DNA from: Candidatus Zambryskiibacteriota bacterium
Lineage (GTDB): Bacteria; Patescibacteriota; Minisyncoccia; Phycocordibacterales; DATDWN01
Assembly: GCA_003173855.1 (NCBI GenBank)
Contig: PPGI01000004.1
Coordinates: 176 to 64,175 of the forward strand
Direction of reading: 5' to 3'
Length of the DNA stretch: 64,000 nucleotides
How positions within the stretch are numbered: the stretch's first letter is position 1; each line of letters starts with the position of its first letter. The translations under genes were made by a program, and so were the position numbers. This document shows positions 1 to 64,000 of the stretch, piece after piece. Below the pieces are notes generated by a model. That model saw nothing but the letters and a program-made list of their open reading frames with translations, ran no database searches and had not been told where the DNA came from.

Positions 1-304
1 TTATTTTCATAACGATTGCTAGAGCCATTTTTTCTCGAGTCATCAATCCTTGTTTCTTTGTCATTCTGTAATCAAACCAAATGAGGAAAATAGCAACTAT
101 AGCGGCGATTTGAGTATATAAACCAATAATTAGAAGTACGCTTGAAATAATGTATAAAAAGGACATAGCCTGAGAACCTTTTTCTTGGCTTTTAAATCTT
201 TCAACTCCTACAAAAAGTCGCAAAACTCCTACAGTTACTCGCAAAATAAATGGAGCGAAAAGTCCAAACGTTAGGAGTGCGGGGAATACAGTTAAAGGAT
301 GCAT
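1..304 (-). CDS. Partial membrane protein (DoxX-like?), running off the window start
   Basis: Manual minus-strand translation from ATG at 304-302 gives MHPLTVFPALLTFGLFAPFILRVTVGVLRLF... with no stop before position 1. Hydrophobic multi-TM pattern. Confidence 0.4.
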   Translation of the reverse strand, partial: MHPLTVFPALLTFGLFAPFILRVTVGVLRLFVGVERFKSQEKGSQAMSFLYIISSVLLIIGLYTQIAAIVAIFLIWFDYRMTKKQGLMTREKMALAIVMKI

Positions 305-332
305 AAGATAATTATATGATATAGTCGAGCCT

Positions 333-806
333 ATGAAAAGCCAGAATAGAGTGCTTTTATATAACATCCGCAGCACTCACAATGTTGGCTCTATTTTTCG
401 CACAGCTGATACGCTTGGAATCGAAAAACTATATTTGGTCGGCACAACACCAACACCAATTGATAGATTTGAAAGAGTGCGGCTTGATATTGCAAAAGTT
501 GCACTGGGTGCAGAGAAGGTCCTCGATTGGGAATATTTAAAAGAAGCAAAAACAACTATTTCAAAATTAAAAAAAGAAGGTTGGAATATTATCGCAATTG
601 AACAAAACAATAATTCAGTAGATTACAAAAAAATAAAAACAAAAAACAAAAATCTTTTTATAATTGGCGAAGAAGTAAATGGAATTACAAATGATATTTT
701 AAAATTAGCAAATCAGATAGGAGAAATTCCAATGCAAGGCAAAAAGGAATCACTCAATGTTTCTGTCGCTTTTGGAGTTGCTTTGTTTAGAATTCTTAAT
801 AAGTAA
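333..806 (+). CDS. SpoU/TrmH family RNA 2'-O-methyltransferase
   Basis: Motifs LFIIGEEVNGIT and IPMQGKKESLNVSVAFGVALF are typical of SPOUT methylases. Confidence 0.8.
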   Translation: MKSQNRVLLYNIRSTHNVGSIFRTADTLGIEKLYLVGTTPTPIDRFERVRLDIAKVALGAEKVLDWEYLKEAKTTISKLKKEGWNIIAIEQNNNSVDYKKIKTKNKNLFIIGEEVNGITNDILKLANQIGEIPMQGKKESLNVSVAFGVALFRILNK

Positions 807-1686
807 GAGTTGCTACAATTTTATTTTGGTTATCATAAAGTACAATATTTTCTCTCTGACTTTTCCATAATATTGCTCCACGTTTTAAATAAACCCGCCA
901 TTCGTGCTGGTCAAAATCAATATCGCCTTTGTGAGCATTAATACAGTATGGATAATTTAGTCGAGTCTCAATAAAATTTTTGCATTCATAAGTCAAAGTG
1001 TTGGGAAGATTAGCAATTGGCACTGTGCATCTTGGATAAATGTTCAAATAATCCATACAAGAATCATTTGGCAAAGTTTGCGGAATAACAGTCGTGGAGC
1101 CTTCGTCCTTTGGCTTTGGACAAACTTTATTTATATAAGGATAAAATTTTTGAAATTGAGTTAAATAACCAGAGCATTTGTTTGATTTAAAGCTTACTCC
1201 TAAAGGTGAGACACCAGTAATGACATACATTGTGTCAGAAGGAACTAAATAAATATCTTGCTCTGTATTTTGCGAACCTTGGAAAAATAAATATGTGCCT
1301 TGCGGAATTACAACAGTATTGCCTGTATTTGTACTAACAAGTTTCCATCCAGTTACAGGAATTGTGGTTGTTCCATAACTTGGAACCTGAATGGCAATGT
1401 ATTCCTGGTTTGGATCGGCTGAATGATTAACGTATGAAAGATTTATTTTTCCATAATAAATTGATTGAGTTTTTGAATTTTCGGCAACCTTGATTTGTCT
1501 CTCTAATGTTTTTACCTGTATTTGTGCAGAATTAATCTGGTTTTGAATATTTTGCTGCTTTTGCTCTGGAGTTTGATTTGGAGTAGAAATTAAAGCGTTA
1601 TGAGACTCACCTTTTGAGCCGCCAAAGAGAGCAATGGCAATAATGCCAATCAAAATGGCTATGCCTAACCAGTTATCATTATCCAT
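796..1686 (-). CDS. Hypothetical secreted/membrane-anchored Cys-rich protein
   Basis: N-terminal TM helix, Q/N-rich linker, beta-rich body with multiple Cys. No recognisable family. Confidence 0.45.
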   Translation of the reverse strand: MDNDNWLGIAILIGIIAIALFGGSKGESHNALISTPNQTPEQKQQNIQNQINSAQIQVKTLERQIKVAENSKTQSIYYGKINLSYVNHSADPNQEYIAIQVPSYGTTTIPVTGWKLVSTNTGNTVVIPQGTYLFFQGSQNTEQDIYLVPSDTMYVITGVSPLGVSFKSNKCSGYLTQFQKFYPYINKVCPKPKDEGSTTVIPQTLPNDSCMDYLNIYPRCTVPIANLPNTLTYECKNFIETRLNYPYCINAHKGDIDFDQHEWRVYLKRGAILWKSQRENIVLYDNQNKIVATLTY

Positions 1687-1705
1687 ACCATAATTTTACT
1701 ACAAA

Positions 1706-2605
1706 TTATTTCTGATGTATTGAACAGAAATGAGCACTTCGTCCGCCTATAATTTTGCGTATAATTTTTCCTTTACAACCAGGCTTTAGACAATTTTGTC
1801 CTGTTCTTCTATAAGCCTTGTGAGAGTTTTGAAAATTTCCTTTTTTGCCATAAATATTTCGATAATCTGACATAGAGTCTCCACCCATCTCCACACCTTT
1901 TTTCAGAACTTTTTTCATTGCGTCATACATTTTCTTAAACTCATCGTTTTCTATGTTTTTAACCAATCGTTCAGGATGGATTCCTACAGTCCAAAGAATT
2001 TCATCAGAATAAATATTGCCAATTCCAGCCAAAATTTCCTGATCTATAAGAACTGTTTTTATTTTTTTATTTGGACGTTTGCTCAATTGTTTTTTAAAAA
2101 CCTCAAGAGACAAGCCATTTAAAGGTTCTGGTCCAAGATTTTTGATATCACTAAGCTCATCACGTTCATCTGTTTTAAAAAGTATTACTTTGGCAAACTT
2201 TCTCATGTCAGAAAAAGCCAGCTGTTTCCCGTTTGAGAAGCCCACTACAAAATGAATAAATTGGTTAAATGGATCTGAAAGAAATTTCTCCTTACTTTTC
2301 CAGATTTTTCCATCGAAATTGTATTTTCCATACAATAAATGACCAGTCATTTTCATATGAATTAGAATAGTTTTGTTATGACTCGAATGAATTAGAATGT
2401 TTTTTCCTCGTCTTTCAACAACCTTAACTTTTTCTCCTATAATTTGTTTTTTGAAATTTTTAAAATATTTTTCATTTTTAATCGTGTCTAACCTTTTGTG
2501 TGTCGTACGCAAAAAATAATCTGTCCAGACATCTCGGATAGTTAAATTTGGCAGGACTTCGTTTAATCCATTAACAGTAGTCGTTACTTCCGGTAATTCA
2601 GGCAT
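1706..2605 (-). CDS. mutM: Formamidopyrimidine-DNA glycosylase (Fpg/MutM)
   Basis: N-terminal PELPEVE catalytic motif and C-terminal zinc finger CLKPGCKGKIIRKIIGGRSAHFCSIHQ. Confidence 0.85.
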   Translation of the reverse strand: MPELPEVTTTVNGLNEVLPNLTIRDVWTDYFLRTTHKRLDTIKNEKYFKNFKKQIIGEKVKVVERRGKNILIHSSHNKTILIHMKMTGHLLYGKYNFDGKIWKSKEKFLSDPFNQFIHFVVGFSNGKQLAFSDMRKFAKVILFKTDERDELSDIKNLGPEPLNGLSLEVFKKQLSKRPNKKIKTVLIDQEILAGIGNIYSDEILWTVGIHPERLVKNIENDEFKKMYDAMKKVLKKGVEMGGDSMSDYRNIYGKKGNFQNSHKAYRRTGQNCLKPGCKGKIIRKIIGGRSAHFCSIHQK

Positions 2606-3163
2606 CTATTTGTTTAAGTTCTTCAATGCGGATCTTACCTTTTCCTCAGTTGTATTTCCAGTTGTTTTTTTAAGCGCTTCACGGGCTTCGCGTTCGCCAA
2701 ACCCAAGTGCTTTAAGAGCTTCAATTGCATCAACGTCTCCAGTAATCATGCTTGTTTCACCAGTTAATCCAGCAAGCTTATCTTTTAATTCAACAACAAT
2801 TTTTTCGGCATTTTTCTTACCGATACCAGAAACTTTAGTTAAGTGTGTTGTGTCTCCAGAGGCAATGGCATGACGAAGATTAGGAAGTGTTGCAATAGAA
2901 AGAATGCTCATGGCTGATTTTGGCCCGATTCCTGAGACAGTGATTAAAAGTTCAAAAAAATCGAGCTCTTCTTTTGATCGAAATCCGTACAAATCTAGAG
3001 CATTTTCCCGAACAGCCAAGTATGTCCAAAACTCTGTAACAGAGCCTTTTTTTGACTCTAATCCAACAGTATTTGTATAAATTTTGTATCCTACTCCAGA
3101 AACATCCAGAGTAATCGATTTAAGGTCTTGATATATTACTGTGCCTTTGAGATGAGAAATCAT
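2606..3163 (-). CDS. ruvA: Holliday junction DNA helicase RuvA
   Basis: N-terminal MISHLKGTV...VSGVGYKIY OB domain, HhH motifs (GIGKKNAEKIV), C-terminal domain III. Confidence 0.9.
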   Translation of the reverse strand: MISHLKGTVIYQDLKSITLDVSGVGYKIYTNTVGLESKKGSVTEFWTYLAVRENALDLYGFRSKEELDFFELLITVSGIGPKSAMSILSIATLPNLRHAIASGDTTHLTKVSGIGKKNAEKIVVELKDKLAGLTGETSMITGDVDAIEALKALGFGEREAREALKKTTGNTTEEKVRSALKNLNK

Positions 3164-3234
3164 GGCTCTATAATACTAAAGAAATCGAATTTCCACTATT
3201 TACAAAACAGAACTTGTGGTATAGTATGCACCTC

Positions 3235-3498
3235 ATGCCTATTACAACATCAGCTAAAAAAGCTCTTCGAGGATCAATGCGAAAGCATGCTTTTAACGAG
3301 CATAAAAAAGAAGAAATCAATAAATCAATCAAGCAAATTAAAAGACTTATTACTCAAAAGAAAATAAAAGAAGCTCGAGAGTTCTTGCCTCAAATTCAGA
3401 AGATTTTAGATAAGTCAGCAAAAACTGGTTTAATTAAGAAAAATTCCGCAGCTCGTAAGAAATCAAGGATTGTCGCATTAGTTAAACGATCAGCCTAA
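3235..3498 (+). CDS. rpsT: 30S ribosomal protein S20
   Basis: MPITTSAKKALR... basic helical protein matching the S20 N-terminus. The ORF-track start at 3214 is an upstream in-frame Met. Confidence 0.8.
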   Translation: MPITTSAKKALRGSMRKHAFNEHKKEEINKSIKQIKRLITQKKIKEAREFLPQIQKILDKSAKTGLIKKNSAARKKSRIVALVKRSA

Positions 3499-3524
3499 CA
3501 GGATTCCGGCTACAAGCCGGTTTT

Positions 3525-3962
3525 TTGTTGTATAATTTATTAATGCCTAAATATAAAGGTACCGGCGATCTGCTTGATCCAAAAGTCTACCGCTATCTTG
3601 TTAACCTCTGGACATTTATTCTCTACATTTCTATTCTTGTTGATTTTGTAATGCAAAATCGAATTGATGGATTTCTCGGTCCGATTTGTGCTGTTTATGT
3701 TGCGCTTCTTGCAGTTTACACTGCCGAAAAAGAATTTGAGAGATGGCACGACTACAATATCGGTCGTCATCCTGGAGAAATTTATGTTTTTATCTGGACT
3801 GTTTTAGTTGTTTGTTTACTCGTTTTAGAAGTTATTTATCATGGCAGCTATCATGTTCCCACTGAAGTTTATACAACTTATATTGTTGTAGTCGGAATTT
3901 TAGCCATTACACGAAAATCTCGATCGAATTATTTGTCTCGAAGAAAAAGAAATAGAAATTAG
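3525..3962 (+). CDS. Hypothetical membrane protein
   Basis: Three to four predicted TM helices. No family recognised. Confidence 0.45.
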   Translation: MLYNLLMPKYKGTGDLLDPKVYRYLVNLWTFILYISILVDFVMQNRIDGFLGPICAVYVALLAVYTAEKEFERWHDYNIGRHPGEIYVFIWTVLVVCLLVLEVIYHGSYHVPTEVYTTYIVVVGILAITRKSRSNYLSRRKRNRN

Positions 3963-3973
3963 ACAAGCTTCTG

Positions 3974-4045
3974 TGCTCTCGCCAAGAATCGAACTTGGAT
4001 CGCAAGATCCGCAATCTTGCATTCTATCCATTAAACTACGAGAGC
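3974..4045 (-). tRNA. tRNA-Arg, anticodon read as GCG
   Basis: Reverse complement folds as a cloverleaf: acceptor GCTCTCG/CGAGAGC, T-arm CCAAG-TTCGATT-CTTGG, anticodon loop TTGCGGA, discriminator A. No encoded CCA. Confidence 0.6.
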
Positions 4046-4083
4046 AAGGATTTGATTAAATTAGCATAAAAATTAACTAATTT

Positions 4084-4195
4084 CCAAATTTGGATGAAAT
4101 CCGACGTGAGAAATTAAAAATGCGAGGAGCCTTAGTTAATGCTAAGGTGACGAGCATTTTTAATTTGGGAACGAGGAGTTCGCTAAATTTGGAAA
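4084..4195 (-). repeat. Intergenic repeat element, copy F (E/F subfamily), immediately after the stop of the 4196..4651 gene
   Basis: Reverse complement is about 95% identical to 23892..24010. Carries the hairpin CACCTTAG-CATTAAC-TAAGGCTC and terminal CCAAATTT(A/G)G palindromes. Confidence 0.75.
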
Positions 4196-4651
4196 TTAGA
4201 AACCCAGGTAGATAAGGAGTTTTTCGAAGAAAGGTTCGAGGTGCTCTTGTTCAGGAAGATGATTAATTAATATTTGGTGAATGGCTTCTGGATCAACTGA
4301 ATCAAGGAAAGCAACAATAAATGGCATAAAAATTTTTTTAGATTTAAAAATTATTCGAGGATGTCTGTCTCGAGTTTCAATCCAAAATGATTCCAGATTA
4401 TTATAAGGATAGCGAATGTTGTTAAGCGTAACTCCCATTGGTCCGACTTCAATATCAATTAATTTTGGTTTTATCGAGGAAAAAAGAGTTAAGGTAAAAG
4501 AAGCCACAATAATAAGTATTGCAAAAATTATGTTATTTAAAATAATCGAAATCAAAGCGATTGAAATTGTGACAATTGCCACAATCCAATACCAATCTGT
4601 GGTTTTTTCTTGATGCAAATATTCGTGAGCTTTCCAGGAAATTTTATCCAT
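4196..4651 (-). CDS. Hypothetical membrane protein
   Basis: Two N-terminal TM helices followed by a soluble domain. Overlaps the next gene start by 8 nt, so the two are an operon. Confidence 0.45.
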   Translation of the reverse strand: MDKISWKAHEYLHQEKTTDWYWIVAIVTISIALISIILNNIIFAILIIVASFTLTLFSSIKPKLIDIEVGPMGVTLNNIRYPYNNLESFWIETRDRHPRIIFKSKKIFMPFIVAFLDSVDPEAIHQILINHLPEQEHLEPFFEKLLIYLGF

Positions 4652-5072
4652 AGATTTCTTTTTTTGGCGGCATTGCAGCCCAAATAGTCAGAACACAGAC
4701 AAGAAGCGCCAAATTTTTTATAATATACTGACCTTCAAGCGTTGGTACAAATGGATGAACCCAAATTTCTTTGCCCATGACAAAAATCGGCAAAGTAGTT
4801 GTTATCATATGAAGACAAAACAAAATAACAGCAGTTTTTTCTAGCCCGGGAATAATAAAAAGAATTCCGACAAGCATTTCGAAGAGTCCGAAAAGAATAA
4901 TAAACAAATTAAAGCTTAAAGTCGGCATCATTGGCCCGATAGTTTTAGAAAACAAACTTGCGACCATTGGACTTGCTGGACTCATGCCTATTACTTTTAA
5001 TAATCCAAACCAAAAATAGATGACAAATAACGCAATGCGTGCAAACAAAACGCATGTTTGTCGAATATTCAT
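4644..5072 (-). CDS. DoxX-like multi-TM membrane protein
   Basis: Four TM helices in about 140 aa, as in the DoxX family. Confidence 0.4.
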   Translation of the reverse strand: MNIRQTCVLFARIALFVIYFWFGLLKVIGMSPASPMVASLFSKTIGPMMPTLSFNLFIILFGLFEMLVGILFIIPGLEKTAVILFCLHMITTTLPIFVMGKEIWVHPFVPTLEGQYIIKNLALLVCVLTIWAAMPPKKEIYG

Positions 5073-5140
5073 ACATTTATGTTAACATGTGAAAGTATTG
5101 TGTGCTACAATGCAATCGCTTTATTAGTATTTAAAAACCA

Positions 5141-5599
5141 ATGAATAAAGGAACATTAATCGGACTAATTATTTTAATTATAATTATTGTTGGAGGATAT
5201 TTTATATATAAGAATTCAAATTCAAGCACTCCTAACCCTGCTACAAATGGCGGAACAAGTGCACCGCTAGAGACAACCAATCCAAATGCAGCCTTACCTT
5301 TAATGGCTACAACAACACCTGCTGTCAAAGAGTTTACAGTTTCTGGAAAAAATTATTCTTTTACTCCAAACACTTTGACTGTTAAAAAGGGAGATCACGT
5401 AAAAATTACTTTTGTTGACACGCAAGGAATGCACAATTTCAAAATTGATGAATTTAATGCCTTGTCTAAAACACTTAAAGGAGGTTCGCAAGATGTAGTC
5501 GAGTTTACAGCAGATAAGACAGGACAGTTCCAATATTACTGTGCAGTTGGTCAGCATAGAGCAATGGGAATGTGGGGAACTCTAACTGTTACGGAGTAA
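5141..5599 (+). CDS. Membrane-anchored cupredoxin-like (plastocyanin/azurin fold) copper protein
   Basis: N-terminal TM, then a beta domain with His (GMHNF), Cys-x4-His-x4-Met (CAVGQHRAMGM) type-1 copper ligand spacing. Confidence 0.6.
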   Translation: MNKGTLIGLIILIIIIVGGYFIYKNSNSSTPNPATNGGTSAPLETTNPNAALPLMATTTPAVKEFTVSGKNYSFTPNTLTVKKGDHVKITFVDTQGMHNFKIDEFNALSKTLKGGSQDVVEFTADKTGQFQYYCAVGQHRAMGMWGTLTVTE

Positions 5600-5735
5600 A
5601 CTTTAAAAAATAGAATTCTTTTTCACTATAACTTTTTCATCACCGGAATAATTTTTTGCTAAAAATTTTCCTCGCGCTCATGATTCACTCACTCCGCGAT
5701 GCGCTGAAAAAGTTATAGTTCAACGAATTCTACAT

Positions 5736-6695
5736 TTACTTGTAGTTACTCAATATACTTTTCACAGTATTAATTGGAATAGCAAAGCCAATGCTGTTTG
5801 CGCCTTGATCTGTGGCAACATTGATTCCAACAATATTTCCATTGAGATCCAATAATGGTCCACCAGAATTTCCTGGATTAATTGCAGCATCTGTTTGAAT
5901 AACACCTCTTAATGTCTCAAGAGTTCCGCTTTCATCTGCAGCTGTTATAGAACGATCAAGTCCAGAAATAATTCCGACTGAAACCGAGTTGTTGTATTCA
6001 CCCAGTGCGTTTCCGATAGCTGCAACTGTTTGACCAAGTTTTAGATTTGATGAATCACCGAGTGAGGCAATTGAATTATAATTTCCATTAATTTTAATTA
6101 TAGCTATGTCGTTTTTTGGATCCGTATAAACAACCTCGGCGATTTTTTCGCTTCCATCTGAGAGAAGGACTTTGTATTGAGCATTTGGATCAAAGATCAC
6201 ATGTTTATTTGTCACAATGTAACCGTCATGTGTGAACAATATTCCAGTTCCAGCACCAACTTTTTGTAAAGTTTGTCCTACTTGTTTGTAAACAGGAATG
6301 CGAATATTGCCAAATCTTGGATCATCACCAAACGGGTTTTCATAACTTATTTGATATTGCGGTGCATATTGAGATATGACAATGGAAACAACAGCTGGTG
6401 CTTCTTTTGCCACTGCCGATGTTATTAATTGATCTTGGGATTTTGCTGCGACTGTTTGTGTTTGAACTGGATTAGAGGATTTGTTCGCTGCTGCAGAAAT
6501 TTGAGCTACAGCATTTTTAGTCGCTGTGGCAATTGACGACTGTGTACCCTCGAGACTTGCAATTTGGGATTGGAGAGTTGCCACTTTAGAGTTCAGCAAA
6601 TGATTTTGGTAAAGGGTTAAAAAACCAAAGATTCCTACTCCAATCATTAGCATTGCTACAACGACAGCAATTGTTTGTAATGCATTTTTTCTCAT
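5736..6695 (-). CDS. Trypsin-like serine protease (HtrA/DegP family, no PDZ domain)
   Basis: N-terminal TM. GNSGGPLLDLNGNIVGINVA catalytic serine motif, His (TNKHVI) and Asp (DIAIIKI) triad elements. Confidence 0.8.
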   Translation of the reverse strand: MRKNALQTIAVVVAMLMIGVGIFGFLTLYQNHLLNSKVATLQSQIASLEGTQSSIATATKNAVAQISAAANKSSNPVQTQTVAAKSQDQLITSAVAKEAPAVVSIVISQYAPQYQISYENPFGDDPRFGNIRIPVYKQVGQTLQKVGAGTGILFTHDGYIVTNKHVIFDPNAQYKVLLSDGSEKIAEVVYTDPKNDIAIIKINGNYNSIASLGDSSNLKLGQTVAAIGNALGEYNNSVSVGIISGLDRSITAADESGTLETLRGVIQTDAAINPGNSGGPLLDLNGNIVGINVATDQGANSIGFAIPINTVKSILSNYK

Positions 6696-6760
6696 GGCAG
6701 TAACTACTACATCAGTATGAGAAAAAATATTTCACACGTCTCTACATTTTTATGAAGAAA

Positions 6761-9115
6761 TTAACGTAAGAGCTCTTGAACAAAATAAGGGAAGCTCGCG
6801 GTTACTAAAATTCCTCTTAGTCGTAGGGGATTATCTTGGTAAACTCCTTTATAAGTTGTTCGATAAGTTAAGTAACCTGCATCTTTTGCTAAATCAATTA
6901 AGTCGGAATTTGAATACCCATAAGGCGAAGCAAAATGATTTACAGGTTTTCCTAAAATCGCTTCCAAAGTTTTCTTGCTATTTGTCATTTCAATATTTAC
7001 TTGGTCCAATTGCAGATTTTTGAAAAATGGATGGCTTACACTATGACTTTCAAAAATCATTCCGGCGTTTTCCATCTCTTCAATATTACTTGTCGAGAGA
7101 AAATGATTTTTATTTATTGAATTTGTAAAAATATAAAATGTGGCCTGCATGCCGTATTTTTTTAAGAGTGGAAATGCATATTTGTACTGATTTTGCCAAC
7201 CATCATCAAAAGTTAGAACCACTGGTTTTTGTCCGGGTGTGGTTGTGCCATTTTTTAAATCATTAGCTACATCATCAAGACTAATTGCTGTAAATCCATT
7301 ATTTTTTAAATATTTCAGCTGACGCTCAAATAATTGAGGAGAAATTTCATATGCCTTAAGTTCTGCTGAATCATTTTGATTAATAGGCCGCACACTATGA
7401 TAAATAAGTATTGGAATTTTCAATGCTCCGGGCAACGGTGTTTCTTCCGGTTCATTTTGAAAAGATTTTTCAATACTTTCATCATCTATAATCTGAATCG
7501 GGGCTTCTTTTTTTGTAACTTTTGTAACACTAAAAATTTTAATTTTGCTAAGCAACCCTGCAAATGCATCTCCTAGATTTTTAAATGCAAGATAAATGGT
7601 TGCAAACAAATTTGAACTAGAGGCCACTTTTTTGTTTACCATAATAGTTTGGGTTTGAACTAAAATTGAACTAGTTGCAGTTTTTAAATACAAAGCAGAG
7701 ACATAAGTTCCTGCGGAACTATAATTATGGTTTAAACTAAAATTTTTAGATTTACAATAATTATTCGATACAGAAATTGTAGTGGTGCTTTTATCGCCAT
7801 ATCCAAAATTGTAAATTGAAGCTAAACAAGATTTGTTGTTGTTCACTGAACCATTAAATGAAACAGAAAGAGGCGCTGTTCCGGCAACTGGGTTAGCAGT
7901 ATATGATCCAAAAGCTGCACCAGGAGGGCCTGTAGGCGTCGTATTTGGAGTCGCTACAAAAGTAGGGTTTAATACAATGGTAGTTGAACACTGCATCGGT
8001 CCAAGTGGCCCAGATAATTTAATAATATAAGTATGCGTGCTTGAGGCAACAAAAGTTTTACTTCCACTCAAATCTGCTCCTGAACCATCATCAAAAACCA
8101 CTCGATTTGCTCCTGTTGTGTACCATGAAAGTGTTACTTCTGTAGGTGAGTCAATTATATTTGTATCAGCTTCAAGATCACAAGATAAAACGGGTGTTGC
8201 GTATCGTTCAATATTCAGTCCATAAAGAAGTTCCGGAAGGGCACTGCCATTAATCCAGCCAGCATCTAATAAGTCGAGAGAATTATTTGACCAGATAAAA
8301 TTGCTGGTGCTTTTAAGATCATAAAAAGTTTTACCAAAATCAATTATTTTATCGCCCAGCAAAGTTGTTTTTACAGTATAAGAGTCATCTACCGGAGTAA
8401 TTAATCCATCAAGATCAAAATAATAGTTTGAACCTGCAGGAATTTCTATCGGAGGATCAAATAATGTCGTTGCAATTGATGATGTTGCATCAAATTCTGT
8501 CGTTCCGATTGATCCGTCAGTTTCTCCAATAATAGGAGATGAATAAAGTAGATCCGTAAATCCATATAGAGTAAGAGTGTCTATTGTAGCGGCGTCCAAC
8601 CTAAGATTAAAAGTAAGTTTGGCAATTTTTACATTTTGTGTTGCATGAATTTTAAATCGCATTAAATGTCCATCAATAACATCGTACGGCGCTAAAGTTT
8701 GATCTAATGCTAGTGTTGGTGCTGTAGCTCCAATAAAAAGGCTGCCTCTATCTAAAATTATTCCGCCCGAAGAAAGTGTGACAAAGTATTCTCCAACAGA
8801 AATTGGTGGGTAAATTGTTGTTGACCATCTCTCTTCGTTAACGTCTAAATTTTTTGCTACAAGTATTTCGCCTGTGCTCGATGCAGAGATTTCTAGATGC
8901 AGAGGAGCAATTAAATTACTGGCTGTTCCAGTCAAAGTTGGGTTCGATTTAAGAGAAGTTATTATTTTATAATCGAGAGCAGCTTTCGGAGGCGGTATTT
9001 TGGTCGCAAATAGAGAATTTACCTGAATTAGAAGAAAAAAAAGTCCAAAAAAGATATACACATACGATTTGCCTAGACTCTTAAGTTTCAATGGTATAAT
9101 CTGTTGAGACTTCAT
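6761..9115 (-). CDS. Large secreted protein with C-terminal polysaccharide deacetylase (NodB/CE4) domain
   Basis: Signal peptide after Met at 9115 (the ORF track extends to 9361, probably spuriously). Beta-rich Thr/Ser repeats. C-terminus has LTFDDGW...HSVSHP NodB motifs. Confidence 0.7.
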   Translation of the reverse strand: MKSQQIIPLKLKSLGKSYVYIFFGLFFLLIQVNSLFATKIPPPKAALDYKIITSLKSNPTLTGTASNLIAPLHLEISASSTGEILVAKNLDVNEERWSTTIYPPISVGEYFVTLSSGGIILDRGSLFIGATAPTLALDQTLAPYDVIDGHLMRFKIHATQNVKIAKLTFNLRLDAATIDTLTLYGFTDLLYSSPIIGETDGSIGTTEFDATSSIATTLFDPPIEIPAGSNYYFDLDGLITPVDDSYTVKTTLLGDKIIDFGKTFYDLKSTSNFIWSNNSLDLLDAGWINGSALPELLYGLNIERYATPVLSCDLEADTNIIDSPTEVTLSWYTTGANRVVFDDGSGADLSGSKTFVASSTHTYIIKLSGPLGPMQCSTTIVLNPTFVATPNTTPTGPPGAAFGSYTANPVAGTAPLSVSFNGSVNNNKSCLASIYNFGYGDKSTTTISVSNNYCKSKNFSLNHNYSSAGTYVSALYLKTATSSILVQTQTIMVNKKVASSSNLFATIYLAFKNLGDAFAGLLSKIKIFSVTKVTKKEAPIQIIDDESIEKSFQNEPEETPLPGALKIPILIYHSVRPINQNDSAELKAYEISPQLFERQLKYLKNNGFTAISLDDVANDLKNGTTTPGQKPVVLTFDDGWQNQYKYAFPLLKKYGMQATFYIFTNSINKNHFLSTSNIEEMENAGMIFESHSVSHPFFKNLQLDQVNIEMTNSKKTLEAILGKPVNHFASPYGYSNSDLIDLAKDAGYLTYRTTYKGVYQDNPLRLRGILVTASFPYFVQELLR

Positions 9116-9137
9116 TTTTATTAATAATATAACGTAT

Positions 9138-9671
9138 ATGGCAAAAACAAAATGGATTTGGGTGTTGGTAATTATAGTAGTTGTTATTGGTTTATGGTGG
9201 TTTGGTGTATTTAATATGTTCGGAAACCAAGCAGCTGTTTTTACCAGCCAAGATTCATCACTTTCTCCTACAGTACTTAGAGCTGAACTTGCAAATATAT
9301 ATGCAAAACTTACTGTGGCAACAAAACCACTGGGCACAGCTCCAACTCGTGAACAAATCAAAACTGCAGCAGATGCAATTAATGTTGCAAACTCGCTGAT
9401 TCTGGCATTTGCCTCAAAACTTCAGGCAGTGGCGATTAATGCAAAAACAACTGGAGCAAAAATACCAGACAGCAAAGCACTCGCTGATTTGTTAGTTCAA
9501 GTATCAAATTCCGGTTCACTTGCAGGAACTGCTGTTGGGAATGCATTAGGTTCAAGTTCTACACCTGCACAAGTCCGAATTTCAGCTTCACAAATAATTA
9601 GTGCTCAAGCAATGCTAAATGTTGCTCGTATTGATCTCCAAAAAATCGCAAACGGATTAGGAATTAAGTAA
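9138..9671 (+). CDS. Hypothetical membrane-anchored Ala-rich protein
   Basis: N-terminal TM helix, low-complexity A/S/T-rich body. Confidence 0.45.
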   Translation: MAKTKWIWVLVIIVVVIGLWWFGVFNMFGNQAAVFTSQDSSLSPTVLRAELANIYAKLTVATKPLGTAPTREQIKTAADAINVANSLILAFASKLQAVAINAKTTGAKIPDSKALADLLVQVSNSGSLAGTAVGNALGSSSTPAQVRISASQIISAQAMLNVARIDLQKIANGLGIK

Positions 9672-9705
9672 TTGCATTCTCTCAAAATCCTGTTAAGATA
9701 GCACC

Positions 9706-9927
9706 ATGAACCCTACAGGAATTCCAGATTTTCCAACGTGGTTAATGGTATTAATATTGCTCTGGTCAATTCCATGGAAGGGAGTTGCCCTTTGGAAAGC
9801 TGCACGTTTGTCTCATAAAAAATGGTTCATCCTTCTACTTATCGTCAATACGATCGGTATTCTTGATATCGTTTATATCAGATTTATTGCTAGGAAATAT
9901 ACTGTTGAAACAATTGAAGGAAAATAA
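9706..9927 (+). CDS. Small two-TM membrane protein
   Basis: 73 aa with two hydrophobic helices. Confidence 0.35.
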   Translation: MNPTGIPDFPTWLMVLILLWSIPWKGVALWKAARLSHKKWFILLLIVNTIGILDIVYIRFIARKYTVETIEGK

Positions 9928-9930
9928 TAC

Positions 9931-10015
9931 GGAAGCGTGGCAGAGTGGTCTAACGCACTCGTCTTGAAAACGAGAGTCTCGCAAGGGACCGTGAGTTCGA
10001 ATCTCACCGCTTCCG
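9931..10015 (+). tRNA. tRNA-Ser (anticodon TGA)
   Basis: GGAAGCG acceptor, long variable arm AGTCTCGCAAGGGACC, T-arm GTGAG-TTCGAAT-CTCAC, anticodon loop CTTGAAA. Confidence 0.85.
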
Positions 10016-10020
10016 CAGTC

Positions 10021-10326
10021 ATGATTAATCAAAAAATCTCTTCAGGTACAGCCCACAAAATTCCAGATGATTTAAAAAAAGCCCTTATTTCTTCACCAAA
10101 AGCTCTTTCTCTATGGGAGAGTATTACTCCGCTTGCCCGAAATGAATGGATTTGTTGGACTGTTTCTGTCAAAAAAATTGAAACACGAAAAGATCATGTT
10201 AGGAGAGTTATCTCTGAATTAATTGAAGGAATGAGACGGCCTTGTTGCTGGTCAGGATGTATTCACCGACATGATAAAGCATTGAGCCCATCCCAAAAAT
10301 TTGTAAAAGACCGAAAAAAACTATGA
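10021..10326 (+). CDS. YdeI/OmpD-associated (bacteriocin-protection) family protein
   Basis: C-terminal ...SPKALSLWESITPLARNEWICWTVSVKKIETRKDHVRRVISEL matches the family consensus. Start trimmed to avoid overlap with tRNA-Ser. Confidence 0.5.
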   Translation: MINQKISSGTAHKIPDDLKKALISSPKALSLWESITPLARNEWICWTVSVKKIETRKDHVRRVISELIEGMRRPCCWSGCIHRHDKALSPSQKFVKDRKKL

Positions 10327-10709
10327 AATACTTAGGTATTGATTACGGAGAAAAAAGAGTGGGTATTGCAATATCTGATGCAGAAGGGAAATTAGCTTTT
10401 CCTCATAAGGTTTTAGTAAATGGAGAAAAATTAATTGAAGAAATTTTAAAAATTTCCAAAGAACAAGGTATTGAAAAAATTATCGTTGGCGACTCAAAAG
10501 ATTTTAAAGGAGAAAATAATAAAATAATGGAAAAAATTCTGCCATTTGTGCAAAATTTGAAATCAAAAACTAATTTAGAAGTCTTAATGCATCCAGAGTT
10601 TTTAACTTCACAAGAAGCGCGACGTTTGCAAGGAAAAAATGATATGCTTGATGCATCAGCCGCAGCACTTATTTTAAAAAGTTATTTAGATACTCATGAT
10701 AACAATTGA
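10323..10709 (+). CDS. ruvX: Holliday junction resolvase-like YqgF/RuvX
   Basis: MKYLGIDYGEKRVGIAISD N-terminus, RNase H-like fold motifs. Confidence 0.8.
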   Translation: MKYLGIDYGEKRVGIAISDAEGKLAFPHKVLVNGEKLIEEILKISKEQGIEKIIVGDSKDFKGENNKIMEKILPFVQNLKSKTNLEVLMHPEFLTSQEARRLQGKNDMLDASAAALILKSYLDTHDNN

Positions 10710-11022
10710 GGATTTTAAAAAATTAGAAATTAAAGTTGGTCACATTCTTTCTGCTGAACCTGTAGAAGGATCGGAAAAATTGCTTAAACTTTCTGTTGAT
10801 ATGGGGGAAGAATCTCCACGGCAAATTGTTTCAGGGATTGCTGCTTATTTTCTAGACCCGAACGAACTAATAGGTAAAAAATGCGCTTTTGCAGCGAATC
10901 TCGAACCACGAACAATCATGGGACTGGAAAGCCAGGGCATGATCCTTGCTGTTTCGGGCGATAATTTTTTCTCACTTCTCGAAGCTTCGGCGAATACTCC
11001 GCCAGGTAGCAAGGTTAAGTAA
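10696..11022 (+). CDS. Stand-alone tRNA-binding (CsaA/EMAP-like) domain protein
   Basis: DFKKLEIKVGHILSAEPVEGSEKLLKLSVDMGEE matches the OB-fold tRNA-binding domain of MetRS C-terminus/CsaA. Confidence 0.75.
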   Translation: MITIEDFKKLEIKVGHILSAEPVEGSEKLLKLSVDMGEESPRQIVSGIAAYFLDPNELIGKKCAFAANLEPRTIMGLESQGMILAVSGDNFFSLLEASANTPPGSKVK

Positions 11023-11056
11023 TTGGAAAGCTAAATTCCTTTGGTATAATTAGTTC

Positions 11057-12025
11057 ATGAAATTAGAGAAGCTTTTTGTCGCCTTTCCACCTCCCAAGTT
11101 TCTTCTTCCGCCATTCACTGGCCTTGCTTTCTCCGATTCAGGCATTCGAGCAATTCAGTTTAGTCGTAAGGGCAACGAATTTAAAATTGATAAATACAAA
11201 GAATTATCACTTGCTCCAGGAATAATTTCTAACGGGCAAGTTAATAACGAAGAAGTTCTCGTCAAAGCCCTCCAAGATTTAAAGAGAGAGCTAAATTTAA
11301 AATATGTAAAAACTTCTCTTCCAGAAGAAAAAGCTTATCTTTTTACAGCAAAATTGCCGATTGTTCGCGGGGACGAATTATTAACTGCCATTGAATCAAA
11401 AATTGAAGAAAATGTTCCCGTTCCCCAAAATGAATTAATTTTTGATTACAAATACAAAGAGCATAGAGAAAAAGAACATTTGGATGTGGTTGTTTCAACT
11501 CTGCAAATTAGCGTTGCCGAAACTTATGTACGTATTGCCGAAAAAGCCCAAATAAATCTTTTATCTCTTGAAATTGAGTCTCATGCAATTGCTCGAGCTT
11601 TATTTTCGGAAAATTCTTCCGGGACATCACTTGTTGTTTATTTTGGACTGGAAAAAGTTGGATTATTTGTGGTTCGTGATCGAATTGTTAATTTTACATC
11701 AACAATTCCGATTAAGGGTGATTCTTTAGCAAATTTGGATTTCATCTCTCAAGAGATAAAAAGACTTTTTATGTATTGGCATTCACTGAAAGATAATGTG
11801 GATAGACCTGAAAGAAAAATCACTGAAATTGTCGTTTGTGGCGAGAATTTTTCTCCAGCTGTAGTTGAATATCTTTCGACACACAACCAAACTAGAACAA
11901 TTTTAGGCAATGTCTGGACCAATGTTTTTGATATAAATAAAATAATTCCAGAAATTCAATTTACTGATTCTTTAAAATATGTAGCTGCTATAGGTTTAGC
12001 TTTGCCATCAGAAAATTTATTGTAA
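11057..12025 (+). CDS. pilM: Type IV pilus assembly protein PilM-like
   Basis: Actin-like ATPase fold pattern. Followed by two single-TM coiled-coil genes, the classical pilMNO order. Confidence 0.6.
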   Translation: MKLEKLFVAFPPPKFLLPPFTGLAFSDSGIRAIQFSRKGNEFKIDKYKELSLAPGIISNGQVNNEEVLVKALQDLKRELNLKYVKTSLPEEKAYLFTAKLPIVRGDELLTAIESKIEENVPVPQNELIFDYKYKEHREKEHLDVVVSTLQISVAETYVRIAEKAQINLLSLEIESHAIARALFSENSSGTSLVVYFGLEKVGLFVVRDRIVNFTSTIPIKGDSLANLDFISQEIKRLFMYWHSLKDNVDRPERKITEIVVCGENFSPAVVEYLSTHNQTRTILGNVWTNVFDINKIIPEIQFTDSLKYVAAIGLALPSENLL

Positions 12026-12026
12026 A

Positions 12027-12566
12027 ATGTTTAATTTATTACCTGAAAACTTAAAACAAAAAATTAAATCGGAATATAAAATCCGCCTGCTTATTGCCAT
12101 ATTGATATTCGTTGTCTTTCTTGAGTTTACTTTTCTTGCATTACTTGCACCATCTTGGCTCTCTTCTTATTATCGAAAAAAAGAAATGCTGGTTAATGAG
12201 GATGCAAAAATAGTAGCTCAATTAGCATCAAGCACCAGTTCTATTATTAGTACAATACAATTAACAAATAATCGTCTTAGAACTCTGGATAATTCATTTC
12301 AATATCCATCTGTTGCACCTGCACTTAATGTAATTCTTTCTAAAAAAACCAATTCAATTCACATAAATCAACTTTCATTTACATTAAATAATGACAAAAA
12401 CAAAACAGCAAGTATTGCCTTAAGCGGAATTTCGGCTACTCGTGAAGCTCTTGTTTCATTTTCAAAAAATTTACAAAATTCTGGAGTATTTAAAAGTGTC
12501 GATCTGCCCGTGTCATCTCTAACCAAAGATTCCAATTTAGAATTTTCTATAAATATTATTTTATAA
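12027..12566 (+). CDS. PilN-like inner membrane protein
   Basis: Short cytoplasmic N-terminus, one TM, periplasmic coiled coil. Position after pilM. Confidence 0.45.
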   Translation: MFNLLPENLKQKIKSEYKIRLLIAILIFVVFLEFTFLALLAPSWLSSYYRKKEMLVNEDAKIVAQLASSTSSIISTIQLTNNRLRTLDNSFQYPSVAPALNVILSKKTNSIHINQLSFTLNNDKNKTASIALSGISATREALVSFSKNLQNSGVFKSVDLPVSSLTKDSNLEFSINIIL

Positions 12567-12569
12567 CTT

Positions 12570-13136
12570 ATGGGAACTCAAAAATTAAAACAATATTTTG
12601 TTCTTTTGGGGATTCTTATAATTTTGCTTAGTGCAGCAATATATTTTGTTTGGACCGATCTTAAAAATAAAAATGAAATTATAGCAGAGATCAATAATGA
12701 TCTATCAACACAGTCGAGCAAACAACTATTTCTGGCTTCTATGGAACAACAAGTAAAAACCCGAGAAGATGATTTAGACAAAGTTAACGGCTCAATTATA
12801 GGAACCGATAAAGACGTGGATTTTATTGAAAATCTAGAATCATTGGCAAAATCAAATAATTTAAAAGTTAGTATTGATTCGCTTGCTCTTCAAGACGATT
12901 CGTCACTTACCACTAGCAAAGTTTCTTTTTTTAATATTCGAGCAAAAACTACTGGGGATTGGACAGGAACGTATATTTTCTTATCAGAACTTGAGTCATT
13001 ACCATTGAAAGTTAAAATAAATAAAATTAATTTAGTAAATACAACTAATGAAGTGAATGGCGAGGTAAGAAAAGTCGGCTCTGTTGGAAATACTTGGGAA
13101 TTAGATTTTGATATGACTGTTTTAAAAATGAAATAA
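12570..13136 (+). CDS. PilO-like inner membrane protein
   Basis: Single N-terminal TM plus coiled coil. Operon context. Confidence 0.4.
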   Translation: MGTQKLKQYFVLLGILIILLSAAIYFVWTDLKNKNEIIAEINNDLSTQSSKQLFLASMEQQVKTREDDLDKVNGSIIGTDKDVDFIENLESLAKSNNLKVSIDSLALQDDSSLTTSKVSFFNIRAKTTGDWTGTYIFLSELESLPLKVKINKINLVNTTNEVNGEVRKVGSVGNTWELDFDMTVLKMK

Positions 13137-13137
13137 C

Positions 13138-13473
13138 ATGTCTAAATTTACAGAAAAAATAAAAATTTGGTATGAAAAAATCTTAAGTCTTTCTCGGATT
13201 GAAAAAAGACATAAATTAAGTCCTGTCCGTGATTGGAGAATTATGCTAAGCACTGCTTTTATAATTTTATCTTTGGAAATAATTTTTACTTTTTATTTGT
13301 ACGAAGAAATTGATAAAGGAAAATTTTTTCAAGTTGATGAAACTAATTCAGGGCAACAAGTTAAATTGAATGATATTTTACTTCAGAAAATTGCTGGCCA
13401 AGCTTCCGAAAGAGAAACACAATTTAATAAATTAAAACAAGGCGGCGGAATTAAAGGGGAGCCTTCAGCCTAG
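13138..13473 (+). CDS. Hypothetical small membrane protein (pilus operon)
   Basis: Single TM. Starts 2 nt after the previous stop. Confidence 0.35.
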   Translation: MSKFTEKIKIWYEKILSLSRIEKRHKLSPVRDWRIMLSTAFIILSLEIIFTFYLYEEIDKGKFFQVDETNSGQQVKLNDILLQKIAGQASERETQFNKLKQGGGIKGEPSA

Positions 13474-13549
13474 TATGGTCAGGCATAATTTTCTGCTGAA
13501 AATTTGCCCTACCCGACCTCGTGCCTACGCGCTCCGGTTCACACATGTG

Positions 13550-13621
13550 TGCCCTCGCGAGGAATCGAACCTCGAACGGCGGCTTAGAAGTCCGCAGTTA
13601 TATCCATTTAACTACAAGGGC
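13550..13621 (-). tRNA. tRNA-Arg (anticodon TCT)
   Basis: Reverse complement: acceptor GCCCTTG/CGAGGGC, D-arm GTTA-AATGGATA-TAAC, anticodon loop CTTCTAA, T-arm CGAGG-TTCGATT-CCTCG. Confidence 0.7.
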
Positions 13622-13647
13622 GTGGTATTTACATTACCACATTTTTA

Positions 13648-14148
13648 TTACATTTGAGAATCAGCACTTGGGCCGTAAATTGATGGGACCTTGCCTCCCA
13701 TAGGACGCAAATGTGTTGAAAGCTGGCCACGATGGTGAATTAAATCGAGCAAAAATTCCCAAGCAACATGTCCGCGAGGAGCTTCCCAAACCATTTTGCC
13801 TGCCATCCACATTTGTGCAGGTTTTGCCCAATCCTTTTCAGACATTTTCTTTGCAATATTTCCTGCTGATTTCATTTGTTTTACGAATTCTTTTCTTACA
13901 TCTTCTGCAGTTTTCCATGCAGGTTTTGGCCAAGAAGAAAAATCTAATTTGCCATTTTTTAGGATTGCAGGAAACATTCCCGATTCTGATCCAAATGTAT
14001 GAGATAGTAATTCAAATGTACTTCGTGATTTTGGATCATGCTTGTACGAGTGCCTTGATTTCGGTACGGCTTCAACAGCTTTCATAACTCTTTCAAAACG
14101 AGGCAATTCACTTTTCAAAGTTTCAATAAATAGTTCTCGGTCTGTCAT
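13648..14148 (-). CDS. DinB/YfiT-like (DinB_2) metal-dependent hydrolase family protein
   Basis: HHRGQ motif near the C-terminus plus other conserved His residues typical of the DinB_2 four-helix bundle. Confidence 0.65.
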   Translation of the reverse strand: MTDRELFIETLKSELPRFERVMKAVEAVPKSRHSYKHDPKSRSTFELLSHTFGSESGMFPAILKNGKLDFSSWPKPAWKTAEDVRKEFVKQMKSAGNIAKKMSEKDWAKPAQMWMAGKMVWEAPRGHVAWEFLLDLIHHRGQLSTHLRPMGGKVPSIYGPSADSQM

Positions 14149-14248
14149 AAATAAATTTTAATAATAATCAAATCATTATACTTAAATAAAAATGTAGAAC
14201 AAATGATTCCTTGAAAAAGCCTATAATTTAGAGTATTGTTTCTCTATT

Positions 14249-14322
14249 GCGGGATTAGCTCAGTTGGTTAGAGCAATTCATTTACACTGAATAGGCCGGG
14301 GGTTCGAGTCCTCCATCCCGCA
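14249..14322 (+). tRNA. tRNA-Val (anticodon TAC)
   Basis: GCGGGAT acceptor, D-arm GCTC-AGTTGGTTA-GAGC, anticodon loop TTTACAC, T-arm GGGGG-TTCGAGT-CCTCC. Confidence 0.85.
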
Positions 14323-14326
14323 CTTG

Positions 14327-15043
14327 ATGCAACCTACTATTTTATACGAAGACAAAGATATTCTGGCAATAAACAAACCAGCAGGTTTAGTTGTTCATAA
14401 TGATGGAAAAACAAAAGAACCGACTCTAACCGATTGGATTTTAGAGAAATATCCTGATTTAAAAGAGGTTGGTGAGCCAGAACGAGACAGTAATGGGAAT
14501 GTTATTTATCGTCCAGGAATCGTTCATAGACTCGATCGAGAAACTTCAGGTGTAATGCTTGTTGCAAAAAATCAAAAAGCTTATGAGTACCTAAAAAATC
14601 AATTTAAAAAACGAGAAATAAAAAAAATTTATCATGCATTTGTCTGGGGAAATTTTAAAGAAAAAGAGGGAATAATTGACCGATCAATTGGAAGAAGCTC
14701 TTCCGATTTTCGCAAATGGTCAGCACAACGTGGGGCAAGAGGAGAAATGCGGGAAGCAGTAACAAATTATAAAGTTATTTCAGAAAATAATGATTATTCT
14801 TTTGTTGAAGTTAGACCAGAAACTGGCAGGACGCATCAGATTAGAGTTCATTTTAAGGCCATCAATCATCCATTAGTTTCTGATAAATTATACGGTCCAA
14901 AAGTCCCAAATACATTAGGATTTAACCGTCTAGCCTTGCATTCATCGGAAGTAACATTTAGAGATTTAAATAACCAAAATCATACAGTTTCTGCGCCATA
15001 TCCTGCAGATTTTGAAGAAGCAATTATATTATTGCAAAAGTAA
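14327..15043 (+). CDS. RluA-family pseudouridine synthase
   Basis: HRLDRETSGVMLVAK catalytic Asp motif. Starts 4 nt after tRNA-Val. Confidence 0.8.
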   Translation: MQPTILYEDKDILAINKPAGLVVHNDGKTKEPTLTDWILEKYPDLKEVGEPERDSNGNVIYRPGIVHRLDRETSGVMLVAKNQKAYEYLKNQFKKREIKKIYHAFVWGNFKEKEGIIDRSIGRSSSDFRKWSAQRGARGEMREAVTNYKVISENNDYSFVEVRPETGRTHQIRVHFKAINHPLVSDKLYGPKVPNTLGFNRLALHSSEVTFRDLNNQNHTVSAPYPADFEEAIILLQK

Positions 15044-15069
15044 AAAAGGTGTGTTAGATTAAGGCTCTT

Positions 15070-15480
15070 ATGGCAGACCAAGGAATACAAGTGCAGTCAC
15101 CAGTTAAAATCGAAGATCGAAAAAAACTCTCACTTTGCGCAGGCGATACTGTTCGTGTTTGGCAAAAAATTGTTGAAAAAGGAAAGACTCGTTTGCAGGC
15201 TTTCGAAGGCTTAGTTATTGCTGTTAAACACGGCAAAGAGGCAGGGGCTACATTTACAGTTCGAAAAGTTACATCTGGTGTGGGAGTTGAGAAAATTTTT
15301 CCACTCTATTCTCCAATGATTGATTCAATTGAAACAATTAAACGATCAGAAGTTCGTCGAGCAAAACTTTATCACATCCGAGAAAAAGCAGCTAAAGAAA
15401 TCCGCCGACAAATGAGAAATATTGCCGAACTTCCAGAAGTTCAAACTGAAGAAGCTGTTGTAGAGGAAAACAAAGAATAA
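15070..15480 (+). CDS. rplS: 50S ribosomal protein L19
   Basis: [24 protein letters not shown]...KIFPLYSP matches the L19 consensus. Confidence 0.9.
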
Positions 15481-15542
15481 GTCCACTTGACTAAATATAT
15501 ATAAGTGTTACTATCTAAAAAGACTTTCACAAGGAGATGTAG

Positions 15543-15899
15543 ATGGAGTTTCTCATTGAAGCTTGGGCGGTGTTTTTAGGTGTTGCATTTACCATATCAG
15601 TTGGTGCCTTATATGGAGTACTTGCTACTATTATAGAGGGTTACGCAATATCTATCCTCTGGAAATGGTTTGTAGTACCTGTATTTCATTCACCTGAATT
15701 AAGTATTGTGCAGGCCATTGGTTTAACCATTATCGCTACACATATACGAGGAGGTAATTGGAAGACTCTACAGGAATGGAGTAAATCAAAGAGAAAAAAG
15801 AAATTCACGACAAAAGAAACTGTTTGGCAAATTGTTTTTCCATTCCTCGGTCCGCTGCTATCTCTTGCTTTTGGTTGGATTGTTCTCAAGTTTTTCTGA
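15543..15899 (+). CDS. Hypothetical membrane protein
   Basis: Three TM helices. No family recognised. Confidence 0.4.
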   Translation: MEFLIEAWAVFLGVAFTISVGALYGVLATIIEGYAISILWKWFVVPVFHSPELSIVQAIGLTIIATHIRGGNWKTLQEWSKSKRKKKFTTKETVWQIVFPFLGPLLSLAFGWIVLKFF

Positions 15900-15920
15900 T
15901 AAAAAATCAGAAAAACAAAA

Positions 15921-15947
15921 GGGAGGCGTCGCCTCCTTTTTGTTTTG
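15921..15947 (+). terminator. Rho-independent terminator after the 15543..15899 gene
   Basis: GGGAGGC-GTC-GCCTCC hairpin followed by TTTTTGTTTT. Confidence 0.6.
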
Positions 15948-16088
15948 AATAAAATTTAAGTGCCCAGGAGAGGACTAGACTCTTACAGAGTCTGTACACC
16001 TGTTCTATTTTTTGCTTCGAAACTCACAAAAAAATTATCACAGGTTTTCAAATCCTCTCGCACATGCTCCCAGCATGTGATTTCCGGT

Positions 16089-16170
16089 GCCCAGGAGAGG
16101 ATTTGAACCTCCACACCTTACGGCACACCCACCTCAAGGGTGCTTGTCTACCAATTTCAACACCTGGGCT
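16089..16170 (-). tRNA. tRNA-Leu (anticodon GAG)
   Basis: Reverse complement GCCCAGG TG TTG AAATTGGTAGA CAA ... CACCC-TTGAGGT-GGGTG, long variable arm, T-arm GGAGG-TTCAAAT-CCTCT. Confidence 0.85.
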
Positions 16171-16234
16171 AAACGTTTGCAGTATATCTAAACTATAGAT
16201 TTTTAGCTATTTTTCTGTTAAATTGAAGCGCAAT

Positions 16235-16309
16235 GGTGGCTATGGTGTAGCAGTAGCACAAGAGCTTGTGGAGCTTTTAGTTCCGGAGCATCCCCGGATA
16301 GCCACCCCA
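16235..16309 (+). tRNA. Candidate tRNA-His (anticodon GTG) with G-1, C73 and encoded CCA. D- and T-loops are non-canonical.
   Basis: G-1 then GTGGCTA/TAGCCAC acceptor, D-stem GTGT/GCAC, anticodon stem AGAGC/GCTTT with loop TTGTGGA, T-stem TCCGG/CCGGA with loop AGCATCC, discriminator C, CCA. Confidence 0.45.
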
Positions 16310-16347
16310 AAAAGGTAGTTTTTGTGTGTGTGATATACTAATCACTT

Positions 16348-18090
16348 ATGAAAATTTTGTGGTCCTACTTAAAAAAATATTGGAAACTTTGCGTATTGGT
16401 TGTTGTCCTCGCTATTGTAAACCAAGTTTTTTCTTTATTTGAGCCTATTATCTTTCAGAGGATTATTGATAAGTATGCGTTACGTTTCCACGAAATTAGC
16501 CGAACTGAATTTTTTCATGGCACTATTTTTCTATTGCTTGTTTTTGTTGCAAATGCATTTATTTCTCGTATTGCAAAGAACTTTCAAGATTATTATTTAA
16601 ATACCATAAGTCAGCGTTCTGGTGCGGATATGTATCGAGAAGGAGTGAAGCATTCTCTTGATCTTCCTTACATGATTTTTGAAGATGAGAGAAGTGGAGA
16701 AACATTAGGAAAATTACAGAAAGCTCGTCAAGATACAGAAAAATTGGTGATAGACACAATAAATGTAGTCTTCATGTCGGTTATTATTTTGGCTTTTATT
16801 TTGATCTACGCCGCTTTCGTTTATTGGGTTATTCCTCTTATTTTTATAGCAATGTTTGGTATTGTCAGCACGATCACAATAATCTTTTCAAGAAAAATTA
16901 AAGAAGTTCAGCAAATTATAGTTAGAGAAACAACAGCGCTTGCTGGTGCAACAACTGAATCTTTACGAAATATAGAGTTGGTAAAAGCACTCGGCCTTGC
17001 AAATCAGGAAGTATCGAGACTCAACGGCGTAACAGAAAAAATTCTAGCTCTTGAATTAAAAAAACTTCGATATTTGCGCATGCTTGATTTTATACAAGGA
17101 ACTGTCACCAATTTTATTAGATCCGGACTCTATCTTTTCTTGTTTTATTTAATTTTTATCGAAAAAATCACATTTGGTCAGTATCTTTCTCTAAACATTT
17201 ATTCATTCTGGCTCTTCTTTCCTATGCAACAAATCACCACTTTTATTGGTACTTATCGTCAGGCAGAGGCATCACTTGCAAATTATTCCAAACTCATGGA
17301 AACAGAACCTGAACCTAAAGCTTTAAATCCTAAATCATTAGGAAAAATTAAAGATCTTTCATTTAAAAATATTTCTTTCGGATATAAATCTTCTGATGTA
17401 AAAGCTCTGTCTGATATTTCTTTTAAAGTATCTACTGGAGAGACAATAGCTTTTGTTGGCCCCTCAGGTTCTGGCAAGACTTCATTAGTTAAGCTTTTGG
17501 TAGGTTTGTATGAACCATCTGAAGGCTCAGTAATTTATAACGATATGCCACAGAGTGAAATCGACAAGGAAGAATTGCGCAAACAGATTGGTTTTGTAAC
17601 TCAAGAAACTCAACTTTTTTCTGGTACTATCCGCGAAAATTTATTGTTTGTAAATTCAGGTGCTAGTGATGAAGAATGCCTAGATGCTTTGAACAAGGCT
17701 CAATGTCAAAATTTACTTGAACGCGGAGGCAAGGGTTTGGATACTGTAATTGGCGAAGGTGGAGTGAAAGTTTCTGGTGGAGAAAAGCAAAGACTTTCTA
17801 TTGCCAGAGCATTGCTGCGAAATCCTAACATTCTTATTTTTGATGAGGCAACCAGTGCTCTCGATTCTATTACTGAAGGAGAGATAGAGAAAACTATTCG
17901 CGATATTTCAAAACTTCACGAGCATATAACTGTTCTTATTGCGCATCGATTATCGACTATTATGCATTCCGATAAAATATATGTGTTAGAGAAAGGAATT
18001 GTAATTGAGACTGGAACTCATGATGAACTCTTGGAAAAGAAGGGCTTGTATCATGCTATGTGGAGACAACAAATTGGTGAACGAGCATAA
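16348..18090 (+). CDS. ABC exporter, fused permease/ATPase (MsbA/MdlB-like)
   Basis: Six TM N-terminal domain. Walker A GPSGSGKTS, signature LSGGEKQR, Walker B ILIFDEATSALD. Confidence 0.85.
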   Translation: MKILWSYLKKYWKLCVLVVVLAIVNQVFSLFEPIIFQRIIDKYALRFHEISRTEFFHGTIFLLLVFVANAFISRIAKNFQDYYLNTISQRSGADMYREGVKHSLDLPYMIFEDERSGETLGKLQKARQDTEKLVIDTINVVFMSVIILAFILIYAAFVYWVIPLIFIAMFGIVSTITIIFSRKIKEVQQIIVRETTALAGATTESLRNIELVKALGLANQEVSRLNGVTEKILALELKKLRYLRMLDFIQGTVTNFIRSGLYLFLFYLIFIEKITFGQYLSLNIYSFWLFFPMQQITTFIGTYRQAEASLANYSKLMETEPEPKALNPKSLGKIKDLSFKNISFGYKSSDVKALSDISFKVSTGETIAFVGPSGSGKTSLVKLLVGLYEPSEGSVIYNDMPQSEIDKEELRKQIGFVTQETQLFSGTIRENLLFVNSGASDEECLDALNKAQCQNLLERGGKGLDTVIGEGGVKVSGGEKQRLSIARALLRNPNILIFDEATSALDSITEGEIEKTIRDISKLHEHITVLIAHRLSTIMHSDKIYVLEKGIVIETGTHDELLEKKGLYHAMWRQQIGERA

Positions 18091-18164
18091 GTTGATCTTC
18101 ATGAAATATGAACTATCAGATAGAACTTTTAGAAGTTTTCATTTCTTCTTAGTATAGTTAAGAT

Positions 18165-18473
18165 ATGAATAAACCAAAAGTTTTAACTGAAGAAGAAATA
18201 AAAAGTGCACTAAATGATTTGTCAGGTTGGACATATAGAGACAATAAAATTTCAAAGGAATTTAAATTTTCTGATTACGTAGGATCTCTGTCATTTATAA
18301 ATCGGATGGTAGCATATTTCCAAGAGATGGATCACCACCCTGACACGCATATTTTTTACAGCACGGTTAAATTTGAACTCACGCGTTTTGATTCCGGAGA
18401 AAAAGTAACAGATCGTGATATTGAGGTTGCTAAAAAAATCGAGGAAACTTATAAAACTGAAAACAAACTATAA
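18165..18473 (+). CDS. Pterin-4a-carbinolamine dehydratase (PCD/DCoH)
   Basis: EMDHHPD motif and about 100 aa size typical of PCD. Confidence 0.7.
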   Translation: MNKPKVLTEEEIKSALNDLSGWTYRDNKISKEFKFSDYVGSLSFINRMVAYFQEMDHHPDTHIFYSTVKFELTRFDSGEKVTDRDIEVAKKIEETYKTENKL

Positions 18474-18868
18474 TGAACGGCTTCAAACAATTTATTTTGC
18501 GTGGAAATGTTGTGGATTTGGCGGTTGGTGTTGTTATTGGTGCAGCTTTCAGCAGTGTTGTAAATTCGATTGTTAAGGATTTTGTAACACCGCTCATATC
18601 AGCTATAGCCAAAGTGCCTGATTTTTCTAATCAATTTTTTACGTTAAACGGCAGCAAATTCATGTACGGAGATTTTTTAAACAATTTAATATCCTTTCTT
18701 ATAGATGCGGCAGTAATTTATTTTTTTATTGTTCTTCCTATAAACAAATTAGTACAGTTCAATAAAAAACCTCCCCCTCCTGAAACAAAAAAATGTCCTG
18801 AGTGTTTAAGTGATATTCCAGTCGGAGCAAAACGTTGTTCACAGTGCACATCTATACTCGAACAATAA
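18473..18868 (+). CDS. mscL: Large-conductance mechanosensitive channel MscL with C-terminal zinc-ribbon
   Basis: MNGFKQFILRGNVVDLAVGVVIGAAF MscL N-terminus. C-terminal CPECLSDIPVGAKRCSQC. Confidence 0.8.
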   Translation: MNGFKQFILRGNVVDLAVGVVIGAAFSSVVNSIVKDFVTPLISAIAKVPDFSNQFFTLNGSKFMYGDFLNNLISFLIDAAVIYFFIVLPINKLVQFNKKPPPPETKKCPECLSDIPVGAKRCSQCTSILEQ

Positions 18869-18910
18869 TTGATATAATTAGTGTGTTCTTTTAGCACATA
18901 AAATATCAAT

Positions 18911-19504
18911 ATGAAGAAATATTTTGTCGAGGCTTTAGGTACGTTTGCGCTTTCTCTAACAGTGGCGTTGTCCTTGGCCGGGAGGTTTAGTATTGGCACG
19001 CCAGTTTTAGCAGCACTCGTACTTGCATTATTTGTTTATTCTGTTGGACACATTTCTGGTGCACACATTAATCCAGCAGTGACAATCGGTCTTTGGTCGA
19101 TTAAAAAGATTCGATCCGCAGAAGCTATAAATTATATTGGCAGTCAATTTGTCGGTGCAGCGGTGGCTTATTTTTTGGCATCATCAGTTGGCCACGTCGG
19201 AGTTTCGGCAGGAGTTCACGTTTCTAATTCTTTAATGACCGGATTTGCAGAAACACTAGGCGCCTTTTTCTTTACGTTTGGTCTGTCTTCAGTTGTCTAT
19301 GACAGAGTTTCGCAAGGAGCTTCAGGAGTGGTTGTTGGCGGTTCGCTATTGCTTGGAATATCAATCGCCTGGTTTCTTGGTTCAAATGGAGTTATAAATC
19401 CTGCAGTTTCTCTTGGAGCGGGATCATTTGGATTAATGTATGTTCTTGGTCCAATTGTAGGTGGAGTACTTGGCATGCAAGTCTACAAAGCCATTGAAGA
19501 TTGA
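18911..19504 (+). CDS. Short MIP/aquaporin family channel
   Basis: Two NPA motifs (HINPAVT and INPAVSLG) in a six-TM protein of about 200 aa. Confidence 0.7.
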   Translation: MKKYFVEALGTFALSLTVALSLAGRFSIGTPVLAALVLALFVYSVGHISGAHINPAVTIGLWSIKKIRSAEAINYIGSQFVGAAVAYFLASSVGHVGVSAGVHVSNSLMTGFAETLGAFFFTFGLSSVVYDRVSQGASGVVVGGSLLLGISIAWFLGSNGVINPAVSLGAGSFGLMYVLGPIVGGVLGMQVYKAIED

Positions 19505-20028
19505 TGAGTAATTTTCGGACGTACCTTGAAACAAAAAAATACAAGACTCGGTTTAGAACGGAGTTTATTACTATTACAAAAGACGTAGAAACTGCAATCA
19601 AAAAATCAAAAATTAAGCAGGGAAGTGTTTTAATTCAAACGCACCATACAACATGCGGTGTTTGGGTTAACGAAAACGAAAAAAATTTAATCGGCCCGAC
19701 AGAAGAGCTAGGCTACACTGCAGATTTGCGAAAGGTTCTAGATCGATTTGCTGATCCGATGCACGACTACGGTCACAATGATGTTCGAGATTCAAAAAAT
19801 AAAGGAGGTAAACGAAATACGCATTTGTGTGAACCAGATGAGAACGGAATTATACAGGAATGCATAAACGGCCATGCCCATGCACAAGGCATGATTTTGC
19901 AATCGTCACTTTCGATGATTGTAGATAAAGGTAATCTTCACAAAGGTCGCTGGCAAGAAATTATGCTTGTCGAGCTTGATCATGATAGGGAACGACAGGT
20001 TTCGTTTTTAATACAAGGAATTCAATGA
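19501..20028 (+). CDS. YjbQ/UPF0047 family protein (secondary thiamine-phosphate synthase-like)
   Basis: HTTCGVWVNENE and HAHAQGMILQSSLSM...GRWQEIMLVELD match UPF0047 conserved blocks. Confidence 0.65.
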   Translation: MMSNFRTYLETKKYKTRFRTEFITITKDVETAIKKSKIKQGSVLIQTHHTTCGVWVNENEKNLIGPTEELGYTADLRKVLDRFADPMHDYGHNDVRDSKNKGGKRNTHLCEPDENGIIQECINGHAHAQGMILQSSLSMIVDKGNLHKGRWQEIMLVELDHDRERQVSFLIQGIQ

Positions 20029-20393
20029 TCATGACTGAATCAAATTTGCCAGTCCTATTATTTTTAGGAATTATTTGGGCCAATATTATTTCGGAAGCAA
20101 TAAAGAATATTCGAGTTTTTATTTTATTAAGATATGTAAAATCCAAATATCCTGATTGGGATAGGATAAAAATGGAGCAACCAGGTTTTGGTAATAGATG
20201 GGCACGATATTATAGATGGTTTGAAAAAGTTGCGTTTTTAAAAGGTGATAAGAAATTAAGTATTAGAGTAAAGAAAATTGAAAAAATTAATAGCGTAGTT
20301 TTTTATTTTAGTTTATTTCTTTTAGTATGTGTTATTCTTCTACAATACAAAATACATGGAAACTTTAATCCTATCAGCGGATACCTACCATAA
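20025..20393 (+). CDS. Hypothetical small membrane protein
   Basis: Two TM helices. Overlaps neighbours by a few nt. Confidence 0.3.
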   Translation: MIMTESNLPVLLFLGIIWANIISEAIKNIRVFILLRYVKSKYPDWDRIKMEQPGFGNRWARYYRWFEKVAFLKGDKKLSIRVKKIEKINSVVFYFSLFLLVCVILLQYKIHGNFNPISGYLP

Positions 20394-21228
20394 TTCAGGG
20401 TACGAATTACTCGATAGTGGCAACGAAGAAAAGCTAGAACGGTATGGCAATATAATAATGTCTCGTCCTGATCCACAGGCAATCTGGAAAAAATCTCTCT
20501 TGGAAGACGAATGGAAAAATGCTGACGCAAAATATATTCGCGAGGGTTCGACTGGCAAATGGGAATTGAAAGAAGGAATTCCGGAAACTTGGCAAATAAA
20601 GTTTGCTGACTTTGTTTTTAATTTAAAATTTCTTCCTTCAAAACACCTCGGACTTTTCCCGGAGCAATCAGCACATTGGAAATGGTTAGAGGAAAAAATA
20701 AAATCATCTGGCCGAGAAATATCAGTTTTAAATCTATTTGCTTACACAGGCGGTGTGACAATGGCTTGCGCACATGCCGGAGCTAGCGTGGTGCATTTAG
20801 ATGCTTCAAAATTTGTTGTCGATGCTGCTCATAAAAATTTGGATGATTCGGGACTTGGCGACAAACCCGTGAGATTTATCGTTGATGATGTTCGTAAATT
20901 TGTTGAACGAGAAATAAAAAGAGGAAATAAATACGATGTCATTTTGCTTGATCCACCAGTTTATGGCAAAGGTGCAAACGATGAGGTTTGGAAAATCGAA
21001 GAAGATCTTTTGCCGTTTCTAATTAGATTGAAAGAACTTTGGTCAGAAAATCCTCTTGCCATGATTCTAAATGGCTATTCTTCAATTTATTCGCATATGA
21101 CTTATAAGCAAATGCTGGGTGAATCTGTTGACAATTTAGGTGGGGAAATTCAATCAGGAGAACTTCTAATACGAGAAAATTCCGGCAGGCTTCTTCCCTC
21201 AGGTATTTTTGCTCGTTGGTCAAAATAA
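20356..21228 (+). CDS. Class I SAM-dependent methyltransferase (RlmI/YccW-like)
   Basis: LNLFAYTGGVTMACAHAGASVVHLDAS motif I and ILLDPPVYGKG motif IV. Start set at the internal Met (METL). Confidence 0.6.
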   Translation: METLILSADTYHNSGYELLDSGNEEKLERYGNIIMSRPDPQAIWKKSLLEDEWKNADAKYIREGSTGKWELKEGIPETWQIKFADFVFNLKFLPSKHLGLFPEQSAHWKWLEEKIKSSGREISVLNLFAYTGGVTMACAHAGASVVHLDASKFVVDAAHKNLDDSGLGDKPVRFIVDDVRKFVEREIKRGNKYDVILLDPPVYGKGANDEVWKIEEDLLPFLIRLKELWSENPLAMILNGYSSIYSHMTYKQMLGESVDNLGGEIQSGELLIRENSGRLLPSGIFARWSK

Positions 21229-21757
21229 CATGCATTCAATCGATCTTTTTATTCAACAATATTTTGCAAGTGTTCGAACTGCTGGGTTAACAGAGGTGAT
21301 GTATCTTGTTTCTACACTTTTCAATTTTTCTATTTATTTTGTTTTGCTGTCAGTTTGCATCGCTTTACTTATTTGCTGCATTAGAAATATTCGATATATG
21401 TTGTTGTTTGTCGCATCACTTATCGCTGGCGGAATAATTGTCTATATTTTAAAAATAATTCTTAATGTTCCACGTCCAGAAGATGCGGTATATGTTGCTT
21501 TTGGTCAAAGCTTGCCGAGCTATCATGCCGCGCTCGTGACAATCTTTTTTGTGATGCTCATGTATATTTTTGATGATTATTTCCCATCATTACCTCGGAT
21601 TATCTTTAATAGCATCTGCACCTCCATTATTCTTGTGGTTTCATTTTCTCGCGTATATCTTGGTGTTCACTGGTTTAGCGATGTGATCATTGGAATTCTT
21701 CTTGGATCGGTGATTTCGTACTGCGCCATAGTCGTTTTTCGGCATGTCATAGAGTAG
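21209..21757 (+). CDS. PAP2-family phosphatase (BcrC/PgpB-like)
   Basis: PAP2 motifs KxxxxxxRP (NVPRPED), PSYH (PSYHAA), SRxxxxxHxxxD (SRVYLGVHWFSD). Confidence 0.7.
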   Translation: MLVGQNNMHSIDLFIQQYFASVRTAGLTEVMYLVSTLFNFSIYFVLLSVCIALLICCIRNIRYMLLFVASLIAGGIIVYILKIILNVPRPEDAVYVAFGQSLPSYHAALVTIFFVMLMYIFDDYFPSLPRIIFNSICTSIILVVSFSRVYLGVHWFSDVIIGILLGSVISYCAIVVFRHVIE

Positions 21758-21813
21758 ATACTCCATACGTCTATGATAAAATAAGAGTAGCTTTTATTAA
21801 TTAATTTTTTTCT

Positions 21814-22674
21814 ATGTTTAATCAATTAAATGATGTCCAGCGAGGAAGATTATTCAACGCTGTTCTAACAGTTGTAATTTTGCTTGGTGTTTATTTAGCA
21901 GCAGCTTCGGTCAATGCATTTAAGTCGAACGAATATATTGGTCGGGGAGAATATCCAGCAAATTCTATTACAGTTTCTGGTACCGGTGACGCTTATGCCG
22001 TACCGGACACAAGCACTATTTCTTTTTCTGTAACCGAAGAAGCAAAAACTGCAAGTGCAGCTCAAGATGCGTTAAATAAAAAAGCTAATGCGATTATTGC
22101 CGCTGTCAAAGATTTGGGAATTGATTCAAAAGATATTCAAACAAATTATTATAATTCTTATCCAAAGTACGAATACTCATCTGCTGTTTGTCCCGAGCCA
22201 CAACCAATGATTTACAGCGGATCATCTGTATCTGGCCAAGCAATAAAAGGTACAGCACCATACTATTGTCCACCAGGAAAACAAACACTTACTGGTTATG
22301 AAGCAACGGAGACAGTGACTATTAAAGTTAGAAAAACTCAAGACGCCGGAGCAGTGTTATCAAAAGTAGGCGAATTGGGTGCAACAAATGTTAGTGGTCC
22401 AAATTTTTCAATCGATGACATGGATTCTATCCAAGCCGAGGCTCGTGACAAAGCAATTGCCAACGCCAAAGAAAAAGCAAACGTTTTAGCAAAATCTCTT
22501 GGAGTAAAACTTGGCAAGGTTGTTAATTTCCAAGAACCTGGACAGCCAATTTACTACGCTATGGATAAGGCAATGGGGGCAGGGGTTTCCTCACCAGCTC
22601 CGACTATGCCGGATTTCGAGACGGGACAGAATAAAGTAACCTCTAACGTCACAATTACCTATGAAGTAGACTAG
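21814..22674 (+). CDS. SIMPL-domain (DUF541) periplasmic protein
   Basis: N-terminal TM, ITVSGTGDAYAVPDTSTISFSV..., architecture typical of SIMPL/26 kDa periplasmic immunogenic protein. Confidence 0.6.
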   Translation: MFNQLNDVQRGRLFNAVLTVVILLGVYLAAASVNAFKSNEYIGRGEYPANSITVSGTGDAYAVPDTSTISFSVTEEAKTASAAQDALNKKANAIIAAVKDLGIDSKDIQTNYYNSYPKYEYSSAVCPEPQPMIYSGSSVSGQAIKGTAPYYCPPGKQTLTGYEATETVTIKVRKTQDAGAVLSKVGELGATNVSGPNFSIDDMDSIQAEARDKAIANAKEKANVLAKSLGVKLGKVVNFQEPGQPIYYAMDKAMGAGVSSPAPTMPDFETGQNKVTSNVTITYEVD

Positions 22675-22822
22675 CTCAGGTCTTTTTGTCCGATTTCTGC
22701 GTTACTCGCTCCGGTTCTCCCTCACCTTACTCTTGTAAGGCTCAGTTCGCTCCTCACTCGCGCCTTGAACTCGAACAAAAATCCTCTGAGCATCTCACCT
22801 CGGATTTCATTCAAATTTGAAA
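22672..22822 (+). repeat. Intergenic repeat element copy A (A/B/C-type 5' module plus shared 3' module)
   Basis: Starts at the TAG stop. TAGCTCAGGTCTTTTTGTCCGATTTCTGCG..., hairpin CACCTTAC-TCTT-GTAAGGCTC, CGCCTTGAACTCGAA, ends CCTCGGATTTCATTCAAATTTGA. Confidence 0.8.
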
Positions 22823-22869
22823 GTTTGGAATACTTGACAATATAACAAGTACATGCTATCTTTAAACGA

Positions 22870-23090
22870 GGTGATTTAGCAAAAATCCTGTCGGAATACT
22901 CTTACGGGGTACAGAGTTAATTACAGAATCCGACTGCTAAGTTAGCGACCAGACTCCCCACAGGGAACTCAACTATCTGCTATTGAAGAGATGGCGGGGG
23001 AAACTGTTAAGAAAGTCTGGTGCGATACCACCCGTGGCCCACTCTGATTAGCCAATAAGGCGAAAGGTTTATAAGAGGGCCACTTTTTTA
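22870..23090 (+). ncRNA. Candidate structured ncRNA of unknown class, with its own promoter and terminator
   Basis: TTGACA (22834-22839), 17 nt spacer, TATCTT. About 215 nt with several hairpins, ending GTGGCCC...GGGCCAC plus a T-run at 23077-23089. No ORF. Confidence 0.3.
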
Positions 23091-23161
23091 TTTGACTAAA
23101 TTTTTAAAAGGAGTAGTATTCATTTTGACCCCGAGAGGGGATTTTTAATAACACAAAATCT

Positions 23162-23341
23162 ATGTCATTAATGTCATATTTACGAGACACACAAGCAGAA
23201 CTAAAACATGTGGCTTGGCCATCTAGAAATCAAGCAATAGCTTTTACTATTGTCGTGGTCGCGATTTCCATTCTTGTTTCATTTTTCTTGGGATTTTTTG
23301 ATTATCTTTTCCATTTAATTTTGCAAAAATTCGTAATATAA
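23162..23341 (+). CDS. secE: Preprotein translocase subunit SecE (59 aa, missed by the ORF track)
   Basis: MSLMSYLRDTQAELKHVAWPSRNQAIAFTIVVVAISILVSFFLGFFDYLF... single TM. Sits immediately upstream of nusG, the conserved secE-nusG order. Confidence 0.65.
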   Translation: MSLMSYLRDTQAELKHVAWPSRNQAIAFTIVVVAISILVSFFLGFFDYLFHLILQKFVI

Positions 23342-23345
23342 AAGC

Positions 23346-23891
23346 ATGTCAAAATCGCAATTAAACACAGGTCGCAATTGGTACGTCATCCACACTTATG
23401 CTGGATATGAAAACGCAGTGATGCGAAATCTAAAACAGCGTATCGAGTCTCTTGGCATGGAAGACAAGATTTTTAACGTCATTGTTCCAACAGAAAAGAA
23501 AATTAAAATCAAAGGAGGAAAACGTGTAGAAGAAGAGGAAAAAATTTATCCAGGATACATTTTAGTGGATATGATTGTGACTGAAGATTCATGGTTTGTT
23601 GTCAGAAATACTCCTCGAGTGACTGGTTTTGTTGGTTCTGGAGTCTATCCTGTACCTATTGATCCAAAGGAAATCGAAGTTCTATTTAGTCGAATGAATG
23701 CCGGAGACGTTAAACATAAGATTGATTTACAGTTAAATGATGCTGTTAAAATTGTCGATGGTCCATTCAAGGATTTGGAAGGCAAAGTTAACGAAGTTGA
23801 TGAGGAGAGAGGCAAAGTTAAAGTCCTTGTCGCTATGTTCGGTAGGGAGACACCAGTCGAACTAGATTTTCTTCAAGTTAAGAAAATCTAG
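23346..23891 (+). CDS. nusG: Transcription termination/antitermination factor NusG
   Basis: NWYVIHTYAGYEN NGN domain. C-terminal KOW (KIVDGPFKDLEGKV). Confidence 0.9.
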   Translation: MSKSQLNTGRNWYVIHTYAGYENAVMRNLKQRIESLGMEDKIFNVIVPTEKKIKIKGGKRVEEEEKIYPGYILVDMIVTEDSWFVVRNTPRVTGFVGSGVYPVPIDPKEIEVLFSRMNAGDVKHKIDLQLNDAVKIVDGPFKDLEGKVNEVDEERGKVKVLVAMFGRETPVELDFLQVKKI

Positions 23892-24010
23892 TTCTAAACT
23901 TTCAAATTTGGCGAACTCCTCGCTCCCAAATTAAAAATGCTCGTCACCTTAGCATTAACTAAGGCTTCTCGCATTTTTAATTTCTCACGTCGGATTTCAT
24001 CCAAATTTGG
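23892..24010 (+). repeat. Intergenic repeat element copy E (E/F subfamily)
   Basis: TTCAAATTTGGCGAACTCCTCGCTCCC...CACCTTAGCATTAACTAAGGCTT...CGGATTTCATCCAAATTTGG. Starts 1 nt after the nusG TAG. Confidence 0.8.
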
Positions 24011-24072
24011 AAGTTTCTAATCAGTGTTTGACTTAAAAGTTTTTAGTAATAGGATGAAATTGGAGGTGGATT

Positions 24073-24546
24073 TTGGCTAAAAAGCTTTCAAATCAAGACG
24101 TAGCACTTCGCAAGGCTGTGGAAAAGCGAGAGAAGTTTCTTAAGGTAGTGATTTCGGCTGTCAAAAAGATTCTTTGTGCGCATGGATTACAGACGAAACA
24201 TGAAGTTTGTAGCTCACACACGCATGTAGTCTGGGAACTTTTTGATTTCGCCGGATTCAATTTTTATGGTGATTTCGGACAGACCATGTTTGGTGGAGAC
24301 GAAATCAAGATAACTTACAAAAAGAAGCAGGTCTTCTGTGTATACTGGCAACATGACTTAAAGGTCAAATACTTTGAAAAGAATGACTGGGACAAGCATC
24401 TTTTGAGAGCCCTTGGTCGCAAGAAACAAATCTTGGAGGCAATGAAAAGAAAGGAGAAAAGACGAAGGGAAAAAGACTCTAGACTTTTCAGGAAAGAAGT
24501 TGATCGTCAAAGGCTTGAGGCAAAGGCCAAAGAACTAGCTCTGTAA
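24073..24546 (+). CDS. Hypothetical basic protein inserted between nusG and rplK
   Basis: 157 aa, Cys/His cluster (CAHGLQTKHEVCSSHTH), Lys/Arg-rich C-terminus. GC visibly higher than the flanks. Followed by terminator 24557..24592. Confidence 0.45.
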   Translation: MAKKLSNQDVALRKAVEKREKFLKVVISAVKKILCAHGLQTKHEVCSSHTHVVWELFDFAGFNFYGDFGQTMFGGDEIKITYKKKQVFCVYWQHDLKVKYFEKNDWDKHLLRALGRKKQILEAMKRKEKRRREKDSRLFRKEVDRQRLEAKAKELAL

Positions 24547-24556
24547 GTGACATACA

Positions 24557-24592
24557 AGGATTGCGGACTTCTCGCAATCCTTTGTCTTTTAT
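24557..24592 (+). terminator. Rho-independent terminator
   Basis: AAGGATTGCG-GACTTCT-CGCAATCCTT then TGTCTTTTATTT. Confidence 0.6.
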
Positions 24593-24635
24593 TTGCAATT
24601 TGAATAATTTTATAGTAGTCTTTCAACACAAAAAC

Positions 24636-25058
24636 ATGGCAAAGAAGATAACAAAAAAGCTAAAAATGTTAATCCCTGGAGGCAAAGCCGTTCCAGGTCA
24701 GCAACTTGGTCCTACACTAGGAGGAGCCGGTATTAACATTGGTGATTTCGTAAAGCGTTTTAATGACGAGACAAAAGATCGAGTTGGAGAAATGGTGCCG
24801 ACTATTGTTGAAGTTTATGATGATCGATCTTACAAAATGACTTACAAACTTGAGCCAGTTACTCAACTTATTTTAAAAACTCTAAAAAAAGAAAAAGGTT
24901 CAGGAAAAAATACAGTTTCAAAAGTCGGAACTCTAACAAAAGATCAAGTTCGAGCTATTGCGGAAAAGAAAATGCCAGATTTGAATGCAAACGATATCGA
25001 CGCTGCGATGAAAATCGTCGCCGGTTCTGCACGAAGCATGGGGGTGGATGTGAAGTAA
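24636..25058 (+). CDS. rplK: 50S ribosomal protein L11
   Basis: MAKKITKKLKMLIPGGKAVPGQQLGPTLGGAGINIGDFVKRFN matches L11. The ORF track starts upstream at a non-ATG codon. Confidence 0.9.
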   Translation: MAKKITKKLKMLIPGGKAVPGQQLGPTLGGAGINIGDFVKRFNDETKDRVGEMVPTIVEVYDDRSYKMTYKLEPVTQLILKTLKKEKGSGKNTVSKVGTLTKDQVRAIAEKKMPDLNANDIDAAMKIVAGSARSMGVDVK

Positions 25059-25084
25059 AAAATCACGAAGGTGATTTTTTATTT
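25058..25084 (+). terminator. Terminator after rplK
   Basis: AAAAATCAC-GAAG-GTGATTTTTT. Confidence 0.55.
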
Positions 25085-25135
25085 TGACTAAATTTAAATA
25101 GGTAAGTAATATCTTCAAAAGAAGGAGATAGTTCG

Positions 25136-25696
25136 ATGAATATTGGACTGGATTTTGACGGTGTCATCGTGAATACAGACGCACTGAAGCCCGTGATTGC
25201 CGAAAAAATGTTTGGGGTAAAAATCGAACCCCAAAACTATAACAAGAAATACGTTTTTTCGAAAAACCTACTCACGCCAGAACAATATCTGGCTGTTGCA
25301 GTAGAAGTTCATACAGGCAATCATCCTTTTGAAGAAGTTCCTGGAGCTCTTGAACATATTAAGATGCTTCAGGAGTTTGGTTGCAATATCTCTGTCGTTA
25401 CGAGCCGATCGTTCAGACAAGGTAATCTAGGGATTGCTCAAAATTGGATTTGGAGTAATGGCCTCGATTTGCCAATCATCGGAATTCCATACGGTTCATC
25501 AAAGGTTGAAGCGTGTCGAGAACTCGACATGTTTATCGATGATGATCTGGACGTCGTTGTTTCTTTGATTGGGATTGTTCCCCATCCATTTCTTTTCTCG
25601 TGGCCTCATAAAGTTTGGGATAACATACCCCGAGAAATTACTCAAGTGAGATCGTGGAACGAATTCTACATGTACGTGTACACGTACAGTAAGTGA
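25136..25696 (+). CDS. HAD-superfamily nucleotidase, NT5C-like (5'(3')-deoxyribonucleotidase family), putative
   Basis: N-terminal LDFDGVIV (DxDGV HAD motif I) and later DD motif. Size and pattern resemble NT5C deoxynucleotidases. First gene of the higher-GC island. Confidence 0.5.
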   Translation: MNIGLDFDGVIVNTDALKPVIAEKMFGVKIEPQNYNKKYVFSKNLLTPEQYLAVAVEVHTGNHPFEEVPGALEHIKMLQEFGCNISVVTSRSFRQGNLGIAQNWIWSNGLDLPIIGIPYGSSKVEACRELDMFIDDDLDVVVSLIGIVPHPFLFSWPHKVWDNIPREITQVRSWNEFYMYVYTYSK

Positions 25697-25706
25697 GGGA
25701 GTTCTG

Positions 25707-26342
25707 ATGCGTATCCTTAGACACGAAATGATCAACGAAAAGGAACTTCTTAGTCGATTGAAGCAGGTGCGGCTCAAGGGCTTTGGAGAACCTCTGATAT
25801 ATGAGAGTGCAAATCTCTCAATCGTTCCTGGGGTTATGACAGGAGCTTTGTATCCTCCACAGCGGTACGTCCTCAAGGGAACGGTCGAGACCATTCTCGA
25901 AATCGCGGACGCCTTTGAAAAAAGAAGTATCGACATCTTTGCTCTTCGAGGAGCAGTCTTTTTCTGGCTAGAAGGTTCTGATCCGCTTCTCGATCCTCCG
26001 ATTCCACTTCTGCCACCAATCGTTGAAATCTCTCACGAACCGGGTAATCGTATGGTACCTCTCATAAACGATGGGATGCACAGAACTTATAGTGCACGAA
26101 AACGTGGAAGGGAAATTAACATTGTTCTGGTTGCCAATGTTCCAAGAGAGTATCCGTATTACGCCTATGCACTTAAAGACGGATGGAAAGAGGTGCAGGA
26201 AATTGAGGAACTTACGGATGGTTTCAAGAAAAAGGAGTACAGAAACCCAGACAATTACAAAGCGCTCTTTCGAAATTTCAATGCGGTGTTCCAAGGAGTC
26301 CAGGAACAACGCAAACAAACTCAGCCGGAACTTAAAGAATAA
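25707..26342 (+). CDS. Hypothetical protein with ParB/sulfiredoxin-like (DGxHR) domain
   Basis: PPIVEISHEPGNRMVPLINDGMHRTYSARKRGREINIVLVANVP resembles the ParB-like motif PIvV...Y.iiDGhHR..A....G...i.vvV. Confidence 0.35.
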   Translation: MRILRHEMINEKELLSRLKQVRLKGFGEPLIYESANLSIVPGVMTGALYPPQRYVLKGTVETILEIADAFEKRSIDIFALRGAVFFWLEGSDPLLDPPIPLLPPIVEISHEPGNRMVPLINDGMHRTYSARKRGREINIVLVANVPREYPYYAYALKDGWKEVQEIEELTDGFKKKEYRNPDNYKALFRNFNAVFQGVQEQRKQTQPELKE

Positions 26343-26417
26343 TTTCTGGCACAGCGAGGCATTCGTGCCTCGCTTTTCTTTTTTGTTAGAGTATGTAAAA
26401 GTATTGCGAGAAAGGAG

Positions 26418-27032
26418 ATGTATATGCGTCCTACATGGGATGAGTCGTTCATGCTCAAGGCAATGGTTTCTGCAATAAGAAGTTCGTGTCTCGTTAGACC
26501 CGTTGGCGCAGTTCTTGTTCGAGACAAACGAGAAGTAGCATCTGGCTACAACGGAGCTCCGCCGAATGTAGAGACTTGTCTTGAAACAAGTGTTTGTTTT
26601 TATCAGGATCTAGCCTACAAAGATAGTCTGCTAGGTCATGGTACTTACGAAGATTTGAAAGACAAGAGAAAGCAGTTTTGTGTGGCAGCTCATGCAGAAA
26701 TAAACACTTTTGCACAGTGTTCGCTACTCGGAATTTCTGCTGCAGGTTGCTCACTTTACATCACAAACTTTCCTTGTCCGGGATGTGTTCGAGATGTAAT
26801 TATCCCGAACAAGATTTCTGAGATTGTGGTCTGGAAAGATTACCTCAGGAATCCAGCAATCACTCTTGACGAGCTAACGATGAGTGAACTCTGGCTTCAG
26901 AGAGCTGGCATCAAAGTTCGGAGACTCAAGTTCTCTGAAACAAGAATCAGAGAACTCTTCGTTCAGCTTTTGATGGCTGGTGAGCGTACCGACTACAAGT
27001 TCATTCCACTCACAGAGACCGTACAGAAGTAA
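26418..27032 (+). CDS. dCMP deaminase (ComEB/cytidine-deoxycytidylate deaminase family)
   Basis: CVAAHAEINTFAQC (H-A-E zinc/catalytic motif) and NFPCPGCVRDVI (PCxxC), with close alignment to ComEB. Confidence 0.8.
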   Translation: MYMRPTWDESFMLKAMVSAIRSSCLVRPVGAVLVRDKREVASGYNGAPPNVETCLETSVCFYQDLAYKDSLLGHGTYEDLKDKRKQFCVAAHAEINTFAQCSLLGISAAGCSLYITNFPCPGCVRDVIIPNKISEIVVWKDYLRNPAITLDELTMSELWLQRAGIKVRRLKFSETRIRELFVQLLMAGERTDYKFIPLTETVQK

Positions 27033-27132
27033 TTCTGTACGGTCTTTCTTTATACTTTATTATTATTTGTAAAAGTGATATAAAAATTTAAGAATTGCAC
27101 ATTTTCTTGCGGGTAACCGCTGAAAGGACAAA

Positions 27133-28617
27133 ATGGAATTCGTTCCACTCTACTATGCCGAGCGTCTCCGGGTCGTGAATCCGACCGGAGATGTTGGAAT
27201 TGCAACACTATGGTCAAAAGTGGAGTCAGTTATCGAAGTTCTGGAAAGCTCTGGTGTGGATTTATCTCCAGAAACATCGAGAATTGTTGTAGTGGCTAAT
27301 CTGTACGGAAATGGTTTGCCACACATGCTCCGAAATCTTCTTCACAATCCACAGATTCACTACATTGTAATTTGCGGGAAAAACCTCTCTGGTTCGCGGG
27401 AGTGGCTCCTGAACTTCTTTGCGCACGGGCTTGAAGAAGTAATGTTTCTTGGAGCAAAGTCATTTCGGATCATTGGTACTGAAAGAATCATCGATGGCGA
27501 AGTCAGGCGGGAAGATTTTTCAAATCCTCCACAGATTTCTGTCTTTGGTGAAATTAGTTCCAACGAAACGAAAGTTGGTATCAAAACTTTTCTTGAAACT
27601 TTGCCTCCGAAAATTGGAGACGAAATTATAAGGATTGATCCGCCAGAAGTTCCGCAACCTGCTGTCACGCGTTTTCCATCGAATGCGTTTGGTCATCAGA
27701 TTTTGCGAGAGAGACCAACGGAAGCTTGGCGTGAGCTTATCTTCCGGCTCTATCGTTTTGGTCATCGTACCACTATTACAAAAAGTAGTGGCCCCGAGCA
27801 GCGCATCGAACTTCCAAATGTTCGTGTTGTTGTGGAAGATCCAAGTGAAGAGTCAAAAGAAATAGTTAGTTCGGCGGGGTTTAGCTTGGAAAGATTCCGT
27901 GATTATCAAAAACGGATTCTCGATCCCATAAAGCCTGCTGATCTCGATTACAGCTATGGCTCACTACTTCGTATGGGGCTCGATAAGAAGCCAATCGATT
28001 CGCTAGAAATCATTGCGGATCGAATGACTTCAAATCCTGACACACGAAGTGCCTTTGCAACTCTCTGGAATAACGCCATACACCTTCCGATGGGTCGTGA
28101 CCTTCCATGCTTCGTTACGTTTTTTTTCAGGCGATTCGAAGAAAAGCTCACGATGACTGCTACTTTCCGTGCACATAATGCGATGGATGCATGGCTCGAG
28201 AATTTTTACGGCCTTGCAGCTATTCAAAGATTTGTTACGGAAAGATCAGGTTTAGAACGTGGTCCCATAACGGTCATAAGTCATTCAATAAGCATTGACC
28301 CTAATGCTCTTTCTCGGGCCAAGAGTATTGTTGATGACAAAAAGACAGACGAGATTCTCGATAAATCAACTGGCAAATTGGGCCCTCGTTTTGATCCGAA
28401 CGGCGCCTTTACGGTGACTATCGATCGCTCGACACTTGAACTCGTTGTCGAGCATTCGTTTCAAGGCATGAAGCTTGGCGAATATCGCGGCAGGACAGTG
28501 GAGGAAATCGAACACCAACTCTCACGTGATGAGGTACTGTCCGTATTCTCACATGCACTTTACCTAGGACGAGAGCTTGCAAGAAAGGAGATGGAATTAA
28601 AAGTTCTAAAGAAATAA
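27133..28617 (+). CDS. Thymidylate synthase / dCMP-hydroxymethylase superfamily enzyme with a novel roughly 200-aa N-terminal extension
   Basis: C-terminal half aligns to ThyA: YSYGSLLR...IDSLEIIADRMTSNPDTRSAFATLWN ~ PVYGKQWR...[26 protein letters not shown]. Nucleophile Cys in PCF (ThyA PCH) at nt 28108-28110. GPITVISHSISI ~ GDFVWTGGDTHLY. Confidence 0.6.
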   Translation: MEFVPLYYAERLRVVNPTGDVGIATLWSKVESVIEVLESSGVDLSPETSRIVVVANLYGNGLPHMLRNLLHNPQIHYIVICGKNLSGSREWLLNFFAHGLEEVMFLGAKSFRIIGTERIIDGEVRREDFSNPPQISVFGEISSNETKVGIKTFLETLPPKIGDEIIRIDPPEVPQPAVTRFPSNAFGHQILRERPTEAWRELIFRLYRFGHRTTITKSSGPEQRIELPNVRVVVEDPSEESKEIVSSAGFSLERFRDYQKRILDPIKPADLDYSYGSLLRMGLDKKPIDSLEIIADRMTSNPDTRSAFATLWNNAIHLPMGRDLPCFVTFFFRRFEEKLTMTATFRAHNAMDAWLENFYGLAAIQRFVTERSGLERGPITVISHSISIDPNALSRAKSIVDDKKTDEILDKSTGKLGPRFDPNGAFTVTIDRSTLELVVEHSFQGMKLGEYRGRTVEEIEHQLSRDEVLSVFSHALYLGRELARKEMELKVLKK

Positions 28618-28620
28618 GAG

Positions 28621-28652
28621 AGCCCCGCTGCTAAGTCAGAGCGGGGCTTTTT
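28621..28652 (+). terminator. Strong GC-rich rho-independent terminator closing the island
   Basis: AGCCCCGCTG-CTAAGTCAG-AGCGGGGCT then TTTTGT. Confidence 0.7.
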
Positions 28653-28682
28653 GTAATTTGAGCTCAATGTTATCATTCCAAT

Positions 28683-29108
28683 ATGATTCTGAAGGTTAAA
28701 AAACTTCATTCAGATGCCATTTTGCCATCATATGCTCACCCAGGAGATGCCGGACTGGATATGTATTCAAATGAGACTGTGACAATTGAACCCGGGCAGG
28801 CACATAAGGTGAAAACTGGGATTGCATTCGAGATTCCAGACGGCTACGTGGGACTGATTTGGGATAAAAGTGGAGTAGCATTTAATCATAAATTAAAAAC
28901 TTTAAGCGGAGTGATAGATTCAGGATACAGAGGTGAAGCTATGCTTAGTCTCATAAATTTAAGCAATACACCTTGCACGATAGAAAAAGGTCATAAAGTC
29001 TCGCAAATGTTAATTCAAAAAGTGGAAACAGTTGAAGTGAAAGAGGTTAATGAATTATCAGAAACGAAACGTGGTGAAGGTGGTTTTGGAAGTACTGGAA
29101 GAAAATGA
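28683..29108 (+). CDS. dut: dUTP diphosphatase (dUTPase)
   Basis: AGLDM, GVIDSGYRGE, and C-terminal RGEGGFGSTG motifs. Confidence 0.85.
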   Translation: MILKVKKLHSDAILPSYAHPGDAGLDMYSNETVTIEPGQAHKVKTGIAFEIPDGYVGLIWDKSGVAFNHKLKTLSGVIDSGYRGEAMLSLINLSNTPCTIEKGHKVSQMLIQKVETVEVKEVNELSETKRGEGGFGSTGRK

Positions 29109-30727
29109 TGAGAGAAAAATTAGAAAATTTAATAAATACTGCGTTAAAAGAACTCAAATTAAATGAGTTTGTAAATACTCAGTTTGGAAAAATTTATAGT
29201 ATTGATTATCCAAAAAGAATGGATTTCGGGGATTATAGTACAAATGTTGGAATAATTATTGGAGGGTCGGGTCACCCAGAGGATATTTTGAAATGGCTTG
29301 ATGAGCATAAACCAGAAGAAGTTGAAAAAATTGAAACAAAAGCTGGTTTTATTAATTTTTTTCTTAGTCCAAATTATTTTGAAAATGTGTTAAAGAATTT
29401 AGAAATTCCAAAAAATTCTGACGAGAATTTATTTATTGAACACACTCAACCCAATCCATTTAAAGCTTTTCATATCGGTCATTTGATGAACAATGCAATA
29501 GGTGAATCAATTGCTCGAATCACAAAATCTCTTGGTGCTGAAGTTCAAACGGCAACTTATCATGGTGACAAAGGTTTGCATGTTGCTAAAGCTGTATGGG
29601 CAATAAAAAAAGGAAAGAATTTAAATGAAGCATATGCATTTGGAAACAAAGCATATGAAGAGGATCAAATTGCAAAAGAAGAAATAATTGAAATAAATAA
29701 AAAAATTTACGACGAAAGTGATCCGGAAATAAATCAAATTTATGAGGATGGAAGAAAAGAGTCACTCGAGCATTTTGAATCAATATACAAAATGCTTGGC
29801 AGCGAATTTGATTTCCATTTCTTTGAAAGTGAGACAGGAGAAGTTGGTAAAGAACTAGTCGAAGAAAATTTAGGTAAGGTTTTTGAAAAAAGTGAAGGAG
29901 CTGTAGTTTTTAAGGGAGAAAACTTTGAGCCTAAAACTCATACACGTGTTTTTCTAAACTCTGATGGACTTCCGACATATGAAGCTAAAGAACTTGGAAT
30001 TGCCAAACTAAAAAGTGATTTTTTTGATTTCGACAAGTCTATAACAATTACTGCAAACGAACAGGATTCATTTTTCAAAGTCGTTGAAGTAGTTATTGGT
30101 GAAGTAATGCCAGAACTCAAAGGCAAAATTATGCATCTATCTCATGGGCTTTTGAAATTACCAACTGGAAAAATGTCATCAAGAACCGGATCGATAATCT
30201 CTGTGGAGTCTTTAATTGATCAAGTTAAAGAAAAGGTAAAAGCTAAAATTGATGATGATAAAATCTCTGAGATTATTGCCCTAGGAGCAATTAAGTATTC
30301 GATTTTAAGACAAGGTATCGGTAAGGATATTATTTTTGATTTTGATAAATCGATTTCATTTGAAGGTGATTCTGGCCCATATTTACAATATTCAACAGTT
30401 CGAGCAAGATCGCTTTTAAAAAAGGCAGAAGGTGTTATTAAATTATCAAATAAACTTCCAGAAAGCTGGCAAACGACAAATTTGGAAAGAATGCTTGAGA
30501 GATTTCCATCAATCGTAGCTCGAGCAGGTTCAGAATTTGCTCCTCATTATGTTGCAACATATTTAATTCAGTTAGCATCCGAATTTAACCATTTCTACAA
30601 TGAACACAAAATAATTGATGAAAAAGATCCTAAATCTCCTTATCGTTTAACTTTGGTTAAAGCATTTTCTGAAGTGATGGAAATGGGACTTGATTTACTT
30701 GCTATAAAAATACCAGACAGAATGTAA
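29105..30727 (+). CDS. argS: Arginyl-tRNA synthetase
   Basis: HIGH motif (FHIGHLMNN), DALR anticodon-binding domain, and the characteristic C-terminal ...DRM. Confidence 0.8.
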   Translation: MMREKLENLINTALKELKLNEFVNTQFGKIYSIDYPKRMDFGDYSTNVGIIIGGSGHPEDILKWLDEHKPEEVEKIETKAGFINFFLSPNYFENVLKNLEIPKNSDENLFIEHTQPNPFKAFHIGHLMNNAIGESIARITKSLGAEVQTATYHGDKGLHVAKAVWAIKKGKNLNEAYAFGNKAYEEDQIAKEEIIEINKKIYDESDPEINQIYEDGRKESLEHFESIYKMLGSEFDFHFFESETGEVGKELVEENLGKVFEKSEGAVVFKGENFEPKTHTRVFLNSDGLPTYEAKELGIAKLKSDFFDFDKSITITANEQDSFFKVVEVVIGEVMPELKGKIMHLSHGLLKLPTGKMSSRTGSIISVESLIDQVKEKVKAKIDDDKISEIIALGAIKYSILRQGIGKDIIFDFDKSISFEGDSGPYLQYSTVRARSLLKKAEGVIKLSNKLPESWQTTNLERMLERFPSIVARAGSEFAPHYVATYLIQLASEFNHFYNEHKIIDEKDPKSPYRLTLVKAFSEVMEMGLDLLAIKIPDRM

Positions 30728-30751
30728 TAAAAATGCTAGTATGACCTCTAT

Positions 30752-33700
30752 ATGGAAAAAGGAGAAGATAAATCCTTAAAAAGTCCAATTGCTATAAAGG
30801 AGGAAGAAATACTAGCTTTCTGGAAAGAAAACAAAATTTTTGAGAAGTCGTTAGAGAAAAAATCGCCAAAAGGTGAGTTTGTATTTTACGATGGTCCAGC
30901 AACTGCAAATACAAAACCAGTTTTTCATACAATGGAACCTTTTGCTTTCAAGGATTTGATTCCACGCTACAGAACAATGCGAGGTTATCACGTTCGTAGA
31001 AAGGGTGGGTGGGACACTCATGGTTTGCCAGTTGAATTGCAGATTGAGAAAAAACTTGGATTTAAATCAAAAAAAGATATTGAAAATTTTGGTATCGCCG
31101 AATTTAACAGACTCTGTAAAGAAAGTGTCTGGGAATTTATCGGATTGTGGAAAGATTTCACTTCGAGAATGGCTTACTGGGCTGATCAAGACAATGCTTA
31201 CGTCACTTACGATAACGCATACATCGAATCTGTATGGAATGTAATTAAATATGTTAATGACAGAAATTTACTCTACAAGGATTACAAAGTTCTACCTTGG
31301 TGTCCAAGATGTGGAACCGCTCTTTCTTCTCATGAGCTTGCTCAAGGATATCAAGATGACAAAGATCTTTCAGTAACTGCAAAATTTAAAGTTGTTGGGG
31401 AAGAAAATACGTATTTACTTGCTTGGACAACGACTCCTTGGACTTTGCCTGGAAATGTTGCTCTAGCTGTAGGGGCCGATATTGATTACGTAAAAATAAA
31501 AAAAGGAGAGGAATTTTTAATTCTGGCTAAAGAAAGATTATCAATTGTTGAAGACGAATATAAGATAGTTGAAGAATTCAAAGGTGTGAAATTAGTCGGT
31601 TTAAAATACGAGCCACTTTACCACTATCTTGCAAATAAATTTGATAAAAAAGATCCGATTGCTTTCGAAAAATCTTATCAAATCTACGCTGCGCCTTTTG
31701 TAAACACTGAAGATGGAACAGGAATTGTTCATACGGCTGTAATGTATGGCCAGGATGATTTTGTCCTAGGGACATCTGTCGGTTTGCCGAAGCATCATTT
31801 GGTAAAAGATGATGGGCATTTTGGAGATGATATGGATTTTCTCTCAGGCAGGTTTGTTAAAGACGAAGAGGTGGCAGTAGATATTGTTAAAGATTTGGCC
31901 AAGAGAGGATTATTGTTTGATAAAAAATATTATACTCACTCGTACCCTCATTGTTGGAGATGCAAAACTCCGCTTATTTATTATGCGCGAGATTCTTGGT
32001 ACATCTCGATGTCAAAATTGCGTTCAGAACTTGTTCGTGAAAACGAAGAAATTCATTGGGAACCAGAACATATTAAAGAAGGCCGATTTGGTGAGTGGCT
32101 TCGTGAGATAAAGGATTGGGCGCTTTCTCGAGAGAGATATTGGGGAACACCTCTGCCTGTTTGGTTTGATGATGAAGGAAATTTTACAGTTCTGGGTTCA
32201 ATTGAAGATTTAAAAAAACACATAAAAACTTCGGGGAATAAATATTTTTTGATGCGACATGGTTGGGCACTTTGTAATGAAAAAAATGTAGAAAGTTTAA
32301 ATCCAGGAGAAGAAAATGATTCAATAACCGAAAAGGGAATTGCTGAAGCAAAAAAATCATTAGGAAAATTAAAAAATATAGATTTAATTGTTACATCCAA
32401 TTTTCGACGAGCAAAACAGACTGCAGAACTTGCTGCAGAATATTTTGGAATTCCAAAAAATGAAATTATCGTTGATGAGGGTTTGTGTGAAGATGAGGGC
32501 ACAATGGAGCATTTTGCTGGAGTTCGAAAAAGAATGGTTGAAGCTATGTCAGATCTAGAGAAAAAAAATTTAAATAAAAATATTCTAGTTATTTCTCATC
32601 AGTACCCGCTTAGAGTTTTGATTTCATCACATGAAGCATTTAACGAAAGAGAAGAAAAAGAAAAATTTGAAGTTACTCCATTTGATACCGGAGAAATTAG
32701 AGAAATTAATTTCTTGCCATTACCTCGAAATTCCAATTCCGAAGTAGATTTACACCGACCATACATCGATGAAGTCGAGTTAGTAGATAAAAATGGAAAG
32801 AAATTACAGCGTGTAAAAGAGGTGATGGATGTTTGGTTTGATTCAGGTTGTATGCCATTTGCCCAAGATCATTATCCGTGGAATAGAGATATACTTTATC
32901 CTGCAGATTTTATTTCGGAGGCTATCGATCAGACGCGAGGCTGGTTTTATACGTTGCATGCAATTGGAGTGTTAATGGAAAAAGGCAGAGCGTTTAAAAA
33001 TGTAATTTGTCTCGGACATATTCTTGATAAAGAGGGCAAAAAAATGTCGAAATCTGTCGGCAATGTTGTTGATCCTTGGACAGTTATAGATAAATTTGGT
33101 GTCGATGCATTGCGTCTCTGGATGTATTCAGTAAATTCTCCGGGAGATTCAAAAAACTTTGATGAGAAAAGTGTGGATGAATTAATAAAAAAAGTCTTCA
33201 ATCCATTAAACAATATCGTAGCATTTTACGAATTATATAAAGACGAGAACACAAAAACGACTAACAAAAGCAAAAATGTTTTAGATAAGTGGATACTATC
33301 GAGGTTCGCACAGTTAATTAAAAGTGGGACAGAAAACATGGATAATTTCAAAGTTTTTGAATCAGCACGCCCGATAAGAGATTTTGTAAATGATTTTTCA
33401 ACTTGGTATGTCAGACGATCACGAGATAGGTTTAAGTCTGATAATGTTGACGAAAAGAACGAAGCTCTTGGAACAACTTTGTTTGTACTAATGGAATTGG
33501 CAAAATACATGGCACCGTTCACACCATTTTTTGCTGAAGAAATTTATCAAAAACTTAAGACTTCAAATGATCCAGAAAGTGTTCATTTAGAGAATTGGCC
33601 AGAAGCACCAAAGTTAGACAATGGTTTGCTCGATCAAATGGAAAAAGCTAGAGTTGTTGTATCTCGAGCACTGGAACTTAGACAAAAAGCAGGTCACAAA

Positions 33701-34075
33701 ATTCGTCAGCCATTGCAAAGTCTTTCTATTCCAGAAAAATTTGATAGAGAAATGCTAGAAATTATTGCTGACGAAGTGAATGTAAAAGTAGTAAAAATTT
33801 CTGGGAATGAAGTTGTTCTTGATACGAATCTCACAGAAGAACTTAAAACCGAAGGAATAATGAGAGATGTTATTCGTTTTATTCAAGATTCAAGGAAAAC
33901 AAAAGGATTGCTCGCTACAAAAGTTGTCTCGGCAACGATTTTCCTCCCGAATTCGATAGCAGAAGTTGTATCTACATATAAAAGCGAAATTATAAAAATT
34001 ACTAATCTTTCTGAACTTCAAGTGGTAATAGATAAAAAAGAAGGTGAAGAATTGAATGTTGATTTTGTGTCATAA
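30752..34075 (+). CDS. ileS: Isoleucyl-tRNA synthetase (type 2) with an inserted histidine-phosphatase-like domain and a degenerate HIGH motif
   Basis: WDTHGLPVE, WCPRCGTALSSHE, WALSRERYWGTPLP, DLHRPYID, KMSKSVGN all IleRS-like. About 155-aa insert with RHG...TSNFRRAKQTA...VISHQ between WGTPLP and DLHRPYID. Confidence 0.8.
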   Translation: MEKGEDKSLKSPIAIKEEEILAFWKENKIFEKSLEKKSPKGEFVFYDGPATANTKPVFHTMEPFAFKDLIPRYRTMRGYHVRRKGGWDTHGLPVELQIEKKLGFKSKKDIENFGIAEFNRLCKESVWEFIGLWKDFTSRMAYWADQDNAYVTYDNAYIESVWNVIKYVNDRNLLYKDYKVLPWCPRCGTALSSHELAQGYQDDKDLSVTAKFKVVGEENTYLLAWTTTPWTLPGNVALAVGADIDYVKIKKGEEFLILAKERLSIVEDEYKIVEEFKGVKLVGLKYEPLYHYLANKFDKKDPIAFEKSYQIYAAPFVNTEDGTGIVHTAVMYGQDDFVLGTSVGLPKHHLVKDDGHFGDDMDFLSGRFVKDEEVAVDIVKDLAKRGLLFDKKYYTHSYPHCWRCKTPLIYYARDSWYISMSKLRSELVRENEEIHWEPEHIKEGRFGEWLREIKDWALSRERYWGTPLPVWFDDEGNFTVLGSIEDLKKHIKTSGNKYFLMRHGWALCNEKNVESLNPGEENDSITEKGIAEAKKSLGKLKNIDLIVTSNFRRAKQTAELAAEYFGIPKNEIIVDEGLCEDEGTMEHFAGVRKRMVEAMSDLEKKNLNKNILVISHQYPLRVLISSHEAFNEREEKEKFEVTPFDTGEIREINFLPLPRNSNSEVDLHRPYIDEVELVDKNGKKLQRVKEVMDVWFDSGCMPFAQDHYPWNRDILYPADFISEAIDQTRGWFYTLHAIGVLMEKGRAFKNVICLGHILDKEGKKMSKSVGNVVDPWTVIDKFGVDALRLWMYSVNSPGDSKNFDEKSVDELIKKVFNPLNNIVAFYELYKDENTKTTNKSKNVLDKWILSRFAQLIKSGTENMDNFKVFESARPIRDFVNDFSTWYVRRSRDRFKSDNVDEKNEALGTTLFVLMELAKYMAPFTPFFAEEIYQKLKTSNDPESVHLENWPEAPKLDNGLLDQMEKARVVVSRALELRQKAGHKIRQPLQSLSIPEKFDREMLEIIADEVNVKVVKISGNEVVLDTNLTEELKTEGIMRDVIRFIQDSRKTKGLLATKVVSATIFLPNSIAEVVSTYKSEIIKITNLSELQVVIDKKEGEELNVDFVS

Positions 34076-34659
34076 TGGCTTATAATATTTATACAACTGA
34101 TGCTATTGTCCTGAAGCACTTAACTTCAGGCGATGCTGATTTAACTTTGTTTGTCCTGACTCGTGATTTGGGATTAATAATTGCTTCAGCTAAATCAGCA
34201 AGATTAGATAAATCGAAATTAAAAGGAGCACTTCAAGAATATTCTTACGGAAGTATTTCTTTTGTTCGAGCGCAATCTATCTGGAAAGTAACAAACGCCA
34301 AAAGCGAAGGGAATTTTTATTTCCAAAATCAGAAATTTGGCCAGGAAATTTTAGCTAGGATTTCTAGAGTTTTAACTCAGACAATTGTGGGCGAGTCTCC
34401 TCACAAGGAAATCTTCGAAATAGTTTCAAGTGGATTTAGCATTCTAAAAGATATTGAAGAAAATGATATAGCTAATTTTGAAATCTTGATTGTTCTGCGA
34501 ATTTTGTTTGAACTCGGCTATGTGGCAAAAGAAAAAAATAATGAGATGTATTTTAAAGACCCAAATGATTGGGGAAAGGAAATTCTCGACAAAACGTCTA
34601 AACATAGGACTATGCTAGTCAACTTGATTAACACTGCTCTAAAAGAAAGCCAATTATAA
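34075..34659 (+). CDS. recO: DNA repair protein RecO-like (short form, no zinc domain)
   Basis: N-terminal OB-fold pattern AIVLK...GDADLTLFVLTRDLGLIIASAKSARLDKSKLKGALQ resembles RecO (KGARSKRSTLKGALQ). Confidence 0.55.
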   Translation: MAYNIYTTDAIVLKHLTSGDADLTLFVLTRDLGLIIASAKSARLDKSKLKGALQEYSYGSISFVRAQSIWKVTNAKSEGNFYFQNQKFGQEILARISRVLTQTIVGESPHKEIFEIVSSGFSILKDIEENDIANFEILIVLRILFELGYVAKEKNNEMYFKDPNDWGKEILDKTSKHRTMLVNLINTALKESQL

Positions 34660-34689
34660 AGTTTTAATGGTATAATAAAGACCTCTTAT

Positions 34690-36594
34690 ATGACTGATTT
34701 TGATAAAAGTCGAATTGAAAAGCTGAAACAAACCTTGTATTCGAGGAACGAAAACATTGTTCCGAAGGAAAAACGCACTCCTGTGGAGGGTCACAATGTT
34801 GATGCACCTACAAATTGGGGTGAACCAAAAACATTTGAGTTTAATCCAGAGACAATGGCTCGTAAGAATAATTCTTTTTTCAATAAATTTCTACTCTGGT
34901 CTGTAATTTTTTTTGTTATTGCAGTGGGTGCAGCTATTTTTAGTTTTATGGGTGGTTTTAATATGATTTCCTCAAACAACTTAGATATTAAGGTTGTTTC
35001 TCCAAGTTCGGTTTCTTCTGGTGAAGAATTGGATATGGGTTTAACTATTTTAAATGCGAATCGTACTGATCTTACAGATGTGAGTCTTGAAATTATTTAT
35101 CCAGAGGGGAGTCAATCTGTGGGGGACAACTCAAAACCGCTGACTCGTGAGACAGAAGATCTTGGTACCATAAAAGCTGGAGGTAGTGCAAATTATACTC
35201 TCCGAGCATTGCTTTTTGGTGAAAAAGATTCGATAAAAACATTTGATTTGCGTTTGGAATATAAAGTTAAAAATTCAAACGCAGTATTTTCAAAGGAAAA
35301 ATTCTACGATGTTTCTATTGGCTCTTCGCCGTTACTTTTAAATGTTACTTATCCTCAAGAAATAAATTCTGGCCAGGATGTTCAGCTTTCTGTTGATGTC
35401 ACGTCCAATTCACCCGTTGTTCTATCAAACACGCTGTTAAAAGTTGAGTATCCATACGGATTTACTTACAAATCATCAAATATCAGACCGTTGCGAAATA
35501 ATTCCGTGTGGAATATCGGTGATTTAAAAAATGGTGACAAAAAAACTTTGGTTATTACCGGAACTTTGGTCGGCCAAGATCAAGAAGACAGATCGTTTAG
35601 AGTTTCTGTCGGCACACCATCATCTCCAGGGGACAGTGATTTCAGTACAGCCTTATCAGAATTTTTGGCCACTGTTGGTATCAGAAAATCCTTCTTTAAT
35701 CTTGAACTTGTTCCGGCAAATGGCTCAAGTGTTACGGCTCCAGGCCAATCTGCAGGCATAGCTATCAAGTGGCAGAACACCCTTCCTGATAAAATAGAAT
35801 CGAGCCAAATTCAAGCAACAATTTTTGGCAATGGATTTGATCACAATCAAGTTTCTGTTGGAAACAGTGGATTTTATCGTTCAGTCGATAACACTGTTTT
35901 GTGGGACAAATCTCAGGACAAGGATTTAATCGAAATCTTGCCAGGTGATGCTGGATCGGTAAGCTTAACTCCCAGTGCACTAAACGAAGCTTCAATTCGG
36001 CAAGTTCGCAATCCGCACATCGATGTTCATGTTGTGATGTCTGGCTCAAGATCCGGAACGCAATCTGGTCCTGTTCAATCAACAGCAGATATCAGCATTA
36101 AAGTAGCATCGACACTGACTTTGGCAGCAAAATCATTTAGAAATAATGGAACATTTTCTAACACTGGACCAATTCCTCCGCGAGCTGACCAAGAAACGAC
36201 CTATACAGTAAATTGGCTTCTAACTAACACCACAAACGATATTTCCAATACAACGGTTTCTGCAACTTTGCCACCGGGAGTTTCTTGGAAAGGGCAAACT
36301 AGTCCATCGGGAGAAAAAATTAATTATAATCCAGATTCTCACGTAGTTACTTGGAATGCTTCAAATGTCTCGGCTGGAACAGGATTTAATTATTCACCAC
36401 GGCAAGTTTCTTTCCAAGTTGGCATTACTCCAAGCGTTAATCAAATAAATACAGTTCCGCCGCTAACATCAAGCATTCAAGTTTCGGGTACAGATAGTTG
36501 GACAAATACGCCAGTAGCCCTTACTTTACCAGCGGTTACTACTCAATATAGTGATCCGGGATCGGGAGCTGCTCAAGCAACAGTTGTAAAGTAG
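34690..36594 (+). CDS. Large type-II membrane / surface protein, beta-rich, unknown function
   Basis: About 70-aa cytoplasmic N-terminus, one TM, then about 540 aa S/T/N-rich predicted beta domains. Confidence 0.45.
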   Translation: MTDFDKSRIEKLKQTLYSRNENIVPKEKRTPVEGHNVDAPTNWGEPKTFEFNPETMARKNNSFFNKFLLWSVIFFVIAVGAAIFSFMGGFNMISSNNLDIKVVSPSSVSSGEELDMGLTILNANRTDLTDVSLEIIYPEGSQSVGDNSKPLTRETEDLGTIKAGGSANYTLRALLFGEKDSIKTFDLRLEYKVKNSNAVFSKEKFYDVSIGSSPLLLNVTYPQEINSGQDVQLSVDVTSNSPVVLSNTLLKVEYPYGFTYKSSNIRPLRNNSVWNIGDLKNGDKKTLVITGTLVGQDQEDRSFRVSVGTPSSPGDSDFSTALSEFLATVGIRKSFFNLELVPANGSSVTAPGQSAGIAIKWQNTLPDKIESSQIQATIFGNGFDHNQVSVGNSGFYRSVDNTVLWDKSQDKDLIEILPGDAGSVSLTPSALNEASIRQVRNPHIDVHVVMSGSRSGTQSGPVQSTADISIKVASTLTLAAKSFRNNGTFSNTGPIPPRADQETTYTVNWLLTNTTNDISNTTVSATLPPGVSWKGQTSPSGEKINYNPDSHVVTWNASNVSAGTGFNYSPRQVSFQVGITPSVNQINTVPPLTSSIQVSGTDSWTNTPVALTLPAVTTQYSDPGSGAAQATVVK

Positions 36595-36714
36595 CTCAAG
36601 TCTTTTTGTCCGATTTCTGCGTTGAAACCTCAAAAATGATCGTCACCTTACTATTAGTAAGGCTCCTCACATTTTCTCATTTCGCCTTGAACTCAATCAA
36701 AAATTTTTCGAGCA
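36592..36714 (+). repeat. Intergenic repeat element copy B
   Basis: TAGCTCAAGTCTTTTTGTCCGATTTCTGCG...CACCTTAC-TATTA-GTAAGGCTC...CGCCTTGAACTCAATCAAAAAT. Begins with the stop TAG. Confidence 0.8.
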
Positions 36715-36750
36715 ATTGAAACTATTGGTACTTTACGTTAACATACAAAT

Positions 36751-38097
36751 ATGTCGGAAACTCAAGATCTAATGGAAAAAATCGTCTCCCTTTGTAAACG
36801 ACGTGGTTTTGTCTTTCAAGGATCTGAAATTTATGGAGGACTTTCAGGTATTTATGATTACGGACCATTAGGAGTAGAGTTAAGAAATAATATTAAGCAG
36901 TATTTCTGGCAAAAATTTATTACTGAACGTGATGATGTTTACGGAATGTCTGCTGCAATTTTAATGCCCAGAAAAGTTTGGGATGCATCAGGACATACTG
37001 GAGAAGCTGGTTTAAATGATCCGCTCGTTGAATGTAAAATTTGTCATGAGCGTGTTCGAGCAGATCAGCCTGAAGCAATAGCTGAACATGAAAAAAAGCA
37101 TGAAGGCAAAAAAGTTGAATGGACCGAGCCAGTGAAATTTAATTTGCTAGTGGAAACTAAACTTGGGTCGTCAGAGAAATCACAAATTGATGTTAATCTT
37201 CGTGGAGAAATTACTCAAGGAGTCCATGTAAATTTTAAAAATGTTTTGGATTCAATGCATCCAGAACTGCCTTTTGGAATTGGCCAAATTGGAAAAGCAT
37301 TTAGAAATGAAATTACTCCAAGAGATTTTCTTTTCCGACAAAGGGAATTTGAACAAATGGAATTGCAATACTATATTAAACCTGAAGAAGAAGAAGGAAA
37401 AAAATGGTTTGAATATTGGAAGCGATTTGCATGGGATTGGTATTTTGGTCTTGGATTTAAAAAAGAAAATCTCCGATTTCGACAGCATGCAGAAGATGAG
37501 CGGGCTCATTATGCAAAAGACGCTTGGGACATAGAATACAATACTCCATTTGCCGGATGGAAAGAAGCATGGGGGATACACCATCGTGCTGACTGGGATT
37601 TAAGGCGACACTCTGAATATTCAGGCGTTGATCTTTCATATTATGATGAAGAAAAAAAAGACAGACTTATTCCTTGGGATATTGAATGTTCAGGTGGAGT
37701 AGACAGAGCTGTTCTTTTTGTAATGCTTGAAGCCTATACTGAAGATGAGCTTGGTGGCGAGACAAGAACTTATTTAAAATTTTCTCCAAAACTTGCACCT
37801 GTAAAAATTGCAGTTTTTCCTTTGCTAAAAAATAAACCGGAGTTGGTAGAAAAAGCGCAGTCAATTTATAAAGAATTGAAAAAAGAATTCGGGGCAGTAG
37901 AGTTTGATGATAATGGCAATATTGGAAAGCGATATCGTAGGCAAGATGAAATCGGTACACCTTGGTGTGTGACTGTTGATTTTGAAACCATCGAGAAAGA
38001 CGCGGGTGTAACTCTTCGAGATAGAGATACAGGAGAGCAAAAAAGAATGTCTGTACAAGAAGTCAAAGATTTTGTAAAATCACAACTCTCAAATTAA
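36751..38097 (+). CDS. glyQS: Glycyl-tRNA synthetase (dimeric GlyQS type)
   Basis: N-terminal VSLCKRRGFVFQGSEIYGGLSGIYDYGPLG. Class II motifs. Confidence 0.9.
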   Translation: MSETQDLMEKIVSLCKRRGFVFQGSEIYGGLSGIYDYGPLGVELRNNIKQYFWQKFITERDDVYGMSAAILMPRKVWDASGHTGEAGLNDPLVECKICHERVRADQPEAIAEHEKKHEGKKVEWTEPVKFNLLVETKLGSSEKSQIDVNLRGEITQGVHVNFKNVLDSMHPELPFGIGQIGKAFRNEITPRDFLFRQREFEQMELQYYIKPEEEEGKKWFEYWKRFAWDWYFGLGFKKENLRFRQHAEDERAHYAKDAWDIEYNTPFAGWKEAWGIHHRADWDLRRHSEYSGVDLSYYDEEKKDRLIPWDIECSGGVDRAVLFVMLEAYTEDELGGETRTYLKFSPKLAPVKIAVFPLLKNKPELVEKAQSIYKELKKEFGAVEFDDNGNIGKRYRRQDEIGTPWCVTVDFETIEKDAGVTLRDRDTGEQKRMSVQEVKDFVKSQLSN

Positions 38098-38100
38098 ATT

Positions 38101-39369
38101 ATGAATTTTAAAAAGAAAACCTTAAAAAACGGGTTACGGATGGTTGTTGTACCTATGAAAGGATCTCCTTCAGTTACAGTTATGTCTCTAATTGAAGCTG
38201 GTTCTGAATACGAGGCAAAGGATAAAAACGGAATTTCTCATTTTCTTGAGCATATGTTTTTTAAAGGTACGACAAAGCGCCCGACATCTTTGGACATTTC
38301 TAAAGAATTTGACGGAATGGGTTCAGAGCACAACGCTTTTACATCAAATGAGGTCACTGGATATTATGGCAAAGCGGCTAACAAAAATTTCGAAAAAATC
38401 CTGGATTTGATTGCTGATATGTATTTGAATCCTACTTTTCCAAAAGATGAATTGGAAAAAGAAAAAGGAGTAATTACAGAAGAAATAAATATGTACGAAG
38501 ATTTGCCTCAGCGAAGCGTCCATGAGGTTTTTCAAGAGCTTTTGTATGGTGACACGCCATTTGGCTGGACAATTCTCGGTCCAAAAGAAAATATTAAAAA
38601 AATGGTTCGCGATGATTTTATCAATTATCGGGACACTCATTATGTTGCTCCAAAAACTCTCGTTATAGTTGCGGGAGATGTAAACCCATTTATTGCTTTC
38701 AGTAAAATTGAAAAAGCATTTAAGAATGTTCCTGTAGGCAGAGTAGTCGGTAAGCCTAAATTTAGGGAATCACAAAACGGCCCGCAAATTAAAATAAAAA
38801 ATAAAGAAACAGATCAGAGCCACCTGATCATAGGTTTTAGAACTTTTTCTATTCGTGACAAAAGAATGACAGCATTAAAAGTTCTTTCAACAATTTTGGG
38901 ACACGGCATGAGCTCACGATTATTTCAAAAAATGCGCGAGGAACTCGGAATTTGCTACTACGTGAGATCCGGAATAAATGATCTAACTGATCACGGTAAT
39001 TTTGTTATTGCTGCAGGAGTAGACAAAAATCGACTTGACCAGGCAATCAAAGGAATCTTAAGCGAGCTAAAGAAAATTGTTGACGATTCAGTTTCTGAAG
39101 AAGAGCTTAAAAAAGCCAAGGATTACCTAGTCGGTACAATGTATTTAGGTCTTGAATCATCAGATTCACTCGCACAATTTTTCGGATTTCAAGAAATAAT
39201 GAGAGAAAAATTAAAGACTCCAAAGGAAATGGAAAAAGAAATTATGCGTGTAAAATCCGGAGATATAAAAAAACTGGCAAAACAAATTTTTACAGATAAA
39301 AATTTAAATTTGGCAGTGGTCGGAAAAGTGGAAAACGAAGCGCAAATCAAAAAATTATTTCATTTTTAA
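38101..39369 (+). CDS. M16-family zinc peptidase (insulinase-like)
   Basis: HFLEHMFFKGT inverted zinc-binding motif (HxxEH). Confidence 0.8.
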   Translation: MNFKKKTLKNGLRMVVVPMKGSPSVTVMSLIEAGSEYEAKDKNGISHFLEHMFFKGTTKRPTSLDISKEFDGMGSEHNAFTSNEVTGYYGKAANKNFEKILDLIADMYLNPTFPKDELEKEKGVITEEINMYEDLPQRSVHEVFQELLYGDTPFGWTILGPKENIKKMVRDDFINYRDTHYVAPKTLVIVAGDVNPFIAFSKIEKAFKNVPVGRVVGKPKFRESQNGPQIKIKNKETDQSHLIIGFRTFSIRDKRMTALKVLSTILGHGMSSRLFQKMREELGICYYVRSGINDLTDHGNFVIAAGVDKNRLDQAIKGILSELKKIVDDSVSEEELKKAKDYLVGTMYLGLESSDSLAQFFGFQEIMREKLKTPKEMEKEIMRVKSGDIKKLAKQIFTDKNLNLAVVGKVENEAQIKKLFHF

Positions 39370-39398
39370 TTCACATTAAGTAGTGCTATTATTACTTT

Positions 39399-40475
39399 AT
39401 GGATCTTCGAGAACAAACAATACATATAAGTGTTGGTACGATCGTTAAAGCGATTGTTATTGTTCTCATCTTTGCACTTTTCTTTTATTTAAAAAGCCTG
39501 GTTCTAGTTGTACTAATGTCTATTGTTGTTGCCTCGGCAGTGGAGCCGGCAACAAGTTGGTTTGTTAGACGTGGGTTGCCCCGATTGTTTGCTGTTATTT
39601 TAATCTATCTTTCGATGGCCATTGCTTTTGTTGGAATAATTTATTTTCTTCTTTTGCCGCTTCTTTCAGAATCAAGTGATTTTTTGAAAAATTTTCCGAC
39701 TTATTTCAACGCAAGCACAGTCTCATCAACGATTGCTAACAATCCATATTTATCAAATCAACCTTTTGTTGAAGGACTAACAAACAGCGTTAATCTTCAA
39801 GCAGTCATCGGAAAAATTAATGACATCATAACTAGTCTTTCAACAGACTCATTCCAAACAATTACTAAATTTTTTGGCGGACTTTTAAGTGTTATTTTGA
39901 TGATCGTGCTGTCATTTTATCTGGCTGTAGAAGATGATGGAGTTGGAAAGTTCCTAAAAGCTGTGACAACACTTAAGCATGAAAGATATGTTATTGCGCT
40001 TTGGCGACGATCACAGAGAAAAATTGGACTTTGGATGCAAGGTCAACTTGTGCTCGCTATTATTATCGGAATGCTCGTTTATCTTGGTCTTCTATTAATC
40101 AATGTTCCAAATGCGCTGGTGCTCGCTTGTCTTGCTGCGGCTTTTGAGATTATCCCTCTTTTCGGGCCGATTCTTGCCTCAATACCAGCAATTGGCATTG
40201 CTTTTGTTAGCGGCGGTCTCTCACTTGCTCTTGTTGTTGTTTGTCTCTATATCATAGTGCATCAATTTGAAAACCAGCTCATTTATCCTCTTGTTGTGAA
40301 AAAAGTTGTGGGAGTTTCTCCGGTAGTTTCAATTATTGCGCTTGTTGCTGGTTGGGAATTAGCAGGATTTATCGGACTAGTCCTTTCTGTTCCGATCGCC
40401 ACAGTATTGATTGAATTCTTCAATGATCTCGAAAAAGATAAAATTGAGAAAATTGAAAGAATGAACAATGCCTAA
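39399..40475 (+). CDS. AI-2E family (PerM/UPF0118) membrane transporter
   Basis: Eight TM helices with the family-typical layout. Confidence 0.55.
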   Translation: MDLREQTIHISVGTIVKAIVIVLIFALFFYLKSLVLVVLMSIVVASAVEPATSWFVRRGLPRLFAVILIYLSMAIAFVGIIYFLLLPLLSESSDFLKNFPTYFNASTVSSTIANNPYLSNQPFVEGLTNSVNLQAVIGKINDIITSLSTDSFQTITKFFGGLLSVILMIVLSFYLAVEDDGVGKFLKAVTTLKHERYVIALWRRSQRKIGLWMQGQLVLAIIIGMLVYLGLLLINVPNALVLACLAAAFEIIPLFGPILASIPAIGIAFVSGGLSLALVVVCLYIIVHQFENQLIYPLVVKKVVGVSPVVSIIALVAGWELAGFIGLVLSVPIATVLIEFFNDLEKDKIEKIERMNNA

Positions 40476-41907
40476 GATGGATTCTAAGAATCTCTATATA
40501 ACAACTACTCTTCCTTATGTAAACGCTGATCCACATATCGGTTTTGCTTTTGAACTGGTTCAGGCTGACATTATTGCTCGTGTCAAAAAACTTCAAGGAT
40601 TTAATGTTTTTTTTAACACAGGTACAGACGAGCATGGAATGAAAATTTTCCAAAAAGCTAAGGAAGAAGGCAAAGATCCGCAGGCTTACGTTGATGAATA
40701 TGCAGAAAAATTTAAACAGCTTAAAAATAATCTAAATCTTGATCCAGGTCTGCATTTTATCCGCACTACTGATTCAAAACATATTGAAGCTGCACAAGAA
40801 ATTTGGAAGAAATGTTTTAAAAAAGGCGATATTTATAAAAAAAAATACAAAGGCTTGTATTGTGTAGGGGATGAAGCTTTTGTTAAAGAATCCGATTTAG
40901 TTGATGGAAAATGTCCAAATCATCCAAATATGGACTTAGTAGAAATCGAAGAGGAAAATTATTTTTTTAAACTGACAAATTACAAAGAACAATTAAAAGA
41001 ATATCTAAACAAAAAAGAATCGGTTATTCCAGAAACTCGCAGGAAAGAAGCTCAATCAATTGTTGATGCTCTGGAAGACATAAGCATTTCTCGCGATAAG
41101 TCACGATTTTCTTGGGGAGTTCCTGTTCCAGAAGACGACTCACAAGTGATGTATGTGTGGTTTGATGCACTGACAAGTTACATTTCAACTTTAGGTTGGC
41201 CAAATTCCGATGAATTCGACAAATTTTGGACAAATGGGCAAACTCTGCAGCTTGCTGGAAAAGATCAGGTTAAATTTCAATCTATTATCTGGCAGGCGAT
41301 GCTTTTCTCTGCTGACCTACCTAACACCAAAACTGTCCTCTATCACGGATTTATTACCTCAGGAGGCAAAAAAATGTCTAAATCCCTTGGGAATGTCATT
41401 AATCCCAATGATTTGATCGAAAAATATGGGGTAGACGCTCTGCGTTACTATTTGGCTAGGGAAGTGACACCTTTTGAAGACTCTGATGTTACGGAAGAAA
41501 AATTCAAAGTTGCTTATAATGCTAATTTGGCAAATGGCTTAGGTAATCTAGTTTCTCGCGTCATGAAAATGGCCGAAGACAATTTGGAAGAAGCAGTAAA
41601 AATTGTTGAATTTGAAGATATGAATAAATTTTTTGGAATTATAAATAATTTTGAAATCAACAAAGCTGCTGATTATATCTGGTTAGAAATAGGAAAGATG
41701 GATTTGTTTATTCAGGAAAATGTACCATTTAAAGTTGTTAAGACTGATAAAGATGCAGGACAGAAAATGATTTCAGAACTTGTTACTCGTTTGTATTCAG
41801 TCGCTCGAATGCTAAATCCAATTCTCCCTGAAACATCATCAAAAATTAAAGAACTAATAGAACAAAACAAATCTCCTGGCCAGCCGTTATTTGCTAGAAT
41901 GGATTAA
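40468..41907 (+). CDS. metG: Methionyl-tRNA synthetase (short form)
   Basis: LYITTTLPYVNADPHIGFAFE (HIGH-region, here HIGF), KMSKSLGN, anticodon-binding helical domain. Confidence 0.85.
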   Translation: MPKMDSKNLYITTTLPYVNADPHIGFAFELVQADIIARVKKLQGFNVFFNTGTDEHGMKIFQKAKEEGKDPQAYVDEYAEKFKQLKNNLNLDPGLHFIRTTDSKHIEAAQEIWKKCFKKGDIYKKKYKGLYCVGDEAFVKESDLVDGKCPNHPNMDLVEIEEENYFFKLTNYKEQLKEYLNKKESVIPETRRKEAQSIVDALEDISISRDKSRFSWGVPVPEDDSQVMYVWFDALTSYISTLGWPNSDEFDKFWTNGQTLQLAGKDQVKFQSIIWQAMLFSADLPNTKTVLYHGFITSGGKKMSKSLGNVINPNDLIEKYGVDALRYYLAREVTPFEDSDVTEEKFKVAYNANLANGLGNLVSRVMKMAEDNLEEAVKIVEFEDMNKFFGIINNFEINKAADYIWLEIGKMDLFIQENVPFKVVKTDKDAGQKMISELVTRLYSVARMLNPILPETSSKIKELIEQNKSPGQPLFARMD

Positions 41908-41908
41908 T

Positions 41909-42712
41909 ATGGAGTACGAATATTTTGATATACACTCACACATTTATTTTCCTGACTATAATAAAGATAGGGAAGAGGAAATTGAAAAATTAAGGAATGC
42001 AAAAATTGGAACAATAACGGTTGGGACAAGTGTTGAATCAAGTCAAAAAGCAATTGACCTTGCAAAACGACATGAAAATTTATTTGCTTGTGTAGGTCAG
42101 CATCCTGGCGATTTGGATGTTGATTCAGTTTTTGAGGAAGAGTTGCGGGACATGGCGGGGGAGGAAAAAGTGGTGGCAATTGGGGAGTGTGGACTGGATT
42201 ACTTTAGAATCGATGAGGATGATCTGGAAGTGAAGTCTATTCAAAAAACAGTTTTTGAATATCACATTGATCTTGCACTTGAGAGAAAATTGCCATTGAT
42301 GCTTCACATTCGATCGAGCAAAGGTACATTTGATGCGTACGAAGATGCACTTACTATTTTGGAGCATCATGCAAAAATTTCTGGTTCTGATTTGCGAGGC
42401 AACGCGCATTTTTTTGCAGGAGACATGGAAATTCTTGAAAGATTTTTAGCAATTGGCTTTTCTGTTTCTTTTACAGGAGTTATAACATTTACGCATGACT
42501 ACGATGAATTAATTAAAGCCACACCGATAGATAGAATAATGGCAGAAACTGATGCACCATTTGTTGCACCGGTACCACATAGGGGGGAGAGAAACTCATC
42601 ACTTTATATACCTGAAATCGTTAAAAAAATTGCTGAAATTCGAAATGAATCATTCAATCAGATAAGGAAGTCTTTGATAGAGAACTCAAAAAAAGACTTC
42701 AAAATCGGCTAA
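41909..42712 (+). CDS. tatD: TatD-family metal-dependent hydrolase
   Basis: FDIHSHI N-terminal His pair, GECGLDY, and other TIM-barrel metal ligands. Overlaps the metG stop. Confidence 0.8.
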   Translation: MEYEYFDIHSHIYFPDYNKDREEEIEKLRNAKIGTITVGTSVESSQKAIDLAKRHENLFACVGQHPGDLDVDSVFEEELRDMAGEEKVVAIGECGLDYFRIDEDDLEVKSIQKTVFEYHIDLALERKLPLMLHIRSSKGTFDAYEDALTILEHHAKISGSDLRGNAHFFAGDMEILERFLAIGFSVSFTGVITFTHDYDELIKATPIDRIMAETDAPFVAPVPHRGERNSSLYIPEIVKKIAEIRNESFNQIRKSLIENSKKDFKIG

Positions 42713-43129
42713 ATTAGACTTACTTATCCACATTTCATACATTACAATTTTTTCTAAAAAAGACTGATTTTGTTAGAAATGATCAGGATTGATCAAACAC
42801 TTTTTAAGTCAAATTTTGAATTTTAGCCATCATAAGGGTTTTGTATTTCTATACTAGAAACCTATATAAACCTTTATAAACATTCATAAAAAAAGCAGGT
42901 TTTATTAACCTTTAGTTCAATTATAATTTGGCTTGATCTTTCTCGGATATTAATTTAATTTTCTAAAAATTTTTTAAAAATTAGCATTTCTTAGAAATTT
43001 CAAATTTTAATAAAATCAACGAAATTGGAAAAATCATTTTCTAAGGCCAAAACCTCGTTTTATGGCTAATAATAAGTGATAAAATATTATTATTGCTACG
43101 CTCGCTTTGTAGCAAAGTACCTTATTCTG

Positions 43130-46100
43130 ATGAAACTCAGGAAGTATAAATCTTTGAAAGGAAGGTATGCTTTGTGCCTAATTACATTTTTTTTGGGGTC
43201 TTTTTTGCTCTCTCCAAGTAGTGTCTTCGCTGCCCCAATGATTTCTAGCGAATTCAAAGAGGGTCTTTATAATAAAGGTTTTATTGATTTGCGAGAAATA
43301 AATAAAGTCATAAATCAATTATCAAGCAAAATAAATTATAATTTAACATTTTCAAGTTCTTTCCCAACAAGCACAAATTTTTCAAATGTAGAATCAGCAA
43401 ATATAAATATTTCAGATTTTTTTTCTTCTGCAATTTCTGAGGCAAAATATTTAACAGATGGCCAGGTTGCATTAATCAAAAATTATTTGGATTCAGTAGC
43501 CGGCGGTCTGCAATATGTTTCTAGTTCATTTAAAATTGCATACCAACGATCAAACAATCGAAGATCAACTGCCAGTGCTTTAAATTCTGGTAAGTTTAGA
43601 AATCGAGCGGCGGTTCAAAAAACGACTACAAAAGTTGCAGTTGTTAAAAACGAAAATCAATCACCTCCTGCAAAAAATGTTGCTGCGATTTCTTTCCCAC
43701 AAGTAATTAAAAAAATTCTAAATCCTTCTCGAGTGTCAGTGCCAAGTGCAACTGAACAAATTTTAGCATCTGCAAACTTTGTTACAAAAGTTGATTTAGA
43801 ATCTAGTTTGCAAAAAATCTATAATGAAATTTTACAGAAATTTTCAAACACAGGATCAGTGAGCTCCACAGATCTGGCAGCAATTTACAGACAAATTGCT
43901 CTTAGTCAAAAAATTGATAATTTATCAAATGTTGTTATAACAAATCCAACTATTTCTGGTGGAACAATTACTAACGTCACCAATCTGACAGTTGCAGCAA
44001 CTGGTTCAACAACAATTACAAACCTGGTAGTTACAAATACTTCAACATCAACATTTGCAGGTGGAATAGCGATAACAGGTGGATGTCTTTCTGTAAACGG
44101 CACATGTATTAGTTCTGGCTCTGGTTCCGGAACCCCTGGAGGATCAGATGGGTATGTTCAATTTAACAGTGGAGGATCATCTTTTGGAGGCTCGTCAAAT
44201 TTTGTTTGGGATAATACAAATATTAGGCTTGGAATAGGCACATCATCCCCATATTCAACTCTCTCTGTCGCAGGTCAGATAGTAGGAGCATATTTTACAG
44301 CAACTACAACAACTGCAAGCACATTTCCTTATGCATCGACTACCGGTGTCTCTATTACCGGGGGATTAACCCTTCCAACAACTTTTAATGGCCCTCTTCA
44401 GGCGAATGCTGGAATAGTTTCTGCAACAACATCAATTGGAATTCTTTATGGAGGTACCGGAGCTACAACTTTCGGAGCCAACTCGATTATTACTTCAAAC
44501 TCAGCTGGTACAGCATTGATTGCAACGACTTCAAACAACTTTACTATCGGATCTCTCATTGCCACGAGTTCAACTCTGAACAATATTTTTCTTAACAATT
44601 GGAATGGTTTTGGAACAAGTACGCCAAAATGGTTAGCACAATTTTCATCTTCAACTGCACCTCAGCTGGCTTTATCTGATGCAGGAAGTAACATCTGGAC
44701 ATTCAGAGTGGATTCAGGTTCACTTACAATTGGAACATCTTCACCAACTACATTTGCTACCAGCACTACACCTCAAATTTCTATTGCCAATACTGGATTT
44801 GGTACAACGACACTTCGTGGACTAAATATTAATGCTCAAGCTACGAGCACTTCTAACGTTGGTGAAAATATCTCAACTGGTTGTTTTGCTATGTCTGGAA
44901 CTTGTATGGGCATCTTCCCATTCACGACAAATGCTGGATACAACTCAACATCTACAATACTTGGACTTAACGGACTATTCTCAACTGCCTCATCAACATT
45001 CAGTTCATCACTTTATTTATCAAGTCTCACTCAAGGATTTAGCTACCTGGGATCTAATGGATTAATACAAACTATTGCAACAAGTACTCTAGCAAATTAC
45101 ATCCTTCCATTTACCTCATACGGAGCTTCAACCTCAACAATACTTGGATTTACAAATGGTCTGTTTTCTACAGCATCATCAACATTCTCATCTAACCTAT
45201 ATCTCTCGAACCTCACTCAAGGATTTAGCTATCTAGGTTCAAATGGACTATTTCAAACAATCTCAACATCAACATTAGCCAACTACATCCTTCCATTCAC
45301 TTCCTACGGAGCATCAACTTCAACAGTTCTAGGTCTAACAGGAGGTTACTTCTCAACAGGATCATCAACGCAGAGTGGAAACTTCTTCCTTCCAGCACTA
45401 ACTCAAGGTTTCACCTACACTGGTTCAAACGGATTGGTTTCTATAGTTTCGACTTCAACTCTAACCAACTTCATTTTGACTTTCAAATCATACGGAGTCT
45501 CGACCTCATCCGTTACCGGCTTTTTGGGCGGTTTCTTCTCAACTGCCTCCTCAACACAATCTTCTAACTTTTATCTTCCAGCTCTAACACAAGGTTTCCT
45601 TTACAACGGATCAAGTGGTCTAACACAAACTATTGCTTCTTCTTCTGTAAACCTATCTTGGTTTAATAACGATGCGGCATTTGCCAATAACCCATTTACT
45701 GCAATATCATCACAAGCAGGATATTCCGCTACTACATCTTCATTGGTTATTGGAACAACTACGGCTCCAGTAAACATTGCTTCTGTTACAATCGCGTCAT
45801 CAACCGCCTCTCAACTTGCACTTAGTGGTGGAGCAGGTCAATCAATATGGACATTTAGAAATGCTGGAAGTAACTTCTACCTAGCAACTACTACAACTGC
45901 CGGCACAGCAACCACATCAACAAACGCTATGACAATATTGGGAAGCAGCGGTTTTGTTGGCTTTGGAACAACAACTCCAACTCTTGGCCCTCTGACAATG
46001 AACTCTGGAGCGTATGTAACAACTGGAGGTGTTTGGACGAATGCTTCAGATCGAAATTTGAAAGAGAATTTTCTTGAAGTAAATATTGAAGAAATACTTA

Positions 46101-46819
46101 ATAAAATTGTTCAATTGCCTATCACGCAATGGAACTATAAAGCTGAACCAGCAAGCACCACTCACATAGGTCCAGTGGCTCAAGATTTTTATGCTGCATT
46201 TCATACTGGAGGTTCAAATACTTCTATTTCTACTATAGATCCTGCGGGCGTTGCTCTAGTCGGAATAAAAGCTTTGTATAAGATGATTACAGACATCAGT
46301 AAATATTTTGTTAATGATGTTTTGAAAATTGGCCAAGTTTCTACTAAAAAACTTTGTGTTTCTGACGAAAACGGAGAAACTTGCATTACACGAGCAGAAC
46401 TTACAGCACTTCTTCTTAAGCTTAAAGATTCTGGCAGTAATTCAAACACACAAACACCACCACCAAACAGTCCACCTCCTCCTCAAAATTCCAACGCAAC
46501 TAGCACTGAAACTTCTGCGGACACAACTGCACCAGTTATAACTATCATTAGCGATAACCCTGCAAATGTATTTTTTGGAACAACATATTCTGATATGGGA
46601 GCAACGATAACTGATACTGGCGCTGATGGGACTGTAAATAATAATCTCGGGTTACATTTCAGCGTAGATGGAGTAAATGTAGATCAAGTTATTATAGATA
46701 CCTCGATAAGTAGCACCTCAGTTCAGGCAACCACAACCCATACAGTGGTTTATTCAGCAGTCGATAGTTCAGGCAACTGGGGTTATGCTACGCGTACAGT
46801 TAACGTTTTACCTCAATAA
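43130..46819 (+). CDS. Giant tail-fibre-like surface protein with internal tandem repeats, S74 intramolecular-chaperone domain and C-terminal DUF5011 Ig-like domain
   Basis: Signal peptide. Four 60-aa tandem repeats (nt 44944-45660). SDRNLKENF...QWNYK...HIGPVAQDF matches the endosialidase chaperone domain. C-terminus APVITIISDNPANVFFGTTYSDMGATITD...TRTVNV matches DUF5011. Confidence 0.6.
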   Translation: MKLRKYKSLKGRYALCLITFFLGSFLLSPSSVFAAPMISSEFKEGLYNKGFIDLREINKVINQLSSKINYNLTFSSSFPTSTNFSNVESANINISDFFSSAISEAKYLTDGQVALIKNYLDSVAGGLQYVSSSFKIAYQRSNNRRSTASALNSGKFRNRAAVQKTTTKVAVVKNENQSPPAKNVAAISFPQVIKKILNPSRVSVPSATEQILASANFVTKVDLESSLQKIYNEILQKFSNTGSVSSTDLAAIYRQIALSQKIDNLSNVVITNPTISGGTITNVTNLTVAATGSTTITNLVVTNTSTSTFAGGIAITGGCLSVNGTCISSGSGSGTPGGSDGYVQFNSGGSSFGGSSNFVWDNTNIRLGIGTSSPYSTLSVAGQIVGAYFTATTTTASTFPYASTTGVSITGGLTLPTTFNGPLQANAGIVSATTSIGILYGGTGATTFGANSIITSNSAGTALIATTSNNFTIGSLIATSSTLNNIFLNNWNGFGTSTPKWLAQFSSSTAPQLALSDAGSNIWTFRVDSGSLTIGTSSPTTFATSTTPQISIANTGFGTTTLRGLNINAQATSTSNVGENISTGCFAMSGTCMGIFPFTTNAGYNSTSTILGLNGLFSTASSTFSSSLYLSSLTQGFSYLGSNGLIQTIATSTLANYILPFTSYGASTSTILGFTNGLFSTASSTFSSNLYLSNLTQGFSYLGSNGLFQTISTSTLANYILPFTSYGASTSTVLGLTGGYFSTGSSTQSGNFFLPALTQGFTYTGSNGLVSIVSTSTLTNFILTFKSYGVSTSSVTGFLGGFFSTASSTQSSNFYLPALTQGFLYNGSSGLTQTIASSSVNLSWFNNDAAFANNPFTAISSQAGYSATTSSLVIGTTTAPVNIASVTIASSTASQLALSGGAGQSIWTFRNAGSNFYLATTTTAGTATTSTNAMTILGSSGFVGFGTTTPTLGPLTMNSGAYVTTGGVWTNASDRNLKENFLEVNIEEILNKIVQLPITQWNYKAEPASTTHIGPVAQDFYAAFHTGGSNTSISTIDPAGVALVGIKALYKMITDISKYFVNDVLKIGQVSTKKLCVSDENGETCITRAELTALLLKLKDSGSNSNTQTPPPNSPPPPQNSNATSTETSADTTAPVITIISDNPANVFFGTTYSDMGATITDTGADGTVNNNLGLHFSVDGVNVDQVIIDTSISSTSVQATTTHTVVYSAVDSSGNWGYATRTVNVLPQ

Positions 46820-46865
46820 TCTTCTCTATTGCATAGGTTAGGTAATTTATGATAGGCTTCAGTTC

Positions 46866-47396
46866 ATGGCAAAACAGGCTAAAGAGGCGAAAGCGCCAAA
46901 AGATGACTCGATAACAATATACGAGGTCTCATTTATATTTCTGCCAACTATCGCTGAAGCAGACGTTGTTTCAAAGGTAGAAAATTTAAGACAAACTATT
47001 TCGAAAGCAGGTGGAACAATAATTTCCCACGAAGATCCAGTACTGATCGATTTGGCATATAGAATGACAAAAGTGACTCCAAACTCACGTCACAAAGCTG
47101 ATTCTGGTTATTTTGGGTGGGTAAAGTTTGAAATTTCTCGAGATAATGTTGAGGCAATTAAAAAAATCCAGAAATCTTTAGACGACAACGAAGAAATTCT
47201 ACGTTCACTTATCATAAAAACAGTTCGAGAAAATACTTTGATAAATGGCAAAATGAAATTGCAAAAGGAGGAAAAAACAAAGAAAACATATTCAACAGAA
47301 GAAATTGATGAGTCAGTTGATCTTGGCGAAGAATTACCAAAGGAAGCTTCTAGTGAAGATATGGATAAAAGCATCGACGAGCTTGTAATAAACTAA
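46866..47396 (+). CDS. rpsF: 30S ribosomal protein S6 (acidic C-terminal extension)
   Basis: YEVSFIFLPTI...DLAYRM S6 core. rpsF-ssb-rpsR order. Confidence 0.85.
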   Translation: MAKQAKEAKAPKDDSITIYEVSFIFLPTIAEADVVSKVENLRQTISKAGGTIISHEDPVLIDLAYRMTKVTPNSRHKADSGYFGWVKFEISRDNVEAIKKIQKSLDDNEEILRSLIIKTVRENTLINGKMKLQKEEKTKKTYSTEEIDESVDLGEELPKEASSEDMDKSIDELVIN

Positions 47397-47397
47397 T

Positions 47398-47841
47398 ATG
47401 TATCTAAACAAAGCAATCATCATCGGAAATCTGACTCGAGACCCTGAAATGCGCGCACTGCCGTCTGGAATTAAAGTTGCAAGCTTTGCAGTTGCTACAA
47501 ACCGAGTTTGGAAAGATAAAAACGGAGTAAAGCAGGAAAATGTTGATTATCACAATGTGGTTGTTTTTGGCAGACAAGCAGACATTGTCGGACAATATAT
47601 GAAAAAGGGAAGTTCAATTTTAGTTGAAGGCCGAATGCAGACACGATCATGGGATGATGCTTCAGGCCAGAAAAAATACCGAACTGAAATAATTGCAGAT
47701 CGAATCCAGTTTGGTCCACGAAAAGAAGGCGGCAATGGCGGATACTCTGCGCCAGTTTCTGCACCAGTTGAAGATAAGAAAGCAATGGATACAATTGAGT
47801 ATCCAGAAGAAGAGATTAACCCAGAAGATATTCCATTTTAA
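47398..47841 (+). CDS. ssb: Single-stranded DNA-binding protein
   Basis: MYLNKAIIIGNLTRDPEMR OB fold. C-terminal acidic tail ending DIPF. Confidence 0.9.
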   Translation: MYLNKAIIIGNLTRDPEMRALPSGIKVASFAVATNRVWKDKNGVKQENVDYHNVVVFGRQADIVGQYMKKGSSILVEGRMQTRSWDDASGQKKYRTEIIADRIQFGPRKEGGNGGYSAPVSAPVEDKKAMDTIEYPEEEINPEDIPF

Positions 47842-47849
47842 TCGAATTT

Positions 47850-48050
47850 ATGAAACAAGATTTTTTTAACGAAAACAATATTAAATATATCGACTACAAA
47901 GATGTCGAAGTTTTGAAGAAATTTCTAAATCCTCATGCACGAATTATTTCTCGAAAGAGATCTGGAATTACTGCAAAGAATCAGAGGAATCTAGCAGTAG
48001 CCATCAAACGCGCTCGCTTTATGGGATTGTTACCTTTTGTGTCCAGATAG
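47850..48050 (+). CDS. rpsR: 30S ribosomal protein S18
   Basis: IDYKDVEVLKKFL...ARIISRKRSGITAKNQRNLAVAIKRARFMGLLPF. Confidence 0.9.
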   Translation: MKQDFFNENNIKYIDYKDVEVLKKFLNPHARIISRKRSGITAKNQRNLAVAIKRARFMGLLPFVSR

Positions 48051-48166
48051 CTCGGGTCTTTTTGTCCGATTTCTTCGTTACTCGCTCCGGTGCTCCTTCA
48101 CCTTATACTTATAAGGCTCAGTTCGCTCCTCACTCGCACCTTGAACTCGAATAAAAATCCTCCGAG
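48048..48166 (+). repeat. Intergenic repeat element copy C
   Basis: TAGCTCGGGTCTTTTTGTCCGATTTCTTCG... hairpin CACCTTAT-ACTT-ATAAGGCTC (compensatory change) ...CACCTTGAACTCGAATAAAAATCC. Starts at the rpsR stop TAG. Confidence 0.8.
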
Positions 48167-48199
48167 ATTCTTTGTTTTTATTAGTTATAATAAATATAT

Positions 48200-48649
48200 A
48201 TGGAAGTTAAGATACGATCATCGAATCTGCAAGATCTTGAAGTCATTTCAAAAATTAATGGTCAAGGATCAAATGAAGGAGAAGAAATTGCTAGACAAAG
48301 ATTACCTTCTTTTATAAAAGATAACAATCTTTTTGTAGCTGAATCAGATTCAGAAATTTTAGGCTTACTTTATTTTGATAGAAAATTTTTTGATATAGCA
48401 GAGGATAATAATTGGTTTCTTACCCAAATAACAGTTAGAGAAGATTCGAAAAGAAAAGGTGTTGGAGAAAAGTTATTACGTTATTTTCTTGGATTTGCAA
48501 AAGAAAATGAGGCTAAACACATATTTTTAGATGCTTTAGAATCAAACCTTGCTTCTTTCCAACTTATAAAAAAATTGGGTGCACAAGACGCAGGATATTT
48601 AGATTTTGGTAATGGAGAAAGAAGAAACTTTTTTAGATTTGATTTCTAA
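48200..48649 (+). CDS. GNAT-family N-acetyltransferase
   Basis: VREDSKRKGVGEKLL acetyl-CoA binding motif (R/Q-x-x-G-x-G/A). Confidence 0.7.
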   Translation: MEVKIRSSNLQDLEVISKINGQGSNEGEEIARQRLPSFIKDNNLFVAESDSEILGLLYFDRKFFDIAEDNNWFLTQITVREDSKRKGVGEKLLRYFLGFAKENEAKHIFLDALESNLASFQLIKKLGAQDAGYLDFGNGERRNFFRFDF

Positions 48650-49224
48650 AAGCTGGAACCGACTCGTTCGGTGTATTCTTCGGTTTCTGTGTTCACTCGT
48701 ATAATTTCGCCTTCTTTAATAAACATTGGCACTTGGATTTCGGCACCAGTTTCAAGTTTTACTGATTTAGTTCCGCCTTGAGCAGTGTTTCCTTTAACAG
48801 CAGGATGAGCCTCTGTAACTTTGAGTTCAACTTTAATCGGCATTTTAACTCCGATAGTTTTTTCACCAAAAGATAGAATTTCAATAATTGAATTTGCTTT
48901 TAAAAATTTTCCGCGTGGTCCGATAACATCTTGAGGCAGGGAATAGCGCTTCGATGGATCACTTGGATCGCAAAACCAAAATTCTCCACGATTGTTGTAT
49001 AAATATTTTGCCTGACGTGAATCAATTTCTGCTTCTTCGACTTTTTCTGATACATGAAAAGATCGCTCGGTTACTTTTCCAGTAATTAGATTTTTTAATT
49101 TTGTAGCATTAACAGGCTTTCTTTGCTGTTTGCGAAAAACATGAGAATCAATAACTTCCCATGGTTCGCCGTCAAGAACAATATATTTTCGCTGTACTAT
49201 TTCACTGTAATCCAACATTGCCAT
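48646..49224 (-). CDS. efp: Elongation factor P
   Basis: Three OB/KOW-like domains. Close match to the EF-P consensus throughout. Confidence 0.9.
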   Translation of the reverse strand: MAMLDYSEIVQRKYIVLDGEPWEVIDSHVFRKQQRKPVNATKLKNLITGKVTERSFHVSEKVEEAEIDSRQAKYLYNNRGEFWFCDPSDPSKRYSLPQDVIGPRGKFLKANSIIEILSFGEKTIGVKMPIKVELKVTEAHPAVKGNTAQGGTKSVKLETGAEIQVPMFIKEGEIIRVNTETEEYTERVGSSF

Positions 49225-49312
49225 AAGAACTAAAAATATAACGTATTTAAGCCACTTTATCTACTTGACTTTTTGTAAACAATAGGTACAATTAAGAAAG
49301 ATGAGGTGTTAA

Positions 49313-49480
49313 ATGAGTCGTGATCGCAGTGAGGAAGAGCAAAAACTCCGTAATCTTCTCATATTCAAAATGTATGTAACAGACGAGGAGAGGATTAGAA
49401 TCACCACATCACCAACTTTCTACGTTTTTGTTGGGATTGTGATCGGCATCCTCTCGCTTTTTGCCTGGCTCATTTCATAG
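49313..49480 (+). CDS. Small membrane-anchored protein (55 aa) in the higher-GC islet
   Basis: MSRDRSEEEQKLRNLLIFKMYVTDEERIRITTSPTFYVFVGIVIGILSLFAWLIS. One C-terminal TM. Below the 60-aa ORF-track cutoff. Confidence 0.3.
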   Translation: MSRDRSEEEQKLRNLLIFKMYVTDEERIRITTSPTFYVFVGIVIGILSLFAWLIS

Positions 49481-49578
49481 CCGGTCAAGCAGAAACTTGC
49501 TAAGCACAAGTTTCAAGCGTGGCCGGTTTTCTGTTGACAAAATTTCTGAAAAGAATAGCCTAAATTTAGGAGGTTTCG

Positions 49579-49803
49579 ATGGAATTGCAAACTGGTCGGC
49601 TGAAAGTCGAAACTGGGCAAGTTCCAGTTGTTGTCATGCGTCAGTGTGAAGGTGGTCACATATTGTGGCCAAAGCACTTTCAGGAGATAAGGTGTTTGTT
49701 GTTTCCGATGAAGAGTGGCCAACAGTCTTCATCCCGGATGCACAACCGACCATTACTCATTAGCTCTCGAGTCCCTCACTTGCATGCAGGTGGGGGATTT
49801 TGA
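49579..49803 (+). CDS. Hypothetical 74-aa protein with strong RBS
   Basis: AGGAGG seven nt upstream of the ATG. Higher-GC codon usage. No homology recognised. Confidence 0.3.
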   Translation: MELQTGRLKVETGQVPVVVMRQCEGGHILWPKHFQEIRCLLFPMKSGQQSSSRMHNRPLLISSRVPHLHAGGGF

Positions 49804-49849
49804 TTTGACAAATGTTAATTTTAATGTAATTTAAAAATAGAGGTGAACT

Positions 49850-50149
49850 ATGAAAAAGTCTGCTGCCGTCGTGACTGTGATTGGTATGGTGGGTTTTGTG
49901 TTTATCCTTGGAATTTTTACAGGATCAGCTCTCGGGAAAACTGGAGTCACAGTTTTTGCTCAGGAACCGAACAGACTCCAGCTACATGCACGGATTGAAA
50001 TTAGTGAAGGAGCAACTATCGTTGCCTTGTGTGATACCGGCAATGGTGTCATGGTTTATAGTGGGCATTCAAAATATGGTCACAATGATATTCCGTCAGT
50101 TTCTTCCGTGCCAAACGCTTGCAAAGTGACACCAGAAAAAACTCGTTAA
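49850..50149 (+). CDS. Small secreted/membrane-anchored protein (99 aa, two Cys)
   Basis: RBS GAGGTG, N-terminal TM/signal (VVTVIGMVGFVFILGIFTGSALG), then a soluble domain with C62 and C91. Confidence 0.4.
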   Translation: MKKSAAVVTVIGMVGFVFILGIFTGSALGKTGVTVFAQEPNRLQLHARIEISEGATIVALCDTGNGVMVYSGHSKYGHNDIPSVSSVPNACKVTPEKTR

Positions 50150-50158
50150 GGAGATCAC

Positions 50159-50329
50159 ATGGACAAACGTTTGGGGCAGATGATTGCAGGTACAATCCTG
50201 ATCATCTTCTCAGTGTTTCTGGCCTGGTTAAGTGTTATCTACATTCCAGGAAAAGGCGGCTACTTTGTCGGGTTTGTTTTCATCAGTGTAGCAGCTTGGG
50301 CTGTTAGGCTGACAATCCCAAAAGGTTAG
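50159..50329 (+). CDS. Small two-TM membrane protein (56 aa)
   Basis: RBS AAGGAG. MDKRLGQMIAGTILIIFSVFLAWLSVIYIPGKGGYFVGFVFISVAAWAVRL. Immediately followed by a terminator. Confidence 0.3.
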   Translation: MDKRLGQMIAGTILIIFSVFLAWLSVIYIPGKGGYFVGFVFISVAAWAVRLTIPKG

Positions 50330-50333
50330 CTTG

Positions 50334-50365
50334 CACCCGCGCTCGAAATTGAGCGCGGGTTTTGT
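50334..50365 (+). terminator. Rho-independent terminator closing the islet
   Basis: CACCCGCGCTC-GAAATTG-AGCGCGGGT then TTTGTTT. Confidence 0.7.
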
Positions 50366-50546
50366 TTACAAAAATCCACTTGAACGAAAGTATTATTTTT
50401 TGAAACATTGCGCAGGAGATTAGAAAATAACAATAAAATAAAAGACTGAAGCAGTTTTATTTTATTGATTGTTTTCTTGATCGACGAGCAAAGCAAAAAT
50501 TCAACAGAATTTTATGCGGGTTTCAAAAAAGAATAATTGAGTGAGT

Positions 50547-51614
50547 TTATTCCTCTGACTCACCACCAGATACTGCTACTACCGAGCCGCCGTTTTTAGC
50601 CAAACCTCCACGAATATCTTTTAGAATGCTGTTTGCAATTTTTGAATTTGTTTTATCTTTCAAAAATTGTCGAGTAGCATCATAGCCTCGGCCAAGTTTC
50701 TCTTGTCCATATGCATAACTTGTTCCAGATTTTTGAATAATTCCCATTTTTTCGCCAAGAGCGATGATTTCTCCTTCTCGTGAAATGCCTTCGTTATACA
50801 TTAGGTCAAATTCAGTTTGTTTAAACGGTGCAGCTACTTTGTTTTTAACAACTTTTACTCTGACACGGCCACCCATAACTTCTTCGCCTTTTTTAATTTG
50901 AGCAATTCTGCGGATATCGATTCGAACTGATGTATAAAATTTCAAAGCTTTTCCTCCCGGTGTTGTTTCCGGATTTCCAAACATTACACCAATCTGCATT
51001 CGGATTTGGTTTATAAAAATAACTATTGTTTTTGATTTAGCCACTATAGCCGTAAGTTTTCGAAGAGCTTGAGACATTAATCGAGCTTGTTTACCAACAT
51101 GGTGCGCTCCCATATCACCTTCGATCTCATCTTTTGGAGTTAGAGCGGCAACAGAGTCGACAACGATAACGTCAATTTTTCCTGATCGGACTAGGGAATC
51201 GACAATTTCAAGAGCTTGTTCACCGTTATCAGGTTGTGAGATAAGTAGGTGATCGACGTTTACACCAATTCGCTTTGCATATTCAGGATCCATTGCATGT
51301 TCAGCGTCAATAAATGCACAAATCCCGCCTTTTTTCTGGGCTTCAGCGATAACATGGAGTGTAAGTGTTGTTTTTCCTGACGATTCAGGACCAAAGATTT
51401 CGATTATTCTTCCGCGAGGAAGTCCACCGACACCTAAAGCAGTATCCAAACCAATTGAGCCAGTAGAAATTGCATTTACATCAACATGAGGCTTTTCGCC
51501 AAGCATCATGATGGCGTCTTCACCAAATTTAGTTTTTATTTCTCGAAGGGTATTTTCAATGTTTACTTTGCCTTCTTGTTTTGGTTTTTCGTCTTTGGCC
51601 TTTTTCTTAATCAT
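50547..51614 (-). CDS. recA: Recombinase RecA
   Basis: [16 protein letters not shown] Walker A. Full-length RecA signature. Confidence 0.95.
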
Positions 51615-51670
51615 GTTTATGTAAATTAACTAATGCACGAATTATACGAATGGCTTAAAATTATGCAAGG

Positions 51671-52024
51671 CTACTCTTTTAATATTACTTGGATTATCTT
51701 TTCTCGATAAGTTTTAAATTTATCTCGAGCATCAAGTTTTATAATATTGTAACCGGGAGAAAGAAGCATTAGTTCGTGAAAATAACCATTTTGGTCAGTA
51801 AATATCGGTCGGTCATCAAGATTTAAATATGCAATATTTCTAGCTCGACCAGAGATCTCAATCAGACTTTGATTATAAGTTGATCCATTTTCTGGGGTGT
51901 AAATATCTATTATTGGTCCAAAAATAACTTTTTGAGCTTGAAAAAGCGTGTAGCCGATTATTACTAAAACTAAAAGAGAAAAAAGAGTTATTTTTAAGAT
52001 TGAAGCAGCGTTGCGAGTCATCAA
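51671..52024 (-). CDS. Hypothetical membrane-anchored protein downstream of ftsK
   Basis: N-terminal TM, small soluble domain. Confidence 0.4.
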   Translation of the reverse strand: MMTRNAASILKITLFSLLVLVIIGYTLFQAQKVIFGPIIDIYTPENGSTYNQSLIEISGRARNIAYLNLDDRPIFTDQNGYFHELMLLSPGYNIIKLDARDKFKTYREKIIQVILKE

Positions 52025-52033
52025 ATCACTATA

Positions 52034-54205
52034 CTACTCCAATTCCTCTTCCGCTACATTTCCTACAGCATGTCCACCAAGAATTTCACGAGGCTTAGCT
52101 CCGCTACCTGGTCCAATAACCCCGCGTTCCTCGAGCATATCGATTAATCGAGCAGCACGAGCATAACCAACACCTAGTTTGCGCTGAAGGTATGATGTCG
52201 AGGCCTTACCAGCTTCGAGAACGGTTTTCTTTGCTTCATCATATAGCTCGTCATCATTTTCCATTTTTTCGTCCTCCAGAGCTGCTTCAAAAATGCTGGC
52301 TTTTTGAACAGGTTGATCGGTCAGATTAATTTCTTGCGGTACTTCGCTTTCATAACTATCTGCAAGGAATTTAACCACGGATTTTGTTTCTGATTCTGTA
52401 ATATAGGCCGATTGAATGCGCTGCGGTTGTGACATTTCGCCGGAAAGATAAAGCATGTCACCTGCACCAAGAAGTTTTTCTGCTCCAGCCATATCGAGAA
52501 TTGTTCGTGAGTCGATCTGTGAAGCAACTTGGAGAGCAATGCGTGTTGGAATGTTAGCTTTAATTAGACCAGTAATTACATTTACCGATGGACGCTGGGT
52601 TGAAAAGATCAAATGAATTCCGACAGCACGTGACATTTGGGCAAGACGAACAATAGCTGCTTCGAGTTCTCGCGGATAAGCTGACATAATATCTGCCAGC
52701 TCATCAATAACCACAATAATGTACGGCATTGTCTCAATTTTCTTTTCCTCGTCACTCTTTCGAGACTTAGCTTTTTTTAATTCAGGTTCAAGAACGTTTT
52801 TATGATACGAAGCAATATTTTGTAAACCTTCTGCTTGGAGTACATCATAACGGCGATCCATTTCTTTGGCTGCCCATTTTAAAGCTAAGATTGTTTTTTT
52901 GGCATCAGTTATAACCGGCGTTAAGAGATGGGGAATTTTATTATAAAGCGTTAATTCAACGCGCTTTGGATCAACCATAATAAATTTTAAATTGTCAGGG
53001 GAGTTGCGATACAAAAGTGAAGTTATGATTGCGTGAATTGTTACAGATTTTCCGGAGCCAGTTGCTCCAGCTATAAGCATATGGGGAGATTTAGCTAAAT
53101 TTGCAAAATAAGATGTTCCAGAAATCCCCTTTCCAAGCGATACAAGAAGTGGAACATTCGAGTTTTGAAATTCGTTTGATGATAGAAGAGTTCCGAGGCC
53201 AACTGTTGTTTTTGTGCTGTTAGGAATTTCAATTCCAACGAGCGATTTTCCCGGAATCGGCGCTTCGATTCGAATTGGGTGAGCTGCAAGAGCAAGAGCC
53301 AAATCATTTTGAAGAGCAACAATACGAGAAAGTTTTACACCTTCAGCCGGTTTTAGTGCATAACGAGTAATGGATGGACCTATGGAAATTTCATCCATTT
53401 CTACATTAATTCCGAAGTTTTGCAGAGTCCTTTTTATAATATTTGAATTGGCTTTAATATCTCCTACTCCAGGTTTTCCATGATCTTCTTGAAGCAGCGA
53501 AAGTGGAGGCGGAGTAAATTCTTTACCATTCCAAAGTAGAGGACTAATGCCAAAATCATCCTTTTTATCTTCGGTTTTTTTAGCTAGCACCGGCTCGGAT
53601 GTTCTTGATTCACGAGATGTTTCCATGAGTTGTTCCGGATTTGAGATAAGCAATTCAGGGCCATTATCTTCAACATTTTCGAGTTCTTTTTTCTTGAAAA
53701 GGGAAGTTAAGAATGAGAATCGAAGTGGGGCATCAAACATCACGAGTATTGATATAACAATAAGGATAATTAAAAGAACTATGCTTACCGGAGTATCAAA
53801 AAGTGAAACAAGAGGACTTGAAATATGAGTACCGACAAGTCCCCCACTTCCAGGCATTGTAATATCAACAAGGGCAAGGGAAGATAAGAAAAATAATAAG
53901 CCTCCAATAGTGTGTGTTGTCGCTAATTTTTTATGTAAAGACCGGAAAAAGGAGACACAAAGGGTAAAGAAAAGTATCGGCAATAAATAATAACCAATAC
54001 CAAATAAATAATGAAAAAATTGATAAGCAAGCTTACCAAGGGAGCCTCCTTTCTCCACTGGTCCTGCTGAAAGAGATAAGAAAATACCAAAAGCAAAAAA
54101 GACTAAAGCAACGATTCCCCTAATAGTTTCTTCTTGCAAATATCTTGATTCAGGTAGATCAGCATCCTTCCTGCGATCCTTTTTGGACTTTTCATTACGG
54201 GACAT
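52034..54205 (-). CDS. ftsK: DNA translocase FtsK/SpoIIIE
   Basis: N-terminal four TM helices, Walker A GATGSGKSV, C-terminal winged-helix gamma domain (LYDEAKKTVLEAGKASTSYLQRKLGVGYARAARL). Confidence 0.9.
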   Translation of the reverse strand: MSRNEKSKKDRRKDADLPESRYLQEETIRGIVALVFFAFGIFLSLSAGPVEKGGSLGKLAYQFFHYLFGIGYYLLPILFFTLCVSFFRSLHKKLATTHTIGGLLFFLSSLALVDITMPGSGGLVGTHISSPLVSLFDTPVSIVLLIILIVISILVMFDAPLRFSFLTSLFKKKELENVEDNGPELLISNPEQLMETSRESRTSEPVLAKKTEDKKDDFGISPLLWNGKEFTPPPLSLLQEDHGKPGVGDIKANSNIIKRTLQNFGINVEMDEISIGPSITRYALKPAEGVKLSRIVALQNDLALALAAHPIRIEAPIPGKSLVGIEIPNSTKTTVGLGTLLSSNEFQNSNVPLLVSLGKGISGTSYFANLAKSPHMLIAGATGSGKSVTIHAIITSLLYRNSPDNLKFIMVDPKRVELTLYNKIPHLLTPVITDAKKTILALKWAAKEMDRRYDVLQAEGLQNIASYHKNVLEPELKKAKSRKSDEEKKIETMPYIIVVIDELADIMSAYPRELEAAIVRLAQMSRAVGIHLIFSTQRPSVNVITGLIKANIPTRIALQVASQIDSRTILDMAGAEKLLGAGDMLYLSGEMSQPQRIQSAYITESETKSVVKFLADSYESEVPQEINLTDQPVQKASIFEAALEDEKMENDDELYDEAKKTVLEAGKASTSYLQRKLGVGYARAARLIDMLEERGVIGPGSGAKPREILGGHAVGNVAEEELE

Positions 54206-54368
54206 GAATTAATTTTATCAGAATAAAGATTAATTCGAAAGTTTAGACAAAAAATTTGCACGAATGTCCTTGAATCGATATAATAGACATTGACATAAAA
54301 CAATAAAGGACATAAATTTTTGTAAAAGACTAAAAGACATTAAATAACTTAGAAAAATCATAAAGGAC

Positions 54369-55100
54369 ATGGATCAGGAGAAGAAAATATCACCACATAT
54401 TGATTCTCAAAATAAAGTAGATTTTTCAATGATTTTTAATGAAGAGCCAAGCTTTGTTTTTATTTTTAAAAAGACAGAAAAATTAGTGTCCGCAATTTTT
54501 CTTGTTACAAATCTATTCAAGGACACAGAATCAATAAAATGGACACTTAGGGATAAAGCCACTAATTTATTGTCTTTTGTGATTGGAAGCAAGAATAATG
54601 TCTTTTTAAATAAATTAGAGTTTATAGATAACCTAAAGATAAAAGTTGCTGAGACAGTTTCTTTACTGGAAGTCAGTTTTGCTGGAGAGTTAATCTCTAA
54701 GATGAATTTGTCGGTTCTAAAAGATGAATTTTTTAATCTTATTTTAGAATTAGATAATTTAGATTATTCAAAAAAAAATTCTATAAATTCTTTAATTTCC
54801 AAGGAGTATTTTCAATTTAAAAAGCCGGAAACTACTGATAATTTTAATGGCATTCAGAGGCCAGCTGAATTAAAAGAAAAAAATGTATTTAAAGAAAAAA
54901 TTGATCTAAAACGCTCCAATCGTCAGAATTTAATATTGAATTTAATTAGAAAGAAAAAAGAGCTGACAATTAAGGATATTTCTGAAGTCATTACAGATTG
55001 TAGTGAAAAAACCATTCAAAGAGAGCTTATAACCTTCATTTCTCTAGGAATATTAAAAAGAACAGGTGAAAGGCGCTGGAGCAAGTATTCTCTCGCTTAA
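54369..55100 (+). CDS. Hypothetical protein with C-terminal DeoR-like winged-HTH
   Basis: C-terminal LILNLIRKKKELTIKDISEVITDCSEKTIQRELITFISLGILKRTG resembles the DeoR/HrcA-type HTH. Confidence 0.4.
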   Translation: MDQEKKISPHIDSQNKVDFSMIFNEEPSFVFIFKKTEKLVSAIFLVTNLFKDTESIKWTLRDKATNLLSFVIGSKNNVFLNKLEFIDNLKIKVAETVSLLEVSFAGELISKMNLSVLKDEFFNLILELDNLDYSKKNSINSLISKEYFQFKKPETTDNFNGIQRPAELKEKNVFKEKIDLKRSNRQNLILNLIRKKKELTIKDISEVITDCSEKTIQRELITFISLGILKRTGERRWSKYSLA

Positions 55101-55691
55101 GCCTTGTAATAATAGTGTGATATTTACGTCTATGCCCATAGTAATCGACTTGACAGAATAGTTGACTTTTTTAGCCTTTTCATGAAATAATGGCCAAACG
55201 GATGATTTGGCTTTAAAAGCTATATATTTAGCCACATAAAGTCGTAGTTATCCACATATTCTGGTTGGAAGTATATAAAAGAGTGTATATAATTAGTCTC
55301 ATACGGCAATTGTATTCACTTCATTTTTATACTGAATTTCAGAACGAATCAGAACTTTGACAACTGAATATGGATTTAAAAATTAAAGCATGATTTTTGT
55401 CATGCTTACTCACAGTCTAACTGATTATTCTTTAATTACAGTGATGGATGAACTCAGTCAAAAAATACATCTATACCTTTGCTTTATGTGTCGATTAGCA
55501 AATGAAGTGAAGGATTAGAATGAAAGGTATAACTCTTCATCTTTATGTATGCAAAGTTTTTTTTGCGGACATAGAGATGAACGAGTTGTATCGGAATTAT
55601 TAAGTTCGGTATAATCGTTTTTCAAAATAATTTTTTCTTAAAATTATTTAACAGTAAAAGAGAAAATTATTTCATTATTAAAAATACACAT

Positions 55692-58600
55692 ATGAATTTA
55701 ACAAAATCAAAAACTGCAAAGATTGCGGCTGGTGTTGTTGGATTTGCAATGGTAGTAACAGCATTCATGCCAGTATTGGCATCTGCTGACACTGCTTCAG
55801 ATCTACAAGCACAGATCAACAGCTTGCTTGCGACAATTCAGTCACTACAAGCACAGCTTGCAGCAACAACAGGCGGTAGCTCTTCAGTAGGAAGCTTTAG
55901 CTTCAGTACCAACTTAACAGTTGGTTCAAAAGGTACTGATGTTATGAATCTTCAAAAGGTTCTAAACATGAGTGCTGATACGCAAGTAGCTGCTTCAGGT
56001 CCAGGTTCAAAAGGAATGGAAACATCAACTTTTGGTCCTTTGACAAAGGCTGCTGTAATCAAATTCCAAATTAAATTTGGAATTTCTCCAGCTGCTGGAT
56101 ATGTTGGTCCAAAGACTCGAGCAAAGTTGAGCACAATGGGTGGAGTTTCATCTACACCTACACCAGTTACTCCAGGCACTCCAACAGGAGGAGCATTGTC
56201 AGTATCTAGTGCAGTTCAACCTTCAAACTCACTTGCACCAAAAAATGCTTCACGAGTTCCTTTCACAAGGTTTACTCTTACAGCAGGAGCAAGCGATGTC
56301 ACAGTTAACTCTGTAACAGTCCAGCGATCAGGATTTGCAAACGATGCAGTCTTCTCTGGAATTGTTCTATTGGATCAAAATGGAATGCAAGTCGGCATTT
56401 CAAAGACTTTGAACTCTAATCACCAAGCAAATCTTGGCGATAATTTCATTGTTCGAGCAGGTACATCACAGACATACACAGTTGCAGGTAACATGGCATC
56501 TGACGAATCAAGCTATGTTGGTCAAATTGCTTCACTTGATGTAGTTGCAGTCAACTCAAGCGCAACAGTTTCTGGTGCACTTCCTATTACAGGAGCACAG
56601 CAAACTGTAAACAACAGCTTGACAGTTGGTACAGTTACAATTGGAACATCTTCATTTGACCCTAATAACGGAGCTTCAAACTCAGTTGGAACAACAGGTC
56701 TTCGATTTACAGGCTTCCGAATCACAGCAGGTTCAGCAGAGGACCTTACATTGAAATCAATTCGATGGAATCAATCAGGTTCAGCAGGATCAAATGATCT
56801 TGGAAACATTATGACTGTTGTAAATGGTGTATCTTACCCAACAACAGTTTCAGCTGATGGTAAGTATTACTCAACAGTATTTCCTAGCGGAATTGTTATC
56901 GCAAAAGGTAACTCTGTTGATGTATACGTTCAGGGTGATCTAGTAGGATCAGGCGCTGCAGGTAGAACTGTAGAGTTCGATGTCTACAAAAACACTGACC
57001 TTTACCTAAGTGGAAATACATACGGTTACGGTATCACTGCAGCAACAGGTTCTGGGGTAGTATTGACTACAGCTAACCATGCTACAGTTTTGAACACATC
57101 TTCTAACCCATGGTTGGAAGGTTCACAAATGTCTGTAACAGCTGGTCAAGTAACACTTATTGGAAAAGCTAGCGAAATTGCAGCACAAAACATTGCTACA
57201 AACGTTCCAAATCAACCTTTGGGAGGATTTGCAACAAACTTCACTGGTGAACCAGTATCTGTACAGGGTCTATGGTTGGTGCTTTCAACAACAACAACAG
57301 CAGGTCCTACAGCTAACTCTCCATTCTCTGCTATCACGAACATTACGCTCGTTGATCAGAATGGTGCAGTAGTTGCTGGTCCAGTTGATGCTACAGTTGG
57401 TGATGGTACTTCATCACACGGTGGTATCACTCCAAACACATCAGGATACGCTGTTGTACACTTTACTGACACAGTTACATTCCCAGTTGGACGACGAGTC
57501 TACACTGTGAAAGGTAAGATTCCATCTGCTTGGGCAAATGGTGCTACTGTAACTTTGTACACGAAGCCTTCAACAGACTTCACAACACCTACTGGACAGA
57601 CAACTGGAAACTCAGTTGATCTATCTAGTCAGGCAACTGCATTCACTATGAACCAAATGACTGTTAAGGGTGCAGCTTTGCAAGTTAACATTGCAGCTCA
57701 ACCTGCATCTCAAAACGTTGTAGGAGGAGTTCAGGGATTTGTTCTTGCAAACTATCAGTTTGACGCTACACAATCAGGTGAGGATGTAAGATTGTCATCA
57801 ATGCCAGTAGTAATTACTGCAGGTGGTGCTGCTACAGCTTCTCAACTTACTGGTTGTCAGCTATGGAATGGTACGACACCTTTGAACACTGGTTCAGGAG
57901 TTGTTAACACATTCTCATCTGGTACAGCTAAGACATACAGCTTTGACAACGCTCTAATTATTCCAAAAGGAACTGCAGTGACATTGTCACTTGCATGTAA
58001 TGTTTCAAGCGCAGTTACATCTGGTACATTCCAGGTATCTGCTGATTCAACAACATCAGATTGGTCTGTAACAGGACTAACATCTGGTAACACTGTTACA
58101 CCTACATTCGGTACTGGAAGCGGTGGTACGATGACAGTTGGAACTGGCTCATTTGCAGTTACAGTTGACTCATCATCCCCTGCTACAACTACAGTTGCTG
58201 GAGGTGCAAGTGGAATTACACTTGGAGTCTTCAAATTCCGAGCATCTAACGAAGATATTAACCTTACAAAGGTTGCTATTCAGTTAGCTACAGGAACATC
58301 TGCAAACATTGGAACAATGTATGTTTACCAAGGTTCAACACTTCTTGGTACAGCAATCTTCCCACAGGGTAACCTTGCAATAGCTACTTCAACATTGAAT
58401 ACACCATTCAAACTCACACGAGATACAGATGTATTGATCACTGTGAAAGCTGATATGGCAGCTATCGGAACAGGTCAATCTGGAGTTGAAGGACAGCCAG
58501 TTATTGCTAACGTTTCAGTTGCTGAAGGATCAGGTCTATCATCAGGTTTGACTCTTGATGTAGTTGGTATTAGTACAGGTGCTGCTGGAGTGCGAACATT

Positions 58601-59207
58601 CAAGTCGTTCCCAACAGTCGCAGCTGACACATTGCCAGGTACAGGAGTTGCTGACGGTAAACTTATGCGATTCAAGATTACAGCTGACTCACATGGTCAA
58701 GTTGGTATCTATCAGCTAAGCTTCAAGGTCGCTACTTCATCCTTTGCAACAGGAGGTGGTGTATCTAACGTCAAGGTAATGGTTTACTCTGATGCAGCTT
58801 ACTCACAGCCTGTGAGTGGTACATACGGAGCAGCTACAGGACAATTTGGTGCAACAGCATCTGTGTTCTCAACAAACACAACCTTCAACGTAACAGCTAC
58901 AACAAACCCACTCGAGATCCCTGCTGGAACAACTTATTACGTCCAGCTTGAATCAACAGTACAGAGCACTCAGACAGGTACATCTGTGACAACTACACTT
59001 AATGGTGATGCAGCATACATTTCTGCAGCTCACTTAGGTGCAAGCTTTGTCTCAACTACAACTGGTGCAGTTGCTGATACAAACAACAACTTTATCTGGT
59101 CAGGTAACGCTACTTCGACGGCAGTATTCAACTCAAATGACTGGGCTAACGGCTTCAGCATCTTGGGTCTTCCATCAGGTGGTTTGAGCCAGACTCGATC
59201 AAACTAA
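55692..59207 (+). CDS. Giant secreted S-layer-like protein with N-terminal coiled coil and peptidoglycan-binding (PGB1) domain
   Basis: Signal peptide (AFMPVLASA). PGB1-like block GSKGTDVMNLQKVLN...FGPLTKAAVIKFQIKFGISPAAGYVGPKTRAKL. About 1000 aa of T/S/G/A/V-rich beta repeats. Monocistronic with strong terminator. Confidence 0.55.
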   Translation: MNLTKSKTAKIAAGVVGFAMVVTAFMPVLASADTASDLQAQINSLLATIQSLQAQLAATTGGSSSVGSFSFSTNLTVGSKGTDVMNLQKVLNMSADTQVAASGPGSKGMETSTFGPLTKAAVIKFQIKFGISPAAGYVGPKTRAKLSTMGGVSSTPTPVTPGTPTGGALSVSSAVQPSNSLAPKNASRVPFTRFTLTAGASDVTVNSVTVQRSGFANDAVFSGIVLLDQNGMQVGISKTLNSNHQANLGDNFIVRAGTSQTYTVAGNMASDESSYVGQIASLDVVAVNSSATVSGALPITGAQQTVNNSLTVGTVTIGTSSFDPNNGASNSVGTTGLRFTGFRITAGSAEDLTLKSIRWNQSGSAGSNDLGNIMTVVNGVSYPTTVSADGKYYSTVFPSGIVIAKGNSVDVYVQGDLVGSGAAGRTVEFDVYKNTDLYLSGNTYGYGITAATGSGVVLTTANHATVLNTSSNPWLEGSQMSVTAGQVTLIGKASEIAAQNIATNVPNQPLGGFATNFTGEPVSVQGLWLVLSTTTTAGPTANSPFSAITNITLVDQNGAVVAGPVDATVGDGTSSHGGITPNTSGYAVVHFTDTVTFPVGRRVYTVKGKIPSAWANGATVTLYTKPSTDFTTPTGQTTGNSVDLSSQATAFTMNQMTVKGAALQVNIAAQPASQNVVGGVQGFVLANYQFDATQSGEDVRLSSMPVVITAGGAATASQLTGCQLWNGTTPLNTGSGVVNTFSSGTAKTYSFDNALIIPKGTAVTLSLACNVSSAVTSGTFQVSADSTTSDWSVTGLTSGNTVTPTFGTGSGGTMTVGTGSFAVTVDSSSPATTTVAGGASGITLGVFKFRASNEDINLTKVAIQLATGTSANIGTMYVYQGSTLLGTAIFPQGNLAIATSTLNTPFKLTRDTDVLITVKADMAAIGTGQSGVEGQPVIANVSVAEGSGLSSGLTLDVVGISTGAAGVRTFKSFPTVAADTLPGTGVADGKLMRFKITADSHGQVGIYQLSFKVATSSFATGGGVSNVKVMVYSDAAYSQPVSGTYGAATGQFGATASVFSTNTTFNVTATTNPLEIPAGTTYYVQLESTVQSTQTGTSVTTTLNGDAAYISAAHLGASFVSTTTGAVADTNNNFIWSGNATSTAVFNSNDWANGFSILGLPSGGLSQTRSN

Positions 59208-59247
59208 CTCTTGTGATTGCTTAACTAATACTTAGGCAATAGTTACA

Positions 59248-59275
59248 AAAAACACCCTTCGGGGTGTTTTTTGTT
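59248..59275 (+). terminator. Rho-independent terminator
   Basis: AAACACCC-TTCG-GGGTGTTT then TTTGTT. Confidence 0.7.
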
Positions 59276-59310
59276 ATTTAAAGTTTTTAATTAGTGAAAA
59301 TTGTGATAAT

Positions 59311-59997
59311 ATGGCAAATATGCAAAAAAAGATTCTAATCGGAATAGGCATAGCAATCGTAGTTATTTTAGGAGTGTATTTTATTTTTCGAAAAAGGAAT
59401 ACTGAAGTTCCTACTTCTCAAATGAGCAATGCTACAAGCACTCAAAATATCCCAAGTGGAATAGTCGCAACTGGAAATTATAAAATTGAACAAATAACTC
59501 CCCAAAACAGCGTTCCACAGCCTATTCCTGATTTGAATCGTTCAATTCACCCAGCCGGATCAGCCGCAGTTTCTCCTGAAGCTTTAGCGTTGGCATCTCA
59601 AAAAATTCCAATAATTCAAGCTGCACTAAAAAAAGATCCTTCACAATTTTCTGATTGGCTTAATTTAGCAATGTATCAAAAAATGGCAGGGGATTACGAG
59701 GGTACATCAATTTCTTGGCTTTATGCCTCAAGACTTGCACCAAATGATTATATTTCCCTGGGTAATTTAGGTAATTTATATGGATATTTTATAAAAGATA
59801 ATACAAAGGCCATAAATTATTATAATCAGGCAATTGCTAAGGGACCAAAGCTCGATTATCTATATGAACAATTTGCTGAATTTTACAGAGATGTTATGAA
59901 TGATAAGTCCAAAGCTAAAGCTATTATTGACGAAGGTTTAATAGAGATTCCAAATGATCCAGTCTTGCTTTCTCTTAAAAATCAGTTGAATAAATAA
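59311..59997 (+). CDS. Membrane-anchored TPR-repeat protein
   Basis: N-terminal TM. C-terminal helical repeats with TPR-like W-LG-Y-A-P patterns. Confidence 0.5.
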   Translation: MANMQKKILIGIGIAIVVILGVYFIFRKRNTEVPTSQMSNATSTQNIPSGIVATGNYKIEQITPQNSVPQPIPDLNRSIHPAGSAAVSPEALALASQKIPIIQAALKKDPSQFSDWLNLAMYQKMAGDYEGTSISWLYASRLAPNDYISLGNLGNLYGYFIKDNTKAINYYNQAIAKGPKLDYLYEQFAEFYRDVMNDKSKAKAIIDEGLIEIPNDPVLLSLKNQLNK

Positions 59998-59998
59998 A

Positions 59999-60148
59999 AT
60001 GAAGTACATTGATCGAGATTTTTTCAAATTTGTCTTTGGTTTTATGGCAATTATTACTTTGAGCATGATTATTATCATGGCTACAAGAATTTACGAGGAG
60101 AGTTCACAACAAACAGCCTCTGTAGTAGAATCCGAACGTACAAAATAA
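59999..60148 (+). CDS. Possible 49-aa membrane peptide
   Basis: MKYIDRDFFKFVFGFMAIITLSMIIIMATRIY... one TM. Overlaps the previous stop. Weak evidence. Confidence 0.2.
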   Translation: MKYIDRDFFKFVFGFMAIITLSMIIIMATRIYEESSQQTASVVESERTK

Positions 60149-60154
60149 TCCGGA

Positions 60155-60748
60155 TTGATGAAAAAATATATTCTGCTTTCGACCTCACTTTTCGTTGTCT
60201 ATAGTCTTGCCCAAGCTCGCACTTCTTCTTTTGTTTTTATTACTCCTCCTCAAGTTGTCTTACCAAACGCTATTTCAAAAGAAATAACTATTGAAGCTCG
60301 AAACGAGGATTCTAAAGTAGAAAATGTCCTTGAGACATTTGATCTAAATTTTGTTTCAACTTCTCCAACTGGAAAATTTCTAGCAAGTTCCGGCAAACCA
60401 ATCTCAAGGACAATGAATAAGAGTACAGCTCATAGAACCTTTTATTATATTGATAGTAGAGAAGGAAATTTTCTAATTTCTGTAACTTTGACTGGGAGAG
60501 GAAGCCGAGAGTCCTTTACAATAACCCAACCGATAACTATAGGACAAAAAATAATTCCACAAGCTAAAAAAGGATTAAAGACAATTGCACAAACTGAAAG
60601 GACAAATGTATCACTCATATCATCGACAAGCGATGTTTTAAGCGAAAATGTTTTTACGGCTGATCATCACCAAGGATTTTTTGAGAAAATTTCTTATTGG
60701 CCTGTACGATTTTTTGGATTTATAAAAAGATTATTTGTTGAAGGGTGA
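60155..60748 (+). CDS. Hypothetical secreted protein
   Basis: Signal peptide (LSTSLFVVYSLAQA), beta-rich. Confidence 0.4.
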   Translation: MMKKYILLSTSLFVVYSLAQARTSSFVFITPPQVVLPNAISKEITIEARNEDSKVENVLETFDLNFVSTSPTGKFLASSGKPISRTMNKSTAHRTFYYIDSREGNFLISVTLTGRGSRESFTITQPITIGQKIIPQAKKGLKTIAQTERTNVSLISSTSDVLSENVFTADHHQGFFEKISYWPVRFFGFIKRLFVEG

Positions 60749-60769
60749 TTTGACACAAAAGCCTAATTT

Positions 60770-60965
60770 CTGTACTCTAGAGCTCATAAGGTCAAAGACA
60801 GGTGGCAACCATAAGTCCGCCCGAGACAACCTCTAGACCTTATTAGGTCGAGTAGCTAAACGAGGGTTTTAGCTTTGTGTAAAGTTCGCGAAGAAGGATA
60901 AAAATAATTGGAGGCTTATCGAGTATAAGACGAGAATTATTTTTTGAACTTCGACAAAGAAATTT
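60770..60965 (+). promoter_or_regulatory. Putative ribosomal protein L10 leader (autoregulatory 5' UTR)
   Basis: About 200 nt non-coding upstream of rplJ with mutually exclusive inverted repeats (TCTAGAG/CTCTAGA and ATAAGGTC/GACCTTAT). Confidence 0.35.
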
Positions 60966-60989
60966 ACCAAAGATAAAAGCCGTAATATT

Positions 60990-61478
60990 ATGGCAGTAAC
61001 TAAAGAAAAGAAAGCAGAAGTATTAGAAAAATTAAGAAAAATCGTAAAAGATTCAGAAAGTTTAGTTTTTATAAACTTTCATTCACTTCCAGTGGAAGAA
61101 TCGAAAACGATTAGAAAAGCTCTTCGGGAAAAAGGAGTTGGCTACACTATTGCCAAGAAAACTCTGACTCGAAAAGCAATTTCTGAAGGAAAGTTTTCTG
61201 GTACGCTACCAGAACTTCCAGGCGAACTTGGAATTGTTTACGGAACTGATCCCATCGAAGGAGCACGTGGAGTTTACGAATTCCAAAAGAAACTTGATAA
61301 GAAAATTCAAATTGTCGGCGGAGTTTTTGAGGGTAAGTTTATGACAAAAGACGAGATGACCGTTATTGCTCAGATTCCTGGCCTTAAAACACTTCAAACA
61401 ATGTTTGTTAATCTTATTAATTCGCCAATACAGAGACTCGTAATAGGTCTTAATGCTATTGCTGAAAAGAAACAATAA
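60990..61478 (+). CDS. rplJ: 50S ribosomal protein L10
   Basis: MAVTKEKKAEVLEKL...VFINFHSL matches L10. Followed by rplL. Confidence 0.9.
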   Translation: MAVTKEKKAEVLEKLRKIVKDSESLVFINFHSLPVEESKTIRKALREKGVGYTIAKKTLTRKAISEGKFSGTLPELPGELGIVYGTDPIEGARGVYEFQKKLDKKIQIVGGVFEGKFMTKDEMTVIAQIPGLKTLQTMFVNLINSPIQRLVIGLNAIAEKKQ

Positions 61479-61493
61479 TTAATTATTAATAAT

Positions 61494-61907
61494 ATGGAAA
61501 CAGAAACAACAAAAGAAAAAGGCAGCGTAGAAACTCCATCAAAATTCAAAACAATTGTGGAGTCAATTGAAAAAATGTCAGTGCTTGATTTGCACGAACT
61601 AGTAAAACATCTAGAAGAAAAATTTGGTGTATCAGCTCAGGCAGTTGCCGTTGCGGCTCCGGGAAATGGTGCAGCAAGTGGAGCAGCTGAGGAAAAATCA
61701 ACATTCAATGTTGAGCTTACAGATGGTGGTGCAGCAAAAATTGGTGTTATTAAAGTAGTTAAAGAAGCATTAGGAATTGGTCTAAAAGAAGCAAAAGATT
61801 TAGTTGATGCAGCTCCTTCAATTCTAAAAGAAGGAATGAAGAAAGAAGACGCTGAAAAATTAAAGAAAGACATTGAAGCGGCTGGAGGTAAGATTACACT
61901 AAAATAA
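61494..61907 (+). CDS. rplL: 50S ribosomal protein L7/L12
   Basis: Ala/Gly-rich hinge and C-terminal KVVKEALGIGLKEAKDLVD...KEDAEKLKKDIEAAGGKITLK. Confidence 0.9.
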   Translation: METETTKEKGSVETPSKFKTIVESIEKMSVLDLHELVKHLEEKFGVSAQAVAVAAPGNGAASGAAEEKSTFNVELTDGGAAKIGVIKVVKEALGIGLKEAKDLVDAAPSILKEGMKKEDAEKLKKDIEAAGGKITLK

Positions 61908-62044
61908 GCATTGCTTATTTTAGGTAATCTTACGGTCGGAGCGGGTTACGGTCTCATCAGAGACTGTAGCGAGACATGGTCAGAGAATTTTGTGAGCGAC
62001 GGCGAACAAAATATCTATGGCAAAGTTACATTAATACACATAAC

Positions 62045-62072
62045 AAAAAGCGCCTACAAGGCGCTTTTTGTT
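62045..62072 (+). terminator. Rho-independent terminator after rplL
   Basis: AAAAAGCGCC-TACAA-GGCGCTTTTT. Confidence 0.7.
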
Positions 62073-62170
62073 ATCTCTTGTCAATCGTAGCATTTAGCTC
62101 TCAACCTGCTATGATACGAGTAGGACTTTCACAATCCCGTTTTTCTGTTATTGTGAAAGTCTTTTCTTAT

Positions 62171-62755
62171 ATGGAAACACTGTCGAAACTTTTCGGTTCT
62201 GAAGCAAAGGTAAAAATTCTTAGACTTTTTATTTTCAATCCGGAACATATTTTTGATACATCTCAAATATCCCAACGTGTTAAAGAACCCCGGCCAAAGG
62301 TGCGTAGGGAAATTTCCTTGCTAGAAAAGGTTGGCCTTGTAAAACGTCGTGGCCTAGGTACAAGAAAAAAGAAAAGTTACGGTTTTGCAGTCAATCCAAG
62401 CTTTAACTATTTTTCGCAATTACAAAATTTTCTTATAACAACTGAGCCTCTAAATCCAAAGGAGCTAATTAAAAGAATCTCTCGGCTTGGTTCAATAAAA
62501 TTGATTATTGCTGCCGGAGTATTTATCCAGGAGCCTGAAAGTCGCATCGATTTGCTTATTGTAGGTGATAACGTCAGTCCAAAAAGACTCGATAATATGA
62601 TGAAAAAAATTGAATCAGAAGTTGGAAAAGAATTAAAGTACGCTTTTTTTTCCACAGAAGACTTTAAATATCGCCTAAATATGTACGATAAGCTTGTTCG
62701 GGACGTTCTGGACTATCCACATAAGGTCATTTTAAACAAGCTTTCATTTATATGA
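62171..62755 (+). CDS. Hypothetical protein with N-terminal ArsR-like wHTH
   Basis: KILRLFIFNPEHIFDTSQISQRVKEPRPKVRREISLLEKVGLVKRR. Start trimmed to METLS because the upstream part overlaps the terminator. Confidence 0.4.
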   Translation: METLSKLFGSEAKVKILRLFIFNPEHIFDTSQISQRVKEPRPKVRREISLLEKVGLVKRRGLGTRKKKSYGFAVNPSFNYFSQLQNFLITTEPLNPKELIKRISRLGSIKLIIAAGVFIQEPESRIDLLIVGDNVSPKRLDNMMKKIESEVGKELKYAFFSTEDFKYRLNMYDKLVRDVLDYPHKVILNKLSFI

Positions 62756-62797
62756 AGCGAAGAGTATAATAAGACTATTATTGGTTAATATAGCATT

Positions 62798-63484
62798 ATG
62801 ATTTTAAATACATGGGGCAGTGTTTTGACCACTTCATTCCAGAATCTTTGGGTAGGAGTGATCACATTCATTCCGAATTTAATTGTAGCTATCGTCATTT
62901 TGCTCATTGGCTGGGCTATTGGAGCAATTGTTCAAAAGGGAATTGCTCACTTTATGAAAATGATCCAGTTTGATGAGGCATTGCGAAAAGCTGGATTTGA
63001 GGATTTAGTAAGGCGTTCGGGATTGAATCTTAATTCAGGAAAATTCCTTGGTGCGCTTGTTAAATATTTCATTATCGTCGTATTTTTGATTGCAAGTTTT
63101 GATGTTCTTGGATTAAATCAAGTAACTCTATTTCTACAGCAAGTAGTCATGGGTTATCTTCCACAACTTATCATTGCTGTATTGATTCTACTTGTTGGTG
63201 GTGTTGTTGGTGATGTTCTATCAAGAATTGTTATTGCTTCAGCTCGAACAGCTGGATTAGGCTCCGCATCATTTCTTGGTGTTGTAACTCGATGGGCCGT
63301 TTGGATTTTCGTTCTTTTGGTTGCTCTAGATAAAATGGGAATCACAGGTCCAATAGTGCAGACACTCTTTACGGGAGTTGTTGTGGCGATCTCACTTGCA
63401 CTAGGTCTTGCGTTCGGACTTGGTGGACAGGATGCTGCGAGCCGCACCATCGAACGAATTAGACACGAAGTTTCAGAGAAGTAA
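62798..63484 (+). CDS. Membrane protein with two 'conserved TM helix' repeats (MscS-associated N-terminal domain type)
   Basis: Internal duplication LIVAIVILLIGWAIGAIVQKGIAHF / LIIAVLILLVGGVVGDVLSRIVIA. Confidence 0.45.
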   Translation: MILNTWGSVLTTSFQNLWVGVITFIPNLIVAIVILLIGWAIGAIVQKGIAHFMKMIQFDEALRKAGFEDLVRRSGLNLNSGKFLGALVKYFIIVVFLIASFDVLGLNQVTLFLQQVVMGYLPQLIIAVLILLVGGVVGDVLSRIVIASARTAGLGSASFLGVVTRWAVWIFVLLVALDKMGITGPIVQTLFTGVVVAISLALGLAFGLGGQDAASRTIERIRHEVSEK

Positions 63485-63487
63485 ATT

Positions 63488-63648
63488 TCCCAAATTAGCG
63501 AACTTTAGCTGGAACTGCAAAAATTAGGGCTCACCTTACAACTCGTAAGGCTCGCGCTATTTTTCTTGTTCGCCTTGAATTTCATCTAATTTGTAAAATT
63601 TATTATATATTGCTAGAGAAATTGACCTCGGATTTCATCCAAATTTAC
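63488..63648 (+). repeat. Intergenic repeat element copy D (mosaic of E/F-type 5' end and A-type core)
   Basis: CCCAAATTAGCGAAC..., hairpin CACCTTAC-AACTC-GTAAGGCTC, CGCCTTGAATTTCAT, ending GACCTCGGATTTCATCCAAATTTA. Begins 4 nt after the stop TAA. Confidence 0.75.
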
Positions 63649-63781
63649 TATTTTTCGCTACTTAAGAGGTGTGGTTTGACACAATTTTTGCCTTCGTATA
63701 TACTTTCTTTTGTCACAGATATGTTAAACAATCACCTAATTTTAGAGCGGTATAAATAACGTGCTTATTTGCGTGTTGTTC

Positions 63782-63812
63782 GAAAATCCCGCTCTACAAA
63801 GCGGGATTTTCA
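63782..63812. terminator. Perfect bidirectional hairpin
   Basis: GAAAATCCCGCT-CTACAA-AGCGGGATTTTC. Confidence 0.5.
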
Positions 63813-64000
63813 ATTCTGCGGTGAGAGTTAGAACAGTCTTGTAAATTGAAAACTGAATTCCATCACATTTTTAAGATTCGAACTTTTGTTCGGGGTCTTT
63901 TCGGAAATGTAGATGGGTAGGTAAAAAGTAAAAGTAAGTAAATAAAAGTGTTACATAAGATTCATTTTATGTAACAGGATAATATGTTAAGTGGTTTTTA

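Follow-up and report, generated by a model that had tools for sequence, protein, structure and literature searches.

The 64,000-nucleotide stretch of a Candidatus Zambryskiibacteriota genome analysed here, called the window below, raises the question of why a structured repeat should recur at the very ends of its genes. Few known genomes are as compact as those of CPR bacteria (Patescibacteria), which are usually called repeat-poor. An original prediction, made from the letters of the window, had listed six short intergenic repeats, each starting at or next to the stop codon of the upstream gene and in its orientation, and had proposed either a 3'-UTR or terminator-type element comparable to REP/BIME or a mobile element that targets stop codons. 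To our knowledge, no described bacterial repeat family is so strict in having the stop codon in the stem base, a fixed orientation, and TAA or TAG rather than TGA.

All six copies were found. The apex motif CACCTTA-N4-9-TAAGGCT has six matches against 0.00 expected (100 shuffles), and a covariance model of 127 positions added a seventh, giving seven copies of a hairpin repeat of about 125 nt in the 64-kb window (Table 1). The copies are about 125-130 nt long, with GC fractions of 0.29-0.51, and are non-coding and dispersed, spaced about 10 kb apart; their offsets from the upstream ORF vary, so that no consistent reading frame is present. Copies D and E, which stand at unrelated loci, are 95% identical over 119 nt; the corresponding figures for copies A and C are 90% and 124 nt.

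Table 1. Copies and remnants of the repeat in the window, in order of position.
Feature	Position	Strand	Bits	Adjacent codon	Remarks
Copy E	4073..4200	minus	126	TAA stop (4198-4196) of 151-aa gene 4196-4651, first stem triplet, paired with TTA of the 3' end	Full hairpin; mirrored TAA/TAA at the two ends; tRNA-Arg about 30 nt downstream
Copy A	22672..22796	plus		TAG (22672-22674), stop of SIMPL gene	TAGCTCRGGTC... outer-stem subfamily
Remnant 3' arm	22797..22822	plus			ACCTCGGATTTCATTCAAATT...; immediately follows copy A, left by an older copy of the main type
Copy D	23894..24021	plus	123	Begins 3 nt past TAG (23889-23891), stop of nusG	Full hairpin; its own terminal TAA (23895-23897) is a second in-frame stop for nusG
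Copy B	36592..36718	plus		TAG (36592-36594), stop of 634-aa DUF11 protein gene	Class II aminoacyl-tRNA synthetase gene next
Copy C	48048..48172	plus		TAG (48048-48050), stop of rpsR (S18)	
Copy G	60858..60984	minus	66	Stop-codon end 5 nt upstream of ATG (60990) of rplJ	Reversed; apex variant (CGTCTTA...TAAGCCTC)
Copy F	63481..63606	plus	88	TAA (63482-63484), stop of MscS-like gene, at stem base	
Remnant 3' arm	63616..63648	plus			GACCTCGGATTTCATCCAAATTT; downstream of copy F

As had been predicted, the opening TAG of copies A, B and C is itself the stop codon of the upstream gene, and the other three begin at or near a stop, E and F directly on a TAA and D shortly after its TAG. The shared orientation held for these six and failed for the seventh: copy G is reversed and lies in the 5' UTR of rplJ, so the rule that each copy is oriented as its upstream gene is not strictly true. 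The description as a mosaic of modules had to be replaced. What had been taken for a 5' and a 3' module proved to be the two sides of one hairpin of about 125 nt, the CGCCTTGAAYT box and CSTCGGATTTCAT are variants of a single arm position, and the extra 3' modules after copies A and F are remnants of older copies. What is present is several subfamilies of one hairpin, a main type with the stem base TARAAC...GTTYTA and another with TAGCTC... among them, together with remnants.

The family is also present in 40 other Patescibacteria MAGs, and about 129 copies from 41 genomes were analysed; Patescibacteria account for 99 of 100 genome matches, and a scan of viral contigs gave none. Rfam 15 at its gathering threshold found only tRNAs in the whole window, and at E<=1 it found nothing meaningful at the elements in two loci that hold three copies. 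The literature on CPR and Patescibacteria repeats yielded no relevant record of such a family. The original statement that no described family matches is thus upheld, and by these sequence comparisons the repeats are an undescribed family of palindromic elements of about 125 nt in Zambryskibacteria-like CPR bacteria.

Every copy folds as one long, imperfect hairpin, its two arms pairing along the whole element. In an alignment with 45 pairs, 89.2% of cells are paired; shuffled controls reach 76% and slid ones 32-50%. Double (compensatory) changes occur in 34 of the 45 pairs, and at the orthologous nusG site alone 16 of 42 pairs covary. The compensatory changes noticed earlier in the apex stem of a few copies extend to the larger set, with counts of 43, 27 and 13 for C:G, U:A and G:C among 84 copies. 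Such covariation argues that selection maintains the hairpin. Variation is greatest in the outermost stem, which covaries freely, while the apex hairpin, several internal-loop sequences, asymmetric bulges and mismatches are conserved, as are two G.T/G.U positions. Without exception (129 of 129 copies), the antisense strand is predicted to fold more stably, the mean difference being 11.9 kcal/mol; two fixed G.U pairs and internal loops rich in purines belong to this strand, which for most copies is not the mRNA strand. A simple reading as a 3'-UTR RNA is complicated by this, for such a strand difference would not be expected were the sense RNA the molecule under selection. As a separate observation, the apex sequence TCACCTTA resembles the 3' end of 16S rRNA and may represent SD/anti-SD mimicry. 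Inspection by eye of both strands of the element for pairs of -35 and -10 boxes showed no convincing promoter, and alignments showed no conserved sequence outside the element.

The bias in position and orientation reaches well beyond the window. In 86 of the 129 copies across 41 genomes, a co-directional ORF has its stop codon at the stem base (offset -7 to +2), whereas the mirrored test shows no peak at the 3' end, where only about 12 convergent ORFs terminate; among copies not chosen by the apex motif, the figure is 15 of 25. The stem starts right after the stop codon in 61 of the 86, and the last two bases of the stop are paired in 67-70% of the stop-adjacent copies. Junction stops are TAA in 54 cases, TAG in 31 and TGA in one, against a background of 381, 168 and 78. 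Orientation relative to the upstream gene is about 9:1. The minority forms a second mode of its own: about ten copies (about 8-10%) are reversed and abut the start codons of rplJ, tuf, nusA and similar genes. These lie 1-27 nt before the starts of essential genes, six of the seven closest have the start within TATG, and those before rplJ and tuf are conserved between genomes. The copies are thus not placed at random with respect to genes, most being at co-directional stops and some, contrary to the strict form of the prediction, at starts. In L063 a forward and a reversed copy stand back to back, so orientation is not simply tied to the direction of replication.

No conserved target sequence was found 5' of the stop codon, where the profile equals background. 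The genes upstream are diverse (84 Pfam families among 86 genes) and belong to the core, often the highly expressed part of it: NusG, EF-G, EF-Tu, SecY, GAPDH, aldolase, MreB and S18. Many copies lie inside operons, for example between rpsR and the next gene, or after fusA within the str region. In the 3' flank, where a TA would be expected, T is present in 67% and A in 41%, and, of the 3' TA dinucleotides read by eye, only about half are followed by a purine. A TA target-site duplication, sought in a mirrored 3' flank or in the purine of an "original" stop, is not supported by these figures.

Occupancy of a given gene end differs among species. The ends of the SIMPL, nusG, DUF11 and MscS genes vary among filled, empty and remnant-bearing states, and the C-termini coincide in filled and empty orthologues; the comparison is between species only, so loss instead of gain is possible. 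The site of copy A is found in all three states in other genomes and that of copy D is occupied in ten of them, while that of copy B is empty in L074. At the site of copy F, L048 has a mini-hairpin remnant, and L036 has a full copy and two 3'-arm remnants; in both L036 and L048 an orthologous reversed copy precedes rplJ. Tandem 3'-arm remnants exist, and a nested insert of about 75 nt enters elements without duplication. A search of 0.8 Mb for paired solo arms kilobases apart, as expected of an autonomous insertion sequence with the same terminal repeats, found remnants and nested inserts only. Approximate sequences of IS608 TnpA and E. coli RAYT, used as tblastn queries over about 1.2 Mb, found no transposase with matching ends: the RAYT query had no match, and the sole Y1/IS200-like TnpA, in L006, is bounded by unrelated GC-rich hairpins. 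Concerted evolution within genomes was considered and set aside, the nearest relatives of copies being mostly in other genomes (with few copies sampled per genome).

How the element moves, what it does in RNA and why its orientation is biased we infer as follows. The reading we prefer, at about an even chance, is that of a non-autonomous, palindromic, MITE-like element of the ERIC, Correia or RUP kind, co-transcribed in untranslated regions, joined to genes through TA and filtered by selection. What is here called its 5' end would join the ORF boundary through the TA. In about 70% of copies the upstream TAA or TAG is the first stem triplet, with the element in the 3' UTR in the sense direction, and about 8% are reversed and abut a start codon, mostly one within TATG. 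Insertion, replacement or conversion, followed by decay, could account for the turnover. As the element would be co-transcribed with the upstream gene, the mRNA would end in, or be interrupted by, a long hairpin whose base a terminating ribosome would have to melt. The canonical terminators 1-46 nt downstream of 12 copies accord with such a transcript. Most likely the upstream message would be protected or processed at its 3' end, as has been shown for ERIC, REP and Correia elements.

The placement rule most likely results from the TA-linked junction combined with very strong purifying selection. Almost no intergenic DNA in these genomes would be neutral, and only the orientation that supplies an immediate in-frame TAR might survive. 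Targeting to TA or TAR with loss of intragenic insertions would, by our estimate, fall short when taken alone: were other intergenic TAR sites neutral, about 10% occupancy and 1:1 orientation would be expected, not 67% at stops and 9:1. Against the preferred reading stand the enzyme search just described, which found no partner transposase with matching ends in about 1.2 Mb, and the apparent lack of support for a TA duplication. The better folding of the antisense strand is the one point that the preferred reading leaves unexplained.

The first alternative, which we regard as unlikely though still deserving weight, is that the repeat is not primarily mobile and is a cis-acting RNA device, a 3'-UTR hairpin coupled to translation termination. 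With the stop sequestered in the stem base, the terminating ribosome would open the hairpin, which would control how the mRNA decays or is processed, the release of the ribosome or how the next cistron is expressed; the devices would be inherited vertically at certain housekeeping genes and homogenised by gene conversion. The exact position of the stop at the stem base, the conserved internal loops, the core and often highly expressed genes upstream and the retention of reversed copies before rplJ and tuf are all consistent with this, as is the nusG site, occupied in 11 genomes and with 16 covarying pairs. The gene end is shared with a copy in another genome for 52 of the 86 stop-adjacent copies, a figure that fits conserved function as well as hot-spot insertion. 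Yet the family is missing at 77 of 80 related nusG loci, in close relatives that have the same genes, and orthologous sites are often empty or decayed. Copies at orthologous sites resemble one another little more than do those at unrelated sites (0.75 vs 0.69), and only 12 of 52 copies have their nearest relative at the orthologous site. Partial copies, nested or in tandem, and the weaker folding of the mRNA strand also argue against a device of this kind. Of the two possibilities raised at the outset, a 3'-UTR element of REP/BIME character and a mobile element tied to stop codons, both are still live, and the bias and the hairpin on which they were founded have been borne out.

A bolder version, to which we attach a similarly low probability, is a hairpin that seeks ORF boundaries, either moving as folded bottom-strand single-stranded DNA to the TA of TAA, TAG or TATG, or acting as a termination-coupled RNA switch with the stop in its stem.

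Quite improbable in our judgement is a single-stranded DNA recombination or transposition site, recognised as the folded bottom (antisense) strand by an HUH or tyrosine enzyme in the manner of attC, IS200/IS605 or REPINs. The strand asymmetry would then mirror the strand that the enzyme recognises, and indeed the antisense strand is the more stable in every copy, whichever strand is transcribed; the conserved bulges, mismatches and fixed G.T/G.U positions, the orientation-specific placement without clear target duplication, the 75-nt nested insert and the AAC...GTT at the stem base of the majority subfamily point the same way. No consistent enzyme gene was found, however, the approximate queries having yielded one IS200-like TnpA, with unrelated ends, and nothing RAYT-like in about 1.2 Mb. 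The copies do not stand in cassette arrays, core genes of many families lie upstream of them, and the stem base is TARAAC/GTTYTA and not RYYYAAC/GTTRRRY and is absent from the TAGCTC subfamily. A conserved GTAG or CGTC tag is lacking, and the back-to-back pair in L063 speaks against an orientation led simply by replication.

Small antisense RNA genes, transcribed from the better-folding strand and acting on the overlapping mRNA 3' ends, are very improbable: that strand folds much the better, with G.U pairs and purine-rich loops typical of structured RNA, but no conserved outside sequence could act as promoter, a terminator or the promoter of the next gene often occupies the flank from which such a transcript would need to begin, Rfam has no match, and in the roughly 10% of copies that are inverted the small RNA would be part of an mRNA 5' UTR. 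Intrinsic (Rho-independent) terminators spread by duplication, the terminator-type element of the original prediction, we dropped as a scarcely credible reading despite the position directly after stops and the long hairpin, often with GTTTT(A) at the end of its 3' arm, since the stem beside the T-run is AT-rich, the T-run, of only about 4 nt, falls within the stem, GC-rich canonical terminators follow 1-46 nt downstream of 12 copies at the background rate (12/128, 9.4%, vs 54/587, 9.2%, at element-free gene ends), many copies lie within operons, and termination 1-27 nt before the starts of essential genes would be lethal.

A structured repeat that is common to dozens of species takes up roughly one in ten gene ends. 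The family could serve as a lineage marker, and its repeats break short-read assemblies; by exact protein match the same nusG is on record on only one other contig, of 1.4 kb, which stops within the element, and the rpsR product had no exact match. If the placement rule stems from the insertion machinery, a mobile element would effectively recognise the ends of ORFs; if it stems from selection, it would be a readout of the scarcity of neutral DNA and of the effect of a 3'-UTR hairpin on the message. Should the hairpin be one that seeks ORF boundaries, in either version, what marks the gene ends of these reduced genomes would be no passive junk but a dedicated structure under active maintenance.

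Several known systems share part of this architecture. IS200/IS605 elements and PATEs resemble the family in strand- and orientation-specific insertion by a short target without duplication and in recognition of a folded single strand, but they have two separate subterminal hairpins and no long pairing of 5' with 3' end. Identity with an IS200 end was rejected, the single IS200-like element (L006) having unrelated ends. Sites of the attC type are imperfect palindromes right after, and often overlapping, the stop of the upstream ORF and in its orientation; structure is conserved over sequence, the bottom strand is the functional folded strand, and the stem base is AAC...GTT. Stop-adjacent placement, co-orientation and the AAC...GTT base are shared with the repeats described here, which differ in having no cassette arrays, no integrase nearby, core housekeeping genes upstream, and a conserved apex hairpin and internal loops that attC lacks. 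The RYYYAAC/GTTRRRY boxes are not matched by stem bases of TARAAC...GTTYTA or TAGCTC..., and on this ground and that of the missing arrays attC identity was likewise rejected.

REPs of E. coli that lie no more than about 15 nt from a stop codon act on translation by way of stalled ribosomes and tmRNA. REP/BIME and REPIN sequences are, as here, extragenic 3'-UTR palindromes that form mosaics with partial copies and have a proposed role in protecting mRNA 3' ends. REPs are described as 20-40 nt long with a GTAG or CGTC tag (PMC3733652). The present family, in contrast to the REP/REPIN-RAYT system, is one hairpin of about 125 nt with no conserved tag in alignments, and no RAYT-like gene was found in 1.2 Mb with the approximate query; REP/RAYT identity was not accepted.

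The closest likeness to our preferred reading is with palindromic MITEs. Bacterial MITEs are described as shorter than 200 bp, with terminal inverted repeats, TA termini and an RNA stem-loop that joins 5' and 3' ends, and ERIC as having an orientation-dependent, ribosome-induced effect on mRNA (Delihas 2008, PMC2229807). The copies analysed here have the size, the A+T-richness, the dispersal and the non-coding character of MITEs, terminal inverted repeats with paired ends, and, between species, filled and empty sites; for TA at both termini the figures are 85 of 86 junction stops of TAA or TAG, TATG at 6 of 7 reversed copies, and 3' T and A at 67% and 41%. With ERIC/IRU and Correia/NEMIS they share a length in the range of 100-160 nt, many dispersed copies, long terminal inverted repeats that fold the whole element into a stem-loop, a TA at the terminus, a place in transcribed intergenic DNA with co-transcription, and filled and empty sites; ERIC in addition has an orientation-dependent effect on the upstream mRNA, in which the terminating ribosome opens the hairpin. 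The likeness drawn here is one of described features and not of sequence. In contrast to ERIC and Correia, a TA duplication on the 3' side is not demonstrable, the outermost stem is variable instead of a conserved transposase-binding repeat, and in every copy the better fold belongs to the strand that is not the mRNA. The upstream stop is the first stem triplet in about 70% of copies, orientation is about 9:1 with a second mode at start codons, and the host is a CPR lineage.

All six of the intergenic repeats listed in the original prediction were found in the window, where the apex motif CACCTTA-N4-9-TAAGGCT has six matches against 0.00 expected from dinucleotide-preserving shuffles. Copy D, at 23.9 kb, is 95% identical over 119 nt to copy E, which lies on the minus strand at 4.1 kb; for copies A and C the figure is 90% over 124 nt. 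A covariance model built from relatives found a seventh, copy G, with the apex variant CGTCTTA...TAAGCCTC. The neighboring genes, by Pfam, encode SIMPL, a DUF11 protein, S18, NusG, and an MscS-like protein. By folding, each copy is a single long imperfect hairpin of ~125 nt with CACCTTA-loop-TAAGGCT at its apex. The 5' and 3' modules described earlier as separate are present as sequences, but are really the two arms of one outer stem; CGCCTTGAAYT and CSTCGGATTTCAT are alternative forms of one 3'-arm position. One further covariance-model match is weak (14.9 bits, E 0.47) and lies between the converging ORFs 5141-5599 (+) and 5736-6695 (-). It includes TCACTCACTCCGCG, similar to the inner arms of A and C, and could represent a decayed relative or noise.

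Repeat copies and associated features in the window and in compared loci (L numbers) from other genomes and metagenomes
Feature	Location	Strand
Copy A	22672-22796	+
Copy B	36592-36718	+
Copy C	48048-48172	+
Copy D	23894-24021	+
Copy E	4073-4200	-
Copy F	63481-63606	+
Copy G	60858-60984	-
Remnant of older copy (3' module after copy A)	22797-22822	
Remnant of older copy (3' module after copy F)	63616-63648	
Weak covariance-model match	5604-5742	
Reversed copy before rplJ	window, L036, L048	
Reversed copy before tuf	L055, L023, L045	
Reversed copies before other genes (TypA/LepA-like GTPase, nusA, others)		
Conserved stretch before rplJ	60750-60857; L036 about 4363-4400; L048 about 4558-4600	
Gene orientation switch	about 9400-9700	
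Non-coding unit after copy A	22836-23100	
Tandem 186-nt repeats	44969-45640	
Nested ~75-nt repeat	L003 about 1578-1652; L046 about 820-895; L091 about 6400-6480	
Y1 transposase unit	L006 3730-4340	

The hairpin structure is under constraint. When 84 copies are scored against a structure of 45 pairs, 89.2% of cells are paired, versus 76% in shuffles and 32-50% in slid controls. Changes on both sides occur in 34 of the 45 pairs, with 496 compensatory cells against 145 expected, and the orthologous nusG site alone (11 genomes) shows covariation in 16 of 42 pairs. The apex stem changes are compensatory, as originally proposed; 43 copies close with C:G, 27 with U:A, and 13 with G:C. Conserved as sequence, without covariation, are an A4:U4 block, CGTT in the 5' arm, the C-C-T-G-A spacing in the 3' arm, and asymmetric bulges.

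A pattern scan over one genome per species matched at least 100 stretches. Among the 100 matches listed, 99 lie in 40 Patescibacteria MAGs, labeled Zambryskibacteria, Paceibacterota, Kaiserbacteria, Minisyncoccia, or, in TPA records, "Saccharibacteria"; the other is a chance match in an archaeon. NusG from the window is 90-93% identical to that of Zambryskibacteria-type MAGs. The covariance model finds ~122 copies in the matched loci, including 25 not picked by the apex pattern, and some copies have other apexes, such as GTAC...GTAC. The family is patchy: in a set of 80 metagenome loci (377 kb), chosen solely for a NusG 75-91% identical to that of the window, three have a copy. A scan of viral sequences gave no match. 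The view that no such family had been described held up in an Rfam covariance scan, which returned no family even at E<=1, and in a search of the literature on CPR repeats. The only other public contig with exactly the NusG of the window (Logan contig SRR490130_11936311, 1401 nt) stops 118 nt past the nusG stop, within copy D, which suggests that the repeats break short-read assemblies.

Both ends of 129 copies were checked for a nearby stop codon terminating an open frame 60 codons or longer. At the 5' end, a co-directional stop lies at offset -7 to +2 in 86 copies (67%), with a mode of 0, so that the abutment first seen in the window extends to related genomes; the mirror test for convergent ORFs at the 3' end is flat, with ~12 copies in the same offset range. 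Copies not chosen by the apex pattern behave similarly (15 of 25), and at least five further copies are stop-adjacent once nested inserts are allowed for. In the window, the opening TAG is itself the stop codon of the upstream gene in copies A, B, and C, as predicted, while E and F directly follow TAA and D, which has its own in-frame TAA, begins 3 nt past the nusG TAG. Junction stops are TAA in 54 copies, TAG in 31, and TGA in one, compared with 381, 168, and 78 for 627 other long ORFs, a depletion of TGA (binomial P about 1.4e-4). The stem starts immediately 3' of the stop codon in 61 of the 86, and palindrome symmetry begins within it (mirror agreement T 41%, A 67%, R 70%, stem 85-90%). Sequence upstream of the junction stop shows no conservation. 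The 86 upstream genes represent 84 families and are core housekeeping genes, including NusG (9), EF-G (5), BacA (4), SecY (3), GAPDH, aldolase, MreB, and DnaB.

Ten of the remaining copies dock in a second mode: they are reversed, and this same end falls 1-27 nt from where an opposite-strand gene starts (its start codon). Orientation with the upstream gene, claimed for every copy, therefore stands for the six originally listed but not for copy G, which lies reversed 5 nt upstream of the rplJ start codon. Seven of the reversed copies come within 7 nt of the start codon, and six of these show TATG, so TA again occurs at the junction. In locus L063, two copies lie back to back, one forward and following a stop codon, the other reversed and preceding the next ATG; orientation therefore tracks the adjoining ORF, not a chromosome-wide direction. 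A conserved stretch lies upstream of the reversed rplJ copy; its sequence is ccttattaggtcgagtagct in the window, while L036 and L048 both have ccttaggtcgcacattatcaa. It has no Rfam match and could be a divergent L10 leader. Gene orientation in the window switches between long minus-strand ORFs (796-9361) and plus-strand ORFs (9706 to about 48.6 kb), with copy E to the left and copies A-D and F to the right; the switch may mark a replication origin region.

Sites turn over. The SIMPL gene end carries a copy of the TAGCTC-type subfamily plus a remnant in the window, a main-type copy in L015, and only a 29-nt 5'-arm remnant in L085; it is empty in five other genomes, and in L050 just 2 nt separate the stop codon from the -35 box of the next promoter. 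At the end of the MscS-like gene, L048 has a mini-hairpin of 27 nt, and L036 has a full copy together with two 3'-arm remnants in tandem. L074 has no element at the DUF11 gene end, and where the nusG site is empty, nusG and rplK are 15-25 nt apart. Because the C-termini of filled and empty orthologs coincide, the ancestral stop position is unchanged. A vertically maintained RNA device coupled to termination would suit the covariation and the stop-codon junction, and for 52 of the 86 stop-adjacent copies another genome has a copy at the same gene end. Similarity between elements, however, is barely higher at orthologous sites (0.75) than at unrelated ones (0.69), elements at orthologous sites often come from different subfamilies, and we consider this explanation unlikely. 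Elements also carry other small inserts, which enter without duplication. A different ~75-nt repeat, CTTACAGGnnC...GTACACCTTTCRCATTT...CTCAAGGTCTTGCGAAG-hairpin-TTCTCAC, is nested in three of them at varying positions, in constant orientation and without target duplication; a second type, ACAAGAGTACTTCTTGTTTTATAAAYAAAACAAAGTCG, occurs in L004 and L073. In L006, a 143-aa IS200/IS605-like Y1 transposase gene between GC-rich CCCCGCCC/GGGCGGGG hairpins is inserted in a small gene and flanked on both sides by a duplication of about 36 nt; this unit has no sequence relation to the hairpin family.

RNA parameters predict greater stability for the antisense strand in all 129 copies (mean -43.8 vs -31.9 kcal/mol), and DNA parameters do so in 127 of them. 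The antisense strand has 260 G.U cells vs 59 A.C cells (104 vs 59 without two fixed wobble pairs), and its mismatches are mainly purine-purine; C makes up 24% of the sense strand and G 14%. Since the asymmetry is alike in forward copies, whose sense strand is in the mRNA, and in reversed copies, it looks like a property of the family rather than of local RNA selection. Such a bias might be expected of a recombination site acting as bottom-strand single-stranded DNA, an improbable reading, or of antisense sRNA genes, which we think very improbable.

A terminator family, one of the options raised in the original prediction, is scarcely credible. Of 128 elements, 12 (9.4%) have a terminator-like site (GC-rich stem plus T-run) that begins 1-46 nt further downstream, which matches the 9.2% seen at 587 gene ends without an element. 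The element therefore sits within the transcription unit, bounded by the stop codon and the next feature, and does not replace terminators. Copy A is directly followed by a good sigma-70-like promoter (TTGACA-17-TATCTT) and then some 230 nt of non-coding DNA that closes with a terminator-like GGGCCAC-TTTTTT, all upstream of a small secE-like ORF and nusG. At the corresponding place, relatives have a shorter unit of promoter plus terminator. The sequence in the window matches nothing in Rfam at E<=1 and could be an unannotated small RNA. Elsewhere in the window, tandem 186-nt (62-aa) repeats (74-82% identity) within the 1247-aa ORF 43076-46819 suggest a repetitive surface-type protein.

The repeats form a large, structured, lineage-restricted family that joins ORF boundaries through a TA, follows a strong orientation rule, is polymorphic in site occupancy, and lies within transcription units. 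With about even confidence, we regard the family as a non-autonomous mobile element of the ERIC/Correia kind, co-transcribed as a UTR hairpin and placed by TA-linked insertion plus selection. As part of an mRNA, the element would form a hairpin whose base the terminating ribosome must open. Effects on mRNA 3'-end protection or processing would be likely by analogy with ERIC elements, for which they are documented (PMC2229807). The placement rule could arise from TA-linked insertion combined with very strong selection in a genome nearly devoid of neutral spacer, where only the TAR-bearing end would leave the upstream ORF intact. The family fails the tests that define REP/RAYT elements, attC sites, IS200 ends, intrinsic terminators, and every Rfam family. 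It has most of the features that define MITEs, but a TA duplication at the 3' side found no clear support, and no partner IS turned up in the loci searched.

Follow-up and report, generated by a model that had tools for sequence, protein, structure and literature searches.

Among described systems, the methanogen-type thymidylate synthases (TS; TIGR03283, MJ0757-like) are the best-scoring family for the TS-like fusion protein described here, with which they share a short core of ~200 aa and the same catalytic Cys. The cofactor of methanogen TS is itself unsettled (PMC9012536). In contrast to these enzymes, the fusion has its core flanked by an MtrA-fold domain on one side and DUF4346 on the other, with HAD and ParB-CE genes as partners, and its hosts are bacteria (CPR, Acidobacteriota, others) and DPANN archaea rather than methanogens. 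Canonical ThyA acting with FolA and the eukaryotic DHFR-TS fusion differ from it in that its N-terminal domain has the MtrA fold and not the DHFR fold; moreover, FolA is adjacent in 20 of 25 ThyA loci, but in none of the 8 CPR fusion loci. ThyX, which takes this position in 10 of the 38 relatives surveyed, also lacks a FolA neighbor, but its fold is unrelated, and ThyX loci hold P-loop kinases (Tmk, AAA_17) where fusion loci hold ParB-CE and HAD. MtrA, the corrinoid subunit of methyl-H4MPT:CoM methyltransferase, and its cytoplasmic paralogues are distinguished from the fusion by His84 and Glu54, for which the fusion has invariant Ser and Tyr. Small-molecule enzymes of the ParB/Srx fold (the free serine kinases SerK and SbnI; sulfiredoxin) are likewise among the closest known systems. 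Deoxypyrimidine pathways of phages, familiar from T4 (gp42/cd/gp56/gp1) and from the hydroxymethyl-dUMP pathway of SPO1, resemble the locus in combining a dCMP deaminase, a TS-superfamily enzyme, a dUTPase, a nucleotidase-like HAD and a possible kinase, and the fusion module is occasionally phage-borne. Unlike the phage sets, however, the module belongs to cellular genomes, where it keeps synteny with housekeeping genes and takes the position of ThyA/ThyX; the fusion has Asn instead of Asp at the specificity position, and the module is absent from deposited phage genomes.

The locus lies in a 64-kb window, the whole stretch of DNA that was analysed. ORF analysis and profile searches confirmed a block of four co-directional genes at 25.1–28.65 kb on the plus strand, downstream of rplK, which ends at 25058. 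The block encodes a HAD-fold hydrolase of 186 aa (25136–25696), a ParB-CE protein of 211 aa (25707–26342), a zinc-dependent dCMP deaminase of 204 aa (26418–27032) with HAE and PCxxC motifs seen in the translation, and the TS-like fusion of 494 aa (27133–28617), which comprises three domains. Both the block and the identity of all four genes had been correctly recognized in the original prediction, as profile searches and translations demonstrated. On the same strand follow dut (28683–29108), encoding a dUTPase with a profile score above the family cut-off, and, directly 3′ of it, argS (29105–30727). By function dut is a member of the pathway. Its composition is native, and it occurs at the locus in relatives with any TS type; dut is accordingly assigned to the conserved locus rather than to the cassette.

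The N-terminal domain of the fusion (residues ~1–176; 27133–27660) has the Rossmann-like fold of MtrA, but not its cobalt-ligand network. In MtrA, His84 is the cobalt ligand and is hydrogen-bonded to Glu54 (PMC4915002); the two residues align to Ser88 and Tyr58 of the fusion, both invariant in the family. The window protein gave no match to Pfam MtrA; a divergent fusion (L084) does match this profile, and the viral homologue on contig L078 keeps Gly-His at the position of His84. The TS-fold core (residues ~190–400; 27700–28332) is closest to the methanogen type and matched TIGR03283 (thy_syn_methano) at E 5e-26 over profile positions 9–193 of 201. As the score of 91.6 bits is below the equivalog cut-off of 174.55, the fusion falls outside the methanogen-TS equivalog. 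The general profile Thymidylat_synt (PF00303) was matched at E 8e-6 (25.6 bits; cut-off 24.3), covering positions 88–219 of 266 only. Among 25 homologues, C326, R346 and Y275 are invariant and align to C146, R166 and Y94 of the E. coli enzyme; the catalytic Cys stands in a P-C motif, and the Arg residues for the dUMP phosphate are kept. Asp169, His147 and Arg127 of canonical TS correspond to N349, F327 and S306, the last position being Ser or His in the family, indicating that the folate contacts are unlike those of canonical TS. Gln165 of canonical ThyA is replaced by Phe in the fusion family. The altered folate contacts and the partial PF00303 match agree with the earlier view that the enzyme is not a canonical ThyA. 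N357, also invariant in the 25 homologues, aligns to the uracil-specifying N177. In dCMP hydroxymethylases of the T4 gp42 type, Asp at this position serves cytosine recognition, and such an enzyme was rejected as a candidate because of the invariant Asn. We know of no sequence diagnostic for dUMP hydroxymethylase, in which the exocyclic methylene is hydrated and does not receive a hydride. The closest structural match was a TS-fold protein with the PDB title ‘Monooxygenase dependent on riboflavin with dCMP and FAD’, and a CMP hydroxymethylase ranked above true TS. As the structural neighbors thus include a monooxygenase-titled protein, hydroxymethylases and TS, the fold does not fix the chemistry. 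The C-terminal PterinBD-DUF4346 domain (residues 421–494; 28393–28614; PF14251, E 2e-14), an addition to the original description of the protein, was matched by two further profiles, NF002128 (long MtrA paralogues; E 1e-11) and TIGR00284 (a dihydropteroate-synthase-like protein; E 4e-5). JGI and NCBI entries for family members already read ‘thymidylate synthase’, the nearest database relative being 70% identical; a literature search found no biochemical data for the fusion family.

The HAD protein, of a CPR-specific subfamily (type A), is NT5C-like: it gave weak, sub-threshold matches to Pfam HAD_2/NT5C at E ~1e-3 (18.9 bits; gathering cut-off 24.8), its orthologue at locus L005 is listed with PF06941 NT5C, and residues 6–10 (DFDGV) contain the nucleophile Asp and the general acid Asp+2 of the NT5C-type motif I DxDx(T/V). 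According to the alignment, the HAD subfamily differs between the phyla that carry the cassette; the type shared by Acidobacteriota and related bacterial loci (those of Thiotrichales and of viral contig L078) is without the phosphatase Asp+2. The ParB-CE protein has the ParB/sulfiredoxin core fold (Parb-CE PF24392, E 1e-31) and an invariant NDGxHR motif, and no DNA-binding domain was found by Pfam. Assignment as a chromosome-partition ParB (a CTP-dependent DNA clamp) was rejected, as the HTH and the C-terminal dimerisation domain are lacking. The deaminase matched dCMP_cyt_deam_1 (PF00383, E 1.5e-16) and the phage dCMP deaminase family PHROG 174 (E 1e-34); its match to the ComEB-type profile (E 9e-23) is under the cut-off of that profile.

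Directly after rplK, a putative terminator consisting of an AT-rich hairpin and a T-run is located at 25053–25084 (plus strand); the arms of this inverted repeat (25053–25066 and 25071–25084) are 93% complementary. Its T-tail forms the 5′ half of a motif at 25075–25095 for which a near-identical second copy had been proposed. The motif does recur once, at 23083–23103, with 3 mismatches (2 matches versus 0.03 expected). A promoter-like site of the cassette, by consensus match only, extends over 25067–25112 on the plus strand, with a −35 TTGACT at 25084, a 17-nt spacer and a −10 TAATAT ending at 25112. This site sits in a 29-nt element, the second copy of which (23075–23103) lies upstream of secE-nusG; the copies are 79% identical in a gapped alignment, and TTGACT-16/17-TAnnAT is present in both. 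The block is closed, as had been predicted, by a GC-rich, intrinsic-terminator-like hairpin on the plus strand (28621–28652), whose arms AGCCCCGCT (28621–28629) and AGCGGGGCT (28640–28648) form a perfect 9-bp stem followed by a T-run. Two further terminator-like hairpins on the plus strand, not part of the original description, occur inside the block: one in the gap between the ParB-CE and deaminase genes (26353–26374; 9-bp stem with 6 GC pairs, then a T-run) and one at the end of the deaminase gene (27014–27047; 15-bp).

With a GC content of 43.8% versus 36.8% for the window, the block tops all 3.6-kb intervals (mean of non-overlapping intervals 36.5±1.8%). The GC content at third codon positions (GC3) of the four block genes is 0.39–0.43 (HAD gene, 0.41), compared to 0.29 for rplK, 0.28 for dut and 0.20 for argS. 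Relative to the 58 other ORFs of ≥100 aa (mean 0.258, sd 0.043, maximum 0.357), this corresponds to z-scores of 3.2–3.5 for all four genes, so that both the composition switch and the foreign composition of the block claimed by the original prediction were supported. The highly expressed neighbors rplK and nusG show no GC3 excess. The sole other stretch of comparable GC content, at 55.7–59.2 kb, represents a different phenomenon, since its GC3 is normal (0.25). Across rplK from the block, an extra ORF (24073–24546) has a similarly high GC3 and is missing from relatives. Among CPR genomes, all seven cassette loci exhibit a GC3 excess (+0.04 to +0.16), including that of L005, where the cassette (0.41–0.53 versus 0.20–0.30) deviates as in the window. 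For other TS-locus genes the values are +0.02 (ThyA), +0.05 (ThyX), −0.02 (FolA) and +0.20 (divergent fusion); no excess was found in the DPANN and Thiomargarita copies of the cassette. At the rplK–argS locus, the GC3 excess therefore belongs specifically to fusion-type genes.

In a nusG-anchored survey of 38 relatives, based on crude ORF calls, the rplK–argS interval was a thymidylate locus in 36, with canonical ThyA in 25, ThyX in 10 and a divergent fusion in one. The TS genes are accompanied by dCMP deaminase or DCD, dut, SHMT and Tmk. Six other CPR relatives have the same cassette in the same place, in the order nusG-rplK-[HAD]-ParB-CE-deaminase-fusion-(SHMT)-(dut)-argS and with protein identities of 56–70% to the window. 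The original assumption of a new island inserted between rplK and dut is thus not supported, and in place of the empty junction expected for an island the other relatives hold a different TS cassette. Elsewhere in the 64-kb window, no ThyA, ThyX, FolA or Tmk was found. In a neighbor-joining tree of ArgS, calculated without support values, TS types are interspersed, indicating that replacement at the locus does occur. Between the window and L005, every gene compared is saturated or nearly so at four-fold synonymous sites, and in synonymous similarity the cassette (fusion, 0.36 observed versus 0.27 expected; HAD and ParB-CE as expected) does not exceed the genes that flank it. L005 is the best match for the window deaminase, fusion, ArgS and IleS, but ParB-CE is most similar to L025 and L029 (64% versus 55% to L005), and this mosaic similarity within the cassette suggests recombination. 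No flanking direct repeats were found around the block, no integrase or other mobility gene was matched among its ORFs and the scanned neighbors, and the nearest tRNA gene is ~9 kb away (16.2–16.3 kb).

Beyond CPR, the fusion module occurs in Acidobacteriota, where it is widespread in free-living members, in Thiotrichales, in DPANN archaea and in rare phage contigs. Fusion, HAD and ParB-CE are adjacent in 40 of 65 genome loci (Acidobacteriota, CPR, DPANN, Thiotrichales), in line with the latter two being partners co-inherited with the fusion across phyla; most Desulfobacterota fusions have neither gene nearby. No full-length relative was detected in 50,697 deposited phage genomes, and only three metagenomic viral contigs were found to carry the fusion (L074, L077 and L078). 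L077 is a phage contig encoding a baseplate, and L078, a 287-kb viral contig, has the same four genes in the order of the window, with proteins only 31–35% identical. The suggested phage origin was thus not supported; the idea of a thymidylate module with horizontal movement fits the alternation of cassette types at the locus and the occurrence in other phyla, archaea and a few phage contigs.

The original prediction had also considered a hypermodified-base pathway. In such a scheme, deaminase and dUTPase would supply dUMP for a TS-like core acting as dUMP hydroxymethylase or modifying C5 in another way, the product would be phosphorylated by ParB-CE, and HAD would clear competing dTMP/dUMP; the outcome would be 5-hmU-type DNA like that of SPO1-like phages. 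With a deaminase, a TS-like enzyme, a nucleotidase, a kinase-like protein and a dUTPase, the gene set formally fits the phage scheme, a hydroxymethylase does not oxidise folate and so would suit a fusion without FolA, and L077 and L078 carry the cassette. We nevertheless regard this pathway as improbable. In 35 of 38 relatives, ordinary ThyA+FolA or ThyX takes this position, and the window gave no sign of a second TS; together, these findings argue for ordinary dTMP synthesis. A cell cannot do without dTMP unless its thymine is entirely replaced, which is not known from cellular genomes. Further, streamlined genomes carry the module in core loci, it is widespread among free-living Acidobacteriota, the Asn at the position of Asn177 excludes cytosine specificity, glycosyl-, amino-acid- and polyamine-transferase genes are missing nearby, and deposited phage genomes hold no relative.

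Even more doubtful appears a recent, possibly phage-derived island with an un-ameliorated GC signature of its donor. GC3 z-scores above 3 for exactly the four block genes, the gene order of L078 and the GC3-rich ORF beyond rplK would be in line with such an import. However, the cassette is present at this site in six relatives, the L078 proteins are only 31–35% identical, the closest database relative of the fusion is no more than 70% identical, and signs of mobility (repeats, a nearby tRNA gene, mobility genes) are lacking; in addition, L005 shares the GC3 excess despite saturated four-fold sites, two observations which a single recent import cannot both explain. A possible, though not the likelier, account of the composition is that the high GC does not mark a transfer but is maintained in fusion-type cassettes by GC-biased gene conversion, the locus recombining frequently, or by selection on codons or mRNA structure under essentially vertical inheritance in the clade. 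This account is favored by the excess that the divergent fusion shares with each of the seven CPR cassette loci despite saturated synonymous divergence, by the mosaic similarity and by the hairpins between block genes; the normal GC3 of the DPANN/Thiomargarita copies, of ThyA, ThyX and FolA at the same locus and of the highly expressed rplK and nusG, and the replacement indicated by the ArgS tree, speak against it. Maintained GC is compatible with the dTMP synthesis cassette that we favor and does not exclude it.

Taken together, the block is probably a dTMP synthesis cassette of a CPR/Patescibacteria-like bacterium with a tiny genome, situated in a conserved thymidylate locus in which the fusion and its helpers are exchangeable with ThyA+FolA or ThyX. 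Judged from its position, the fusion is likely the thymidylate synthase of the organism, and the conserved TS locus and the same cassette in six relatives argue for an exchange between lineages at this site and against a recent insertion. dUMP would be provided by the dCMP deaminase and the neighboring dUTPase and methylated to dTMP by the 494-aa fusion via the ThyA-type catalytic Cys on its methanogen-like TS core, presumably independently of DHFR. The one-carbon carrier would be a pterin- or folate-type cofactor held with the help of the DUF4346 domain, while the MtrA-fold domain, having lost its corrinoid ligands, may be structural, cofactor-handling or reductive. HAD is most plausibly a phosphatase and ParB-CE an NTP-dependent phosphotransferase, acting on deoxypyrimidine nucleotides or nucleosides or on the cofactor. 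The locus would thus accommodate three interchangeable solutions, ThyA+FolA, ThyX and fusion+HAD+ParB-CE, and the cassette would have reached or left lineages by replacement in situ, which is likely the source of its deviant GC content.

The interval between the end of rplK (25058) and dut contains four ORFs, all on the + strand. The first (25136-25696; 186 aa) encodes a HAD-type protein with a weak HAD_2/NT5C profile match and an intact DxD motif, the second (25707-26342; 211 aa) a ParB-CE protein (Parb-CE PF24392, E 1e-31), the third (26418-27032; 204 aa) a dCMP deaminase (PF00383, E 1.5e-16; PHROG 174, E 1e-34), and the fourth (27133-28617; 494 aa) a TS-like fusion with matches to Thymidylat_synt (E 8e-6, residues 269-397) and PterinBD-DUF4346 (E 2e-14, residues 421-490). 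Downstream on the same strand lies dut (28683-29108), a bona fide dUTPase by profile search. The profile searches of the four ORFs and of dut bear out the gene identities given in the original prediction. At 43.8%, the GC content of the block exceeds that of the window (36.8%) and tops all 3.6-kb stretches. The excess is located at third codon positions, with GC3 values of 0.39–0.43 (z = 3.2–3.5) compared to 0.258±0.043 (maximum 0.357) for the 58 other window ORFs of at least 100 aa; dut, argS, rplK, and nusG display native composition. The promoter-like motif of the cassette has one relative, upstream of secE-nusG (2 hits vs 0.03 expected), and a GC-rich 9-bp hairpin followed by a T-run occurs 3' of the last cassette gene. 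As gene content, GC3 excess, repeated motif, and closing hairpin were all found, the initial observation of a distinct island was confirmed. In addition to what had been described, the block contains two internal hairpins and the TS-like protein a third domain. No flanking repeats of the cassette were found in the window, none of the scanned ORFs matched an integrase or other mobility gene, and the closest tRNA gene lies at a distance of about 9 kb. A GC-rich patch at 55.7-59.2 kb was considered as a sister island and rejected, as its GC3 is normal. It coincides with a 1208-aa ORF (55581-59207; ~43% GC, GC3 0.25) whose single Pfam match is a peptidoglycan-binding domain and whose high GC is due to amino-acid composition, not codon choice.

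Six CPR relatives, identified via the fusion, all share the arrangement nusG-rplK-[HAD]-ParB-CE-deaminase-fusion-(SHMT)-(dut)-argS. Retrieval anchored on the highly conserved NusG yielded 80 further loci, and the 38 with at least 4.5 kb of downstream sequence were used. In these, the rplK-argS interval harbors a canonical ThyA (25 loci), ThyX (10 loci, frequently accompanied by Tmk and an AAA_17 kinase), or a divergent three-domain fusion that lacks the ParB-CE and HAD partners (one locus), while a TS is absent in two; dCMP deaminase or DCD, dut, SHMT, and Tmk also occur there in varying order. At L079, a ThyX-type locus whose NusG is 91% identical to that of the window, the order is rplK, dCMP deaminase, AAA_17 kinase, ThyX, Tmk, nucleoside deoxyribosyltransferase, SHMT, dut, and argS. 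The ThyX of this locus is unusually long (430 aa) and is flanked by the AAA_17 kinase, a Tmk/dNK-like kinase, and the nucleoside 2-deoxyribosyltransferase (10770-13751), a compact group of salvage and de novo dTMP genes in a CPR genome. A simple insertion between rplK and dut, as originally proposed, does not agree with this picture, as the same cassette occurs in six relatives and ThyA or ThyX fills the slot in 35 of 38 loci. No ThyA, ThyX, FolA, Tmk, or SHMT was detected elsewhere in the 64-kb window (E. coli and CPR queries were used for ThyA, ThyX, FolA, and Tmk). Since the fusion occupies the same slot and the window has no other TS, we consider it positionally and contextually equivalent to ThyA with FolA or to ThyX, which is the strongest available argument that the fusion makes dTMP. 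For the same reasons, the suggested role in base hypermodification was left without support. FolA was adjacent to 20 of 25 ThyA genes, to none of the 10 ThyX genes, and to none of the eight CPR fusion genes, a pattern from which we infer that the fusion system may not depend on a dedicated DHFR. Taken together, the cassette is real and compositionally distinct, and is best read as the thymidylate-synthesis module of the organism, residing in a conserved thymidylate locus. Here and throughout, functional statements are based on sequence, fold, and context.

The TS core of the fusion is nearest by sequence to the methanogen-type TS (TIGR03283, E 5e-26), with a score far under the family cut-off. 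Alignment to E. coli ThyA, read against the invariant columns of the fusion family, revealed that Cys146, Arg166, Asn177, Tyr94, and Arg126 are kept, whereas His147 is replaced by Phe, Asp169 by Asn, Arg127 by Ser or His, and Gln165 by Phe. Together with the extra domains, these features corroborate the earlier view of a non-canonical TS. In MtrA, His84, itself hydrogen-bonded to Glu54, serves as the ligand of the corrinoid cobalt (PMC4915002). The corresponding positions of the fusion are Ser88 and Tyr58, both invariant, and thus the His-on corrinoid site is not conserved. A divergent viral fusion on L078, a 287-kb IMG/VR contig (7179-8681), keeps Gly-His at the cobalt-ligand position where the cellular family has Gly-Ser; judging from this motif, some members of the family might still bind a corrinoid. 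DUF4346 also terminates long MtrA paralogues and a dihydropteroate-synthase-like protein, a distribution in keeping with the pterin-binding role that the Pfam name implies. A literature search retrieved no paper describing pterin binding by DUF4346.

When one genome per species was scanned, by a pattern-based approach that under-samples divergent homologues, the fusion was found in Bryobacterales/Terriglobia, Patescibacteria, Thiotrichales (Thiomargarita, Parabeggiatoa), Thermodesulfobacteriota, Competibacteraceae, and Chloroflexia and, among archaea, in DPANN; some MAG taxon labels, such as 'Bordetella' bins, are doubtful. Profile searches of six-frame ORFs, called mechanically in the fetched loci, placed ParB-CE within 2.5 kb of the fusion in 40 of 65 loci. 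These comprise all Acidobacteriota, all CPR, all nine DPANN, some Thiotrichales, and almost no Desulfobacterota, whose fusion neighborhoods contained neither a DHFR nor a functional partner that recurred consistently. In Acidobacteriota the order is fusion-HAD-ParB-CE, the genes often overlapping. In a neighbor-joining tree of the fusion, calculated without support values, the CPR sequences are arranged as a basal grade next to the main Acidobacteriota clade, and Thiotrichales join a second clade of Acidobacteriota. This topology indicates transfer across phyla, and a recent import of the island from Acidobacteriota into CPR was rejected on the same grounds. Three viral contigs carry the fusion: L078 has HAD-ParB-CE-deaminase-fusion in the order of the window at an identity of just 31–35%, L077, which encodes baseplate proteins, has ParB-CE and the fusion, and on the 81-kb L074 the fusion lies between dnaN and ribonucleotide reductase. 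Neither a full-length fusion nor a ParB-CE was found in 50,697 deposited phage genomes, and the phage origin put forward initially is accordingly unsupported.

The predicted structure of ParB-CE was confident (pLDDT 88.7, pTM 0.85) and displayed a ParB/sulfiredoxin core with an invariant NDGxHR motif, lacking an HTH and a dimerization domain. The nearest solved structures, all at low Z (5.4–6.1), were Atu1540, the free serine kinases SerK and SbnI, sulfiredoxin, and PadC. A fold search of BFVD returned generic ParB-like matches only (TM ~0.27), and sequence searches of the PDB gave no usable match for ParB-CE or HAD. The family is small (574 clusters at 50% identity), and of its 150 best representatives nearly all stand alone, with a length of about 200 aa; a search among these for "Rosetta stone" fusions yielded two proteins of ~380 aa with merely low-complexity tails. 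The HAD partner falls into two subfamilies, an NT5C-like type in CPR, bearing DxD, and a HAD_2-like type elsewhere, the latter having 'FDIGSTL'-like motifs without Asp+2 in Acidobacteriota, Thiotrichales, and the viral L078, and DxD in DPANN. A pairing of ParB-CE and HAD as serine kinase and phosphoserine phosphatase feeding SHMT was rejected, as it would constitute a futile cycle and had just weak fold similarity as its basis. Bona fide ParB-CE genes (PF24392, E 1e-39 to 1e-41) also occur on two IMG/VR phage contigs of ~70 kb and 26% GC, L075 (5980-6585) and L076 (6001-6582), directly upstream of terminase large subunit and portal genes and with no TS fusion within 6 kb. The genomic context of the family is thus not confined to thymidylate synthesis.

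In a tree of ArgS (neighbor-joining, without support values), the TS types are interspersed: the fusion locus L005 is sister to the ThyX-type L079, the fusion locus L026 to the ThyX-type L087, and the fusion locus L002 groups with ThyA loci. It follows that the slot was refilled repeatedly, and, given the presence of the fusion across phyla, the horizontal history envisaged in the original prediction holds. The compositional signature is shared by L005 (cassette GC3 0.41–0.53 vs 0.20–0.30 in the flanks), is weaker in other CPR loci, and is absent in DPANN and Thiomargarita; the divergent fusion has a GC3 excess of +0.20. Same-locus ThyA, FolA, ThyX, Tmk, and deaminase genes of other relatives display no systematic excess. 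Between the window and L005, amino-acid identity is 42–71% in the cassette and similar in the flanks (ArgS 61%, IleS 65%), and at conserved residues the four-fold sites approach saturation. As the excess is shared despite this near-saturation, one ancient import cannot explain it passively. Possible explanations are repeated replacement from GC-richer donors and biased gene conversion at a recombining locus. The ParB-CE of the window is closest to those of the loci L025 and L029, and the remaining genes are closest to L005, which hints at mosaic exchange within the cassette.

Several further features were observed in the window. A gene-free gap of 485 nt between the SIMPL gene and secE (22675-23160; ~45% GC) contains a strong promoter-like site (TTGACA-17-TATCTT, 22834-22862), a GTGGCCC...GGGCCAC stem with a trailing T6 that ends at ~23090, and a stretch of ~225 nt that folds better than shuffled sequences (z = -3.0, 1/200). 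This stretch may be an unclassified small RNA; it matched nothing in Rfam at E≤1, contains no tRNA, and resembles no sequence of the fetched relatives. An ORF of 157 aa between nusG and rplK (24073-24546) has a GC3 of 0.43–0.44, on par with the cassette, and its own upstream TTGACT-16-TAGGAT site. It had no Pfam match and no homologue in any fetched locus, and nusG and rplK are adjacent in relatives. A 39-nt direct repeat (22793-22831 and 23983-24021; 87% identical), each copy just upstream of a promoter-like TTGAC(A/T), suggests, together with a 29-nt repeat (23075-23103 and 25067-25095), a family of reused promoter-proximal elements. The gene for ribosomal protein L1, rplA, is missing at its usual sites in the window, after rplK (25058-25136) and before rplJ-rplL (60149-60948; rplJ-rplL at 60948-61907). 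Nor did it appear behind rplK in the 38 NusG-anchored relatives whose downstream sequence sufficed, or in the gene tables of the loci L002 and L005-L008, consistent with a loss of L1 that reportedly occurred in a subgroup of Parcubacteria. The isoleucyl-tRNA synthetase (30752-34075) carries an inserted histidine phosphatase domain (His_Phos_1, residues ~499-586, E 1e-16) with an RHG motif, and this insertion is also recorded in IleS of the relatives L002, L006, and L007. Finally, a 1247-aa ORF (43076-46819) with Peptidase_S74 (endosialidase chaperone) and an Ig-like surface domain encodes a large surface or tail-fibre-like protein.

A more far-reaching reading, which we put forward tentatively and consider rather unlikely, is that fusion, HAD, and ParB-CE constitute a third self-contained solution to thymidylate synthesis that is DHFR-free, spreads horizontally, and displaces the classical enzymes. 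A ThyA-fold enzyme of archaeal ancestry would carry its own pterin-binding and MtrA-fold domains and would not need DHFR, while processing of the cofactor or of (deoxy)pyrimidine phosphates would fall to the ParB/sulfiredoxin-fold protein, as an NTP-dependent enzyme, and to the HAD hydrolase. This unit would have moved horizontally among CPR, DPANN, Acidobacteriota, giant sulfur bacteria, and some phages, with one conserved locus being refilled repeatedly; in a more radical variant, the product would be 5-hydroxymethyl-dUMP. No description of a module with DUF4346, PterinBD, or ParB-CE, or of TS with ParB, HAD, or MtrA, was found in the searchable literature, and the module is not mentioned in a survey of ParB-CTPases (PMC12704722) or in a paper on phage T-dioxygenases and ParB (PMC13229309). 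Relative to that literature, the novelty lies in a three-domain archaeal-type TS with HAD and ParB-CE, without DHFR, that alternates with ThyA plus FolA and with ThyX at one site.

Thymidylate synthesis is essential and a drug target, and is supposed to exist in two forms, ThyA with DHFR and ThyX. Within one clade and at one conserved chromosomal site, both alternate with a third set of genes, in which a distant, domain-fused relative of ThyA without an adjacent DHFR is accompanied by two uncharacterized, obligatory-looking partners. The locus thus represents a natural setting for asking whether a ThyA-fold enzyme works without DHFR, and bears on the cofactor of archaeal-type enzymes, a long-standing gap, as well as on the role of a non-DNA-binding ParB/Srx protein in nucleotide metabolism. 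It is relevant to the supply of DNA precursors in metabolically minimal CPR and DPANN cells, and provides a clean case of in-situ displacement by non-orthologous genes in which the compositional signature has persisted.

What the first reader, a model, noticed from the sequence alone, without database searches (positions are those of the whole stretch)
27133..28617. Thymidylate-synthase-fold enzyme with a novel N-terminal domain and altered active-site neighbourhood
Residues from about 200 to 460 align to ThyA across its hallmark blocks. The dUMP-phosphate region [13 protein letters not shown] becomes NPDTRSAFATLWN here, with a single Arg instead of two. The nucleophile block PCH becomes PCF. 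The C-terminal GDTHLY becomes ISHSIS. Residues 1-200 (MEFVPLYYAERLRVVNPTGDVGIATLW...ANLYGNGLPHMLRNLL...) match nothing I recognise. The divergence at the pyrimidine- and phosphate-contacting positions suggests a substrate other than dUMP, for example a hydroxymethylase or a different pyrimidine nucleotide, rather than housekeeping ThyA.
Basis: partly seen in the sequence, partly recalled or inferred. Interest (0 to 1): 0.65.

Follow-up and report, generated by a model that had tools for sequence, protein, structure and literature searches.

The report
Three-domain thymidylate synthase, remodelled active site
This gene most likely encodes the thymidylate synthase of a tiny (Patescibacteria-type) bacterium, built as an archaeal-type core flanked by a cobalamin-protein-like domain lacking its cobalt ligand and a small domain found on pterin-linked enzymes, in an unstudied subfamily whose cofactor- and sugar-contacting residues have been rewired.

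Summary
The protein has three domains, not two.

- **Residues 1-172** are a true homologue of the corrinoid protein MtrA. The cobalt-ligating His84 and its partner Glu54 are deleted.
- **Residues about 188-405** are a methanogen-type thymidylate synthase (TS) core. The catalytic Cys, Tyr94, Arg126, Arg166 and the uracil-specifying Asn177 equivalents are all kept.

This architecture defines a large family that databases label "thymidylate synthase" or "DUF4346 protein". My literature searches found no paper on it, and no close relative has a solved structure.

The family has two branches. The DPANN-archaea/Kerfeldbacteria branch has a canonical TS site and sits in dTTP operons. The window's bacterial branch carries frozen, paired substitutions at the Arg127, Asp169, His207 and Tyr209 equivalents. 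It is linked to a ParB/sulfiredoxin-fold protein and a HAD phosphatase.

In the window and four related CPR genomes the gene lies between a dCMP deaminase and a dUTPase (dUTPase detected in two of the four loci), so the substrate is almost certainly dUMP. The one-carbon carrier and the role of the extra domains remain open.

Verdict: a new variant of a known kind, of moderate interest.

The parts
27133..28617 (+). Whole ORF, 494 aa: MtrA-like domain + TS core + DUF4346 domain (subfamily B of the three-domain family)
27133..27648 (+). Residues 1-172: MtrA-fold (Rossmann-type) domain. The MtrA Glu54-Asn55 and His84-Ile85 pairs are deleted. The Gly57 and Asn64 equivalents (G61, N68) are kept, and W27 is invariant.
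   Evidence: Profile hits to 5LAA/8Q3V/5L8X at E 1e-12 to 1e-9. Column counts show His84 absent in 169/169. MtrA residue roles are from PMC4915002.
27694..28347 (+). Residues 188-405: thymidylate-synthase-fold core of the methanogen type
   Evidence: TIGR03283 4.7e-26, below cutoff; PF00303 25.6 bits against GA 24.3. hhalign to E. coli ThyA, probability 97.8%. Foldseek. PDB profile search.
28108..28110 (+). Codon of Cys326, the predicted catalytic nucleophile (P-C-F; E. coli Cys146 equivalent)
   Evidence: invariant in 73/73 and 169/169 sequences
28393..28617 (+). Residues 421-494: PterinBD-DUF4346 domain (three strands and two helices in the model), with invariant Asp421 and His474
   Evidence: PF14251 2.3e-14. 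Hits to the C-terminal parts of NF002128 and TIGR00284. Conservation. No solved homologue by sequence.
25707..26342 (+). Linked gene: ParB-CE (PF24392) protein with a ParB/sulfiredoxin fold and a DGxHR motif; a putative NTP-dependent enzyme
   Evidence: Pfam 1e-31. Adjacent to the TS in about 35 of 56 genome loci, all in subfamily B. Model pLDDT 91; Foldseek hits to Atu1540, sulfiredoxin, serine kinases SerK/SbnI and ParB.
25136..25696 (+). Linked gene: HAD phosphatase with weak resemblance to NT5C 5'-deoxynucleotidases
   Evidence: A different HAD occupies the same place in Bryobacterales, and one is fused to the TS in P0151.
26418..27032 (+). dCMP deaminase (ComEB-like), supplies dUMP
   Evidence: PF00383 1.5e-16; TIGR02571 9e-23; conserved neighbour in CPR loci
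28683..29108 (+). dUTPase, supplies dUMP
   Evidence: TIGR00576 152.8 bits against cutoff 102.55

Best explanation
The gene encodes the cell's thymidylate synthase, in a three-domain form.

The central TS-fold core does the chemistry. Cys326 adds to C6 of dUMP. The resulting C5 enolate takes a one-carbon unit. Tyr275 helps remove the C5 proton. dUMP comes from the neighbouring dCMP deaminase and dUTPase.

The two flanking domains are a permanent accessory pair. One is MtrA-like and the other is DUF4346. This pair is also found in other enzymes linked to pterin or tetrahydromethanopterin (H4MPT). I infer that they bind or position the one-carbon carrier, a pterin-type cofactor, for a minimal archaeal-type core.

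The MtrA-like domain cannot bind cobalamin the way MtrA does, because the cobalt ligand is deleted.

The window's branch (subfamily B) is a derived form. The contacts to the second phosphate-binding Arg, the pterin-binding Asp and the 3'-OH pair have been relocated rather than lost. This branch works together with a ParB/Srx-fold NTP-binding protein and a HAD phosphatase. These two most simply form a pyrimidine nucleoside/nucleotide kinase-phosphatase pair around the dUMP/dTMP pool.

Shown: the domain identities, residue conservation, gene linkage and the split into two subfamilies. Inferred: the substrate, the product, the cofactor role of the flanking domains and the roles of the partner genes.
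For: - TS fold and catalytic residues.
- Cys326, Tyr275, Arg346 and Asn357 are invariant or nearly so down to 25% identity.
- The sister subfamily D has a fully canonical site: RR, S, N-D, N, S-x-S-A-H-I-Y in 109-117 of 117 sequences. It scores 163-168 bits on the methanogen TS model, against a cutoff of 174.55.
- Subfamily D context: in Kerfeldbacteria the order is dCMP deaminase, P-loop kinase, TS, dTMP kinase, dUTPase. In a DPANN archaeon the TS sits next to a dCMP deaminase and a DCD/dUTPase.
- The window and CPR loci L013, L018, L019 and L022 share the order NusG-L11-[HAD, ParB-CE, dCMP deaminase, TS]-(dUTPase)-ArgRS. HAD was not detected in L018, the deaminase comes first in L019, and dUTPase was detected only in L013 and L022.
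- The subfamily B substitutions are paired: Q224R with R306H/K, N348H with D349N, H387S with Y389D. They are frozen across 52 sequences, which indicates a working, remodelled site.
- N-domain homology to MtrA and loss of His84/Glu54: read against PMC4915002.
- DUF4346 also matches the C-termini of an MtrA variant (NF002128) and a dihydropteroate-synthase-like family (TIGR00284).
- The ParB-CE fold resembles sulfiredoxin, SerK, SbnI and ParB. A HAD is fused to the TS in P0151.
Against: - No enzyme of this family has been assayed, and my searches found no paper on it.
- From my own knowledge of L. casei D221 mutagenesis, the Asp169 equivalent is needed for folate-dependent dTMP formation in canonical TS. 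It is Asn in all 52 subfamily B sequences. A plain methylene-tetrahydrofolate mechanism may therefore not hold.
- Pterin binding by DUF4346 rests only on the Pfam name and on domain co-occurrence.
- I could not test whether genomes with this gene lack thyA, thyX or folA.
- The domain arrangement in the model is uncertain (pTM 0.52).
- The kinase/phosphatase roles of the partners are inferred from fold class and weak family hits, all below cutoffs.
Confidence: 0.6

Rival explanations
1. Subfamily B is not an ordinary methylene-folate TS. With the ParB/Srx-fold NTP-dependent protein and the HAD phosphatase it forms a different route to dTMP. One version makes 5-hydroxymethyl-dUMP, which is then phospho-activated and reduced. 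Another uses a phospho-activated or non-folate C1 donor. Either would avoid oxidising a tetrahydropterin and so avoid the need for dihydrofolate reductase.
For: - Asp169 is replaced by Asn in 52/52 sequences, and the 3'-OH pair is changed.
- ParB-CE is linked only to this subfamily. The genes overlap in L001, which suggests translational coupling.
- Two non-orthologous HADs were recruited independently, and one is fused to the TS.
- The nearest solved folds of ParB-CE include ATP-using sulfiredoxin and the small-molecule kinases SerK and SbnI.
- The family is concentrated in CPR bacteria and DPANN archaea, groups I recall as generally lacking folate biosynthesis.
- TS-fold enzymes with a non-folate cofactor now exist in the PDB (9iqu and 9iqc, flavin-dependent).
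Against: - No reductase or other C1 enzyme is conserved in the neighbourhood.
- About 20 subfamily B loci lack an adjacent ParB-CE.
- Subfamily D makes do with the same flanking domains and a canonical site.
- The partner roles are equally well explained as a nucleotidase/kinase pair.
- The chemistry proposed here is speculation.
Confidence: 0.22
2. The protein is a corrinoid-dependent thymidylate synthase. The MtrA-like domain holds a corrinoid, His-off or ligated by His474 of DUF4346. Methyl-Co(III) then methylates the Cys-activated C5 of dUMP directly, as SAM-dependent C5 methyltransferases do.
For: - The N-domain is a true MtrA homologue.
- The tail-pocket residues Gly57 and Asn64 are kept as G61 and N68.
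- DUF4346 has an invariant Asp/His pair.
- DUF4346 co-occurs with MtrA and with pterin-binding TIM-barrel-like proteins.
Against: - His84-Ile85 are deleted in 169/169 sequences. Glu54-Asn55 are deleted in subfamily B and replaced in subfamily D. The conserved meander motif GAIPFxEN is not kept. PMC4915002 says the corrin ring is anchored mainly through His84.
- No methyl-pterin:corrinoid methyltransferase or reductive activator is conserved nearby.
- Subfamily D keeps the full folate-type TS site, including the Asp169 and Tyr209 equivalents.
Confidence: 0.05
3. The enzyme acts on a different pyrimidine: a hydroxymethylase or other modifying enzyme acting on dCMP, CMP or UMP, for a modified DNA base or a secondary metabolite.
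For: - The phosphate and 3'-OH contacts are altered.
- Foldseek also returns the CMP hydroxymethylase MilA and a phage dCMP hydroxylase among its top hits.
Against: - The Asn177 equivalent is kept in 72/73 sequences; from my own knowledge, cytosine-specific enzymes have Asp here.
- The neighbouring genes supply dUMP.
- No phage or viral-contig relatives of this architecture or of ParB-CE were found.
- The gene sits in a housekeeping slot between ribosomal-protein and tRNA-synthetase genes in five CPR genomes.
- No glycosylase, DNA-modification or biosynthetic genes are nearby.
Confidence: 0.06

Closest known systems
Methanogen-type thymidylate synthase (NCBIfam TIGR03283; the M. jannaschii MJ0757 / M. 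thermautotrophicus type)
   Same: It has the same minimal TS core of about 200 residues. The window protein matches 185 of 201 profile positions (E 4.7e-26). Sister-branch members score 163-168 bits. The catalytic Cys, Tyr, Arg and Asn are shared.
   Different: The score of 91.6 is far below the cutoff of 174.55. As I recall, the archaeal enzymes are stand-alone. Here the core sits between an MtrA-like domain and a DUF4346 domain. In the window's branch the Arg127, Asp169, His207 and Tyr209 equivalents are replaced.
Canonical ThyA (E. coli, L. casei, human; PF00303)
   Same: Same fold (Foldseek). Shared elements are the P-C nucleophile, Tyr94, Arg126', Trp133, Arg166, Asn177 and the dimer-type Arg motif.
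   Different: Only residues 264-417 align by profile. PCH is PCF. RR is RS (RH or RK in relatives). RSxD is RAHN. GDTHLY is SHSISID. Two extra domains are present, and the folate-clamping C-terminal tail is absent.
MtrA, the corrinoid subunit of methyl-H4MPT:coenzyme M methyltransferase (PF04208; PDB 5LAA, 5L8X, 8Q3V)
   Same: The N-terminal 172 residues are homologous over nearly the whole soluble domain (E 1e-12 to 1e-9). The Gly57 and Asn64 equivalents of the nucleotide-tail pocket are kept.
   Different: The cobalt ligand His84 and its H-bond partner Glu54 fall in two exact two-residue deletions. The GAIPFxEN meander is not conserved. There is no membrane anchor. The Pfam score of 12.8 is below the GA of 25.
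Bifunctional DHFR-TS of protozoa
   Same: It is also a TS fused to an N-terminal nucleotide-binding-fold domain on one chain of about 500 residues. These enzymes are the top full-length Foldseek hits.
   Different: The resemblance outside the TS core is only in size (rmsd 18-23 Å). The N-domain here is MtrA-like, not DHFR, and nothing shows that it is a reductase.
ParB/sulfiredoxin-fold small-molecule enzymes (sulfiredoxin, serine kinases SerK and SbnI), compared with the partner gene
   Same: The partner protein shares the core fold and a DGxHR-type motif.
   Different: Only about 110 residues superpose (TM 0.25-0.33). There is no sequence-level relative in the PDB. The substrate is unknown.

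Membership tests
Thymidylate synthase superfamily (PF00303 / ThyA fold) | TS alpha/beta fold | tested here: met
   AlphaFold model pLDDT 83.8. Foldseek E 1e-12 to 1e-13 against many TS chains, aligned over about 230 columns at 2.4-4 Å.
Thymidylate synthase superfamily (PF00303 / ThyA fold) | Pfam gathering score | tested here: met
   25.6 bits against 24.3, only just met.
Thymidylate synthase superfamily (PF00303 / ThyA fold) | Catalytic Cys in a Pro-Cys motif, plus the Tyr94, Arg166 and Arg126' equivalents | tested here: met
   C326, Y275, R346 and R305; invariant or at least 94% conserved in 73 diverse members.
Thymidylate synthase superfamily (PF00303 / ThyA fold) | Asn at the uracil-specificity position (E. 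coli Asn177) | tested here: met
   N357; Asn in 72/73.
Thymidylate synthase superfamily (PF00303 / ThyA fold) | Canonical cofactor and sugar contacts (Arg127', Ser167, Asp169, His207, Tyr209) | tested here: not met
   S306, A347, N349, S387 and D389. The changes at 306, 349, 387 and 389 are shared by all 52 subfamily B sequences; position 347 is Ser/Thr in most relatives. The canonical residues are present in 109-117 of 117 subfamily D sequences.
Thymidylate synthase superfamily (PF00303 / ThyA fold) | dUMP to dTMP activity with methylene-tetrahydrofolate | not testable with these tools
Only gene context supports dUMP as substrate.
Methanogen-type TS (TIGR03283, equivalog) | Score at or above the curated cutoff of 174.55 | tested here: not met
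   91.6 bits for the window protein and 111-113 for other subfamily B members. Subfamily D members reach 163-168.
MtrA (PF04208 / TIGR01111) | Homology of the soluble Rossmann-type domain | tested here: met
   Profile of 29 N-domains against PDB: 5LAA 1e-12, 8Q3V 1.7e-10, 5L8X 1e-9. The single-sequence Pfam hit is only E 0.093.
MtrA (PF04208 / TIGR01111) | Cobalt-ligating His84 and its partner Glu54 (PMC4915002) | tested here: not met
   His84-Ile85 are a gap in 169/169 sequences. Glu54-Asn55 are a gap in 52/52 subfamily B sequences and Lys/Arg in subfamily D.
MtrA (PF04208 / TIGR01111) | Corrinoid binding | not testable with these tools
   Needs reconstitution and spectroscopy.
PterinBD-DUF4346 (PF14251) | Pfam gathering score | tested here: met
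   54.3 bits against 29.6, residues 421-490.
PterinBD-DUF4346 (PF14251) | Pterin binding, as the name implies | not testable with these tools
   Only co-occurrence with the MtrA variant NF002128 and the DHPS-like family TIGR00284. No solved homologue and no paper.
Unnamed three-domain family MtrA-like / TS / DUF4346 | The same three domains in the same order over the full length | tested here: met
   714 and 957 word-index hits. 146 clusters at 50% identity with E<1e-30, most listed members full-length down to about 26% identity. Precomputed Pfam gives PF04208+PF00303+PF14251 in the sister branch.
dCMP/CMP hydroxymethylases (T4 gp42, MilA) | Asp at the Asn177 position (cytosine specificity; own knowledge) | tested here: not met
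   Asn357.

The most novel reading that the evidence does not exclude
The bacterial branch of this family, together with its ParB/sulfiredoxin-fold partner and a HAD phosphatase, is a previously unknown way of making thymidylate. It would not follow the classical methylene-tetrahydrofolate to dihydrofolate cycle. It could use a different one-carbon carrier or reductant held by the MtrA-like and DUF4346 domains, possibly with an NTP-dependent activation step. That would explain how folate-poor, ultra-small CPR bacteria, and by extension DPANN archaea, obtain dTMP.
Probability: 0.2. Interest if true: 0.85.

Novelty: new variant of a known kind. Interest (0 to 1): 0.55.

Why it matters
Thymidylate synthesis is essential, and only two enzyme solutions are textbook knowledge: ThyA and ThyX. 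The cofactor of archaeal-type ThyA has never been settled. PMC9012536 and PMC9931769 both say its biochemistry is barely studied.

This window shows that a third, fixed architecture is the form found widely in DPANN archaea and many CPR bacteria. One branch has rewired exactly the residues that, in classical TS, hold the folate and the sugar. That same branch acquired two dedicated partner proteins.

Expressing one gene, or the three-gene cassette, in a thyA-deficient E. coli would directly test which one-carbon carrier these organisms use. It would also test whether dihydrofolate reductase is needed.

If it turns out to be a plain TS, the result still corrects the annotation of the MtrA-like and DUF4346 domains. 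It would also give PF24392 its first functional context.

Tried and rejected
- **Literature:** searches for DUF4346, PterinBD, PF14251, PF24392, TIGR03283, "MtrA" with thymidylate synthase, "MtrA-like", and ParB with TS and pterin found nothing on this family.
- **C-terminal domain:** a profile search of PDB sequences gave only noise.
- **ParB-CE:** a profile search of PDB sequences gave nothing.
- **Defence systems:** PADLOC gave no hit for the TS, ParB-CE or HAD. Only the deaminase resembles a dCTP-deaminase defence model.
- **Phages and viral contigs:** there were only weak hits to ordinary phage td genes, none to ParB-CE, and none in IMG/VR. I therefore dropped the idea of a phage-type hypermodification system.
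- **Canonical genes in the window:** I scanned 35 window ORFs against Pfam and found no thyA, thyX, folA or tmk. The window is only 64 kb, so this says nothing about the genome.
- **Pseudoenzyme reading:** rejected, because the catalytic residues are invariant and the substituted positions are themselves frozen.
- **Other neighbours:** genes near the TS in Thermodesulfobacteriota (arginase-family, alpha/beta hydrolase, M23-like, an unknown 239-aa protein) look like lineage-specific synteny.
Full report
**1. What is in the sequence**

The ORF at 27133-28617 (+) is real, starts with ATG and encodes 494 residues. Its N-terminus lines up with those of 42 full-length homologues, so the start is correct.

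- NPDTRSAFATLWN at residues 301-313
- PCF at 325-327
- ISHSIS at 382-387

A profile-profile alignment of 73 diverse family members against E. coli ThyA has 97.8% probability.

| E. coli ThyA | Window protein | Status |
|---|---|---|
| Tyr94 | Y275 | kept |
| Arg126 | R305 | kept |
| Arg127 | S306 | changed |
| Trp133 | W312 | kept |
| Cys146 | C326 | kept |
| His147 | F327 | changed |
| Arg166 | R346 | kept |
| Ser167 | A347 | changed |
| Asp169 | N349 | changed |
| Asn177 | N357 | kept |
| His207 | S387 | changed |
| Tyr209 | D389 | changed |

An AlphaFold model built on 43 sequences has mean pLDDT 83.8. Its central part matches thymidylate synthases and other TS-fold enzymes in the PDB at E about 1e-12. 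A profile search of PDB sequences also ranks canonical TS first.

**2. Three domains, not two**

Pfam and NCBIfam show three parts.
- **A weak MtrA signal at residues 60-117.**
- **A TS core.** It is best matched by the methanogen-type model TIGR03283 (E 4.7e-26, 91.6 bits, well below the 174.55 cutoff). It only just passes PF00303 (25.6 against 24.3 bits).
- **A clear PF14251 "PterinBD-DUF4346" domain at residues 421-490** (E 2e-14).

The model has low-confidence linkers at 176-186 and 409-423. The TS core is therefore about 188-405, not 200-460.

**3. The N-terminal domain is an MtrA homologue without the cobalt ligand**

A profile of 29 N-terminal domains hits the crystal structures of MtrA at E 1e-12 to 1e-9 over almost the whole soluble domain. 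MtrA is the corrinoid subunit of the methanogen methyltransferase.

The structural paper on MtrA (PMC4915002) makes three points:
- The corrin ring is anchored mainly by His84.
- His84 is held by Glu54, and Asn55 contacts a propionamide.
- The nucleotide tail sits in a pocket that includes Gly57 and Asn64.

In this family His84-Ile85 fall in an exact two-residue gap in 169 of 169 sequences. Glu54-Asn55 are a second two-residue gap in the window's branch, and Lys/Arg plus Asp/Glu in the other branch. Gly57 and Asn64 are kept as G61 and N68.

The domain is therefore MtrA-derived but cannot bind cobalamin in the MtrA manner.

**4. The family**

The architecture is common.
- There are 714 word-index hits, and the top 120 are all about 500 aa at 58-70% identity.
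- There are 146 clusters at 50% identity with E<1e-30. Most listed members are full-length, down to about 26% identity.
- Sources name them "thymidylate synthase", "DUF4346 domain-containing protein" or "hypothetical protein".
- No dedicated NCBIfam model exists. No close relative has a solved structure.
- Eight literature searches found no paper on the family (one search retrieved only the MtrA structural paper).

In species-representative genomes the window's relatives occur in several groups, all as MAGs:
- Bryobacterales/Terriglobia
- Patescibacteria
- Thiotrichales (Thiomargarita, Parabeggiatoa)
- Thermodesulfobacteriota
- one Chloroflexia genome

A search started from a 26%-identical member recovers a second branch. 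It occurs in DPANN archaea (Aenigmatarchaeota, Woesearchaeota, Pacearchaeota, Nanobdellota), CPR Kerfeldbacteria and KSB1.

**5. Two subfamilies with different active sites**

I aligned 52 bacterial locus sequences and 117 sequences of the second branch.

| Position (window numbering) | Subfamily D | Subfamily B (window) |
|---|---|---|
| 224 | Gln | Arg/Lys |
| 306 (Arg127) | Arg, 109/117 | His/Lys/Ser |
| 347 (Ser167) | Ser, 117/117 | Ser/Thr; Ala in the window |
| 348 | Asn | His |
| 349 (Asp169) | Asp, 116/117 | Asn, 52/52 |
| 357 (Asn177) | Asn | Asn |
| 387 (His207) | His, 117/117 | Ser/Gly |
| 389 (Tyr209) | Tyr, 117/117 | Asp/Ser/Asn |

Subfamily D has a textbook TS site. Its cores score 163-168 bits on the methanogen TS model.

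The subfamily B changes look like relocations. An Arg is lost at 306 and gained at 224. A His is lost at 387 and gained at 348. An Asp is lost at 349 and gained at 389.

These changes are then frozen across 40-70% identity. That indicates a remodelled but working site, not decay.

**6. Genomic context**

In the window the gene order is as follows:

NusG, a 157-aa ORF, L11, HAD phosphatase (weakly NT5C-like), ParB-CE protein (PF24392), dCMP deaminase, this gene, dUTPase, ArgRS, IleRS

The same slot holds the cassette in four other CPR genomes:
- HAD was not detected in L018.
- The deaminase comes first in L019.
- dUTPase was detected only in L013 and L022.

Subfamily D context:
- In a Kerfeldbacteria genome a subfamily D gene occupies the equivalent place. 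The order is NusG, L11, L1, dCMP deaminase, P-loop kinase, TS, dTMP kinase, dUTPase. The dTMP kinase scores 178.6 against a TIGR00041 cutoff of 83.25.
- In a DPANN archaeon the neighbours are a dCMP deaminase and a DCD/dUTPase.

This context, together with the conserved Asn357, makes dUMP the substrate and thymidylate synthesis the role.

The four-gene cassette at 25136-28617 has GC 0.42-0.45, against 0.37 for the window and 0.32 for ArgRS. Its proteins are about 60% identical to Bryobacterales ones. Lateral acquisition is therefore likely.

**7. The partner genes**

ParB-CE is found next to the TS in about 35 of 56 genome loci, all of them subfamily B.
- It is as conserved as the TS itself, 57-67% identity.
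- In Terriglobia the order is TS, HAD, ParB-CE, with overlapping stop and start codons.
- Its model (pLDDT 91) has a ParB/sulfiredoxin fold. The nearest solved structures are Atu1540, ATP-bound sulfiredoxin, the serine kinases SerK and SbnI, and CTP-binding ParB.
- It carries an invariant N-D-G-x-H-R motif.
- All homologues are annotated as hypothetical.

HAD phosphatases accompany the TS in 21 further loci, and one is fused to a TS (P0151). The CPR HAD and the Bryobacterales HAD are not detectably related to each other. The Bryobacterales one shows weak, sub-cutoff resemblance to YjjG-type pyrimidine nucleotidases.

The simplest reading is a kinase/phosphatase pair acting on the dUMP/dTMP or nucleoside pool. 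In the window's cassette ParB-CE and HAD sit where the Kerfeldbacteria operon has P-loop kinases. This reading is an inference.

**8. Mechanism**

*Shown:*
- a TS-fold core with all residues needed for Cys-dependent activation of a uracil nucleotide
- two accessory domains fixed throughout the family
- loss of the MtrA cobalt ligand
- the split into two subfamilies
- linkage to dUMP-supplying genes and, in subfamily B, to ParB-CE and HAD

*Inferred:*
- Cys326 attacks C6 of dUMP, and C5 accepts a one-carbon unit.
- The MtrA-like and DUF4346 pair holds the carrier. The same pair occurs together without a TS in the archaeal NF002128 proteins. DUF4346 also ends the dihydropteroate-synthase-like TIGR00284 proteins.

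From my own knowledge, the Asp169 equivalent is required for folate-dependent dTMP formation in canonical TS. Subfamily B may therefore bind its carrier differently or use another one. This is the main open point and the basis of the "novel case".

**9. Rivals**

- **A non-classical route involving ParB-CE and HAD (0.22)** is not excluded.
- **A corrinoid-dependent direct methyl transfer (0.05)** is made unlikely by the deleted His84/Glu54 and by the canonical folate-type site of subfamily D.
Asn357 is conserved. The neighbouring genes supply dUMP. The gene sits in a housekeeping slot. No phage or viral relatives were found.
- **A pseudoenzyme** is excluded by the conservation pattern.

**10. 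Verdict**

The gene belongs to an unstudied three-domain family that databases label thymidylate synthase. The window copy belongs to its derived bacterial branch. It is a new variant of a known kind.

Interest is moderate (0.55). The basic identity is already in database annotations. The architecture, the ligand-less MtrA domain, the rewired site and the ParB/Srx partner are undescribed. A simple complementation experiment could test which one-carbon carrier these organisms use for dTMP.

Noticed in passing
window 30752-34075 (+): The isoleucyl-tRNA synthetase (1107 aa) carries a histidine-phosphatase domain inserted inside the synthetase (PF00300 His_Phos_1, residues 499-586, E 1.4e-16; an RHG motif is visible).
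   Followed up: no
window 27014-27047 and 26353-26374 (+): A 15-bp-stem hairpin followed by a T-rich run overlaps the stop codon of the dCMP deaminase, just upstream of the TS gene. A 9-bp GC-rich hairpin with a T-run follows ParB-CE. The region has 10 terminator-like sites against 3.5 expected. The cassette may be split into separate transcripts or attenuated.
   Followed up: no
window 25136-28617: The four genes HAD, ParB-CE, dCMP deaminase and TS have GC 0.42-0.45, against 0.37 for the window and 0.32-0.35 for the flanking tRNA-synthetase genes. The encoded TS and ParB-CE are about 60% identical to Bryobacterales proteins, which suggests lateral transfer of the cassette.
   Followed up: partly
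window 23346-30727; loci L013, L018, L019, L022, L060: The cassette sits in a conserved slot, NusG-L11-[cassette]-(dUTPase)-ArgRS-IleRS, in five CPR genomes. In Kerfeldbacteria the equivalent slot holds the canonical-site TS with a P-loop kinase and dTMP kinase instead of HAD and ParB-CE. This looks like in-place replacement of one TS module by another. The ribosomal protein L1 gene, which follows L11 in Kerfeldbacteria, is not next to L11 in the window.
   Followed up: partly
P0126, P0127 (786-797 aa; the P0126 cluster includes an Abditibacteriota protein), P0151 (758 aa): Longer relatives exist. P0126 and P0127 have two DUF4346 domains, and P0126 also has two TS-like stretches. P0151 has a C-terminal HAD phosphatase fused to the three-domain TS.
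   Followed up: partly
window 43076-46819 (+): A 1247-aa protein carries a Peptidase_S74 (endosialidase chaperone) domain. It lies in the only stretch of the window with a strongly negative GC skew (-0.19) and raised GC (0.41).
   Followed up: no
loci L034-L047, L053-L057 (Thermodesulfobacteriota): In this group the TS is usually followed by other genes instead of ParB-CE. They are an M23-like protein, an unknown 239-aa protein with no Pfam hit, an alpha/beta hydrolase (PF20408) and an arginase-family enzyme. Several of these genomes have the TS gene split or frameshifted in the assembly (L053, L055, L056, L057).
   Followed up: partly
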